A DNA stretch of 64,000 nucleotides from Macrostomum lignano (Eukaryota), in assembly GCA_002269645.1 (NCBI GenBank), contig NIVC01002679.1, positions 1-64,000 of the forward strand. Direction: 5' to 3'. This document shows, one piece after another, positions 1 through 64,000 of the stretch; position 1 is the stretch's first letter, and each line of letters starts with the position of its first letter. The position numbers and the translations under genes were made by a program. Under the pieces are notes generated by a model. The model ran no database searches and was not told where the DNA came from. It saw nothing but the letters and a program-made list of their open reading frames with translations.

Positions 1-128
1 GAAGGCGAAAGAGGCCAGAGAGAAGGCGAAAGAGGCCAGAGAGAAGGCGAAAGAGACCAGAGAGAAGGCGAAAGAGGCCAGAGAGAAGGCGAAAGAGGCC
101 AGAGAGAAGGCGAAAGAGGCCAGAGAGA
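1..128 (+). repeat. 21-bp tandem repeat (AAGGCGAAAGAGGCCAGAGAG), about 6 copies, runs off the window edge
   Basis: Direct reading. It translates as KAKEARE in one frame (open 2..277), but coding status is unsupported. Confidence 0.85.
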
Positions 129-697
129 AAGAGGTCGCATCCAGCATTCAGTCAAATAACAAAAAAATCGAACCTATTCCAAGTAATGGAGCCATTTGCA
201 TTCAAGTCCATCCCGCTGTTATCAATGGCGCCGCTATCGTCGCTGCAGAAGGCGTACAGCGGTCCGTCGCAGCCTAAATACAGACCGGACACTTGGCAGT
301 TGTGTACACACGAACAAAGACCTGCTGGTGCTGCTGTTGCGGTCCTCCATTAGAGCAGCAAGTTGCTCCGGCTCGACAATTCTCATTATAGGAATACACT
401 CTACGACTGCGAGTCAATGCAAAATAGCTGGCATCGCTGACCACTAGGCGGGTGATCTGCTCACCCTCCGGCGCGGCTAGGGTCAGGGCCAACAGGCTGG
501 ACCCGCCGCTTCCGCTGCTGGTTTTCAATCGTAGCCGATGCCGACACGATTCGGCGTGGTTGAAATGCCACACGCTGACGCTAGCGGCGCTGTACCGGAC
601 TGTGCGATCCGAGTCGCCGCAGGCCAGCTGGTCGCCTGGCCGGATCTCGCGGGTAGCAGCGTCATATCTGGTGTCAGCTGGAATTTTGGTGAGTTAC

Positions 698-988
698 TCT
701 CGGTGTGACCTGCTGGCTTAGCTACCGCTCTCAGTGTGACCTGCTGGCTTAGCTACCGCTCTCAGTGTGACCTGCTGGCTTTGCTACCGCTCTCAGTGTG
801 ACCTGATGGCTTTGCTACCGCTCTCAGTGTGACCTGATGGCTTTGCTACCGCTCTCAGTGTGACCTGCTGGCTTTGCTACCGCTCTCAGTGTGACCTGAT
901 GGCTTTGCTACCGCTCTCAGTGTGACCTGATGGCTTTGCTACCGCTCTCAGTGTGACCTGATGGCTTAGCTACCGCTCTCAGTGTGAC
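698..988. repeat. 31-bp minisatellite (GCTACCGCTCTCAGTGTGACCTG(C/A)TGGCTT(A/T)), about 9 copies
   Basis: Direct reading; it lies between two coding-like blocks (putative intron). Confidence 0.9.
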
Positions 989-2149
989 CCGAAGCTCTGG
1001 CAGCTCACCCTTGACTCCGGCGTCAGCGGCAGCGTCACTTTGCAGGGCTCGGCGGTGGCGCTCTTCAACACGAAGGCGGCGTGCCTGGAGCGCACACCAG
1101 CCCGGAGACGGCGGCACCAACGCCGAGTCCACCAGCAGCCACCGGCGGCCAGCCATCAATTCTGACGGCCTCGGCGTTGCGCCCGGAGCTGGCATCCAGG
1201 ACCAGAAGCCGGCCGCCCCGGCAAGCCAGCACCAGCCGGTGGCCTCTCTCGTACGCCGCAATGTCGACTACATCTGGCTCGGCGATGCGCTTAGCCGGCG
1301 AGTCCAAGCTGGTGTACACTAGCACGCCTACTCCCGGCTGCAGCAGTGCCACAAAATCTGACCCGGCAACCACTTTGGAGATGCGCGGCGTTGGCGCTTG
1401 CAATCGGCGAATAAGTCGACCAGTAGCCGCGTACTGCATAAGGGTTAGCCGGTCCTCGCCTTCGCCTCCGCTATCCGCCGAGTCCACGAAATTCTCCGGT
1501 ATAATATCGAGGCCAGAAGCTGAGCCGGGCCCGGCCGATTCGTCCACGATAGCGTCCGGCTGGACGCGGCGCAACGACGATGTCGACGAATTCGATGAAG
1601 ACAAGCCGAGACGCCTGACGGCCAGACAGTCCAGAAAGCACATGATGTGACAGGCCACCTGGCGAAGGTCCACATTTGAGGTGCCGGGCAGGCGCCAGTG
1701 CTGAATTGGCTGCCAGGCTGGCGAGCGGGGCAGCGCGTCCCGTTGAGATTCCTGCAGCCGGCGGAGCAGGCCGAGCAGCGGAGCCCGGGTCAGTCTGGCC
1801 GGCTTGCCCGCTCGCCGCAAATCGGCCAGGGTCTGCACCAGGTCCAGCAGGGCGGACAGGCGGCCCTCCTGGAAGCGGAAATCGCCCGGGTGGAGGGGAG
1901 TTTGATTGGAGGGTTCGCGTGAATTATACATGCCCAACACCCGGCCGACCCGGTCGATTGGGGTAAGTCGCAAAAACGCCGACCCGAAAAATACAGACGT
2001 AGTACTAATTAGCTGACGAGATATTTAGCCTTAATAATACAGTCATAGTTACTCCTGCCGTTTACCCAAAATTACGTTAGTTTTTTCTGTTTTTTATAGG
2101 TAAGGCGCATTTTTGGTCAAAAAGTAAGTTGCACGCGGGTAAAATTTTG

Positions 2150-2372
2150 AAGTTGGGCATGTATGGCGGGAACGAAGTCCACTTCAGACAGGTTCTTCAG
2201 AAAGGTTACTGGCTGTCTTTCACGATCTCTTCTTCATTTAATCTTCCCAGACACTGACAACTGCTCGATTCCTCCTCCCTTCCTCACAATATGGCCAACG
2301 AACTCCAACTTCTCTCTACAACAACCAGCTCTTAGCGGAACACCTTCATTCGCTGTGTGACTGGTCCAGCTC
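2150..2372 (-). mobile_element. Degenerate 3' end of an RTE-clade LINE ORF
   Basis: Minus-strand translation WTSHTANEGVPLRAG..LEFVGHIVRKGGGIEQLSVSGKIK*RRDRERQP resembles the RTE C-terminal pattern (W..RVTNEEVL..GHIMR..L.GKIEG.R.RGR), with a stop codon. Confidence 0.55.
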
Positions 2373-3699
2373 ACTCTCAGGATGCGCCTCGAAAAAGCAA
2401 AACTCTATTGCCTCGATTCTTCTCTCCATGAGAATGAGCATACACTAATTTTAATCCACTAATAAAGAAAGACAATGAACCTTCAAGTATAAGCGATGAA
2501 AACGGTACACAGGCCAATAAGCGTCCCTGGGTCACTTGCGTCGCCCATAGTCGTTCCAGATAACACAGGTAAAATAGGAAACAAGTGACTATAGACGATT
2601 CTAAAACGATGAGATGAAACGATGAGATTTTACAGCTCAAGTAATGCGTTCGTGACTCATAATAATAAAAAAATATAATTTATTACAGCTGTCCCAATGG
2701 GCAGATGTGCAACCGCATTGGGCGGAGCATCCGAAGGCTGCGTACGGCTGTTCAGTCCAAGGACTGGGGGTCACCACACCCTCAATTGCCCCAGCTAAAG
2801 CTGGCACCACCCATTTTACAGCTGGGTGAACTGAAGCAATGCAGAGTTGTTGCAATGACTCTTTAGCGATTCTTGTCACGGTAACGCTTTCAACGGGATT
2901 AAAGGTCATCCAGAGTTACACAAAGGTTATTCAGTGCACACAAAAATAGGTCATTGCGATGAGCATAAACAGGTCAATCAGTGCAAACAAAACTCAATTC
3001 ATTCGGTGCACAAAACAAAATGATTATTAGACTATAAAAAGGTCATCTCTCACCTGAAAGTGCAGATGCACCAATAGCGCCAGGCAGACTCGGCGCACCC
3101 GATCGGCGCCTCCCCGGCGCAGGCGGTGTCGCGCAGGAAAGCGGCGCCGCGTTCGAAAATACAAATCCAGGGCGACTGCGATTGGTCGGCAGGCGAGGCG
3201 CCAATTGAGGCGAGGCCTCTGCCAGGGGCAGCTGTTCAACTTGGCGCAGCATGTCGTCTAGCAGCTCCTGGCACATCGCCAAATCGGCGCCAGAATCTTC
3301 GTGGCCAGCAGCCGGGCCGGAGGAGCGCCAGGCGCGGCGAAGGAAAGCGAATGCGAACGAGGCGCCGCAGTTGGCGAACACTTCGCCTAGAGAGCGCGCC
3401 GGCGGCTGCGCGGCGGCGCAGGGCCGGAGCGGACGACACGGACGAAGGCAGCTCCGCCGGTAGCAGGTCGACGAATGCCGACGAATTGTCGCCGATGCCG
3501 TTGCAGGCTTCTTCGTCAACGCCTCTTCCGTCGATGGCGCCGGTCGTGGCGGAGTCTTCAGCTACGGGATGGCCGTCGCAGCAGGCGAGGATCTCGGCGT
3601 GTCGAGACAGCAGCTGGCGCAGCAGGCGGTCGCAGTAGGTGCTCGAGGCGCCGATGCTGGTGCGGAATTGATGCAGCAATTTCTGCGAACTTATTACAC

Positions 3700-3985
3700 T
3701 ATAACTGACTGATGGGAGATTCTCTGACTGATGGGAGATTCTCTGACTGATGGGAGATTCTCTAACTGACTGATGGGAGATTCTCTAACTGACTGATGGG
3801 AGATTCTCTGACTGATGGGAGATTCTCTAACTGACTGATGGGAGATTCTCTAACTGACTGATGTGAGATTCTCTGGTTGACTAATGGAGATTCTCTAACT
3901 GACTGATGGGAGATTCTCTGGCTGACTGATGGGAGATTCTCTGGCTGACTGATGGGAGATTCTCTGGCTGACTGACTGGAGATTC
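3700..3985. repeat. Approx. 19-25-bp minisatellite (ACTGACTGATGGGAGATTCTCT(A))
   Basis: Direct reading, about 13 units. Confidence 0.9.
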
Positions 3986-6845
3986 TTTCAATTGGTTCAA
4001 AAAATTCATCGAATCTTGAAGACAGCTTATTTATCCTACCTTTTAAAAGATAGTTTTATGATCTAAGAAGACCGACTTCTAGACAATTTTACATCCTAAT
4101 CTGTTTGATTTGCGCCATAAATTCGCTCACCGATGCCCGATTCGTCCAACCACCTGGCGAAGCTCGTCCGCCCGGCGCCTGCAAAACTGAGCATTTCGTT
4201 CTGGCCGACCAATCGACCACAGCGCGGCTGGATGAGGCAGGGCCAGTCCAGCATCCTGGCATTGAGCCAATGCAGCTATACCAGCGCTACCCTGTTTAGC
4301 ATCAGCTTCATCGACTAGCAACTCTCTAGTCAAAAGCTGTTCAATATGAGCTCCCCCGATACCAAAGCTGTCATCAGCATTGCCAGAGCTGTTTTGACGC
4401 AGCCGAAGATAGGCCTGACTATCTGGCGAGGCTAGCCACTGATTCCAAGCAGCATCATCAGCTGACAGCATGCTTGTCTAGACAACTGTCTGTGACAGTT
4501 TTTATTTGTCTTAATTAGTCCAAACTCAGAAAATTTCAGGGTTAATTTTAACTATTTGAAGTTATTGATATTTAATATAAATTAGAATAGACAATAGTTA
4601 GCAGGTCCTTAACTAGGGGTTGGACAAGATCTTTATCTTGATCTCAATTGTCAAGATCTTGGCACTTTTCTCAATCTTGATCTCAGTTTTGAGATCTCAA
4701 AAAAGTCAAGATTTGTGACTATATGACTAACAAGTCACAAACAAGCTCAATATTATGTAATAATTGTTTTTCCTTCTATTATTATCATTTTACACATTTA
4801 ACAAATAATAATATTATCACAAATAGATAGAATAGTGTAAATAGGCCTAATAGATGCTAATTAGGCTTAATCTCAAATCTCAATCATCTCAAAAGCATGG
4901 ATCTTCAAGAGTCTTAAAAATCTTGAAAATGTGATATTTTTACCCCTTATCCCTATGAAACATTATATTATAAATGGTTGAATAATTTGCAACATTTTAC
5001 AAAAAAAAACAATTAAATATGGTTGAGGGATTTAACCTACAAAGTGAAATTCTACAAATAGACAGACAGATAGACACAGACTTTAGATTTAATATAGAAG
5101 TATAGAAGTATACAAAGATCTTAAAGAAATCTTTGATAGGAAATACTGTTGCAACTAGTAGTACACTTAGTATTTTATTAGACACTATTGGCAATTAATA
5201 ATAACTTACTTTTAATCATAGCTTTATTTGATATAGATGAATTACATATAAAGATCAAACTATAACTATTATCAAACTTTAAATATTATATAAAAACAAT
5301 TTAAGGTCATAATTTTAAATAGGATCTAAATTATTAAGATTAGACAAGATAAAGTTCTAGTTTTTCATTAGGATACTACTAATAAGCTATGGGACCTTGG
5401 GATAATGCAATTGGGATAAAGGTTTTATCTAGTCTTTAACTATATATTATTATAAGATTCCTTAAAATGTTTACCATTGGGAACCTTAGGATCCCAATTT
5501 TTGTGAGAACTCTAGGATTTAATAAAGAAGGATCAAGATATCTAATCTCTAAATATAAATATCATTGGAATATCATTAGAGTTAAAGCTATTATAATAAT
5601 TATGATATAGATGTTGCTTAGTGGGAATCATTAGCTATATAAATATAAAGAACATGACTAAAATGTATTCTTTAAAAACATTTTAAAACCTTTTTTCTGT
5701 AGATAGTATAGAATTTAGAAAAAATATAAAGGATAGAATCAGGAATAGCTAAGTTAAAAAACTACAGTTTCATTTTGAATTTTGTGATTTAGTTCTGATT
5801 TCTAATTCAAAATTTACTAGTGCTAATAGTAACTAAACTAAAAGTAACTAAAGTTACTACTACTAGGAGCTAATAATAGCAATGCTAGTAGCAATACCAA
5901 TAGTATTCATTATGGACGCATATTAGCAAAAAAGTTGATTGGCTGTTTGGCACTGCTGCATTTTACTCAAATAACTTAAACACAACTTCTCAATACCGTT
6001 ACACAATGGAATGCAGTAAAGTAAAGATTGCCAGGAAAACTATTCTGAATCTGAATACTATAGCCTAATCCAATATACTAAAAATGAAAATCTTGCTTGC
6101 TTGTAATCGTCTGAATACTATAGCCTAAGGAAAACTATTCTGAATCTGAATACTAAGGAAAACTACTCAGAATACAAATGTTTAATTAACCAGCACACAG
6201 CATCAGGCAGCTGAAGTTCCATTGAAGTGCTGGGGTCATTTGGTGTTGCTGGGGTACATCCAAGAATTCACGAATTACAATTTTACTATTAAATAAGCAG
6301 TAGTAACAAAATAGATTCCTGGAATCTTGAATTCAACTGAGAATTTAAATTAATGTTCTCCGTTTTAAACTCTATAGTTTGCAGAGAATTAGGCAAATAA
6401 GTAAGTTAAAAGTAACTTTTACTAAATTAAGCATTCTTTGAATGACTATCTCATTAACTAAATAACACATTTTAATGCTTATTTGTTTAATTGTTTGCAT
6501 CTAAGACAGCATATTTTAACTTTAAAGTTTTACGAGAAATTTCTGGAACAGATATCGCAATCGCAAATATATATCATTATCAATTGAGTGGACCGCTTCT
6601 ACATAAAATATTCCAAGGGAATGGCCACTGAAGAAGCACTTCCTCCGGAAAACCCAGGTATTTTTAATGCAACGACAAAGCTCATAAGATCTACTTAAGA
6701 ACATGCAGTTATCGATGCTAGAGACTATAGATTGTAGTCACTACAATGTATTGTAAAACTTGACACAATATTTGTATAAAAATGGTCAGGATGAACTTGA
6801 AAGTAAATCCTAGTGAGCCTAACTATTTCCTATTTTAATTTTCAG

Positions 6846-7400
6846 AGGATACCGCCGTGCAGGAATTGAAAAAGAGAATCGCTGACGCTTTTGAGATATT
6901 CGACCACGAAGCAAATCAAACCGTCGACGTCAGAGAAGTCGGAACGATTATTCGTTCTCTTGGCTGCTGTCCTACAGAAGGTGAACTCCATGACATTCTC
7001 AAAGAAATGGAAGAAGAAGAGCCACTGCCGTACGTCACTTTCGATGCATTCCTTGGTGTTGCGATGAAGATTTTGCAAGAGAAACGCTACAAGCCTGCAC
7101 TAGAAGATCAGCTACTAAAGGCATTTCAAGTGTTAGACATTGAGAACAACGGCTATCTGACAAAAGAAGAAATCGAGAAGTACATGGTGGAGGAAGGTAC
7201 GACTACCATAACTTCAATTTCGTTAAAGCTGATTCAGCTCCAAATGGCCTTTTTACATATATCGCTTACAAAAACTTTCAGGCGAGCCATTTTCCACCGA
7301 GGAGCTGGAGGAGATGCTCTCGGCAGCCATTGATCCAGAAAAGGGCACCGTAATCTACAAAGAGTACGTGCCGCTCCTTGTTGTTGACGACGCTGTCTAA
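6846..7400 (+). CDS. EFCAB2: EF-hand calcium-binding protein 2 / dynein regulatory complex subunit 8 (exons 6846-7196 and 7282-7400; first coding exon not located)
   Basis: AFEIFDHEANQTVDVREVGTIIRSLGCCPTEGELHD is diagnostic of EFCAB2/DRC8. The phase-1 intron 7197-7281 (GTAC..TTTCAG) restores EEG-EPFSTEELEEMLSAAIDPEKGTVIYKEYVPLLVVDDAV*. Confidence 0.92.
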
Positions 7401-7865
7401 AGCTCTATCTGAACGTCACAACGAATTCGCGTTTTATATGAGATTGGAATTTTATTATATTGACTATTTTATCTCCTGATCAGCGTCAATGATGTACAAT
7501 TCTCTGCTGCTAAATCATAAAATATTAATTGTTCCCTTTTTAAGTTTCATCAAGTATAAAGAATTAACGACAAGTGAGTATCAGTGAACTAAATAAAAAT
7601 ATACAACGTCGCCTCTCTTGCTCCTGCGTAAAACAAGAAGTAAGAAGCTCAAGTAAATCCAAATCGAAGGCATCATGGCTAGCTTTATTCGCTATTGACA
7701 TACTTTATTATAGTTACTACTAGTAGTATCGTGTAGAAGCATTCAGTAAGAATTTTCTTGCAAGAATTCTTCACCGAGATTCTCCCGTCCAGAATTTGTT
7801 TCCCTGGTTTCGATTATAAACGCAGACCTTCCGACTGCTCCAAGGGAAAATCATAGAGATGCATC

Positions 7866-8017
7866 TGAGCTTCATCAGTAGACACCCACAGCAGACTCTC
7901 AGCTTCAGCAGTAGACACCCACAGCAGACTCTCAGCTTCATCAGGAGATAGACACCCACAGCAGACTCTCAGCTTCATCAGTAGACACCCACAGCAGACT
8001 CTCAGCTTCATCAGCTA
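7866..8017. repeat. 33-bp tandem repeat (CAGTAGACACCCACAGCAGACTCTCAGCTTCAT), about 4 copies
   Basis: Direct reading. Confidence 0.85.
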
Positions 8018-8427
8018 GACAGGATCGGCTCTGGAAGCCCTGGCCAACCTGCTGGAAGAGTCCGGCCTGATGGAGAAGAAGGGTTTCGAACAGCTGGCCA
8101 AATAGAGAATCCACATCAGGAACATTAAAAAAGTCGCCCACGCCGTGCACTTTATCCACACAACGAAAATTACACTACTACACTACTACTCAAATCTGAA
8201 CTAAGTACTATATGGTGATAAATATTCGAGCGATATTTTATGGATTGTACTTTTTTTAAAACACATTCAGCCAAAAATTTGATGTTATAGATGTTCAAGA
8301 GATCGAGTATCAGAGTTTGGGTGACTGGCTTGAGGAAATCAACAACATTCTCATTTAGATTTATTTTTGTGATGACACTCGGTTTTTTATGGAAATGCCA
8401 ATCTCAAGTGTTCTCAAATCGCAGTGT

Positions 8428-9628
8428 AAACCCTCCATCCTCTGCAGAGTAGTAGATCTCCGCTAAACCCTCCATCCTCTGAAGAGTAGTAGATCTCCGC
8501 TAAACCCTCCATCCTCTGCAGAATAGTAGATCTCCGCTAAACCCTCCATCCTCTGCAGAATAGTAGATCTCCGCTAAACCCTCCATCCTCTGCAGAGTAG
8601 ATCTCCGCTAAACACTCCATCCTCTGCAGAATAGTAGATCTCCGCTAAACCCTCCATCCTCTGCAGAGTAGATCTCCGCTAAACCCTCCATCCTCTGCAG
8701 AGTAGATCTCCGCTAAACACTCCATCCTCTGCAGAGTAGATCTCCGCTAAAACCACCATCCTCTGCAGAGTAGTAGATCTCCGCTAAACCCTCCATCCTC
8801 TGAAGAGTAGTAGATCTCCGCTAAACCCTCCATCCTCTGCAGAATAGTAGATCTCCGCTAAACCCTCCATCCTCTGCAGAATAGTAGATCTCCGCTAAGC
8901 CCTCCATCCTCTGCAGAGTAGATCTCCGCTAAACCCTCCATCCTCTGCAGAATAGTAGATCTCCGCTAAGCCCTCCATCCTCTGAAGAGTAGATCTCCGC
9001 TAAACACTCCATCCTCTGCAGAGTAGATCTCCGCTAAAACCACCATCCTCTGCAGAGTAGTAGATCTCCGCTAAACCCTCCATCCTCTGAAGAGTAGTAG
9101 ATCTCCGCTAAACCCTCCATCCTCTGCAGAATAGTAGATCTCCGCTAAACCCTCCATCCTCTGCAGAATAGTAGATCTCCGCTAAGCCCTCCATCCTCTG
9201 CAGAGTAGATCTCCGCTAAACCCTCCATCCTCTGCAGAATAGTAGATCTCCGCTAAGCCCTCCATCCTCTGAAGAGTAGATCTCCGCTAAGCCCTCCATC
9301 CTCTGAAGAGTAGATCTCCGCTAAGCCCTCCATCCTCTGAAGAGTAGATCTCCGCTAAACCCTCCATCCTCTGAAGAGTAGATCTCCGCTAAACCCTCCA
9401 TCCTCTGCAGAGTAGATCTCCGCTAAACCCTCCATCCTGTGCAGAGTAGATCTCCGCTAAACCCTCCATCCTCTGCAGAGTAGATCTCCGCTAAACCCTC
9501 CATCCTCTGCAGAGTAGATCTCCGCTAAACCCTCCATCCTCTGCAGAGTAGATCTCCGCTAAACCCTCCATCCTCTGCAGAGTAGATCTCCGCTAAACCC
9601 TCCATCCTCTGCAGAGTAGATCTCCGCT
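8428..9628. repeat. 34/37-bp minisatellite (AAACCCTCCATCCTCTGCAGAGTAG(TAG)ATCTCCGCT), over 30 copies
   Basis: Direct reading; two length variants that differ by one TAG. Confidence 0.95.
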
Positions 9629-9738
9629 TAAATTCTCTGCAAAGCACAGCTATGCACTGGCCATCCCACCAGTCAGAGAAGAGAGCAGTTTTCAAGCAGT
9701 ACGCATAAAAGTCTGCTGAAATCAATCAGCCAGTCGGG

Positions 9739-10047
9739 TCAGTTCAGTCTGCCAACAGTATTGCCGAACCGCATGCCTCTGCGCTGCGGTGGTGCCGTCT
9801 TCGCCTCCTTGGCAGCAGCGGGGGCGGCCCCCTTGCGGCACCGAGTGCAGTAGCAGGTCAGGGCCACCGCGGCAGCCAGCACCGCCACAGAGCAGCTGAT
9901 CACCAGGTAGTGCCACCATTGAAGACGCACCGCGGCGCCTCCGACGCCTTCACCGCCAGTAGTCTGACTGTCGGCTCCGGTAGCAACAATCGGCAGGCTG
10001 CACAATTCAAATAAGGACGCAGCGATGCGGTAGGCCCGAGCGCTCAT
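9739..10047 (-). CDS. Small orphan single-pass membrane protein (102 aa)
   Basis: ATG-initiated GC-rich ORF in AT-rich flanks. It has a hydrophobic helix WWHYLVISCSVAVLAAAVALTCYC followed by a basic Cys-rich juxtamembrane tail (CTRCRK). Confidence 0.5.
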   Translation of the reverse strand: MSARAYRIAASLFELCSLPIVATGADSQTTGGEGVGGAAVRLQWWHYLVISCSVAVLAAAVALTCYCTRCRKGAAPAAAKEAKTAPPQRRGMRFGNTVGRLN

Positions 10048-10631
10048 TGAAATTATGGAATTCGATGAAATTTACTGAAGACTCAAATCATTTTGCATTT
10101 TTGATTGCCCATGTTATTTTTATCCATGCTGTAAATTTCTGAAATCTTATTCTCAGAATCATCCAATTGCAAGCAGAGTAATATTTCTAGTCCGTACAGA
10201 CCAATAGGAATTTGCTATTCAATTTTTCTGTCAAAGATATCCACCCGAAGCAAAACGTTTGAAGTAAAATAACACACTATAATTTATTATTATAAATCAA
10301 GTCTACAAAATGAAAATAGTTATTGATATTAACAAAAGACGAAAAATATTTAATCGAACTATGAAGCATGCAAATGAAAATATGAATTTAATATGTATCA
10401 AGACTACCAGAGCCTACCACAAACAATTCCGCAGTGGAAATGCGCCAAATATAATAAAGTAGTATTCTAGATTATTAACACAGAATAGTAAAAACGTAAT
10501 GGCCATGCACTACTTGGATAAGGAAATTACAACTAATTAAAATAAAAATCAAATATAAACAGGCAACAGGATTGGCTATTCAGTGGTGTAAATAGGGGGG
10601 GGGGATACGGGGATATACCCCCCATTTTGAT

Positions 10632-10950
10632 GAACCAATGACAACGTTGTATTAAAAGTGACCTTGAAAATTACCAAGGCCGTTTGTTTCTACTAGCTAC
10701 CGGCTCAGATAAGTCACATGGCAATTGTTCTATCCAATGACAACGTCGTACTAACGAGCGCAGAAGTGACCTTGGGAATCTCCCGACCGTTTGTTTCTAA
10801 TAGTTGAATCGTTATATAGGCTCAGATCAGACATGTGACAAATGTTTACTCCAATAACAACGTCGGTATAGAAGTGACCTTGGAAAGGCCCCACCGTTTC
10901 TACTAATTACTACTAACTAAATCGTTATTGACTCAGTAGTCACGTGCCAC
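10632..10950. repeat. Degenerate approx. 100-115-bp tandem repeat, 3 copies
   Basis: CCAAT(G/A)ACAACGT...AAGTGACCTTG...CCGTTT recurs at about 10636, 10735 and 10851. Confidence 0.6.
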
Positions 10951-11230
10951 ATTCCGTCCAGTAACTAATGGCTTATCATAGTTAGCGTACTGTAATTCTA
11001 TTACCTTAACAGAATAGTGAACATAAAAAGCATTTGGTTATTAAGATTTCGTCCACTAATCCAGTAAATGAATAAAAATCTGCTTATTTAAATGTCAACT
11101 GAGCTTGGGTTCATGATAAAACTTTACCAATTTATGAGTTTATGAGTTAAACAAACACAGATTAATTTAAACAAAGCTTCTCGATCTCACTCCAACCGGA
11201 ACGCATCTAACCATGAACCCATCTAACGAT

Positions 11231-12290
11231 TCACAATGGCGTTGAAATCTCGCGGTCGAACAGGCCGGAAAGCGACGTTGACCTACGAGGCGGATACTCG
11301 GAAATCGGCGCCAGGCGTCGGTTGATGGTGAACCGGCTGGGACCGCCGCTTCCGCTGCTTCCGCCGCCGCCACCGTCAGGCAGAAACATGGCACCCCGCT
11401 GCGGCAACCTTCTGCGCGCTCCGCTGCCGCCGCCGCCACCTCCTCCAGCGCCATTTTCCGCGCCGCCGCCTAGCGCGGACTTGAAGCCAACCAGAACGAA
11501 GCCCGGCTCGCGGCCCGACACGTGGCTGAGAGTCGGCCTTGGGGCCGAGTGCGACCGCTTTACCGCAGCAACTCGGCGATTCACCGACCCGCCGCCGCCG
11601 CCGCCGCCGCTGCCGCCGCCGCCTCCTCCGCCTGCTGCACCTCGCCGACCGCTCTTTGTCTTTGCAGTCTTTGTCTGCTTGAACGATGGCGCCGCCGGGT
11701 CGTAGGTTTTGTTGCTGACTAAAAATCGTTTCAGACAGCGCTCGCTCCAGTCTAGCATTTGGGCAATTTTTGAGCACTGCTCAGGCGGACAGTCGGCTTG
11801 ATCTTCAAGCAGCAACAGCACCTGCTTGAGCCGGCTTCTGGCTTCCAGGTACTCCGTTACCATCGGGCCGGGACTCGCGCCCGAACGAGCGTCGATCCAC
11901 TTCTCCAGATCCCAGAGCATGGCCTTGAAGGACAGCAGATGCGGCTTGAGAAGGTCCAGCTGGGCCAGGACCGCCTGGGCCGAGCCGGGGTCACTCGGTG
12001 CATTCGAAATAGTGTCGAACTGAGCCGAGCCGCCTCCAAAGCCGCTGAAATTGGACGCTGAGAAGTCGCCGCCGATGTTGTCAAATGATGTCATTGGCGG
12101 GGCAGACGTGGGTCCGTCGGGCGGCTCGCTGCCGTGACAATGTCGATGGTGTCGTTGGTGGCGTCGGTGACGGCGACTCTCGCCGTCGTTGTCGCTATCG
12201 TCGTCGTTTTGTCGCCGACGCCGACGTTTTTCCAAGTAGACAAACAGGCCGAGAGCGGCGCCTGGAGCGACGCAGTTGAGGTTGATGGGG
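11231..12290 (-). CDS. Uncharacterised protein exon (at least 334 aa): basic/acidic low-complexity N-part, helical domain, Gly-rich tail
   Basis: Long GC-rich ORF. The frame stays open upstream of the tool's TTG start to about 12295, which suggests an upstream splice acceptor. No confident family assignment. Confidence 0.65.
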
Positions 12291-12397
12291 ATCAGGGATT
12301 CTCAGTTTAGAGATTTTGGGTTCGATCTAATAGCTGGTGAGAATGCTAATTCATGGTTAATTGTAGCTCCTGGCCAACAAAAATCCATAAGAAAACA

Positions 12398-12610
12398 GCG
12401 ACCGGGGACAGAGTAGCCGCGTCTGACTCATCTTTCGTTACGAACCTTGGTTCGATCCGTGCGCGGCCCAATTCATTTGTCGTGCGATTCACATGACATC
12501 CCCGAGGGCCAGCCCCCAAGGAACAGAGAGTGTACATGCCTGACGATTAGACAGTCAGGGCTGCTGTACACCCTGTGTGAGCTGTGTGTATGAGTGCGAG
12601 CCTGCCTACA
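12398..12610 (+). mobile_element. tRNA-derived SINE (variant head, shared body)
   Basis: Box-B-like GGTTCGATCC. The body CCCCCAAGG.ACAG..AGTGTACATG.CT.ACGAT...AGGGC.GCTGTACAC.C.TGTGTGAG is shared with the copies at 24012, 59505 and 62206. Confidence 0.6.
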
Positions 12611-12685
12611 GAATTGTAAAGAATTGTAAAAGGATGCCACCGAACGCAAAATGCCCTCAACTTTCCTGTAAATATTCAGCTCGTA

Positions 12686-12874
12686 TCAAGACCTAGCAAA
12701 GCAAACAGCAAGCAGCACATTCCAGACAATCTCACCAACAACCAGCAGGACAATCCATACCGAGACCGCAATCAGCGCGATCTCAGCAGCCGACAGGGAC
12801 GAAGCCGTTTTGCTTTGATTTCCTGTGACAGTTGTCAAGATAAATCCTTTAAAAAGTCTCTTTTCCGAGACCAA
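12686..12874 (-). CDS. Possible short exon/ORF encoding a transmembrane helix
   Basis: IALIAVSVWIVLLVVGEIVWNVLLAVCF is hydrophobic. There is no ATG start and its link to neighbouring exons is unresolved. Confidence 0.3.
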   Translation of the reverse strand: MVSEKRLFKGFILTTVTGNQSKTASSLSAAEIALIAVSVWIVLLVVGEIVWNVLLAVCFARS

Positions 12875-13269
12875 CAGCTGACAGAGCGGTTGCTGAGCGT
12901 CGTAGCCAGTTCAAGATGAAGTCAGTCGATTGGTGGCAACTCTGTCTCATAGTATAAATCTGCCTCCCTCAACCCTCAAAGCCCAGTGAAGATGGCACCC
13001 TCAGCTATAGTGTGAATTATTAATCAGAGATGGGCTTGTTTATTTGATGCAGCGCTCCAGCTGCCGCACAGAACTGTAATACGTTTACGGTCTGGTCGTC
13101 TCTTCCCTGGCCGCACTCTGTGCATGAGTTACCCGAGGCAGTCAGCTTTCCGTGGTCAAGAATAAGTCTGAGAAACGCCCAAGTCAAGCACTAGGTGGCT
13201 GACGAGAGATGCCATTGAACTAGTCTAGCTGATACTCTCTCCTCTGTTGCCTCCAGTCGATAGAATGGA

Positions 13270-13785
<516 letters not shown>

Positions 13786-14079
13786 ACAGTAGTAATCCAG
13801 AGCCTCAGAGCAGTTGCAGCCAGTAAGCAAACATGCAATCAAGCAGCACCCATCAGACTCGACTGTAAAAGTCATTTGTTGACTCAAAGTTGCAAAGGCG
13901 AAAAGACTAGCTGCGAGATCCGTTGCAGCGCAAGACATTTGTCTCTTATTTGCAAGACAGAATTTAATTCTATCGTAAGCACAATCGAATCCCCTGACAA
14001 ATATCTCTTGGCAAATAAAACTCGTATCGGAGCTGGCCGTGGTACTGTTGGATTTGAAAAACTGTGCAAGAAAATTGCA

Positions 14080-14290
14080 TAAAGATTGTAAGGAGGTTGC
14101 AGAGAGATTTGTAGGGAAATTTCAGAGAGATTGCAGAAAGGTTGCAGAGAGATTATAGAGAGATTGTAGAGAGATTGCAGAGAGATTGCAGAGAGATCGC
14201 AGAGAGATTGCAGGGAGATCGCAGAGAGATCGCAGAGAGATTGCAGGGAGATTGCAGGGGTATTGCAGGGGGATTATAAGGGGGCTGCAG
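14080..14290. repeat. Short-period repeat (GAGAGATTGCA-like)
   Basis: Direct reading. Confidence 0.8.
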
Positions 14291-14394
14291 AAACACAAAA
14301 AAGTAATGTTTAGAAGCAATCAAAGAACATGCGTGATCGTTTCAGGTTTCAGGTCCACATCAAATGGCGCTGAGCTGGGAGTTTGCTATCGGAC

Positions 14395-14863
14395 TCAGTA
14401 TTCTGGAGGCGGCAGTGGCAGCGGCAGCAGCGCAGGCGGAGGCGTCCTCCTGTCCATGTGCACCAGCGCCGAGTATTCTGGCGGTTTGGCTGGCCGGAGG
14501 AAGACGCGAACTCGCCGCCGGCTGAGCCGCAAGCCGACAATGCCTTGCCGGGAGCAGCGAGGCACGCCATACCAGAAATCCGGGATGATGCCCAGGTTCA
14601 GTGCTACATCCGTGTACTCCTGGTAGGTCCGGTAGACGAACTGCACCTCGGCTGGCAGATCGTCGTTTTCGTCTGTAGCGCTCGCCAGAGTGAGCAGTCG
14701 ACGCCGGGAGATCGACGGCAGTAGAGCGACGCGTTTGGCAAAGGCGATGTCGCTTGCGGGACCGGCGGCGAGGCGATGAGCGACAGTCGTTGGGATGCGA
14801 ACTTCAGGCAGCAGGTTGAAGGCCATGCGGCTTAGAAAGCGGCGATGGAAAGTGCGGCCGTAC
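14395..14863 (-). CDS. MGAT1: GnT-I/MGAT1-like GT13 glycosyltransferase, exon 3
   Basis: Acceptor CCCTTCAG. VQFVYRTYQEYTDVALNLGIIPDFWYGVPRCSRQGIVGLRL matches the MGAT1 C-terminal GVPRAGYRGIV region; phase 2 fits exon 2. Confidence 0.8.
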
Positions 14864-14884
14864 CTGAAGGGCAATAGAGGCGTA

Positions 14885-15085
14885 TGCGAGTACTTGCGTA
14901 CTAGAGTACTTGTCTACTAGAGTACTTGTGTACTTGAGTATTGCGTACTTGAGTACTTGCGCACGAGACTTGAGTATTTGCGTACTTGAGTACTTGCGCA
15001 CGAGACTTGAGTACTTGCGTACGAGTGTTGAGTACTTGCGTACGAGACTTGAGTACTTGCGTACCTAAGTACTTGCGTACTTGAG
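14885..15085. repeat. Intronic AGTACTTG(C/T)GTAC-based minisatellite
   Basis: Direct reading; lies in MGAT1-like intron 2. Confidence 0.85.
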
Positions 15086-15188
15086 TATAAGATTTAGTAC
15101 CTTTTGGATGTACATATAGTTTGGAATGAGTGGCGTCGGGATGGATGGGCAGCGTCGGGATGGGTGGACAGCAGTCGCTGCAGCTCAC

Positions 15189-15499
15189 CAGCCGGCCATC
15201 AGGTTGCCCCCAGTCTGGCCCGTGTTGAAGACCCTCGGCAGCTCGGGCCGCAGGCAGACTAGGCCGGACCGCAGCATGTACCGCCGCAGGTAGCTGTCAA
15301 ACTCGCGCTCGGGCCATTGGGCTCGGGCGTCGGGCCAGGCCTCGCGGCGAATCATCCAGCCGAGGCCAGGGAAGAAGTCGGTTCGGTGGACGGCGACGGC
15401 ACCGCGGATGCCGACGTCGACGAGGCCCAGGATGGCGTTGTCGTGCCAGGCGGAGACGCAGAGTACGCTGGGATCGCGGTCTAAGACGGGGGCCAGCGA
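15189..15499 (-). CDS. MGAT1: GnT-I/MGAT1-like GT13 glycosyltransferase, exon 2 (not in the ORF track)
   Basis: SLAPVLDRDPSVLCVSAWHDN...HRTDFFPGLGWMIRREAW..EFDSYLRR..CLRPELPR matches MGAT1 CVSAWNDN / RTDFFPGLGW / CIRPEISR. The exon is 311 nt with AG/GT edges. Confidence 0.85.
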
Positions 15500-15547
15500 C
15501 TTCAGGAGAGTCCGGGTGGGTTTCGGGTGGCTTTGGATTAGGCTTGT

Positions 15548-16295
15548 GACTGTGAACTGTGTTTCAGGTAGTTGATATGTGTTTCAGGTGGCTGAACTGT
15601 GTTTCAGGTGGCTGAACTGTGTTTCAGGTAGTTGATATGTGTTTCAGGTGGCTGAACTGTGTTTCAGGTAGTTGATATGTGTTTCAGGTGGCTGAACTGT
15701 GTTTCAGGTGGCTGAACTGTGTTTCAGGTGGCTGAACTGTGTTTCAGGTGGCTGAACTGTGTTTCAGGTGGCTGAACTGTGTTTCAGGTGGCTTAACTGT
15801 GTTTCAGGTAGTTGATATGTGTTTCAGGTGGCTGAACTGTGTTTCAGGTAGTTGATATGTGTTTCAGGTGGCTGAACTGTGTTTCAGGTAGTTGATATGT
15901 GTTTCAGGTGGCTGAACTGTATTTCAGGTGGCTGAACTGTGTTTCAGGTGGCTGAACTGTGTTTCAGGTGGCTGAACTGTGTTTCAGGTGGCTGAACTGT
16001 GTTTCAGGTGGCTGAACTGTGTTTCAGGTGGCTGAACTGTGTTTCAGGTGGCTGAACTGTGTTTCAGGTGGCTTAACTGTGTTTCAGGTGGCTGAACTGT
16101 ATTTCAGGTGGCTGAACTGTGTTTCAGGTGGCTGAACTGTGTTTCAGGTGGCTTAACTGTGTTTCAGGTGGCTTAACTGTGTTTCAGGTGGCTGAACTGT
16201 GTTTCAGGTGGTTGAACTATGTTTCAGGTAGTTGACGCTGTGTTTCAGGTAGTTGAAACTGTATTTCAGATACTTGACGCTGTGTTTCAGGTAGT
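15548..16295. repeat. 20-bp minisatellite (TGTGTTTCAGGT(GGCTGAAC/AGTTGATA)), about 37 copies
   Basis: Direct reading; it fills most of MGAT1-like intron 1. Confidence 0.95.
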
Positions 16296-16372
16296 ATTTT
16301 CATTTTCAGAAGATTGATCAGGGTCATTGAGGCCCGTTCGAGTCCACATGCCAGGTGAATGCGCGCTATTAC

Positions 16373-16909
16373 CTGAAAGTAGCGAAAGAAATCGGCGGCA
16401 ATCAGCAGGTCGTCCTCCAGCACGATGACCCGATTGAACTGCCGATGGATCAGTACGTAATCCAGCGCATCCAGGTAGTGTCGGGTGATTCTCCTCACCC
16501 TGTTCTTATCGCTGCCAGTCAACCGCGCCAGACCCCGCTGCCACTCGATTTCGCCAGTCGCCGCCAGCGGCTCCAACGCCGCCGAAGTCATCGGGTCGTC
16601 CGAGTCTTGCGAGACGATGATTGGAAATTGGGCGGCGCTGGGCCGGTAGGCGGCCACCTGGCGGATGAGCAGCTGCACCTCTGGTCGGCTGGCTGCCATG
16701 ATCAGCACGGCCACGGGAGCTTCGTGTACGGGACTTGGCTGAGCAGACAACGATGCGATCGGGCTCAACCGGCTGAGCAGGCCAATCAGCAGCGGCAGCA
16801 GCCCGAGCAGCAGCAGGGTCAGCAGGCAAGCTGGCTGAAGCAAAGCGCGTCGAAGGCTTCGCACAGGAAGACAGCTGACAACTGCTGCTGCTACTGACAG
16901 CTGCGGCAT
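16373..16909 (-). CDS. MGAT1: GnT-I/MGAT1-like GT13 glycosyltransferase, exon 1 (type II membrane anchor)
   Basis: ATG at 16909, TM helix LLTLLLLGLLPLLIGLL, YRPSAAQFPIIVSQD, RHY and IVLEDDL (EDD metal motif), donor CAG|GTAAT. The spliced product is 438 aa. Confidence 0.85.
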
Positions 16910-18442
16910 CGCGTCGGAGAACAGAAAAGTCTGTGTTGTGGGAACACAAACATCTTGGAGTTTCATTAATACAAAAAGACCTGTATGCAAACAAAGACCA
17001 GGCCTGCATTCACCTGAAAACAAGGTTCAAGGTAAAGTCAGGAGCCTTAAAACCAGCATCTATCGTGCCGAGTATAACCTAGAACCCTAGCTTGCGTATC
17101 TAAAGGCCGTATTGAATACATTGGCGCTTATGGGAAAATCTGACCTTCTAGCAGAATCGTCGAATATCTCGACGATCCTGAGGGCTGGCGACTAGTTGAT
17201 TCTTGTTTGAGAAGATGCGCAACAAAATTTTATAGCCTGGTGTTCTTGAATTTCGTGTGCCTACGTCACTTCGTTCCGGCGCAGCAAATAAGTTCACCCT
17301 TGGTAGTTCTACCCTTATTGAGGCTTGAGACTTCGATCTGATTTGATCAAATGCAGTAAAATCTACGAAATTTAAGGCAAAACTTACGCGCTCCAATTTC
17401 GATTTCGACCAATTTCGACGTTCTCTAAAATCGAGCTTACTTAATTGAAGACGGCTTTGGACATAGTAAGGCGATTTTTTTTTAGCAAGTTAGCTACGCG
17501 AAAAGCACATATTCCACTTGTTGCTTTTAATCCCGGCATTAATTAAGGAGTCGGACTAAATTATTCTCAGAACCTACCCCCCCCCCGCTCCCGGTGGATC
17601 CGGTGCTTACATTTAAACACCTGTCTGATTGAACTTAATTTGCTGTTAATTGATTGGTCTGGCTGAAGGCATTGAGGAATAGAAAGAGCTTCATAAACAG
17701 ACTGACTGACTGCGATGCCGGGCCAGTTCAAGGTGAAATCCGTCTGCAGTACATTAAACGTGAAAAAAGTGAAGTACCTTGAGCGCGTACAATATTGTTT
17801 CTAATCCACTGCACAATGTTGTCCTTGTGTGGCATTTATGTCTAAGTCTAATCGATCCGTACAGAATAGATTTTGTTTTAACAGTAGAAAGACCACGGGG
17901 GTGTATTACAAATACACACGACCCATTTCACGATAGCTCACAAACCGAATTACCGATTTTCGTAAAAGTCAACCAAAAAGATCAAAATTTTCCGCCCTTT
18001 CCGACGAACTAACTTTCAAAGTAATCCCACGTTAGCATTGTCGAGATATTCAACGATTCTTGTCGAAGACATTGGTGGCAAGGACAACCAACACTACACT
18101 GTATAAACCTTTATGGTTAAACCATACATGTATGGCTCAATAATCTGGGTCCATCTGTCGTAGAGGACTTTGTTCTCAGCATCCCAGGCACCAGGGCCCC
18201 CTTCATCACCGTCTGGAGCATCGGCAGCGACCGTCGGGACCTTCAATAAAAGCACCCAATTGGCATCTCAGAGACGACGTTCCCAAAACTGAAATTCTCT
18301 GATTTCCTCTGAAATCCTCAGAAGAATCCTCTTCTGCATGCAGCATTCAGTCTGTAAACATAATCAGTGAATGAAATGGACGATGGCGACCCTCTAGGCT
18401 GACCTGTAGACATACTTTCGGGACCTCCAACGGAGTGCCACC

Positions 18443-18799
18443 ATGCGGCCCCGACGAGCTGACACCGCCAACATCGTGCTTTTTCTATTAAGGCACCAAA
18501 CCAGGCATCTCTGCGTATTATACAATGCTTTTGCACAGATGTTGCACAGATATCTCACAGAAAATGGAGCCACAGACAACGACGCCAAAGGCTTCATTTC
18601 CTGGTGCGAGCGCTACAGAAATTGCAACAGCAAGGCTGGCAGACATGATGCGTACACAATCTGGGCCCGATATCTGAAGCGATTTGGTAAGCAGAAGCAG
18701 TTCACCGACATGCAGTTTAACTTCCCAGAAGAAATCAAGCGCGACCTGCGAAGTGTTACCGGTGGAGGTTGTGGATTCAGCACCACCTGCGGTTCATGA
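18443..18799 (+). pseudogene. Protein-like ORF remnant of unknown family (possibly TE-associated)
   Basis: 118-aa ORF with natural composition; the upstream in-frame region is broken by stops. No confident homology. Confidence 0.25.
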
Positions 18800-18946
18800 G
18801 AACACCACGGCTGAACAGTTCATTCGCCTGGTCATTCGGAAGCTTCGGAGAACATGACTCAATGATTCGCTATAATTGGTTGAAGTATTGAAGTAGATGA
18901 CCTCACTGTAGCAAAGTCGCCTCTACCAAGGCGTATCATTTTTGAC

Positions 18947-19190
18947 ATGCTGTAATATCATTTTTGACATGCTGTAATATCATTTTTGACATGCTGTAAT
19001 ATCATTTTTGACATGCTGTAATATCATTTTTGACATGCTGTAATATCATTTTTGACATGCTGTAATATCATTTTTGACATATGCTGTAATATCATTTTTG
19101 ACATATGCTGTAATATCATTTTTGACATGCTGTAATATCATTTTTGACATGCTGTAATATCATTTTTGACATGCTGTAATATCGTTTTTG
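18947..19190. repeat. 22-bp minisatellite (ATCATTTTTGACATGCTGTAAT), about 11 copies
   Basis: Direct reading. Confidence 0.92.
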
Positions 19191-19465
19191 ACGTCCAGCT
19201 GCTAGTCCACAGAGCGCTAAAAAGTTGTCCGTGATTTGTCGATCTGTTTCTTTATCTTCCCACTTCTTGGTTCGAGCCAAGGCTTTGAATGCCTTAATCC
19301 AGGTTAATGCATGAAACGTGTCAGTAAGATCCAGATTGCCAAGCCGCGACGCCATTGTAGTAGTTTGAACGAAGCTGTCGGCAGCGTTTATTTAAGCATA
19401 GAAAATTATAAGTGGGAGGCTGAGAACGAAAGCTTAAGGACGTAAAGCTGGTTGCTACCATAGAC
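19190..19465 (-). mobile_element. Truncated Ty3/Gypsy-like gag N-terminus with possible PBS
   Basis: ATG-initiated MASRLGNLDLTDTFHALTWIKAFKALARTKKWEDKETDRQITDNFLALCG resembles invertebrate Gypsy gag starts. TGGTAGCA (8-nt complement of the iMet-tRNA 3' end) lies about 100 bp upstream. The LTR was not verified. Confidence 0.45.
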
Positions 19466-20578
19466 ATAACAAGGATATGATTGGGTAAAGTGCAACAACA
19501 CTAGCTCTAGCTAGCAGCCACTACCACAGTTAACACGCCCGACTCTCGCGCCACCACCTATGGTTCGCTTCCATGCGCGGCCGCATTCATTTAGGGGCTT
19601 GTGCGCAAAAATTGGCCAGGGGTAGTCGAGCGATTCACGCCTATGAGGGCCAATTTCAAGGCTGAAGAAGTACATTTGCAGAGCACACACTGAGACCCCT
19701 GCCGTCCAGATCGTGGATCCGCCGGCACTATAAGGCCCAGCAGCATCGGGCTCTAGCTGAAGGCTCCCTGGCGTTGCACCATTCTAGCCCAGCTGCTTAC
19801 GACCTACATGTACAGCTAGAAGTTGCTAAAGTGGCTGAACCAGCTAGGTCTCTATTCTTAGAATCTTGAAGTCGGGTGGAGCCTCCTAAACAAGTCGACA
19901 AACAACCGCAGTCGCGGCAGCGTACTAATAATCGTACTCCTAGCTGGGCAGCTGGAGGAACTGCCAAACTGGAACACACTGGATGGTGCTTGAACACAGT
20001 TCCGGTCTGAGCTCTCACCCTTTGTCACCGGACGCGAGAACGCCAACACGGATGGTATGGAGGACCTACTTGACCGGCTGGACTTTCACTGCCACAAATT
20101 AAGCGACTACCGAAATTCGATCACACGCTGGTCGGACTTAACGAGCGCAGCCGCGTCACTAACTGCGACACCACTGCACCACTGGGTTTCCGGTCAGACC
20201 ATGCACAGATTTCTGCTTTGCGAGTTGCTGAAAGCTGTGCTCTAATTTGTTCTGCAGGCTTGTATTGTCTGTATTTTATAAAACCTTTCAATTTGTTTCT
20301 TATCTATTGTCGATACTATGAATTTAGCGAAAGAAATAAACATAAAGCAGACAAATGACAGGCAAAAATAGATGTTGCTGCAACTGAATTCCATTCAAAT
20401 GCGACCAATCAAAATGGTCATCGCGCCTATAAATTTATTTTTAAAATTTAGCTAACATACGAGTAGAATTTACAGTCCTACTAATAGCAGTAGTATCGAG
20501 TGACACTTCATTGACCATCATACAATACTTTTACCTACAGATTTATAACTACTATATAGGCTATAAGTTATTAGTCTA

Positions 20579-21817
20579 CTATTTTCTAGGCGGTTTCCTT
20601 GGCCGTCTACCCTTGCCATAGTGAATCTTGGTATTGTCAGTTAGCGACACGATCTGCAGTCCGCCGCTTGACATGCCCTTCAGACAGGCCAGACGGAGCT
20701 GGTTCATGCCGCGGATCACCACCCGAGCGTGGCTGATGCCCAGCTTCTTAGCCTTCAGCGCGGTTGAAACGCCAACTACCTGGAAACAGAATTGTAATGA
20801 ATTCTTTGATGCTCGCAGAATTGAGTAGAAGTACTGAGATCGGCTACAGTAGTAGGGCCACCCCGGGATCGCCTGGCTCCGGCCGGTTCTTTTACTCCAC
20901 GGTTCCTTGCCCGTGGCCCCCACCCTCACCGCCGTTTCCACCACCCGGATCAACCAGTGGGTGGCTTCAAAGTCCTTCCTCCGCCATGCGCAGGGCCCTG
21001 CTTGGACTCAAACCGCAGGGAAATCATGGTGACCATGGCTGTTTAGTCAAGCATATCGAGAAAGAGGAGCACTTTATCTGGGAATGCCCCGCCTTTACTC
21101 AGGACAGGCTCACCTAGCTCGGCCCAAACCCGGACCTCTCCGACGTTTTCAGGCCCGAGAATCTCTGCCAGCTCATCCGCTACCTAAGGGCTACCGGACA
21201 AGCGACCATCCACCTCCTGGACTCTCGGGGGGGGGGACAGCGCTACGGACCGGATCTCGATGCGCGGCACCGCAGTACCAGCACTAGAAGCACTCATAAA
21301 ATGCAATAAACACTCAATATTTTTATACAAAATTCACCTGAGCAGCAACAGTCGTAGACTTCTTAGCATTATGAAAGCCTTCAATTCCCGTAGAGGTAAC
21401 AGCCAATGGGCGTCCCAAACAATCCGTGATTGTTACTATGCAATTATTGCGCCTGGCGCCAAAGTAAACAATTGGCAAAGTGTGATAGGGCACGCCAGCT
21501 GGAGTCTCCTCAGTCAGGTGGTACTCGTTCACGGGGACAATATCTCCCATTACATTGTAGGTTGGCTGGTTTAGTAGCATGTGGGTAGCCAGGGCTACAC
21601 CCTTTGGCGCTGCTGCCGATTCAGGTGTTAGAGCGGATGAACTGGATTCGTCTGAGGTCACACCGCTATCCGTGCTGCGGTCCCAATGAGTGGGATGGCT
21701 CGAACCTGCGCCGCCTCCTCCGGTGCCGCTGCTACTGAGCGATCTATTCAGCATAGAGCAGGCTGGATTGAGCAGACAGCGTCGGGCAAAGTCTGAGCAT
21801 AGTGTTCTCAAAAGCAT
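20579..21817 (-). CDS. MRPS11: Mitochondrial ribosomal protein S11 (uS11m); exons 21817-21338 and 20779-20579; 226 aa
   Basis: Arg/Ser-rich presequence, [26 protein letters not shown] | [30 protein letters not shown]. Phase-0 GT-AG intron. Confidence 0.93.
20855..21320 (+). mobile_element. Internally deleted 3' end of an R1/LOA/I-group LINE inside the MRPS11 intron (antisense)
   Basis: LPVAPTL..INQWVAS..QT then [33 protein letters not shown]...LIRYLRATG: the C-terminal zinc-knuckle region with its first Cys pair deleted, a stop codon and an AATAAA-containing tail. Confidence 0.55.
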
Positions 21818-21977
21818 TTTTGGATTGACTTTCGATTAGGGGATGCATGAAATTAGGCAGTTTAAAAGGAATTCTATTTTGCTTAAACTCTATAACGAAA
21901 TTAACGAAACATTTTGCCTCGAAAGTAATATAGAGATTAAAGTACATTGTTGGTCACAAAAAAGAATATTTAAGTCA

Positions 21978-22280
21978 ATAGATCAGTAGGATAGCTTTAC
22001 CCAGTCCATGGATAGATCAGTAGGATAGCTTTACCCAGTCCATGGATAGATCAGTAGGATAGCTTACCCAGCCCATGGATAGATCAGTAGGATAGCTTAC
22101 CCAGCCCATGGATAGATCAGTAGGATAGCTTACCCAGCCCATGGATAGATCAGTAGGATAGCTTACCCAGCCCATGGATAGATCAGTAGGATAGCTTACC
22201 CAGTCCATGGATAGATCAGTAGGATAGCTTACCCAGTCCATGGATAGATCAGTAGGATAGCTACCCAGCCCATGGATAGA
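21978..22280. repeat. 33-bp minisatellite (GATAGATCAGTAGGATAGCTTACCCAG(C/T)CCATG), about 9 copies
   Basis: Direct reading; about 160 bp upstream of the MRPS11 ATG. Confidence 0.93.
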
Positions 22281-22444
22281 TGCGGTTACAAATGTGCTAG
22301 TTAGAGAGGCCTACTGTATCAATTCAGCATATAAAGTAGCAACGCAAAGAGTCGGTTCTCACAGTTGTTGTAGATGAAGAGATTTATATTTAGTCAGCTT
22401 TCTCAAATTTAACTGCTCGCATATTGTATTGGCATGCAGATTGT

Positions 22445-22540
22445 TGCGCACAATTGCAGCAACGAGATCGGCCCAACACCCGCTCCGGTAATTTAACGGA
22501 GTTTAGGGCTTCGATAGAAGGGCGTCATATACGCAAGCCA
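22445..22540 (-). promoter_or_regulatory. Candidate SECIS element (type II-like, bulged helix II) for SELENOT
   Basis: Sense: ..TTGCGTAT ATGA C GCCC TTCTATCG AA GCCC T AAA CTCCG TTAAATTAC CGGAG C GGGT G TT GGGC CGAT.. It has the UGAC/CGAU quartet, unpaired AAA and an apical CTCCG/CGGAG stem, but an 8-nt 5' bulge. Folded by eye only. Confidence 0.5.
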
Positions 22541-22837
22541 ATAATAATTGAGGCATCGAGAATGCATTAATAACTGAAGGCGTAAGAATTATGACAAGGT
22601 CGAGGTAAGTTATTACTCGTGTTATTACACGCTAGTCGTAGTAGTGTAAGTTGTGCGATTCAAAAAATCAATTCGCCATAAGATACAAGTACATACAAGT
22701 TTAACGCATCGTATTAGGTTAAGAATTCGATTTTTTAAAGGTTAAAATACGTAGACAGGATGGAGTTACAGCAAGTTACAGCAAATCTAAATCTCCAGCC
22801 CGCCAAGCCTCTCTATAATTGTCTTGCTATAATGGGA

Positions 22838-23468
22838 CGCGGATTTTGAACCCGGGGAACTCCATTCCCCGGAATTATTTTTGCATGTATTCTAAAATCT
22901 GAGGTAAAACTCAAACAAAAACTTGTTCCCTTGTTAATAGTTAGGATAGAGTTAAACATAAAATAGTGTACATTCATGTAAAATTAGGACTTGAGGCAAA
23001 CATTGATATTGTTGGCTGGGGTGCTGCGCAGAATGTCAGGCAAACTCTGGCCTCTACGTACCTCTGCCTCTCCCTATGTCCTTTGCATCCTTTGAAACTT
23101 CCATCTTCTTTTCTGTTTCCTATCTTCTCTCTCCTCTCTTCTCTCGTCTCTTCCCTCTCCCCTCTATTCTTTTCTCTCTCTTCTCCTCTTTTCGCTCTGG
23201 TCTCTCATATTTCCTTTCTCCTGTTTTATCCTCTCTATACGGCCCTCGAGTTGTTTGAGACTTCACAATAGCAATCCGACCTGCTCAGAGTTTGTCTCTT
23301 CTCAGCTGCCTTTTCGAATCTCCTCTCTCCTATTTCATCTATTCCCTCGTCTCTCACGTCTCCTATCTCTCTTCTCTATTCCCTCTCCTCTCTCGCCCCT
23401 CCTCTAGCCCACAATCATACGCTAGGCTCTCTATCTAACCCTTGGGATAAAAAGTTTTGCGACCCCTG
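22838..23468 (+). mobile_element. Non-autonomous CT-rich element (copy 1) ending in a hAT-type TIR
   Basis: About 200-bp head (GGATTTTGAACCCGGGGAA..CTCAAACAAAAACTTG..) shared with 27410 and 30870, a CT-rich core, and a 3' end AAAAGTTTTGCGACCCCTG (reverse complement CAGGGGTCGCAAAAC, hAT-Charlie-like). Confidence 0.6.
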
Positions 23469-23775
23469 CTGTAAATAAAAATTGTCAGCCAATCAGATTC
23501 ATAGAGGTGTTTAAGGACGTTTCATCAGCTCAAAAAATTTCATACCATCGAAAACTCTCGCTAGTCAATACCGCTAGGACACAATCTAATACGAATTTGA
23601 TGATGTGAAAATTCGAGCTTTTAAATTTGGGACATGAGACAATTAATTTTAATCGGGACCAATAATAGCAAGTTAATTGAAAACTTGAAATAAAAATATA
23701 CGATGTACAATAAAATAAAACTGAATTAATACATTAGAAAGTAAAAATAATGCTTAAGCAAGCCAGTCTGGCACA

Positions 23776-23894
23776 CTAAAGCTGTGGCGGATCGGTCGCG
23801 GTGTTCACTGACATCATGTGGCTATCGATGATGCCCATCAGTTCACCGATGGACGGCACGCGGCCGTTCTGAAGCTTGGACCAAACGGACATGC
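23776..23894 (-). CDS. SELENOT: Selenoprotein T, exon 3
   Basis: Acceptor TTCTCTTCAAG; (G)MSVWSKLQNGRVPSIGELMGIIDSHM..L* matches SelT VPVWSKLESGHLPS; the phase fits exon 2. Confidence 0.9.
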
Positions 23895-24011
23895 CTTGAA
23901 GAGAACAGGGGAAGTGTAGAGTTCAGTTGGGATGAGGCGATTCCTATTCTGGCTTCTTAATACTGTCTGCATCAGGGTCCAAAAGTGAAATACTTCAGGC
24001 CTAAACGGGCA

Positions 24012-24285
24012 GCCGTAGCCCAGTGGTCTGGCGTGGTGCTCTCCTCTGGTGTGCCAGCGGCCCAGGCTCGATTCCAAGTGCAGTCACTTTAATTTGGGGC
24101 TGAATTGGAATCTTGGCTTGGCTCTGCTCGTGCAATTAACACCAACCCCCAAGGCACAGTAAAGTGTACATGTCTAACAGTCTAACGATAATTAAAGTTA
24201 GGGCCGCTGTACACTCCTGTGTGAGTGTGTGCCTGCTCAGGGGAGTCAAGTGCGCTGGAATGCACACAGCCCACTGCCTCTTAAC
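24012..24285 (+). mobile_element. tRNA-derived SINE in SELENOT intron 2 (antisense)
   Basis: Box-A-like TAGCCCAGTGG and box-B-like GGCTCGATTCC; near-identical to the copies at 59505 and 62206. Confidence 0.8.
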
Positions 24286-24392
24286 TAATTGGTTCTAACC
24301 TCGGTTCCTTCAGGCTTTGATGATTTTAATACTCTTCAGCTTCAGGTCTAGGCAAGTCTACCCCCCCCCCTGAGCCCCTTACCCTCACTCAC

Positions 24393-24718
24393 CGTTAAAT
24401 GTAACCTCGAATGCGCCAGTAGAGATGAGCTGGCCCTCAACAACATTGGAGATAAAGAACAGCATCATGCAGGCGTACATGCGGTTCTGACTGGCCCACT
24501 GATACATCTGCGGCGTTTGCAGGCCCAAATATGGAAACGGATCGACGCCCATGACTATGGCCATAATTAAACCGAGCTTAGTCCACGATAGTACGGTACA
24601 CAATAGTTGTCGCCATGCGGGTGGAGGATAATTATCCCCTTCTATCTGCAGAGCTGGATACTTCTGCGACAGAGCTTGGGAGAATTCCTCAAACACCCGG
24701 CGGTAGCCTCAGGAGTAA
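24393..24718 (-). CDS. SELENOT: Selenoprotein T, exon 2, containing the Sec UGA codon at 24711-24709
   Basis: AACAG|T TAC TCC TGA GGC TAC CGC CGG GTG TTT GAG = (C)YSUGYRRVFEE..YP..IEGDNY..YACMMLFFISNVVEGQLISTGAFEVTFN; donor G|GTGAG. Confidence 0.95.
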
Positions 24719-26678
24719 CTGTTAATGGGATGAATTCAGTGCTGGCATTAAAAGCATTTAGCATTGCTATAAAAAATATATTTATTACCTGTGACCACAG
24801 ACACTAGAGTAACTAGATGGGCCACTCAGCACATTTGCGTGCAAACTACTTTCAGTTCAGTAGTAAGCTAAACTGAAGCATTTTAATGCAGTTTACAAGA
24901 CAAGGCTCATTTATAACAGATTGAACTCTCCAGCCGCGCCTTTTCAGACTACCCCTGGCCCTGCATCAACCCAATTTTTATTGCCTTTCTTGGAATTCCA
25001 GCCTAAAGTTGCCTGTACATTTCAGTAGACTGGCTGATGTACATTATTGCTGAACCAATTAGCAAGTTGTTTACGCCTGCAAGCTTGAGCTTCTAAACTT
25101 ATCAAAGTAATTTCAGCTGCCTTTATTTTCATGAATAGCTTATGTATTCCTCATTGCTACTGAACTGACAGTAGAAAGCTGTTTCACTAAGTAAATATGC
25201 CTAAGTGGCCCATCTAGTCATTCTAGTATACTAAAATAACTAGATGGGCCACTCAGACATAATACTTAGCAAAACCAGCTATCTACTTTTGGTTCAGTAG
25301 CAATGAAGAATACATAAGCTTTTTTATAAGAGGCAGCTCTAACTACATAATTATAGGTATAGAAAAACTGTGTTCTTTAGATTTGCCCTAACATGGAAAG
25401 CTAAGTTAGCAGCTAGCAGTTGGGCATACTTGGAGTTAGACATAAAAATTGCATTATTTCAATAATATTTACCCATTGAATGATTGAATGTTTATGATTG
25501 CTATTTGTAATGATAATTAAGTCTATCTAGTTAGTGCACTAAAAACTTCTTGTGGTTTTTGCAAATTTCATTTCTCAAAAACAGCTTTGAAAAATAGCTA
25601 CACTTAAAAACTGTCAAAGAATCAATTTTTTAAGCTAAAAGATGATGCTAGCCCTTTTTATGTTCTCAAATTTGATTGCCAAATTTTAGATACAAATATA
25701 AACTAACTAAAATTCAAATCAAATCAGTTTCTTTTTTACTTTTTTATTATAAGTTTGGTACCTTGAACATAACTGCTACTTGGTGCATTTCCAAGGTATC
25801 TAGACAAAGTTATATAAGCAATAAAACCATTCATTTTTGTTTAAATGATTTAAGAACAGCAACAAATACCATTTTAACAATAAATACAATGGCTATTTAC
25901 TCATTATAGATGACTAAACAATGACCTAATTATAGCTAGCCTAACTAACTCATATGCAACATCATTATCAAGCTTAGGTGCAATGAATCAACTATTAGCA
26001 ATAACTTAGAAGCCCTTATTTTACTAAGAAGCTAATGAAATGAATCCCATAGCAATTGTGACATTGCATTGCAATAATCTCCTACCTTCTCTTTTCTTTA
26101 GCCCTACCATTGCCCTTGTCCTTTTTTAAGTTGCTCTAATTCAGCTTCTTCCCTAGCCCAATCCTAATATACATCATATATTGACCTATACAATCTAGGT
26201 GCTGGCTCAAGGTGGCTTAGCCACTGACAAAAGGAGTGGGGTGGCCTTAACAAAAGAGTCTCAAGTCAATCTGGCAAAAAGTGTAAATAAATAGTGTTCA
26301 AAAAGCGTAATGTCAATAAGCCATTGAGAATATATTCAAAAATGATTATAGTATAGCAAGGGAGAATCCATGATAGCCTAGCTAAGCAAGCAAGTTCAAG
26401 CCAATCATCAAGTCAATCAAGAAGCTCTTGATCTGATCATTTTAACAATAAAGTTTATGGGCAGACACCTTATAATGACTCAATGTTAAATTTTAAAAAA
26501 TTTCATTAATTGCTGAAGCTTCACTTAGAAGACAATAAATATTTGCACATATTCTTCTCAGATACCCAAAAGCATTATAAACTAATAGAGCAACCTTTGA
26601 TAGAAGCAAATAATATTTAAAGAAAAAAGTTTAGTCTTTTGACAACTTTGGTAACAGCAACAAGATCATCTTAGAAGA

Positions 26679-27056
26679 CATACATGCGCAACCTTGGGAA
26701 TCACCTGGCTGTTTCTATTGGCAACCTATACATGTAAGTCACTATTGGCTGAGAGCAGTCACGTGACTACTATTCCATCTAATAGCAACTTACATGATGT
26801 GCATGTTGCCAATAGAAACGGCTGAGTAAATCCTAAGGTTGCATCCAAGCAGTGGCACAACCAGGGGGTGGGGGGCAGGGGGCAGTCGCCCCCCCCCCTT
26901 AGGCGGGGGACCGAAAAAAAATCAAAGGGGGACCAAGCGAATTTTTGCCAAAATTCGGGCCACCCCTCCACTGCCCCCCACCCTCCCGGGACTTTACCCT
27001 CAGAATCCACCCCCCCCCTTGAAAAATTTCTGGTTGCGCTACTGTATCCAAGCATG
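26679..27056. mobile_element. Palindromic hAT-type MITE (CATACATGCGCAAC family)
   Basis: Long inverted arms (GCAACCTT.GG..GCTGTTTCTATTGGCAAC..CATGTAAGT and its reverse complement); flanks TTAGAAGA / TTAGAAAA (8-bp TSD, 1 mismatch). Confidence 0.65.
26850..27044. mobile_element. GC-rich MITE nested in the previous element
   Basis: 15-bp TIRs CAGTGGCACAACCAG / CTGGTTGCGCTACTG (2 mismatches); 8-bp TSD CATCCAAG / TATCCAAG. Confidence 0.8.
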
Positions 27057-27399
27057 TTAGAAAATAGAAATTGGCCTTAGGACAGCTTTTGATGGCATTA
27101 GTGGAAGTATTCTAGAAGACAGAAATAACCCCAACATTAATAGCAAAGAGCAACCTTCATTTTCCCAATTAGAGTCAACACATTACTCTTTATTTCCCTG
27201 TTATTATTGAAAAAATGTTACCATGAGCTAAAAATTGGTGAAAGAAAATTGATAGAGCCAATAATATTTTAAATACTTTTTGTCACTTGTCAGGTTTAAA
27301 AAAGATAAGCATTCTAGATAAAATTTTTATTGAGTGGGAGCTTGTTCCAGAAATAATTCTATCATATTTGCAGATTTGCAATAGACATTAGAATATACA

Positions 27400-29170
<1,771 letters not shown>

Positions 29171-30019
29171 TCCTTTTCACTCTCATCTGGCCCGTAGCCA
29201 TGAGCTGGATTCTTTATCTGGCCTTTGAGATAAAAATCTGCCGATCCCTGCTTCGAAAGCCAGTTTGTGGGACGTAGTACTATCATGGTTGTTATCATTT
29301 CCCATGCTTTAATCACGTCATCTTTCTGGTCAATTAGCAGCCCTGAGAGAAATTTGTATATCTCCAGCTCCACCACCAGTCTGCAGCAGTCTAACAACCA
29401 TGGAAATACGCATTTCTTAGGAGGCCATTTAAATTTTAAAGTACCTTATGCGAATCTTAATGTTAAAATTTTTATGGTGTAACTTATTTAGTAGGATTGC
29501 ATTGTAATAAGTTATTCATTAATTTTTCGATATTTCTATAAACCATCCCACATCGCCTTGATTTGCCATCCTTGTTTAACTGCTGCAGACTTGTCTATTC
29601 AGAGGAAAGGAAAGTGGTTTAAAATTGAATCTCTCGCTAAACTCTCTCCTCTCCACTCGCGGGGGTACAGAGAAGGCTATTAAAAAGTTATTCCAAAACA
29701 CTGTACACTCGCTATGTACATTGAGCCCTATCGCCTGACCCTTCGTCTGGCTCTGGGGAATGAGTGAGTGAGTGGCACAAACAACAGAAAAAGCAGACAA
29801 ACTTCACATGCTTACAGTTTCTGTTCTGATTGAGTTAGAGAGTTGAAACTTTACATTTAGACAGAGAATGAATCAAAGAAGAATTGTGTTAAGTTAGAAG
29901 TCAATCGCTTCACGTGGAGCAAACTTATGGCAACCGAAAGTTAGGCATTTTAAAACCCGATTCACACCCTTTGCCCAGATCGGGAAAGAGAGCAGGCGGG
30001 CGGAGGTTGGGGTGGCTGC

Positions 30020-30398
30020 CTCGCTGAAAAAAACAGCCTAACTTTAAAAGTGCACAGCGGCTTTCAGGATTAACTTTGAGATTTGAAATTTTACACGATT
30101 GTGTCAAAATAGTTGAAAATTGCCTGTGTCAAATTTGAAGAGAATCGGTAGAAGTGGAGCGGCGCTATGGAGGATTTAGTGAAAAAATCGCGCATTTTGA
30201 GCAGTTTTTTGTACTTTTAGGCAGGAAGACTTGAGTCTAGGAAATTTAAAGATAGCCTAAGACATTCTCCGTAGTGAGTTTAGGGTGGGTGTAAAATTTG
30301 GTGTTGGTTGAGTGGTTTGGGAGTCCATAGCGATCAAAATTGTCCACAGACACACAGACAGACAGACAGACAGAGTTTTGATTTTTATATGTATAGAT
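30020..30398 (+). mobile_element. 3' part of a Helitron/Helentron-type non-autonomous element
   Basis: AAATTTGAAGAGAATCGG..(CAGA)n..TTTTATATGTATAGAT terminus, typical of HINE/Lep1-like elements; related to 45040-45472. Confidence 0.4.
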
Positions 30399-30446
30399 AG
30401 GTTAATGCAACAACTGCTTATATTTTTTCTAACTTAGGCCTAAAAA

Positions 30447-32524
30447 CATACATGCGCAACTTCTGAAATTACGCTGGCCGTGCGACTTAGTTTTCGATAA
30501 AAAATGCGACTTACCTATGAAAGAGCCAAGCAAAAACTTTAGGTAAACGGCAGGAGTAACTATGGCCATATTTTTAAAGCTAAATGCCTCGCCAGCTAAT
30601 TAGTGCTGCGTGCAGATTCCGCGTTTGTATAACAGCTAATCAGTGTCATCTAGTGGCGGCATGAAGCAATTAGTAAATTGTCAGTACAGTGTAGTAAGCA
30701 TACTACAAAAGTCATGATTCATGAATGTCCAGAAGTAAGTGAAGTGAATACAGTGTGACCTATAGCTCAAGAACGATTTGCTAGACGATTTGGCATGGAA
30801 GATGAGAGCCCTGATTCAGATGGCTCATCAGATGCAGAATACGAATCCAGTAGAGATACAAGCTGTGAAAACCCACAGATTTTTAAACCACTGAATTCTA
30901 ATTCCCGGAACTATTTTTGCATAGATTCTAAATTTGAAGTCATGCTCAAACAAAAACTTGTTAACAGTTAGGAAAAAGGCAAAGATGGGAGTAATGCATG
31001 TTAAACTAAGATTTGAGCCTTTGCAAATTCTCTCCATTCCTCACTCTTCTCATCCTCTTATTCTTTTCTCTCTCATCCCTTATCCCTTCTCTCTTTCCTC
31101 TCCTCTCCTATCTCTTCTGTCTCCTCTCTACATTCTTATCTCTCCTCTCGTCTCTCTCCATTCCACTCTACTCTCTCATCTTATCTTCCCTCTCGTCTCT
31201 CTCCACTCTACTCTTTCATCTTATCTCTCCTCTCTTTTCTACTCTCTCATCTCTCCTCTCTTCACTCTCCTGTCATCTCCTCTTTATCCTCTCTTCTCTC
31301 ATCTACTCTCTCCTCTTTCCTCTCTTCTGATCTCATCCATCATCTTTTCTTTCCTCTTTCCTCTAATCTCCTCTTCTCTCTCATCTCTTTTTCCTCCCTC
31401 AGCTTTTCTCTCCTCTTCTATCTTTTCTCCCATCGCATCGCTCGCCTCTCTGTTTGCTTATCTCTAATCTTCTATTCCCTCTACTTTGAAGTAAGAAAAT
31501 ATGCACATATTTTTGCTGAAGATAAGAGGAGAGAAGAGGGCATTGAGGAGAAAGGGTAGAGAGAAAGGGGGAGAAGAGAGGAGAGTAAAAATTAGAGGAG
31601 AGAGAAGAGGGAAAAGGGGGGAGAGAGAGAAGAGGGGAGGCAAGGTAGAGAAGAAGAGAGAGATGAGAGTTGAAGAGACACCAACCTTGCTAGTTAGGAA
31701 GTTTCAAAGAACCCGAGGGGCGAGGGCCAGATAGAGGGGCTTCGCGAGCCGGAGTTTGCCAACCCCTGCTCCAGAGTTTAAGAAATCAATGGGAAACTGT
31801 TGACGCGGGCTTCTGATTTCAAAGATCTTGTCTGTGGTTGAAGGCTTCTATTCTGTTTTTGCTCTCCTGCCACACTTGCACCTACTACCCCCTGATTGCC
31901 TCTGATTGTGACTTACTTCCCTCTTATAGCGACTTAGTTGCTTCTTTTTGCGACTTACCTAATCCTTTTTGCGACTTACCTAATCCTTTTTGCAACTTAC
32001 CTAATCCTTTTTGCGACTTACCTAATCCTTTTGCGACTTAACTAATCCTTTTTGCGACTTACTTAATCCTTTTTGCAACTTACTTAATCCTTTTGCAACT
32101 TAGCTGATCCTTTTGTGACTTACCTGATTCTTTTTGCGACTTACCTAATCCTTTTTGCGACTTACCTAATCCTTTTGCGACTTACCAAATCCTTTTGCGA
32201 CTTAGCTGATCCTTTTGCAACTTACCTAATCCTTTTTGCGACTTACCTAACCCTTTTGCAACTTACCTGATTCCTGTTGCGACTTACCTGATCCTTTTTG
32301 CGACTTACCTGATTATTTTTACAACTTAGTTTGCTTCTTTTGCGAATTGTTTTTCTTTTGCTTCACCATTTTCCCTGAACTGCTCTTTCTTTTGCTTTCC
32401 TCTTGCCTTTCTTGGTTCTTGTGTTTTTCTGTTTTTGGTTGATTCAATTTTGCAACTTACCCCTGGTCAGCCACGATTTACGGTGGCCGGATCGGCCAGG
32501 TCGGCCAGCAGTTGCGCATGTATG
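30447..32524. mobile_element. 2.08-kb composite non-autonomous hAT element
   Basis: Perfect 15-bp TIRs CATACATGCGCAACT (30447-30461) and AGTTGCGCATGTATG (32510-32524); perfect 8-bp TSD CCTAAAAA (30439-30446 and 32525-32532). It carries a CT-rich element, an inverted GA-rich hAT end and a minisatellite. Confidence 0.9.
31925..32330. repeat. Approx. 20-bp minisatellite (TTTTTGCGACTTACCTAATCC) inside the hAT element
   Basis: About 20 units, direct reading. Confidence 0.9.
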
Positions 32525-32631
32525 CCTAAAAATATTTTTTTATAAGAGGCAGGGGGTTGTGTGCACCCTAGCACACTTTAAGAGACAAAGGCACACAACC
32601 GGCAAGAGGCATTACTGCCCATTCCGCCAAC

Positions 32632-32906
32632 TCCCTTGAGCAAGCATACAAGCACGTGGATATGTACGCAGTCATATGCACAGGCATATACTCACATAGG
32701 AGTGTTCAGCTGCCCTAACTTTATTTTATCATTAGGCATATACACTTCACTGCACCTTGGGAGATTGGCTCTCAAGGCCATAAATTGCACAAGCAGAGCC
32801 AAGCCAAGATTCCAATTCAGCCCCAAATTAATGTGACTGCACTTGGAATCGAGCCTGGGTTGCTAGCACACCAGAGCAGCTGCGCTAGGCCTACCGCTAG
32901 GCTATG
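32632..32906 (-). mobile_element. tRNA-derived SINE, moderately decayed
   Basis: Reverse complement of the 24012/59505 family. Confidence 0.75.
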
Positions 32907-33234
32907 GCCCCCCCCTTAGGCCTACTTAGCAAAGTTTGAATTTTTTACAAACCAAAAAGCCTCAAGTAGTTTGACTTAAAACTTGATAAGTTGCATACTT
33001 GTCTAGCCCTTAATCATAGCAAATTAGAATTTTATTATATATTTAAAAAACTATTTAGGCCTAACAATAACAAATTTTAAAAGAAAGGTAGGAATTATTA
33101 CTTTTTAAGTCAAGACCCAAAGCAAGTTTAAAACTTAAAAACCTTTAGAATTAAATATATTTAAAAAAAATTGCAATTGATTTATTTGAAAAAATTGCTC
33201 TTAACAACAATGTGCTAAGGGCTAAACGCAATGT

Positions 33235-33475
33235 GCCTAATCATTTGACAGTGAACCACCAGCTGCACTTTGTGGACCCTAACCACCCAGAAGTCCACAC
33301 GAACATAGTGGAGGGCACATGGGCCCACGCTAAGGCCCATTTCAGGGCCATGCATGGCATATCCAAGGCCCTGTTCGACACCCACTTGGACAAATTTCTC
33401 TCGTGTCGCTGCTACCCGCGCAACACCTTTGGGAATATCCTTTTCTGGGTGGCGCATTATTATTCCATCTGAGGC
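33235..33475 (+). mobile_element. Merlin/ISXO2-type transposase C-terminal fragment
   Basis: HLTVNHQLHFVDPNHPEVHTNIVEGTWAHAK..FDTHLDKF matches the IS1595/Merlin TVNH..FVDP..VHTNTIEG.W..K..YL.EF motif. Confidence 0.75.
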
Positions 33476-33600
33476 ATAAAACATAAAACAAAACTGTTGT
33501 TAACTGTCATTTTAAAAACAGATTGCCCAAAAAATAATTATGGCAAAATAATAATTAAACCAAAGACAATTGACTATAGTTATAGACTAGGCCTACTTAC

Positions 33601-33779
33601 CAATAAAGAACCTTTAATGTTGGAATTGAAAGCTTAGGCTTTGGCAATGATTTTTCCTCGGGCATCATTGACTTTTCATGAGTATTTGTTTCAACATTTA
33701 AAGGAATGGATATATCCTTAAAAAGAAGCAAAACAGCTAAAAGAATGGAAGGCAATAAAAGCCTTACACTTTCAGACAT
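33601..33779 (-). CDS. SELENOT: Selenoprotein T, exon 1 (signal peptide and first Cys of CxxU)
   Basis: MSESVRLLLPSILLAVLLLFKDI..PTLKVLY-TG|GTAAGT. Phase 2 joins the T at 24718 to give TGT (Cys). The spliced product is 207 aa, and intron 1 is 8.9 kb. Confidence 0.85.
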
Positions 33780-35481
33780 GTTTTAAGCCTGGGTCAAAAC
33801 TACAATAGGCTAGAGTTAGGATTAAGCATAGAAGTTAAAAAACGAAAGAAAAAATTGCTAGGTGGCCAGGGCCAACCGGCCAAGTAGGCAGTAGACCTAA
33901 TCCCTATTTGGCTTAGGCTATCTGAACAAGTTTAGGCAGGTTACCCACACACCTTCCAACTACTACTACTGTACTTTTATTCTTGGAACGTCGCGTGAAA
34001 GCTTTCGTTTTGTTTATTTAGAAACGAACGATATATATCCCAAAATAAATTTTAGCCACTATTTTTCTATGACAAAAGATTTGTTGTCAAATTTGAAGGA
34101 ACATCAGTCAACTAATCAAACTTCATGCGGGTTTCGAACAAAAGTTATAACAAAAAAGAAGTGATAGAAGTTATGTTACTCGCTAGTTTTTTAGTAGAAA
34201 ACACAAAACAATGCATTATCAAATTTAAGCGCAACTTAATTGTTTGAAAAATTTTACAGATTAAAATTCAATATTTCCACTTTCCACTGGTGACTCGTGT
34301 CTCGTGAGGACGTGAGGTTTTAGAGGTTTTAGATTATTTTGATCTTACTACTCTTACTACATTACTCTTACTAGGCCTACATCCTACTAGGCCTACTCTT
34401 ACAATATTCTTGCTAAATTTTGATCTTGGTGCATCTAACTACTTGTAAATTTTAACCAATACAAGCTTCTAATGCATGTCAATAAATACACAGTAACAGT
34501 AACTGTCGCCTTGACGCCCTTTTGACTGTCGCCCTTGAATTTTGACTCTCGCCCTTTTGACTATCGCCCTTTTGACTGTCGCCCTTTTGATTGGTTCCCT
34601 CCCATTTTGACCAATCAATTGACCCTAGGTTATGAGGTGGTTGTCAGTCAAGGGCCTCCAGCCTACCCCACCCTTGCTTAAGCCTTAACATATTTTTTAC
34701 CTTTTAATTACCTTATATATAATAGATTATTTATTTTGGGTGACCTGTTATAAGCTAGGCCTTATTAATCAGCTTTTGCTGTTTGCTATTCTACTTTAAC
34801 TGTTCACTAAAAATCAATTGGGCTCTTGTTGTGCACCATGTATGGCACTTTATGCACGTTTATAAGCCTATATACCACAATTTTCTACTATAATATACAC
34901 CTTTTTAGGTAGGTCTATGGCTTTATTGCTTTAAAATAAAATATTTGTCTTAAACATTACCCTATTGCTATATTGAGGTAGGGGTGGAAAAGAAAAATAT
35001 AGAGAAAGAGAAATTTGGGCTTTTCAAATGGGTTAGATGTCGGTTTCATTGTCATTAGCAGAACACTGGAAAATCTTCGCGCGGTCCTAGACTTGAATTG
35101 CCGCTTGTGCTGTCTCGGTACTCTTAAAGCCGGAAAATGTACAAATTGATGCACTGACTCTTCTCCTAATCTCCTTGGATACTCCATCTGCCAGATCTTC
35201 AATTCCGGAGCCCGGAGGGGAGGGTAGTCGTAATCGCAGTCGAGCGGTCTTGTCACAGACCAAGAAATATAACTAGACTGTGCATGAGGGTAAAAAAAGT
35301 TGTGCCTTTTTCCTAGTAGGAAAAGTGGCACCCCAGTGCCCACTCCCCCATAATTGATAATTGTGCCCGGGCCTTTCTTCTTACCCTCAGCCAACTCAGC
35401 TTGTCGGGGTCTCTTTTTTCTTTATGTTCGTAACTAGTGAAAATTCAGACTCAGTAAGAAATAGGATTAACAAATCAACAA

Positions 35482-37789
35482 CTACAGATTCATTTTTAAT
35501 TTATCTAGAATTTTTTGCACGCATTTAATGGCAAATATATAGTTTATCACGGGAATAAGCTTAAACAGAATCCATTGAAGCCATAACTTACCAGCTTCCA
35601 TATGCGAATATGCTGTTCGAAGCAGCCTTTGCCTCTTGCCGGGCTTTCTTCCAGCGCGTGAAAGATCCTTAGCCAGCTTCTTCATTCGAATATTTATAAA
35701 AAGCATAGCCATTACTTGAATCAAATGCAGCTTGTGAGACTCAATGCTGATACTCGCGGATGCCCAATGAGAGTCCAGTTCAGGGAACAGATCGATTGAC
35801 ATGCGCAGAATCTCCTGAACAGCTACATCACTAGAGAATCCGCTGCTGTAGCTGGCACGCCGATCAACAGTCTCTGCATTGAGCAGCACCTGCAGGACAT
35901 TGCTGCTAGGAAAAATCAGGCCGCCAGTTCCTTCTTTGTTCAAAACATTTTTTATGGCAACGAGTGAGCATGGTCCGCGTGAAGCTCCTGGCGTCTCAGA
36001 GCTTGCAATCAGAGCTGACCTGCACGGAGCACATTCAACTGCTTTCATCATTCTTCGGACGACTGCGCCTGCGATATAGCACACGATGGACTGGCAAATT
36101 TCACACACCGATGCATTCTTGCAGTGTTGGATTGAACCCAGACTCAGTCCCATTTCATTTTGAGCTTTCATCTGCTTCCATGGCTGCTGTCCTGATGATG
36201 ATGGCAGACAAGACAATGATAACTGAATAGTGGCATCCTGCTGCCTCACATTCGGACTCACGGACTGTAGAATTCCACCTCCGGCATGCACCAACAGCTG
36301 CCTGAATGCTGAGCGAAATTGCGTGGGCATTGGGTTATGGTTCCAGCCATTTCGTAGCCTTACTGCATTAAAAAACAGTTCAAGAAAATCCTGCGAAAGC
36401 TTGTAAGTGCAAAGAAAGAAGAATTCGCCAGTCGAAAATAAATACTTAGCGAGCTCCATAATGCCATGGCAGTTGGTTATGAAGCCTAGGAAGCCAGTCT
36501 TCTTTGCGGTTTCTACTATCTTACAGCCAGCTGGAGTTTCAAGGCTACGGAGAAGTTCGATCGAGCTAGAGAAGAAATCGATCCAATCCGACTGATTGTC
36601 AGCTCTAAGCGCCATTTTGGCGCCATAACTGACCAGCTGCTTGGAATTGAAAGCGTCGAACAAATCATTCATGTGCTCAACGAAATCTGCGGTGACTAGC
36701 ACATCAGAGTGCTCAAATCCGATCACACCTTGCTGATGCACCCATCGCAAAGAGTCAGCCACTGACTTGCTAAACAGTTGTGATGCCAAATAGACCTTCA
36801 TCTTTAAATTAGCAAAGTTGATGTGATGCCTGCTTAACTTGTTTCCAAGTCGGAGTCCATGACTTTCTTGTACTTGCTGCAACATGGAAACATATTTCCA
36901 TTCAATATTTCCTCTGTTCGGCCAAACAAATCTTCCCAGTGACTGCCACTGATTGCGAATCAGCTTTAACATGTGAGGCACATCCAGGAAGGCTGCAACC
37001 TGAATGCTAGGATCGCAGGGGTGCGGGAAGCAGGCGACGACCTCGTTCGGAGAACTTATCCTGGAGCCAAGGAGTTCGATCGCTCGAATGTTGTGCTGAG
37101 TTCCATCGCATGTGAATGATGTTGCTATGACGCCAACCTGGTACAGTCGCTGAATGGATTCCTCTACAACACTCGAAAGAAATTCGCCGTCAATTCCATT
37201 CACTAGAAAATACCCTAAAGGCAGCTTCCAATAGCTCTTAAGCCCCACTGCCATCACTACCAGTGCCGAAGACGCCTCCTGATCACTTGGTTTGCCATCA
37301 CCTTTGTCAACGTAGCCAAAAAATATACCTTCGCTTGAATTCCATTCAATCATCAACTCTAGCGACATTTCATCAGCAACAATGTTGCAGTAGTCAAAGG
37401 CTTGGCCGTCAGTGGAGCTGCGTCGCCGCGAAAGTTCCTGGAAAGCCTGATCGCAAAACCCTGGAAAGCACTTTGCATTTGAGAGCCATTTTCTAAGTGA
37501 CGCAGGATGTGGAAGCTGAAAGTACTTTCGTACATACTCATAAGCCTTCGGACTATAGAAATGCAATGTAGAGGCGAATTTGCGCACTTCGTCAGAGAAC
37601 CTCTTTGTCCTTTTTCTATTGCAAGGCACGATGCTGCTCAGCAGTGAATCGGAGGTCAAGAAATTCAATCGAGATGCCGCTGCTTCGTTTAACATGCACT
37701 TGGCCTTTAGATCCAGAATTGCGTCCTTCAATGTTTTGGCTCTATGTTTAATTTGCCTGTGCTTTGAGCGCAGAGATCGAATTCTTCTT
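35482..37789 (-). mobile_element. P-element/THAP9-type transposase, uninterrupted ORF of about 770 aa
   Basis: FASTLHFYSPKAYEYVR, ADEM (D), TCDG (D), FLDVPHMLKLIRN, MKVYLASQLFSKSVA, YKLSQDFLELFF (E). Probable acceptor TTTGCAG at 37790 and possible donor at about 35590. THAP exon and TIRs not found. Confidence 0.9.
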
Positions 37790-39994
37790 CTGCAAACATC
37801 CCAAATCAAGAAAAAACTCTGAAATGTGTATTTTTTAAATAATTTCTATCAAAAATGCTAATTTTCTTGAGTATCTATCGAGTAGATTGTCTAAACTTTA
37901 TCTCATTTTTTAGATGAGAATGTCTTCTTTGAAATGATATGTCACTTTTATAGACTCTTGAAATATATTCCCCATAAGACAGTAAAAACAAAAGTCACTT
38001 GCATGTTTGGTTTTGAAGATCCCTTGTTCGGTTGATGAGATCTTACCCTATTGGCTTCTTGTCCTACCCAGAACCAAAGATAGTTATGCAATTATTACCT
38101 TTAATTAATAGGATAATAAGATGAAATTAAATCCACAATAATAGATAGAGAAAAGCCTAATTTTATCTACTATAACAATATTATAGTTTGAAACACTATT
38201 TATAAATATACCCTAGAAAAAATAACACATTTTTTGTATATACCAATATATGCCATTGCTATATAGTATAATAATATTATATAATATATAATATCTTATG
38301 CAAAAGCTCTAAACCAATAAAAATTAGTGACAGAACAAGGCCCAAAGGCTAGCTAGAATCAATCAATATATGTATAAGTTTATCAATCAGTAATAATGTA
38401 AAAATCATTAATAATTTTTGTTTATAATATACTTTTATTTTATGTTAACAGTTGTAGACCAACCATTATAAAAAAGTGCAATTTCAAGGGATTTTGCCTA
38501 TCAACAACTTTATTGACATTGTACAATATTAAGCCATCTGTCTTTGACAAAAGAATTCTAATATGGCTAGACTCCCTATGGCAGATCTCTAGCAAAATAG
38601 ATAGATTGGGGTGGCTTTGTCTAGGAACTTTTTGCATAAATCATTATTAACTAGTAGCAAAATATATTAAATCTTTGTTTATAGCTCCAATATGCTATTT
38701 TTCAGTCACCCTGCTATTGCTAAGAGCGCATGGTTGAATAGAACAATCATCTCTAAAAGAAATATAAGTATAAATTTTTTTATATGCATTTAAAATTCTA
38801 GCTACTTTGGTATCTTAGAAATTGCAAATTGGAAAATAAAATTCAAATGGCATTAAATTTTTATTATAGAAAAAATAAAAGTCTTTTATTATAAGGGCCA
38901 TTAGATTCATTTCTTGCTTCTTGCTTGCATTTTACCCAATTGACTAGTAGTAGCTTTTGCAAATACTGATAGGCTTCATTATCAGTCTATTAAGTTGCAC
39001 TGGCACCATTAGACTGTATCAACTCAATTAGCCAACCTTTAAGCAAAGGTACACCTTTGAACTGGCCACCAAGTTCAATGTCATTAACACAATGATCATA
39101 CTATGGGTAATCTTTGCAAAAACCCTTGGACCACATGTGAAAAACCTTAGCAACTTCTTCCTAGAAGGTGACCACCTTCCAGTGTAGTTACTGGGTGTCC
39201 TATATAAGAGACAAGAGTCATCAATACTTGCACTGGTGCCAGAAGATTGAGAAGGCATAGGAGATTGAAAACAAAATTGCTTCTAAATGTCTAGCACCGT
39301 AACTGCTCATAAATCTTGCCCTAAGGATTTTCAGCTTGAAAGGCTACATGGAATGCACTATAGGATTCTGCAATTATATCCCATTGGTTCATTGCTGAGA
39401 TAAGAAACTGCTAGGCTATAAAGGTTGTGATGACTTGCACATTTGACTCCAATACAACCTAAATGAATATCCAGAGTTGTATCTATCAGGAATATCAAAT
39501 GTCTCATACCCAATAAAAACATCTTAGCAGTATAATAGTAGATATTAAAAGCATAACATGAGAAATTGGAGGGGGAATTAGTTGCTACTTACTAGTGAGT
39601 TAACTATATCACTCTAAAAGTAAAACCATTTTCTGCCTTACTTGCACTGTTTTTATCACAAGTAAAACAGAAATTTGGTGGCAAACTGATAGATAGAAAA
39701 GGTTGGCATAGTTTTAGTACAATATTATAAATTATATTAATGTTAATATAGATAGCAATAACTCAAACTGAATATGTACCATTTTTATTGAGCTAGAATA
39801 CTTAGCATTAAAACCCAACCATGACAGATATTACTAACATTAGCACTATACTAGCAATCTTCGCCCCCCGTTGGGGGACATCTGGATAGAATCTCTGTTC
39901 TCTACAAGTAACAAAAAGACAGCCAAATAAAGCCTTCACAAAGACGACAGACAAACTGCTCAAATAAAGTGTAATGCAAGAAGAAATCATCCCA

Positions 39995-40110
39995 AGACAG
40001 CAAGCATCCCCCAGATAGCAAGTACCCCCCAGATAGCAAGCATCCCCCAGATAGCAAGCATCCCCCAGATAGCAAGCATCCCCCAGATAGCAAGCATCCC
40101 CAAATAGTAA
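39995..40110. repeat. 18-bp tandem repeat (CCCCAGATAGCAAGCATC), about 6 copies
   Basis: Direct reading. Confidence 0.85.
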
Positions 40111-40209
40111 GCATCCACCATACAATAAGTAGCTAGTGCTACAATTTCCTTAGCTCTATAGTGGCTCCTTTAAAATTAGTATGACGCTTACTTTTACGTT
40201 TGAAATTGT

Positions 40210-43200
40210 GTAAATTTTATGTTTGACATGGTGGCTCTTTAATGTTTGATTCGGGTTTTTTTATTGTCTGACATGGTGTCTGTTTATTGTTTGACATAGT
40301 GGCTCTTTTATGTTTGACATGGTGGTTCTTTTATGTTCGACATGGTGGCTCTTTTATGCTTGACATGGTGGCTCTTTACTGTTTGACATGGAGTCACATA
40401 TATGTTTGACATGGTGGCTCTTTTATGTTTGACATGGTGGCTCTTAACTGTTTGACATGGAGTCACATATATGTTTGACATGGTGGCTCTTTTATGTTTG
40501 ACATGGTGGCTCTTTAATGTTTGACATGGTAGGTCTTTATTGTTTGACATGGTAGCTCTTTTATGTTTGACTCGGTGGCTCTTTAATGTTCGATATGGTG
40601 GCTCTTTAATGTTCGACATGGTGGCTATTTTATGTTTGGCATGGTGGCTCTTTTATGTTCGACATGGTGGCTCTTTAATGTTTTACGTGGTGGCTCTTGA
40701 ATGTTTGATATGGTGGCTCTTGAATGTTTGACATGGTGGCTCTTTAATGTTCGACATGGTGGCTCTTGAATGTTTGACATGGTGGCTCTTGAATGTTTGA
40801 CATGATGCCTCTTGAATGTTTGACATGGTAGGTCTTTAATGTTTGACATGGTAGCTCTTTAATGTTTGACTTGGTGGCTCTTTAATGTTCGATATGGTGG
40901 CTCTTTAATGTTTGACATGGTGGTTCTTTAATGTTCGACATGGTAGCTCTTTTATGTTTGGCATGGTGACTCTTTAATGTTCGACATGGTGGCTCTTTAA
41001 AATTTGACATGGAGTCACCTATATGTTTTACATGGTGGCTCTTTTATGTTCGACATGGTGGCTCTTTAATGTTCGCCACGTTTGTCATCAGGTTTTTCAT
41101 GTTTGAGTCACGTATATGTTTGACATGGTGGCTCTTTAATGTTTGGCAAGGTGGCTCTTTTATGTTTGACATGGTGGCTCTTTTATGTTTGACATGATGG
41201 CTCTTTAATGTTTGACATGATAGCTCTTTTATGTTTGACATGGTGGCTCTTTATTGTTTGACGTGGTGGCCCTTTAATGTTCGACATGGAGTCATGTATA
41301 TGTTTAAAATGGTGGCTCTTTGATGTTTGACATGGTGGCTCTTTAATTTTCGACATGCCGGCTCATTAATGTTTTACATTGTGATTCTTTAATGTTTGAC
41401 ATACTGGCTCTTTAAAGTTCGACATGGTGGCTCTTTAATGTTCGACATGGTGGCTCTTGAATGTCTGACATGGAGTCATGTATATGTTTGACATGGTGGC
41501 TTATTTATGTTTAACCTGACCTGGCTCTTTAATGTCTTACATGGAGTCATGTATATGTTTAACATGGCGACTCTTTAATGTTAGACATGGTGGCTCTTTA
41601 ATGTTCGACATGGTGGCTCTTTAATGTTAGACATGGTGGCTCTTTAATGTTCGACATGATGGCTCTTTAATGTTTGACATGGTGGCTCTTTTATGTTTGA
41701 CATGGTGGCTCTTTTATGTTTGACATGATGGCTCTTTTATGTTTGACATGGTGGCTCTTTAATGTTTTACGTGGTGGCTCTTTTATGTTTGACATGGAGT
41801 CATGTATATGTTTGACATAATGGCTCTTTTATGTTTGACATGATGGCTCTTTTATGTTTGACATGATGGCTCTTTTATGTTTGACATGATGGCTCTTTAA
41901 TGTTTGACATGATAGCTCTTTTATGTTTGACATGGTGGCTCTTTAATGTTTGACGTGGTGGCCCTTTAATGTTCGACATGGAGTCATGTATATGTTTAAA
42001 ATGGTGGCTCTTTGATGTTTGACATGGTGGCTCTTTAATTTTCGACATGCCGGCTCATTAATGTTTTACATTGTGATTCTTTAATGTTTGACATACTGGC
42101 TCTTTAAAGTTCGACATGGTGGCTCTTTAATGTTCGACATGGTGGCTCTTGAATGTCTGACATGGAGTCATGTATATGTTTGACATGGTGGCTTATTTAT
42201 GTTTAACCTGACCTGGCTCTTTAATGTCTTACATGGAGTCATGTATATGTTTAACATGGCGACTCTTTAATGTTAGACATGGTGGCTCTTTAATGTTCGA
42301 CATGGTGGCTCTTTAATGTTAGACATGGTGGCTCTTTAATGTTCGACATGATGGCTCTTTAATGTTTGACATGGTGGCTCTTTTATGTTTGACATGGTGG
42401 CTCTTTTATGTTTGACATGATGGCTCTTTTATGTTTGACATGATGGCTCTTTTATGTTTGACATGGTGGCTCTTTAATGTTCGACATGGTGGCTCTTTTT
42501 TGTTCGACATGGTGGTTCTTTTATGTTCGACATGGTGGCTCTTTTATGCTTGACATGGTGGCTCTTTAATGTTAGACATGGTGGCTCTCTAATGTTAGAC
42601 ATGATGGCTCTTTAATGTTAGACATGATTTCTCTTCAATGTTTGACATTGCGGCTCTTTAATTTTTGACATGGTGGCTCTTTTATGTTCGACATGGTGGC
42701 TCTTTAATGTTCGCCACGTTTGTCATCAGGTTTTTCATGTTTGAGTCACGTATATGTTTGACATGGTGGCTCTTTAATGTTTGGCATGGTGGCTCTTTTA
42801 TGTTTGACATGGTGGCTCTTTTATGTTTGACATGATGGCTCTTTAATGTTTGACATGATAGCTCTTTTATGTTTGACATGGTGGCTCTTTAATGTTTGAC
42901 ATGGTGGCCCTTTAATGTTCGACATGGAGTCATGTATATGTTTAACATGGTGGCTCTTTGATGTTTGACATGGTGGCTCTTTAATTTTCGACATGCCGGC
43001 TCATTAATGTTTTACATTGTGATTCTTTAATGTTTGACATACTGGCTCTTTAAAGTTCGACATGGTGGCTCTTTAATGTTCGACATGGTGGCTCTTGAAT
43101 GTCTGACATGGAGTCATGTATATGTTTGACATGGCGGCTCTTTAATGTTCGACATGGCGGCTCTTTAATGTTCGACATGGTGGCTCTTTAATGTTTGACA

Positions 43201-44880
43201 TGGTGGCTTATTTATGTTTAACCTGGCCTGGCTCTTTAATGTCTTACATGGAGTCATGTATATGTTTGACATGGCGACTCTTTGATGTTAGACATGGTGG
43301 CTCTTTAATGTTCGACATGGTGGCTCTTTAATGTTAGACATGGTGGCTCTTTAATGTTCGACATGATGGCTCTTTAATGTTTGACATGGTGGCTCTTTTA
43401 TGTTTGACATGGTGGCTCTTTTATGTTTGACATGATGGCTCTTTTATGTTTGACATGATGGCTCTTTTATGTTTGACATGGTGGCTCTTTAATGTTTGAC
43501 ATGGAGTCACATATATGTTGGACATGGTGGCTCTTTAATGTTCGACATGGTGGCTCTTTAATGTTTGACATGGTGGCTCTTTAATGTTTGACATGGAGTC
43601 ACATATATGTTGGACATGGTGGCTCTTTAATGTTCGACATGGTGGCTCTTTTTTGTTCGACATGGTGGCTCTTTTATGCTTGACATGGTGGCTCTTTAAT
43701 GTTAGACATGGTGGCTCTTTTATGTTCGACATGGTGGCTCTTTAATGTTCGCCACGTTTGTCATCAGGTTTTTCATGTTTGAGTCACGTATATGTTTTAC
43801 ATGGTGGCTCTTTAATGTATGGAATGGTGGCTCTTTTATGTTTGACATGGTGGCTCTTTTATGTTTGACATGATGGCTCTTTAATGTTTGACATGATAGC
43901 TCTTTTATGTTTGACATGGTGGCTCTTTAATGTTCGACATGGAGTCATGTATATGTTTGACATGGTGGCTCTTTGATGTTTGACATGGTGGCTGTTTAAT
44001 TTTCGACATGCCGGCTCATTAATGTTTTACATTGTGATTCTTTAATGTTTGACATAGTGGCTCTTTAAAGTTCGACATAGTGGCTCTTTAATGTTTGACA
44101 TGGTGGCTCTTGAATGTCTGACATGGAGTCATGTATATGTTTGACATGGCGGCTCTTTAATGTTTGACATGGTGGCTTATTTATGTTTAACCTGGCCTGG
44201 CTCTTTAATGTCTTACATGGAGTCATGTATATGTTTGACATGGCGACTCTTTAATGTTAGACATGGTGGCTCTTTAATGTTTGACATGGTGACTTATTTA
44301 TGTTTAACCTGGTCTGGCTCTTTAATTTTCAACATCGTGGCTCTTTACTGTTCAACATCGTGTTTATTTAATGTTCGACATGGTGGCTCTTCAATGTTTG
44401 ACATGGTGGCTCTTTAATGCTTGACATGGTGGCTCTTTAATGTTTGACATGGAGTCATGTATATGTTTGACATGGAGTCATGTATCTGTTTGACATGGAG
44501 GCTCTTTAATGTTCGACATGGTGGCTCTTTAATGTCTGACATGGAGTCACGTATATGTTTGACATGGAGTCACGTATATGTTTGACATGGAGTCACGTAT
44601 ATGTTTGACATGGAGTCACGTATATGTTTGACATGGAGTCACGTATATGTTTGACATGGAGTCACGTATATGTTTTACATGGTGGCTCTTTTATGTTTGA
44701 CATGGTGGCTCTTTAATGTTCAAATGGTGGCTCTTTAATGTTCGACATGGTGGCCCCTTAAAGTCTGACATGGAGTCACGCATATGTTTGACATTGAGTC
44801 ATGTATATGTTTGACATGGTGGCTCTTTAATGTTTTAGATGGTTGGCTCTTTAATGTTTGATATTGCGCTTCCTTTATGT
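40210..44880. repeat. 4.7-kb satellite of 23-bp units (TGTTTGACATGGTGGCTCTTT(A/T)A; variant TGTTTGACATGGAGTCATGTATA) with higher-order duplication
   Basis: About 200 units; marker blocks recur at about 41071/42710/43747 and 41350/42040/42985/44000. Confidence 0.97.
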
Positions 44881-44924
44881 TTAGCTTTTTGTGTTTTAGG
44901 GTGTTTTGATAAAAAATTTTTTTT

Positions 44925-44995
44925 GCACTACTAAGATTCGAACCTAGGTCGCTACATTAGCAGTCCAGTCTGTTCGCATCTAGGCTATCTATTTT
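44925..44995 (-). other. tRNA-like (Ser-GCT-type loop) pseudogene or SINE head
   Basis: Sense ATAGCCTAGATG..CTGGACT-GCT-AATGTAG..GGTTCGAATC has A/B-box-like motifs, but no proper acceptor stem or long variable arm. Confidence 0.4.
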
Positions 44996-45039
44996 CAATT
45001 GGAGAACATGAACTGTTGCCCTTATAATTTAATTCTTAT

Positions 45040-45472
45040 AGCAAGTCAATTAGAGTAAAAAGTTATGACATAATCAATTTCTCAGTCAGCCAGTATCAGT
45101 CTCAGTTCAAGTTAGCAATATTGGTTACGCAATTTAAATCAAGTCGTGTGTGCATTTCTTCGACACTGTTTTCAACTTGTTGTGATGCAATCTTTATCAG
45201 AATTGAAATTCAGTCAGTCAGGCTTTTCTCTAGCATTCTTACAATGCATTTCAAGTCGAAAATTTTGCTTGACCTTTGCAAAAAAGCATGTTTTTCGAAT
45301 ATTTAATCCCTTTAACATTGAGCAATTTCTTAGCCAAGATGCATGTACCGTCCCAGGAAAATTTCTGATCGAATGGTGCAAGTTTGAAGAAAATCGGTTG
45401 AGCCAATTTTTCTGAAATCTATCGCATACCCACATACCCACATACAGACAACTCATTTTTAGTATATAGGAT
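45040..45472 (+). mobile_element. Helitron/Helentron-type non-autonomous element fragment
   Basis: AAGTTTGAAGAAAATCGG..(CATAC)n..TTTTTAGTATATAGGAT end; related to 30020-30398. Confidence 0.4.
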
Positions 45473-46344
45473 GTGGTGAGTAATGACATTAGAGTCTCAT
45501 AGTGGCACCCACCAAAAGCAATTTCTATGTTTTCTATAGTACATATTAATAAATTGCAAACAATGGCTAACTTGTGCTAGAGCAGACTTTTCTTTGTATT
45601 GAGCTTGTCTATAACAGCCTGATTTGTCTCTTTACTATTGATGGGATGTTGTGCTATAGTGTAATAGAGTTGTGAAAATTTTGGGCCATCAGCAAGTAGT
45701 TTGTTCATCTTTTCAAGTGTGATCCAATAGCTAATCAAGATGCTGCAAATAGAATTATGATTCCTAAAGATAGGGACAAGGCAGAAATAGTATAAAAAGT
45801 ATTGCTTATTTGTCTATGGGTTATAATTTCTATAAGTATAAGATCTGCTAATTGTTAAAACAATAAAATAGTTCAAAAGTTTTTAAACTTCTTAATTAAG
45901 TGCAATAGAATGATATAAAACAAGAATTACATGATGCTGTGAGCTTGCACAATGTATAATTTAGTGGGAGCTGGTTAAGTTGCTTTACCACTTTTGGGTG
46001 CAAATAGGGCTCGCAGCATAGAATAGTGTCTTCACTATTAGGTATAGCCATATTAAACTCACAGGCTATTAGTTCGACACCATATTTTTGGCATTGATAA
46101 TTAGCTTGCCAAGAGTCAGAATTCACCTTTGTCTTTGTTAATACCAACTTGGAAAACAATTTCACTGCATTGTTTAGTTTTTTGTTTGCATTTGTCCTCA
46201 AAATTAAATTTTGAAGTGTGAAGTGGCTTATCATATGGGACAATAGGAGTCAACATTGGAGCTTTGAAGCCTATGAAACTTTGAAGCTACCTATGAAAAC
46301 ATGCAAATGTTGTTGCACTCTTGGAACTAATATTATACTATCAT

Positions 46345-46690
46345 ATGGCTGCTAGTCTACAAAAAGTGACAAGTGCTGCTGGTCCTAAGATATCACTGAG
46401 TATTGCAGCAGCTGCTGGTCAAGAAGCACAATGGAGGGCTGCTGCAGTTGCTAGTCAGAAAGCACCACAGAAGGCTTTTGTAGCTGCTAGTCAGAAAGTA
46501 CCATAGAGGGCTACTATAGTTGCTAGTCAGAAAGTATAATAGAGAGCTCTTATGGCTACTTGTCAGAAGGTACCACAGAAAGTTATTATGCCTGCTAGTT
46601 AGAAAGTACCACAGAGCTTTTCTAGCTGCTGGTCAAAAGGTACCACAGAATGCTACTGTGGCTGCTAGTCAGAAAGCACCATAGAAGGCT
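46345..46690 (+). repeat. Degenerate 36-bp codon-register repeat (AASQKVPQKAxx) with C-to-T-derived stops
   Basis: Units GCT GCT AGT CAG AAA G(C/T)A CCA (C/T)AG.. remain in triplet register. Confidence 0.6.
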
Positions 46691-47819
46691 GCAGTGGGAA
46701 TATTTTAGTACTTGTAGTTAGCATTGTAAAAGAAAAAATGAGCCTAAGAAGTTTTTTCACATTTATTTTCATAGATTGAGAATGTAAACAAATATTTTTA
46801 TTTACTTTTCTAAGTGACATTTTTATGATAGTCATCATTTTATACAATTGAACAATGTTTTAATTTTTTATTTGTGGCTAGATATGGCACACAGTAGTGA
46901 ATACTTTGGGCAGTCTTGCATTGCTATCTGGCTATTAGTGATAGTTGCAGTTGCAGTCACTGACACACATTGGTCTTGGTCTTTCTCTTTGCTACTATTC
47001 TATTCTTGGTCATCATGGATAGCCCCCTTGGCCTTTCTCATTAAGATATCAAATGGATTTTTCTTTTTTAAACACATTGAAATAGTTATAGTAGCAAAAG
47101 CCTGGCACTGGCAAAAAAAGCACTTAAAAATGTTTAAGTTATAAAAATTTAATTATCTAAAAAATAATGATATAACTAATGTACTATAAAGTTGTAAGTA
47201 CATAGTTTACCAATTCTTTTGCAAATACATTGCACTCATAAATATATAAAGAATAGCAGCTTTACCAAGAAAATGTTTGTATTTTTTTAGTTTATATAAA
47301 TGTTTCTATCAATGCTAGAGTAAGCTAAGGGCAAAAAAAAATAGACAACCAGTGGCATACTAGTGTATTTTGCCTAGGATGCTTGGTGCACAATCAAAAA
47401 TATTTTTGGGTAACTTCTGGTATCTATATATAATATGATCCTGACTATGGTATCTAGGTGGGTAATATGTTAATCAGTCATCTTGTTAGCTGTGTTCTAT
47501 TCTATGTCTTGCTACTACATACTAAGTATATTGCTATGTATATTACTCAGAAGTAGCAAAGCAAATAAAACAAAAAAAGTTGTTTTATTCTTGGTAAAAG
47601 AGTATAAAGCTATTATTAACTAACAATTCATATAAGTATATAATTAAATATATATATGATTTTTGTTAAACCCAGCTAAAACTTTAACTATTGAATGCTG
47701 TGCATAGTACCATTACAGTATGCCTAGAATTTTGTGCATTAAATCAATTTTTGTTTTTTTGTGCATCAGTTATGTGTATTCATTCAATTCAATGGTTATT
47801 CATTTGTTTGGCTCAATGG

Positions 47820-47980
47820 CTTTCTTGGCAGTTAGCCCCCCTCACAGGCTAAAATTGCATGAGCCAAGTCAAGACAAGATTCCAATTTAGTTCCAAATTA
47901 ATTTGACTCTACTTTGAATCAAGCTTAGGCCACTGGCACATCCTAGTGCTGCACCAGACCACAGAGCTATAGCCCCAAAT
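47820..47980 (-). mobile_element. Old, CpG-decayed copy of the tRNA-derived SINE
   Basis: Aligns to the 59505 copy with every alignable CpG changed to TG/CA/TA. Confidence 0.7.
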
Positions 47981-48402
47981 ATAATTGAAAAACTTTTTAA
48001 CTTGCAAGTGATTAAAATGTTAGCTTATTTATTGGTATAAAATAACAAATGTTGTTTAATCTCTTCTAGATATTATATGGTTGCATATCACTCACTAAGC
48101 AAAGTCAAATTTTATGTTCTCAGGCTTCTTGCAGCTGCTTGTACTCTATTTAGGTTGATTTAGCTCAAAATTGCTAGATTGAAGCTATTGATTAGGTCTA
48201 GGGTAAACCAAGTTTCTAAACCTAGATTGGTCATAAAGTGACTTTTGATGTTCAACAACTTTCAATAATAGTCTGGTTGTTACAACCAAATGAAAAAGAT
48301 GGTTGTGCATATACTCGGTCTATGAGCATATATCTTTATTTCGCCTGAATTGAATTCATTTCAGGGAGACCTGTCTCATACACCACAGAAAGCCAAGTCA
48401 AA

Positions 48403-49965
48403 ATGACTGGCAGAGTGTGCAACTATGCAGCAGTGTTCCAGCTAACAGTGACGCTGTGCGCTCTGCTCACATTTAGCACATATCAGCTTTCTAACTACTA
48501 TTCTACTGTGCCGAAATTGCTCACAATTGGCAGTTCATTATTGAATTTGTCAAATTTTGACACGCCTATTAGTTCTAATAATGTATCTCTGATCAATGAA
48601 GTCAATGGCCTGATGCCTTTGTCAGGTTATCTTGGCAGAAATAACAGCAGTCCGGATCCTACCAGCTGTCCTAGATCTGATAGTCAAGCCTCGAATCGTC
48701 TTTGCGTTCCACTGACTCTGGCCGATTTGAATTCCACCTGTCCGAAGCCCGTAGACTTTGGTAGGTTGCGCTGCGGCTTCTGGCTGGCACCGCCCGCCTG
48801 CGGTGCTGCAACCGCCTGCGTAGCAGTTATTGTGCCTTACCGTAATCGACTAGTGAATCTGCTGCTGTTAGTCCAACACTTGCACAATCTGCTTCAACGA
48901 CAGGCTATTAATCATGGCATCTTCGTAGTTGAACAGAATGATCAGCTGCCATTTAATCGGGCCAAGTTGCTTAATATTGGATTCAAATTGTCGCAAAAGT
49001 GAGTTCTAGTAGTACCTGAAAAGTTTGTATGTATGTTTGCGTCTAGAACCTGGCTTCCACCCTGTCCAACACCTGATTTGATCAGCCTGTCCCGTGCTAT
49101 GTTTGATCTGACTCTGTCACATCTGGTTAGACCAGGCCCTGTCCCAACCTGGTTTCCACTTTTTTACCACATCCAACTTTCCAAACTTAGCTTTCACCAC
49201 CACATCTAGCTTCCCCCCTTTCCCCACACTTGACTCCAACGTTTTTCCATACTTACGTTCCATATTTGCCCACACCTGAGTTCTACATTTCCCCACACCT
49301 GAGTTCTACATTTCCCCACACCTGAGTTCTACATTTTCTCACACCTGATGTCTCGCATTATCCAATCTTCTCTGTAGCTCGTAATCGCCCCTGCTGGTAT
49401 AAATTTACTGTTACCTTAGTGAGAGACTGAGAGTAACAAAACTGGCGCTAACCCCTCTCCCCCGCCTTCCTACCCATTCAGCTACCATTCGTGTGACTGT
49501 TTCGTCTTTCACGACGCCGACAAGCTGCCTGAGTCTCTGCTAGTCGACTACTCCTGTAGCCAAGGCAGGCCGCGCCACCTCATTGGCCGCCTGTTGAATT
49601 TGGCCAGCAGGAAATACTCACCGGGCAAGATGTATCACAATTTTTTCGGCGGCGTCGTAGCTGTAACTAAGCGGCAATTCGAATCGGTGAATGGCAATTC
49701 GAATCTCTACTACGGCTGGGGTCGGGAGGACGACGAACTGTCGGTCAGGTTGCGGATCAAGCATTGGCGAGTCGCCTATTCGGACCAAAGTGCCAAGTAT
49801 GTGAATTTGAAGCACGCCGACGATATTAAGGTGAATAGTATGCCTTGGCCGTCTGTTAGCGCTGTTAGACGGCGAATGACTTCGGATGGGCTTAATTCGT
49901 TAAAGTACAACCTGACTGGCGTTTATTGTCATCCGTTGTTTACCATATTTAGCGTGCAGGTGTGA
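48403..49965 (+). CDS. GT7 beta-1,4-galactosyltransferase-like protein; exons 48403-48998 and 49482-49965; 359 aa
   Basis: N-terminal TM; VAVIVPYRNR, IFVVEQ, FNRAKLLNIGF | CFVFHDAD, FFGGV, NG.SN.YYGWGREDDE, DGLNSLKY. Phase-2 GT-AG intron. Confidence 0.9.
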
Positions 49966-51169
49966 ATATGACGCATCAATTTAGATGTTGCATCCAATAG
50001 ATAAGAATATTCCTTTATAAGTCAATTTACATTTGAATTCCCCAATGGTTTTGTAGTTCGTGAGATTCTTTGGAATGTACTTGACCCCTCAGCCTGATTT
50101 TATTGGCTCTTAAAGGGTGTACAGCCGCCCTGACTTTCTTATTGTCTTGTACACACTCCGTGTCTCGGGGGGTTGGCCATCATTACTATTGATGAAACAC
50201 AGATAGATATGACCGTACACGAAAGCTTCAGCCGGAAGCAAAAGTCAACTTGATCTTTCCAATATTTGCCTACTCATAACTTGCCTTGCAGTCGAACTAC
50301 TCGAAAATTACATTTGTTAAAATCGATATACATAATGCGAAATTGTAGGCCGTTTAATTGTCCAACATAGGGGATGCTAGAATTCACTCGATATCCATTG
50401 CTCATTGAGCTCTAACTCACTCGAGATACATTAGCTACTTGAGCCCTAATTCACACACAAAAAGCTTGAATTCTAGCATTCCTACATGTAGTTTATTTTA
50501 TATTCAATTGCTAACACTGTAATTGATACAAACTAATGCTTTTTTACCCTTGTTTTCCACAGTAACTTGGTTTAATCATTAACTTTTGTAACTTTCTTCT
50601 TTCTGGATCATTTTGTGCAGCATTTTTGAAACGACAGCTTTAATTTTTACCTGAGTTTTTTTTCACTAATTCCACCAGCTTGTTCTCCACACTCGATTTT
50701 TTTACTTACAAGTGTAACATGTTTTTTATGCAGCTTCTTACTAATACAAGACGTACGCCTGCCTCTCTGTGTTTAATTGCATTCTAATTAGGAAATGCGA
50801 GATTGGTTTGGATTTGTACCCGATTCCGGCTTCCCTCTGTAATCTCAGCTATTGTCTTTAAAGTCAGTTTATTTACAGCTTGACTGTGTTAATAAAACCC
50901 GCTTGTTAATCAGTCCTCTTTTGACAGTTACCACTTTAAACAACATGTTGCTTAAGACAACTGCTTTGTTATAAGTTTAATTACATGATTTTTTAGAAGC
51001 TTATATATATTTCTGGTTTCTATCAAGTATTCAGCTTAGCGCTTTGTTCATTTTGCTACTAAAAGTAGATGGGGCAGCAAGTTTAAAAAAAATTTCTATA
51101 TATTTCTCTAATTATAAGTCAAGCAGACTGACCTGATTGAATGATCTTAAGCCTTAAAGGCTGAGTTTC

Positions 51170-51810
51170 CAATGCTCAAGAAGGAATGCTGAGATGCCAA
51201 GGCTCAAGAGGGGGTGCTGAGATGCCAAGGCTCAAGAGGGGGTGCTGAGATGCCAAGGCTCAAGAGGCGATTCTGAGGTGCCAAGGCTCAAGAAGGAATG
51301 CTGAGATGCCAAGGCTCAAGAGGCGATTCTGAGGTGCCAAGGCTCGAGGGGTTGCTGAGGTGCCAAGGCTCAAGAGGCGATTCTGAGGTGCCAAGGCTCA
51401 AGAAGGAATGCTGAGATGCCAAGGCTCAAGAGGCGATTCTGAGGTGCCAAGGCTCGAGGGGTTGCTGAGGTGCCAAGGCTCAAGAGGCGATTCTGAGGTG
51501 CCAAGGCTCAAGAAGGAATGCTGAGATGCCAAGGCTCAAGAGGCGATTCTGAGGTGCCAAGGCTCGAGGGGGTGCTGAGATGCCAAGGCTCAAGAGGCGA
51601 TTCTTGAGGTGCCAAGGCTCAAGAGGCGATTCTGAGGTGCCAAGGCTCGAGGGGGTGCTGAGATGCCAAGGCTCAAGAGGCGATTCTTGAGGTGCCAAGG
51701 CTCAAGAGGCGATTCTGAGGTGCCAAGGCTCAGGGGGGGGGGTGCTGAGATGCCAAGGCTCAGGGGGGGGGGTGCTGAGATGCCAAGGCTCAAGAGCCGA
51801 TTCTGAGGTG
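51170..51810. repeat. 26-29-bp minisatellite (CCAAGGCTC(A)AGAGG..CTGAG(G/A)TG), about 23 units, interspersed variants
   Basis: Direct reading; ends about 150 bp upstream of the SEPSECS ATG. Confidence 0.92.
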
Positions 51811-51958
51811 CCATATTTCTTATTCATTTGTTTTTTGCCTCCCTTATCGAGAGGATTATTATTGCTAGTCCTATTTCCAGTTTGTGATGAAAGCACATCT
51901 CATCCATTCATGCTCAGCCAAATCTATGCCATAAAGCTAATCTACACGAGTTACCACA

Positions 51959-52400
51959 ATGAACTCGGACAACCTGCTGGCTCTGGGCCGCCTTGTAGAC
52001 CAGCGCCATCTGCAGCCGGCTCTAGGCTGGCGGCGCGGCTTTGAGAATCGACTCAGCCATCTGCTTAGCCAGCGCCGCCTGCCCGAGCAAGGCTGGTCAG
52101 AGCCGGAGCTGGAGCTGCTAATCCGGGAGCTGGCCCTACTAGACATGAACAATGCCAACTCCGGCAGTTGCATCGGCGTTGGCGAACGAGAAGGCCGAGT
52201 AGTGTGCCCGCTGGTATACAGGCGGCACTTCGGCCTGGCCCACGGCATCGGCCGGTCCGGTGACGTCACCGCCGGCCAGCCGAAAGCTGCCGGCTCGTCT
52301 GTTATTAATAGTTTAACGAATAGCCTGCTGGGGGATTGGCTGAGACAATTCGGCTGCCCGAAAGCGGCTAAATGTGCCGTGCTGATTCCGGTGGCCACAG
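51959..52400 (+). CDS. SEPSECS: O-phosphoseryl-tRNA(Sec) selenium transferase, exon 1
   Basis: LP EQGWSE..ELALLDMNN..GVGEREGRV..RRH..HGIGRSGD..QPKAAGSS..PVATG|GTAAG. Confidence 0.96.
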
Positions 52401-52554
52401 GTAAGCTGACTAGTAGGTTGTTTATGCGAAGATGTTTATATACGAGTATAGTATATTCGGTATTTACATAGATAATGTTGTCGTAACCTTCAGTGTAATA
52501 TTTATTAACATGAGCGATTGGAACTCGTCTTGTCGATTTGGTCGATAAATGAAG

Positions 52555-53125
52555 TATCTGAAACTGAAATCCCCGGAACTGAAACCCCATGGAACTGAAA
52601 TCCCGTAGATCTGAAATCCAATAGAACTGAAACCTCATGGAACTGAAATCCCATAGAACTGAAATCCCATAGATCTGAAATCCAATAGAACTGAAACCCC
52701 ATGGAACTGAAATCCCGTAGATCTGAAAACCAATAGAACTGAAACCCCATGGAACTGAAATCCCGTAGATCTGAAATCCAATAGAACTGAAACCCCATGG
52801 AACTGAAATCCCGTAGATCTGAAATCCAATAGAACTGAAACCCCATGGAACTGAAATCCCGTAGATCTGAAATCCAATAGAACTGAAACCCCATGGAACT
52901 GAAATCCCGTAGATCTGAAATCCAATAGAACTGAAACCCCATGGAACTGAAATCCCGTAGATCTGAAAACCAATAGAACTGAAACCCCATGGAACTGAAA
53001 TCCCGTAAATCTGAAATCCAATAGAACTGAAACCTCATGGAACTGAAATCCCATAGAACTGAAATCCCATAGATCTGAAATCCAATAGAACTGAAATCCC
53101 ATAGAACTGAAATTCCATAGAAATG
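52555..53125. repeat. 16-bp GAACTGAAATCCCATA monomers organised as a 48-bp higher-order repeat; continues at 59220-59440
   Basis: Direct reading; the array is split by the MULE insertion. Confidence 0.9.
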
Positions 53126-54828
53126 AATTCCCCGGGGGTCGCTTTCACAAGACCGAAATTTCACAACGCCGAAAACTGCTGCACGATCCTTCACAAGACC
53201 GAAACTTCATAAGACCGAAATTTAACAACGCCGAAAACTTCTGCACGATCCTTCACAAGACCGAAACTTCATAAGACAGAAATTTCACAACGCCGAAAAC
53301 TCAAAATGCAAAATGAACAATAAATTTCACTACTCACTGTTCACAAAAAGATGAGTGCTTCGTTCGTGCTTGCTTCTGACGTAACAAATTTTATAATGAC
53401 CAAGAACATTCACATGGTTTATGAAATTTACACTCGATGGCGAGAGCGGAATGACAAAGTAATTTCCTCGATAACTTTAATTTTTATAACTTTTTTTTCG
53501 TACTTTGATGCTTCAGAAGCATATGAATTACATGATTTGGAATTTTAACAGCTTCATTTCCTACCCTATGGTTGTTTGCTTTTATATCCACGAAGGCATT
53601 TACTTATAGGCCAAATGTAGCGTAAGGCATTGCCAACGAAATACTTTGGGGCTCTGGAACGTTAGTTGCAATGCTGGGAGCAATTTGCCAAGTCACAATT
53701 GTCAGTATATACGACGTACTTGTAACAGTATGACCAGTGTAGCTTGTCAAAGGGGTCTGTACCCGTAATGGCCGCAGAATAAAAAAAACAGCAAGTAATA
53801 ATTATTGAAACAATCTTGGTCGTCGTTGCTTTACTGAAAAATATTGATATGAACTTGCTTTTGGAAACTCATGGGCTTAGCGAAGCCTGTAACTTGTATA
53901 TTTTAGCGAGTAGGGGATCAAATAAAAATATTTACTACAAATAAAAGTATTTCGTGGTAACGACGAAGCAGCAAAAACGGCAGCAAGTTCGCAACAGTCC
54001 AAACACTGAAATATGACAAACTGAAACAAACTATCTGATGCTAGTAGCCTATTGCGTAATTTCGGAACATCAGACGAGTAGCAAATTCTACTCATCGAAG
54101 CAATGACAGGCAGCAGGAAAAAATCAAATATTACGCATGGGTGTGAATGCTACGAAAATTCTTTATGTGGCAAAGGAGTTTGATACGGTAAGAACAGAAA
54201 AATGCATTAAACATATATACTACAAGTAAAATATATATACTAGCTTATTGCATGAAATTTGCAACATCAGACAAGTGGCAAATGCTATTCAAGTGACGGA
54301 AGATCCATAAAGAATATATTCAGTTCCGCATGGTCACTGGCTTTGAACGAAAGGCGAGGCGCCGGTATTTTAACTCGTGCAGGGCGAGCCTATTTAAGAT
54401 AGTGGTAAAGGTTGGTATATGGTGCGATAAATGTAAAAGTTTGACAGCATTAATGATTGTATGGGGTTATAATTCTGAATAGGGACTATTCAAAGTTCTG
54501 AAGAGAATACATGTAAGTGAATGTCATTGGTATTGTTTGAGCTTTTGTGCCGACATGACAACATACAAAAACACAGCGTTCATGGGTGTCAATTCGCCGC
54601 TCATTATCGATTTGCGGAGCACGGACGAGTGCGATGGAAGTCATAAGTACATACTGAGTGATGCTGTGAAAATCGGGTCACGTTTTACGAATCCTTGAAA
54701 TAAGTACTAAAAGTACTTATGAAATAGAATGCTTATCACTAAGCGTCACAAAGTTTTCATTTCGTCACTACCTTTCAAGAAATTGGTCCCATTGCAAAAA
54801 CTGCCCGCTGGAGTGCAAACATGTTCAA

Positions 54829-57800
54829 TTAAAAGAAAAGCGGAACGAACATTACACACTCACTTCGACAGACAGGACACTGCAGTAGCTGCCTAATGCG
54901 AATGCCTTCAGCACAGCCAGAACAAATGACATGAACGCAAGGAAATATGGCTGAAACTGAAGCAGAGTTTTCCAGACACACTGGGCACCTGCGGTGACTA
55001 TGCAAATCAATGACTGGTTGATCTTGATCATCGTCCAGCTGTCCATCGCCGCCACCGGGGCCCGGTTGGCCGACGTCAGGGTGCGGCTGTCCATCGCCCT
55101 TGCCATCAACTGCTGGCATGAAGTTGCTGGCAGACTGTGAAAGTCTGCGCAAAGCCTCAAGTGGCGTGCACTGGCCAGTGCGAAGAAGCTCACTGCTGGC
55201 GGATTCTTGCATCTTTCAAAATGCTTTGAGTCTTCCGAAGTCGCCGAACGGGCAAGTCGCGCTGGAGCCTACACAAGTCTGCTACATACCAGGTGGATCA
55301 AAAAGTTCTCGGCCTAACCTATAAAGATGGCAGTGAGGCTCAAAATTTTTATAGTCACTCAATGTACTGCCCATCAGCATTCAGCACCCGCAGCCACCGA
55401 TCGCGCAGCCGACTGATGCCTGAGTGGTAGAAGTCCACAGGTTTTGACTCAAACCAGCTGCTCACAGCCTGTACCAGCTCATGATCGGTGCTGAACTGCT
55501 TGCCACGGAGGTCCTTCTTCAAATTGGCAAATAGGAAGAAGTCACTGGGGGCTATGTCTGGTGAGTAGGGTGGGTGATTTAGTTCTTCGAACCCTGCTTC
55601 ACGGATGGCACACTGTGCAACTCGAGACTTGTGGACAGGGGCGTTGTCGTGCAGCAGCAGCACACCATGGGTCAGCTTCCCACGGCGTTTCTGCTTGACT
55701 GCATCGCGCAGACGGCTGATCAGCTGGGCGTAGTAAGCACCATTGATTGTCTGCTTGTGGCCCAAGAAGTCCACTAGCAGCACGCTATTGCAGTCCCAGA
55801 AGACTGTCATCAGAATCTTCCCAGCAGAGGCCTTGCTCAGTAGGCGGGATGGTGGTGGTGAATCTCGGTGCTTCCACTGACGCGATTCCATCTGAGTCTC
55901 GGGATCGTAGTGGTGAACCCAGCTTTCATCACCGGTTACAACTCGGGCTAGAAAGTCATCCGGTGATTCATCAAAGAATGCGAGCAGCTCCTTGCAGCAG
56001 GCTACCCGATCAGCCCTCATTTGGACAGTGAGAATTCTGGGTACCCACTTGCTTTTGACTTTCTGCATCTGAAGAAAATCATGCACAATGGTTGAAACCG
56101 AGCCATAAGAGATGCCCAGAGTAGTGGCTATTTCACTCATTGACAGTTTCCTGTCAGCCATGATGTGCTTCTCCACGGCCAAGCTGTTCTCTTCAGTGCA
56201 TGCTGTTGAAGGCCGGCCACTGCGGGGGTCATCTTCTATGCTCTCTCTGCCCCGCTTGAATTCGGCTGCCCAAGCCTTGATATGGTAGTGGAAAATGACG
56301 GGCAAGAATCCGGGTAGACAGCATGCAGGCGTTGGTGAATATTGGTTGGAGTTTCACCCTCTTTCACTAAAAACTTTATGATTGCACGGAACTCGATTTT
56401 TGACATTTTGCTGAAAAACAAGGGGGTACTAACTTTAGGTTCTATTAGGGCATGCAAAGCTGAAAGGCAGAAAGTCAGAATAAGCTCATATAAGTAAGTA
56501 ATAGTTGCTTAAGTAGATATACAGTTTTCATTTCAATAGTCTTATCCTTTCTAGGTTGGGCCGAGAACTTTTTGTTCCACCAAATTTGTTCCACCATTTG
56601 GGTAGAACAAATGCTGCGTGTTGGCGAGCAGTACAACGCAACGATGAAGTCCCACGTGTTGGTATGAGAAGACTTAACAAAGCTTCTCCAGCGATTGTGG
56701 TAGCTTTCTTCCTTGTTGTTGGTGCGCTCCTTGCAATTGTGGACTGAAATGATCTGTGCACCAAACTTTTCTAGCCAGAAGGTCCGGATGTAGCTGTGCA
56801 CCGTGCGGAGCAGCTGGAGCTTTGGCTCTGCAGCACCATTGACAAATGCTTCAGGCCGCAGAAGCGCATGCACTGGAGCGATGTGTTCTGCTGGCAGCAG
56901 CGGAAGACTCATGAGGAGCCGAGCATAACGCCGGATGTCCATGTTGCGGCAGATGTCGGGCCACAGGCCAATTTTCTTCATCTTGGCCAACACTGCCTGG
57001 GCAAAATGAAAGAAACAACTCATGGGGCGTGGCATCAGGAAAGGCCTCTAAAGGAGTCACGAAGGGCCATTTCGAAGTCACTCATAACAGTCTGTGGTTG
57101 AAATGTTTGACACAACTCTTGCAGCTTGCTCCAGACCATGTGGTAGACCGCCTTAGATTTTCCAGTCAAAAGCGCAACAAAACAGGGCAGGAAGCATCCC
57201 TGCTTTGACACACCGACAGTCAGCAATTAATAGAATAGGCGTGGGACAACTTGAAATGTCCCATCGACGAACACTTGGTCAGCATCTTGTAGCTGCTCCA
57301 GCAAGTCAGGGTGTGCAAAGAACAGTCCAGCATGCTCATTTCTTCTTATGCTGCCCTGGTAGATGCGCATGCTGTCAACGCCACAGTGTTGAAGGCCAAG
57401 ATCTTCAGACTCGATCAGCTGGATGGCCTCCTTAATGGAATTGGGGATGCGAGGCTGCACTGAGCGCCTAGCGCGCCACATTCTAAGCTCTACCTGTGGG
57501 AATCCAACAGCATTGCCTGCTTCATCTGCGCTGGACACCTCATCAAACAATGTCCGTAGGCGTTTTGATGGCTGATGTGTAGCTGCATCGTTCATTTTCT
57601 GCTTCAGGGTCATTTTCTGGACTTCTTCATCTGGCACTGGAGCATGGGAATGCTGTCCATTAGCTGTCAAGATGTCGCCTTCAAGGGTGACCTTATCAGC
57701 ACAGTTGTTGTTGCGACATGTGTAATACTCCTTGTTATTAATCTTGCGATTACACTTGAACAAGTTCCTGTCATGGAAAAGTAACCTAGATCATCTGCGA

Positions 57801-57829
57801 CCTTCAACATATTGGAAGGCCATTGCCAT
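54829..57829 (-). pseudogene. MULE transposase (N-terminal C..C..H.H zinc finger, DDE core) with C-terminal RING finger; disrupted by stops, frameshifts and a mariner
   Basis: YYTCRNNNC..HSH; FVDGTF; SDFE; CFFHFAQA; RTNNKEESYH; on the far side of the mariner YVADLCRLQ..ELLRTG..CPVC..PCVHVICSGC..CPVC. ATG at 57829, stops near 57790 and 57227. Confidence 0.8.
55289..56602 (-). mobile_element. Mariner (DD34D) element, 1.3 kb, one frameshift, inserted at TA in the MULE transposase
   Basis: TIR GGTGGA(T/A)CAAAAAGTTCTCGGCC(T/C)AACCTA; TA on both sides; KWVPRIL, TGDESW, HDNA, YSPDIAPSD. The N-terminus MSKIEFRAIIKFL is in another frame. Confidence 0.92.
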
Positions 57830-59504
57830 TATAGATCAATCCAGCATGTAGGCCAGCCAGGGTTCCAAATGTGCTGAAATGGATTATTAAGAAAGTGGCA
57901 TACAGCTAGCATGCAATTTCCATATTGCATGGAAATATAAATACTATGATAGTATTCATTCAATAATAGAATGCTAGCTACACACTACAGAGCCTACTGT
58001 AGGTGCCTCACTTCAAGTAGAAGAATGAGGCTCTTACAGAGACTAAGAAGCTACCACAGATTATTTGTATATAACATTTACTCATTTACTTATCCTGATT
58101 AAATATGTTCCTTTTTTCTAATAACCTTTCTAATATTCTTTCTTTTTTCTAATATAAGGAAAATATAATTTAGTAGCTATATTGCATTTGCAGGTCACTT
58201 AGAATGGAGTCTTAGAGTTAGACTTTAGTCGATACAAATTTAAATCTATATTTGTTGTCTATGTTTTTGTGCTATTATTATGTTAGGCATAATGCTTCTT
58301 AAAATGGCATAATGGTCTCAACAAAAAAACTAGTTTGCACTTTGCATTGCAACCATTAGACTAGCTAGGCCTACCTATACTTTTTTGTTTTTTAGTCCAT
58401 CATAGAATGTGCCATGCAGATAACCTGGCTTCTCTGGACTTAATATATAGACTCTGAAGCAGAAATGACAGTTATGAAAAGCAAACATCATTCAGGAATC
58501 AGGATCAAAAGTCAATATTTAGCTATGGTTCTTAATTGCTAATATAGGACATGCATGCTAGACAAAAATGTAATAAAGGAGACAATGCATATTGGAATTG
58601 GCGCCTGCAGGGAGTGCATGGCTTTTGAGAATTATGATCGTTAGAAGTAAATGCTGGAAGTAAACTCAGTAGCATTGCCACGTGGCCCACATACTCATAC
58701 AATGTATGCTGATGAAAATATGCTCATACGTTATCATATGTTATCAGCGAATCAATGGTTATCAAATACTGGGCCTGTACACAAATGAAGCAAAAAATCT
58801 TAAGGGTGCTAGAAAGAGTATTCGTCAAACTTTATAGCACGTTTGTGGTGTATGTGATATGTGAATCCATTTGGTATTTCATAAGACGAACATAAACGTA
58901 AAGCTACGTTAAAGAAAATGAATTTATTCAATAAAAATTCGTGAACAAAAACTTGAGTACTTCGTATGCAAGTGAATTAACAAAGTGTTTCAATTGGTTT
59001 TTTCATCATAGGTCCGCGAAATTGTCAACGAGAGAGGACATTATGTACTATATGGCATTTTATTTTATGCGGCCTTACGAAATTTCGGTCTTGTGAAGGG
59101 CCCAGTATTTTAAGTTTTCGGCGTTGTGAAATTTCGGTCTTATGAAGTTTCGGTCTTGTGAAGGATCGTGCAGTAGTTTTCGGCGTTGTGAAATTTCGGT
59201 CTTATGAACCCCCCCCCCCTTCCCCGGAACTAAAATCCCCTAGAACTGAATTCCCCGGAACTCTGATCCCCGGAACTGAAATCACTGAAACTATAATCCC
59301 ATAGAACTGAAATCCCATAGAACTAAAATCACTAAAACTATTCCCCGGAACTAAAATCCCTTAGAACTAAAATCCCATAGAACTGAATTCCCTTGTACTA
59401 TGATCCCCGGAACCATGATCTCCGGAACTGAAATCCCCTCAATCACCAAGGCCTTGTGAGTTTGTAACTCAAATCCTCTGATATCTGTTTAGCTCGTAAC
59501 TCTG

Positions 59505-59845
59505 CCGTAGCCCAGCGGTCTGGCGCGGCGCTCTGATGTGCCAGCGGCCCAGGCTCGATTCCAAGTGCAGTCACATTAATTTGGGGCTGAATTGGAATCT
59601 CGGCTTGGCTCTGCTCGTGCAATTAATGCACTTTATGGCCAACCCCCAAGGCACAGTAAAGTGTACATGTCTAACGATAAATAAAGTCAGGGCCGCTGTA
59701 CACTCCTGTGTGAGTGTGTTCCTGTGCGTATGACTGCGTACATATCCGCGCGCTTGTGTGCCTGCTCAGGGGAGTCGGCAGATTGGGATTGGGTGTCGCT
59801 TAGAGTGCGTCAGGGTGCTAGCTGACAGCCTCCCTGACTCTAGTA
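59505..59845 (+). mobile_element. tRNA-derived SINE, young (CpG-rich) copy
   Basis: GCCGTAGCCCAGCGGTCTGGCG..GGCTCGATTCC and the shared family body. Confidence 0.8.
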
Positions 59846-59867
59846 AAAATTATTCCCTCATCAATAG

Positions 59868-60211
59868 GCATGGCGCTCTGCCTCTGCCTTCTGTCGCTGA
59901 GATCGTCTCGACCATCCAACGCAAAACTGGTACTGTGGCCTCGGATTGACCAGAAATCCTGTTTCAAAGCCATCATCACTGCAGGATTTACACCTGTACC
60001 GATTGAGCCCCTGCTAGACGGCGATCAGCTGGTCACAGATGTGACCGCTGTGCGATCTTTAATAGAGCAGCATGGGCCGGACAGTATTGTAGCCGTGATG
60101 ACCACTACTAGCTGCTTTGCGCCCAGAGTGCCGGATCGTCTAGCTGATGTGGCCAAATTGTGCGACGAGTTCGGCTTGCCGCATATTGTCAATAATGCTT
60201 ACGGAGTTCAG
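59868..60211 (+). CDS. SEPSECS: SEPSECS exon 2
   Basis: (G)MALCLCLL..WPRIDQKSCFK..TTSCFAPRVPD..PHIVNNAYGVQ|GT. Confidence 0.96.
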
Positions 60212-60296
60212 GTAGCGTTGTCATTAGCGATATTTATGTACCATGAAATCTTAATTCTACTACGAGGCAGGTTTCTGTGGGAAACTTCGTATTTAG

Positions 60297-60850
60297 ATCT
60301 TCAGCTGGTTGCCGCTTTGCCCCTTTGATCTTCAGCTGGTTGCCGCTTCCCCCCTTTGATCTTCAGCTGGTTGCCGCTTTGCCCCTTTGATCTTCAGCTG
60401 GTTGCCGCTTTGCCCCTTTGATCTTCAGCTGGTTGCCGCTTCCCCCCTTTGATCTTCAGCTGGTTGCCGCTTTGCCCCTTTGATCTTCAGCTGGTTGCCG
60501 CTTCCCCCCTTTGATCTTCAGATGGTTGCCGCTTCCCCCCTTTGATCTTCAGCTGGTTGCCGCTTCCCCCCTTTGATCTTCAGCTGGTTGTCGCTTCCCC
60601 CCTTTGATCTTCAGCTGGTTGTCGCTTCCCCCTTTTGATCTTCAGCTGGTTGTCGCTTCCCCCTTTTGATCTTCAGCTGGTTGCCGCTTCCCCCCTTTGA
60701 TCTTCAGCTGGTTGTCGCTTCCCCCTTTGATCTTCAGCTGGTTGTCGCTTCCCCCTTTGATCTTCAGCTGGTTGTCGCTTCCCCCCTTTGATCTTCAGCT
60801 GGTTGTCGCTTCCCCCCTTTGATCTTCAGCTGGTTGCCGCTTTGTCCCTT
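60297..60850. repeat. 30/31-bp minisatellite (GATCTTCAGCTGGTTG(C/T)CGCTTCCCCCTTT), about 18 copies
   Basis: Direct reading; SEPSECS intron 2. Confidence 0.93.
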
Positions 60851-60948
60851 TAATATCAGTTGCCTCCTCTTGCCAACAAATCAATGCAATGTATCCGACC
60901 CCGGCCTACCGATATGTATAGAAAGTAAACAATGGCGCCGCTCCGCAG

Positions 60949-61446
60949 GCCTCCCGCTGCATGAACTTGATAAACGACGCCAGCACCAAAGGCCGGCTGG
61001 ATCTATTTGTCCAGTCCTGCGACAAGAATCTCCTGATGCCGGTTGGCGGCGCCGTCATTGCCGGGCCGGACGCGGCCGTCGTCAGTCGGGTAGCCGCCAC
61101 CTATCCGGGCCGAGCATCAGCCTCGCCATCCACTGACGCCCTGCTGACCCTGCTGCACCTGGGCCGATCTGGCTTCGCCAGGCTGTTGGATCAGAGAGCG
61201 GCTGCCTACACCCGACTGCGCGACGGCCTGGCCAGCTTAGCCGGCAGACATAGCGATTGCGTGCGCCTGCTCGACACGGGAAAGAATCCGATTTCGTTGG
61301 CTCTGTGTCTCCGTGGCAGCGGCAGTAGCAGTGGCGGCGGTGACCCGGAGCGCCTCGGCGCCGCTCTGTTCCGGCGCGGCTGCTCCGGCGCAAGAGTGGT
61401 TGCTGGAGGCGAAAAGCGAGTCAGCATTGAAGGATACGAGTTCCAG
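60949..61446 (+). CDS. SEPSECS: SEPSECS exon 3 (contains the PLP lysine)
   Basis: ASRCMNLI..FVQSCDKNLLMPVGGA..YPGRASASP..NPISLA..LF.R.CSGARVV..F(Q)|GT. Confidence 0.96.
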
Positions 61447-62205
61447 GTAGGTAGAGTGTGCCAGTCCGGGTTTCGAACGGATGTGTTGAAATACCTGTTT
61501 AATGGGAAGCAGAAGCAAGCCATACTTCTGCTCAGGTGTCAGCCAATACGTAGATATTCGTAGGCCGGCAGGCGCGCACTCATACACACGCTCACACTGG
61601 GTGTACAGCGCGGTCCTGACTTTCTAATCGTCTGGCATGAGAACACCGAACCGTGGCGCGAAAGTCAAATGCGTTTTCCGTTGAACGGCTCTGCCCCCCC
61701 CCCCCCCAGGTTTCAGCCAGAAGAGTTCAATAACTTGTTGAGACTTTCCATACCTGCATTGCTGTTTTTTCAATTTGCAAGGCGTCGTGAGTGCCTCTTA
61801 GGCAGCTGTAGGCGGCGAAGGTCGAAGGCAACGCTTAGGCTACTGTATGCCATGCAGCGAGAAGTGACCCTAACTACCGGCCCTAAACACTTCTATGAGA
61901 TTTCAAACAAACCGTCTAACTTGTGTGGGTCGACTACTTTCAGTCCTTCACATCGCTAAGCTGTGAGTTCGGCTACTCGACACCCTGCCATCGCCTACCT
62001 GCATTATTTAAACAAACAGAAACAAATATTAACTAGTACAAATGGGGGCCGTAATGACACATGAAATAAAATCCCATAGAACTTTTCGTATCCTTCAGTG
62101 TAGGACCCAAAGAACTGAAATCCCATCGAACTGAAATCCCCAGAATCACCAAGTCCTTGTGAGTTTGTAACTCAAATCCTCTGATATCTGTTTAGCTCGT
62201 AACTC

Positions 62206-62490
62206 TGCCGTAGCCCAGCGGTCTGGCGCGGCGCTCTGATGTGCCAGCGGCCCAGGCTCGATTCCAAGTGCAGTCACATTAATTTGGGGCTGAAATGGAA
62301 TCTCGGCTTGGCTCTGCTCTGCTTAAGGCACAGTGGAGTGTACATGCCTAACCATAAATAAAGTTAGGGCCACTGTGCACTCCTGTGTGAGTGTGTGCCT
62401 GCTCAGGGGAGTTGGCAATGTGTGACAACGGATATTGTGTGACAATGTCGCTTAAAGTGCGCCAGGGTGCACACAGCCTTACTGACTCTA
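62206..62490 (+). mobile_element. tRNA-derived SINE with the same 5' flank as the 59505 copy
   Basis: Preceded by a near-identical AATCACCAAG.CCTTGTGAG..GTAACTCT flank and GAACTGAAATCCC monomers. Confidence 0.8.
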
Positions 62491-62621
62491 AAAAAGCATA
62501 GATTTATTGTGTTTCATGTGTGCAGAACTTTTACTATTGAATTTTTTCGATTAAATGCTCTTAAACAGGTGATTGACTGTTAAAAATTTTTGAATATATA
62601 TTTGTTTCTTCAATCTGCCAG

Positions 62622-62843
62622 GGCTACGGCGCTCATCAGACCGCATATCCGTTCGCGCCCTATCTGAACGCTGCCGCAGGCCTGGGCATGTCGGAAACCG
62701 AAGTCGACTCATTTCTAGTCGTGTTGGACAGCCTGCTGACTAAGGAGTTTCGCCAGCGCGAGATTGACAGTCGTGTCGCCGATGCTGATGAGCAGGGTGA
62801 TAATGATTACAGTAAAGACCAACTGACTGAGGATTTAGGATGA
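62622..62843 (+). CDS. SEPSECS: SEPSECS exon 4 (not in the ORF track); full protein 501 aa
   Basis: CTGCCAG|GYGAHQTAYPFAPYLNAAAGLGMSETEVDSFL..LDSLL..* matches GFMSH..YP..YLNAASAIGM..DVDLF. Confidence 0.93.
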   Translation, partial: GYGAHQTAYPFAPYLNAAAGLGMSETEVDSFLVVLDSLLTKEFRQREIDSRVADADEQGDNDYSKDQLTEDLG

Positions 62844-62934
62844 CCACCTGTCTTTATTCATAGCCTTCAAAAACATGAACAAATATATTCTCTAAACTTA
62901 GTAGACTTTTATCCAAACCATCCTGAGTACCGTC

Positions 62935-63920
62935 TCTAACTCATTTACTCACCATGAGAACAGTCTCTAACTCACCATGAGAACAGTCTCTAACTCACCA
63001 TGAGAACAGTCTCTCTGACTCACCATGAGAACAGTCTCTCTAACTCACCATGAGAACAGTCTCTCTAACTCACCATGAGAACAGTCTCTCTAACTCACCA
63101 TGAGAACAGTCTCTCTAACTCACCATGAGAACAGTCTCTCTAACTCACCATGAGAACAGTCTCTCTAACTCACCATGAGAACAGTCTCTCTAACTCACCA
63201 TGAGAACAGTCTCTCTAACTCACCATGAGAACAGTCTCTCTAACTCACCATGAGAACAGTCTCTCTAACTCACCATGAGAACAGTCTCTGACTCACCATG
63301 AGAACAGTCTCTGACTCACCATGAGAACAGTCTCTCTAACTCACCATGAGAACAGTCTGACTCTCCATGAGAACAGTCTCTGACTCACCATGAGAACAGT
63401 CTCTCTAACTCACCATGAGAACAGTCTGACTCACCATGAGAACAGTCTCTCTAACTCGCCATGAGAACAGTCTCTCTAACTCACCATGAGAACAGTCTCT
63501 CTAACTCACCATGAGAACAGTCTCTCTAACTCACCATGAGAACAGTCTCTCTAACTCACCATGAGAACAGTCTCTGACTCACCATGAGAACAGTCTCTGA
63601 CTCACCATGAGAACAGTCTCTCTAACTCACCATGAGAACAGTCTCTCTAACTCACCATGAGAACAGTCTGACTCTCCATGAGAACAGTCTCTGACTCACC
63701 ATGAGAACAGTCTCTCTAACTCGCCATGAGAACAGTCTCTAACTCACCATGAGAACAGTCTCTAACTCACCATGAGAACAGTCTCTCTAACTCACCATGA
63801 GAACAGTCTGACTCACCATGAGAACAGTCTCTGACTCACCATGAGAACAGTCTCTCTAACTCACCATGAGAACAGTCTCTCTAACTCACCATGAGAACAG
63901 TCTCTCTAACTCACCTTGAG
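62935..63920. repeat. 21-25-bp minisatellite (AACTCACCATGAGAACAGTCTCTCT), about 40 copies
   Basis: Direct reading; begins about 90 bp after the SEPSECS stop. Confidence 0.95.
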
Positions 63921-64000
63921 AATAATCTTAAAAAACTGTGCTCAGATGTACCCCTAAAAGCCCCTAGAATGTCCATGACCTTTTTAGAACATATCATTTA

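Follow-up and report, generated by a model that had tools for sequence, protein, structure and literature searches.

A mis-annotated selenoprotein T gene of Macrostomum lignano, very likely decoded with selenocysteine at an in-frame TGA

The stretch of DNA analyzed here (the window: positions 1-64000 of Macrostomum lignano contig NIVC01002679.1, 64,000 nt) carries on its minus strand an ordinary but real selenoprotein T (SelT) gene, which is mis-annotated in the public record. The SelT encoded is very likely decoded with selenocysteine (Sec) at an internal TGA. Its sequence features make it highly probable that this is a functional, Sec-decoded SELENOT gene copy, with its SECIS element most likely at 22538-22458. 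There are three coding exons, separated by GT-AG introns (read from the splice sites):

33779-33601, minus strand: exon 1 (coding part), from the ATG to TG, bases 1-2 of a Cys codon; donor GTAAGT
33600-24719, minus strand: intron 1, 8,882 nt, phase 2, splitting the Cys codon as TG/T
24718-24393, minus strand: exon 2, core of the Rdx/SelT domain; acceptor AG at 24720-24719, donor GTGAGT
24711-24709, minus strand: in-frame TGA in the spliced translation, the predicted Sec codon, residue 63, in a CYSU motif
24392-23895, minus strand: intron 2, 498 nt, GT-AG
23894-23776, minus strand: exon 3 (coding part), with stop codon TAG at 23778-23776; acceptor AG at 23896-23895

The start ATG, at 33779, has an in-frame TAA two codons upstream. 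The product of exon 1 begins MSESVRLLLPSILLAVLLLF..., which is hydrophobic and signal-peptide-like, and ends ...PTLKVLY-C; exon 2 opens with T/TAC TCC TGA GGC TAC CGC CGG, completing the Cys codon and continuing Y-S-U-G-Y-R-R-V-F-E-E-F, so that joining the two exons gives TGT TAC TCC TGA (C-Y-S-U). The spliced coding sequence (179 + 326 + 119 = 624 nt) is in frame and specifies 207 aa plus a stop; the TGA at codon 63 is the only internal one. A preliminary description of this DNA had proposed three exons joining in phase to a 207-aa SelT, and every coordinate and sequence claim in that model checks out, as do the motif VLY-C-Y-S-U-GYRR, the split Cys codon, and the position of the UGA 7 nt into exon 2. 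As to its signal peptide, the translation has a hydrophobic stretch at residues 7-20 (LLLPSILLAVLLLF; in a second SelT paralogue, B, the counterpart is MQVLRVLFIFLAVACVNA), which is signal-peptide-like by sequence.

The family assignment is clear. The predicted protein matches the Pfam Rdx domain (PF10262; E 5.3e-17, 62 bits against a cut-off of 22.6) over residues 55-192, and its best named protein matches are SelT. In an alignment with 12 homologues, 40 of 41 SelT-invariant columns are retained, the sole change being K to R, and the SelT-specific blocks GYRRVFEE, NKxYACMM, EGQLISTGAFE, and VWSKL are present together with the hydrophobic insert; PTLKVLYC in exon 1 and the C-terminus in exon 3 can both be aligned to SelT homologues. 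With vertebrate and other metazoan SELENOT the protein shares the Rdx domain, the N-terminal hydrophobic leader, C-x-x-U followed by GYRRVFEEY/F, the hydrophobic insert, and the EGQLISTGAFEV and VWSKL motifs, and it is 41-57% identical to the proteins encoded by invertebrate SelT transcripts. The homologous codon is TGA in 45 of 45 SelT transcripts fetched from other species, in the context C-x-S-TGA-G-Y. The preliminary description spoke of Cys versions in many invertebrates; Cys forms do exist, but among the named matches they are confined to insects and a mite. These homologues (e.g., the Drosophila CG3887-like “thioredoxin reductase-like selenoprotein T homolog”) have the same domain and length, 43-56% identity, and CYSCGY at the equivalent place, but TGT or TGC where the M. 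lignano gene has TGA; since a Cys codon replaces the TGA, they need no SECIS.

A Sec form is the expected state for the phylum. [quoted passage not shown] The earlier suggestion that a Sec form here is informative on selenoproteome evolution was therefore overstated: it adds little scientifically, since Sec is the ancestral state expected of flatworms, and what is gained is a correction of the annotation rather than an evolutionary surprise. M. lignano differs from those species, in a comparison by report rather than by sequence, in having two diverged SelT paralogues, each in 2-3 near-identical genomic copies. A literature search by locus tag and by genus with selenoprotein terms turned up no publication dealing with these genes or with an M. 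lignano selenoproteome.

Five SelT loci were identified in M. lignano: three copies of this gene (in the window, L003, and L010) and two of paralogue B (L001 and L002), whose protein is 65% identical to that of the window gene. The TGA and the position of the Cys-splitting intron are common to all five, which excludes a sequencing error. Among the three recent copies the exons have 0-0.9% variable columns, vs. 2.4-6.2% in introns and UTR: exon 1 is identical at 179 of 179 positions while its flanks are about 91% identical, exon 2 has 3 variable columns in 326, exon 3 has none in 119, and intron 2 has 6.2%. Between the paralogues, whose 3′ regions have no alignable block by BLASTN, purifying selection is seen on both sides of the TGA, with dN/dS of 0.40 before it and 0.20 (dS 1.36) after it. 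Conservation is strongest directly after the TGA, where 36 nt (GYRRVFEEF) are identical between the two. Purifying selection, as measured in these comparisons, shows that the codons past the TGA are translated in frame.

These figures bear directly on the possibility that the TGA is simply a stop, in a decaying or non-functional copy that no longer has a SECIS and makes only a 62-aa peptide, or whose mRNA is degraded by nonsense-mediated decay. The gene does have several redundant genomic copies, an early ATTAAA poly(A) hexamer, and, like the other four loci, no canonical SECIS; but strong purifying selection after the TGA across an old paralogue split, the low exon variability among recent copies, the retention of nearly all invariant residues, and the lack of frameshifts or additional stops in all five copies make this reading quite improbable. 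The contig also carries a SepSecS gene (59870-61563; exons 59870-60328 and 60961-61563, Pfam E 4.8e-42 and 1.1e-32), one gene of the Sec-synthesis machinery.

The public annotation is cut short because the Sec codon TGA is read as a stop. As the preliminary description had anticipated of ORF callers, the GenBank model (PAA55977/PAA59300) consists of exactly the 144 aa following the TGA, marked as partial, while the L003 annotation is a 123-aa protein from an ATG. Taken literally, models of this form (PAA55977/PAA59300 and PAA58730) would imply that only the post-TGA part is made, from an internal start. This seems less probable still than a TGA stop. The start codon of the L003 model is ATA (Ile) in the window (variable column 24643), and the first in-frame ATG past the TGA lies well inside the domain (...LIMAIVMG...). 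Conservation peaks immediately after the TGA, and exon 1, with its signal-peptide-like leader and Cys, is perfectly conserved. A partial model whose first codon is the one after the TGA is moreover a typical artefact of a pipeline that takes TGA as a stop. Five M. lignano SelT loci are deposited in truncated or “partial” form, without the signal peptide and the catalytic CxxU, and the current models would mislead RNAi design, proteomics databases, and selenoproteome counts in this regeneration model.

Under Sec decoding, the three exons would be spliced and the ribosome would start at 33779, making the signal-peptide-like N-terminus and reaching the C-Y-S-U motif, whose Cys codon is completed across the 8.9-kb phase-2 intron. 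The TGA at 24711-24709 would then be read as selenocysteine instead of stop, and translation would run on through the GYRRVFEEF...EGQLISTGAFEV domain and end with the TAG (23776). We infer that Sec insertion is directed by a SECIS in the 3′ UTR; its likeliest site, 22538-22458, would offer a kink-turn core (AUGA...GA) together with an AAA loop and a mini-stem and, if functional, would be a derived form. This element is where the earlier label “true selenoprotein” needs qualification: a SelT gene with a conserved CxxU, a TGA kept in five loci, and selection after it are all found, but a canonical SECIS is not. The features of the 3′ region are:

23229-22818, no strand assigned: indel of about 413 bp, flanked by the direct repeat TATAGAGAGG; the window and L010 have the sequence, L003 lacks it
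22538-22458, minus strand: best SECIS candidate, non-canonical; top covariance-model match and only structural-scan match in the 3′ region
22281-21978, no strand assigned: 33-nt tandem repeat, 9.2 copies (TRF), between the candidate and the next gene

That neighbouring gene is MRPS11, which shares the SelT strand and begins at 21817. In 42 SelT mRNAs of other organisms the SECIS is compact and canonical (AUGA, 10-14 nt, AAA, terminal GA), and its distance from the stop is about 60-170 nt in the five transcripts checked; the M. lignano gene has none of this form within 2 kb, and none was found in the 1.96-kb 3′ intergenic region or in any of the five SelT loci. Searches used a covariance model (R1) built from 42 SelT SECIS elements, which recovers about nine real SECIS outside its training set and scores 55 real SelT SECIS matches at 16.5-44.7 bits. 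Its top match in the 2-kb 3′ region is the candidate, at 9.3 bits (E 0.51) and through its two ends alone. For paralogue B, the corresponding candidate is absent among the R1 matches listed, the best of which there scores 4.8 bits. With Rfam, no SECIS was returned for the window, its 3′ region, or the paralogue loci, but this is weak evidence of absence, since Rfam SECIS_1 detects only 1 of 8 canonical SelT controls and misses the other seven.

Several other matches were rejected. Downstream of the gene, a strict pattern-and-helix scan and an MFE-based scan returned only tandem-repeat artefacts (19005-18923). In the proximal 3′ UTR, helix II cannot form at the ATGA sites at 23543, 23525, and 23502, the first of which is also changed in L003 (ATGAAA to ATTAAT), and weak C/D-box snoRNA-like matches there (snoR22, plus strand; snoZ122, minus strand; E 0.9-3.8) are taken as chance. 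An AT-rich R1 match at 37862-37796 (minus strand, 18.1 bits) cannot serve the SelT mRNA, because of its location upstream of the SelT start, where a P-element transposase ORF has its 5′ end. R1 matches following exon 1 of paralogue B (L001:205-287 and L002:5075-5153, 15.6 bits) are intronic, with UA replacing the 3′ GA. No consensus Sec-redefinition stem-loop 3′ of the UGA was found across 47 SelT sequences.

The candidate itself has several properties of a type 2 SECIS (Rfam RF00031; R1). Its quartet strands are AUGA at 22528-22525 and GA at 22469-22468, within the UAUGACG 5′ core and CCGAU 3′ core of the SelT consensus, and are flanked by a C-C mismatch where the consensus has c-u, i.e., likewise a pyrimidine-pyrimidine mismatch. 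At the top are an unpaired AAA (22504-22502) and a 5-bp mini-stem, and helix II has 12 layers on the 3′ strand, where the spacing is normal (12 nt). It departs from type 2 elements in a weak helix I, the low score, and above all in the 20 nt between AUGA and AAA, vs. 10-14 in the 42 elements, which results from a bulge of 7-10 unpaired nt in the 5′ strand of its helix II. The candidate sequence is identical in the window, L003, and L010. Counting against it, the sole poly(A) hexamer in the window 3′ region, ATTAAA at 23653, 123 nt past the stop, is well upstream of it.

Alternatively, Sec-SelT would be real but its SECIS would lie elsewhere, in a further 3′ UTR exon or in a structure that the scans do not recognize. 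Every real SelT SECIS scores at least 16.5 bits, none of the 42 aligned elements has a 5′-strand bulge like that of the candidate, and the candidate fold is not significantly more stable than shuffled sequence (z-score -1.2). This alternative carries some weight but is rather unlikely: R1 run with filters off over the whole 64-kb window gave nothing better on the gene strand downstream of the stop, a long-range scan for a helix II partner up to 700 nt away gave nothing convincing, MRPS11 on the same strand leaves little room, and the 3′ region of the paralogue has a structurally parallel candidate.

A SECIS at 22538-22458 thus remains the preferred reading, and the two candidates can be compared. 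They share an AUGACG core, a GCCnAAACUCnG top, and a 12-layer helix II, and that of paralogue B has poly(A) signals directly 3′ of it (ATTAAA at 11620, AATAAA at 11710). A relaxed structural scan of 289 kb, with criteria fixed after the candidates had been seen, gave 11 matches, of which five are the single match in the 3′ region of each SelT locus; the background is about one match per 45 kb of strand. Both M. lignano SelT paralogues may, as a tentative proposal, use a derived SECIS whose helix II has a bulged 5′ strand (extra unpaired nt: 2-3 in paralogue B, 7-10 in the window gene), with the 12-layer 3′ spacing, the AUGACG/GA core, and the AAA and mini-stem kept. If so, the quartet-to-AAR spacing rule would have been relaxed in this lineage, which would account for the failure of standard SECIS models to detect selenoprotein genes in the M. 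lignano genome. A functional candidate would bear on the strictness with which SBP2 and the ribosome need that spacing, and would imply that selenoprotein finders that start from the SECIS count too few genes in this genome. The only point of some wider interest in these genes is accordingly the SECIS: two anciently diverged paralogues lack the canonical element and have similarly bulged candidates.

Intron 1 had been described as an 8.9-kb intron filled with transposable elements (TEs). Its length (8,882 nt) and repeat-rich character stand, but “TE-filled” is too strong: the intron holds mostly CT-rich low-complexity arrays, plus a tandem repeat of 21-nt units and a single weak fragment of a transposase, and inspection of ORFs, repeats, and Pfam matches found no intact TE ORF:

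33212-33472, plus strand: weak IS1595/ISXO2-like DDE transposase fragment (Pfam PF12762, E 0.0038, 17.7 bits, cut-off 27)
31944-32328, no strand assigned: 21-nt tandem repeat, 18.7 copies (TRF)
30856-31485, no strand assigned: second, related CT-rich array (self-BLAST, TRF)
27395-29173, no strand assigned: degenerate low-complexity array, CT-rich (GA-rich on the gene strand; self-BLAST, TRF)

Long “SLSLSL” ORFs in the CT-rich arrays are composition artefacts, and the transposase fragment, below the Pfam cut-off, is the sole trace of a TE protein within the intron. Intron 1 varies in length between copies of the gene, with 8,882 nt in the window, 6,803 nt in L003, and 5,924 nt in L010; in paralogue B it is about 9.8 kb in L001 (an estimate from BLAST coordinates) and 2,268 nt in L002.

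The minus strand of the window was read directly and the three proposed exons of the selenoprotein T (SelT) gene joined by script, giving the following model:

33779-33601, minus strand: exon 1 (coding), with its ATG at 33779 and a terminal TG followed by a GTAAGT donor
24718-24393, minus strand: exon 2, with an AG acceptor at 24720-24719 and a GTGAGT donor after 24393
23894-23776, minus strand: exon 3, with an AG acceptor at 23896-23895 and a TAG stop at 23778-23776

There is an in-frame TAA two codons 5′ of the ATG. The spliced coding sequence (179 + 326 + 119 = 624 nt) is in frame, and its 207-aa product includes a single internal TGA, at codon 63 (...PTLKVLYCYS-U-GYRRVFEEF...); exon 2 opens with T|TAC TCC TGA GGC TAC CGC CGG. 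The preliminary description is thus exact in every detail: the splitting of the Cys codon, the position of the TGA (7 nt into exon 2), the intron of 8,882 nt, and the product length. The window corresponds to positions 1-64000 of Macrostomum lignano contig NIVC01002679.1 (assembly GCA_002269645.1), locus L009 being 100% identical to it over the same coordinates. The SelT product matches Pfam Rdx (E 5e-17); of 41 alignment columns that do not vary among twelve SelT homologues, it keeps 40. Protein searches with it return SelT homologues, the top matches being M. lignano entries called “hypothetical protein BOX15_Mlig...” (UniRef name “Selenoprotein T”). The GenBank protein PAA55977/PAA59300 (“partial,” 144 aa) corresponds exactly to translation from the first codon past the TGA, so the predicted truncation of this gene by annotation pipelines did literally occur. 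The window gene model is correct and well conserved, for a SelT that is very probably of the Sec type and is mis-annotated publicly.

Near-identical copies of the gene are found on two other M. lignano contigs, L010 (~98%) and L003 (~96-97%), and a paralogue (paralogue B; protein identity 65%) on two more, L001 and L002. All five loci have both the phase-2 intron within the Cys codon and the TGA, and as they are independent they rule out a sequencing error at that codon. Among the three close copies, exon 1 is identical at 179 of 179 positions, while the surrounding 1.5 kb is only ~91% identical; variable columns make up 0.9% of exon 2 and 0% of exon 3, vs. 6.2% of intron 2 and 2.4-5.4% of the 3′ region. 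Between the paralogues, dS is 1.36, with dN/dS 0.20 downstream of the TGA and 0.40 upstream. Taken with the retained invariant columns, the shared intron and TGA, the exon conservation, and the dN/dS values argue that the sequence downstream of the TGA, joined to exon 1, has long been translated in frame.

Exon 2 opens with a 36-nt stretch, spanning the TGA and the next ten codons, in which the paralogues do not differ (window 24718-24683, minus strand, vs. L001:9979-10014), despite the dS above and an overall exon 2 identity of only 73%. A conserved RNA fold downstream of the TGA was sought across 47 SelT sequences, and none was found. RNA-level constraint, splicing signals, and gene conversion are candidate causes of this identity.

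SelT in other organisms was compared using five Logan/ENA contigs and 80 metagenome or metatranscriptome SelT loci. The motif is covered by 45 distinct sequences of this set, and reads C-x-S-TGA-G-Y in all 45. The “W” that database proteins show at the Sec position is artefactual and reflects a gene caller translating TGA as Trp; among named matches the Cys form occurs only in insects and one mite. A comparison of flatworm selenoproteomes records SelT among the selenoproteins of Schmidtea, Schistosoma, and Taenia, and counts it as one of five families common to every flatworm it examined (PMC3828610). A Sec-type SelT is thus the expected state in Macrostomum; the evolutionary significance that had been attached to the Sec form is small, SelT being already reported as a selenoprotein in all flatworms examined (PMC3828610), and the window SelT adds one more gene to a well-known kind.

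Intron 1, which had been called TE-filled, differs in length among the three gene copies (8,882, 6,803, and 5,924 nt) and between the two paralogue loci (~9.8 kb and 2,268 nt). About 39% of it matches other window sequence, nearly all of this in CT-rich arrays and a 21-nt repeat:

27395-29173 and 30856-31485: degenerate CT-rich low-complexity arrays, in intron 1
31944-32328: 21-nt tandem repeat, in intron 1

Long ORFs in these repeats are compositional artefacts. The sole trace of a TE protein is a sub-threshold IS1595-like DDE fragment (33212-33472, E 0.004). “Repeat-rich and unstable” describes the intron accurately; “TE-filled” is an overstatement.

Several neighbouring genes and transposase ORFs can be recognized in the window:

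59870-60328 and 60961-61563, plus strand: exon ORFs of a SepSecS gene (Pfam PF05889, E 4.8e-42 and 1.1e-32)
35482-37809, minus strand: uninterrupted, intact-looking P-element/THAP9-like transposase ORF (775 aa), 1.7 kb upstream of the SelT start
55355-56305, minus strand: intact-looking mariner/Tc1-like DDE transposase ORF (Transposase_1, E 7e-18), outside SelT
20579-21817, minus strand: mitochondrial ribosomal protein S11 (MRPS11; Pfam Ribosomal_S11), with at least one intron
48403-49002, plus strand: exon of a beta-1,4-galactosyltransferase-like gene (Glyco_transf_7N, E 5.6e-22)
16217-17023, minus strand: exon of a GNT-I family glycosyltransferase (E 4.2e-22)

The enzyme SepSecS (O-phosphoseryl-tRNA(Sec) selenium transferase) synthesizes Sec-tRNA(Sec). 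The located part of its gene, ~26 kb from the SelT start, consists of these two exon ORFs, excluding the N-terminal exons; they cover PF05889 profile positions 86-198 and 202-381, the latter including the QSCDKN motif. Its presence shows that M. lignano has this part, at least, of the Sec machinery, which is what one would expect of a flatworm. The P-element/THAP9-like ORF has HTH, RNase H N and C, GTP-binding insertion, and THAP9_C domains (E down to 4.5e-37). MRPS11 follows SelT as the next gene on that strand, 2 kb further downstream, and L003 and L010 have the same order; downstream of the paralogue there are instead Cwf_Cwc_15 and an AP endonuclease gene.

Eukaryotic selenoprotein mRNAs require a SECIS element in the 3′ UTR. 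If the evidence of selection means what it seems to, a working SECIS must exist, and the space for it between SelT and the MRPS11 coding sequence (21817-20579) is 1,958 nt. Rfam scans for SECIS found none, but this null result carries little weight because they also missed seven of eight canonical SelT SECIS controls. In five control transcripts a structural scanner located a single clean SECIS apiece, 60-170 nt past the stop, and it also detected one in most of the metagenomic SelT loci. From 42 of these SelT elements (control and metagenomic scanner matches) a covariance model, R1, was built, with compensatory changes at 8 of 8 RNAalifold pairs in helix II; real SelT SECIS score 16.5-44.7 bits with it, and about nine outside the training set were recovered. 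With filters off, its best match in the window 3′ region, 22538-22458 (minus strand), scores only 9.3 bits, to which the two ends alone contribute. The paralogue 3′ region gave nothing above 4.8 bits.

The best R1 match of the whole window (37862-37796, minus strand; 18.1 bits, E 0.18) is irrelevant, being AT-rich and upstream of SelT; it has a UUGA...UGAU core, lies at the 5′ end of the P-element transposase ORF, and is probably due to chance. Intron 1 of the paralogue has a SECIS-like 15.6-bit match (L001:205-287 and L002:5075-5153, plus strand) starting 9 nt past the exon 1 donor, UUGAUGGCU...AGCCUUAUG, with UA replacing the expected 3′ GA; the equivalent window position lacks it.

The sequence at 22538-22458 is the best SECIS candidate, outside the canonical class. 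It can be written UAU-AUGA-C-GCCC-[UUCUAUC]-GAAGCCC-U-AAA-CUCCG-(loop)-CGGAG-C-GGGUGUU-GGGC-C-GA-U, and shares the core of the SelT SECIS consensus (UAUGACG...CCGAU). Its AAA is unpaired and leads into a 5-bp mini-stem; helix II has 12 layers when counted on the 3′ strand, with 7-10 extra unpaired nucleotides on the 5′ strand. Its fold is no better than those of shuffled sequences (z -1.2), and the sole poly(A) hexamer of the window 3′ region, ATTAAA at 23653, is upstream of it. The candidate has no variable columns (0 of 81) in the three copies, vs. 2.4-5.4% in its flanks, which as a sign of conservation is only suggestive because divergence among the copies is low.

A relaxed scan found a counterpart in paralogue B:

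L001:11430-11485 and L002:8880-8935, right strand, 3′ region: candidate SECIS of paralogue B (z = -3.1)

This has the same design as the window candidate but is cleaner, with a 2-nt bulge; it likewise starts with AUGACG, its GCCnAAACUCnG top is similar, and poly(A) hexamers lie directly 3′ of it. Over 289 kb of strand the scan gave 11 matches, five of them the candidates: each SelT locus has one, in its 3′ region and on the right strand. With a background of roughly one match per 45 kb, p is ~0.04 per gene group; the criteria were adjusted with the candidates already known. Both M. lignano SelT paralogues are without a canonical SECIS, each with a similarly bulged candidate.

Among the matches counted as background is a compact hairpin of the GUGA...GA type whose apical loop contains AA (window 20121-20159, minus strand; L003:15182-15220), ~420 nt past the MRPS11 stop codon, which passes the relaxed scan. 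A tandem array with a ~22-nt unit (TACAGCATGTCAAAAATGATAT; window 18923-19185, minus strand) gives spurious AUGA...GA hairpins in SECIS-type scans. The SelT 3′ region also includes an indel of ~413 bp (window 22818-23229) flanked by a direct repeat, TATAGAGAGG; its sequence is in the window and L010 and missing from L003, and its left part continues GA-rich low-complexity sequence that recurs in reverse orientation within intron 1.
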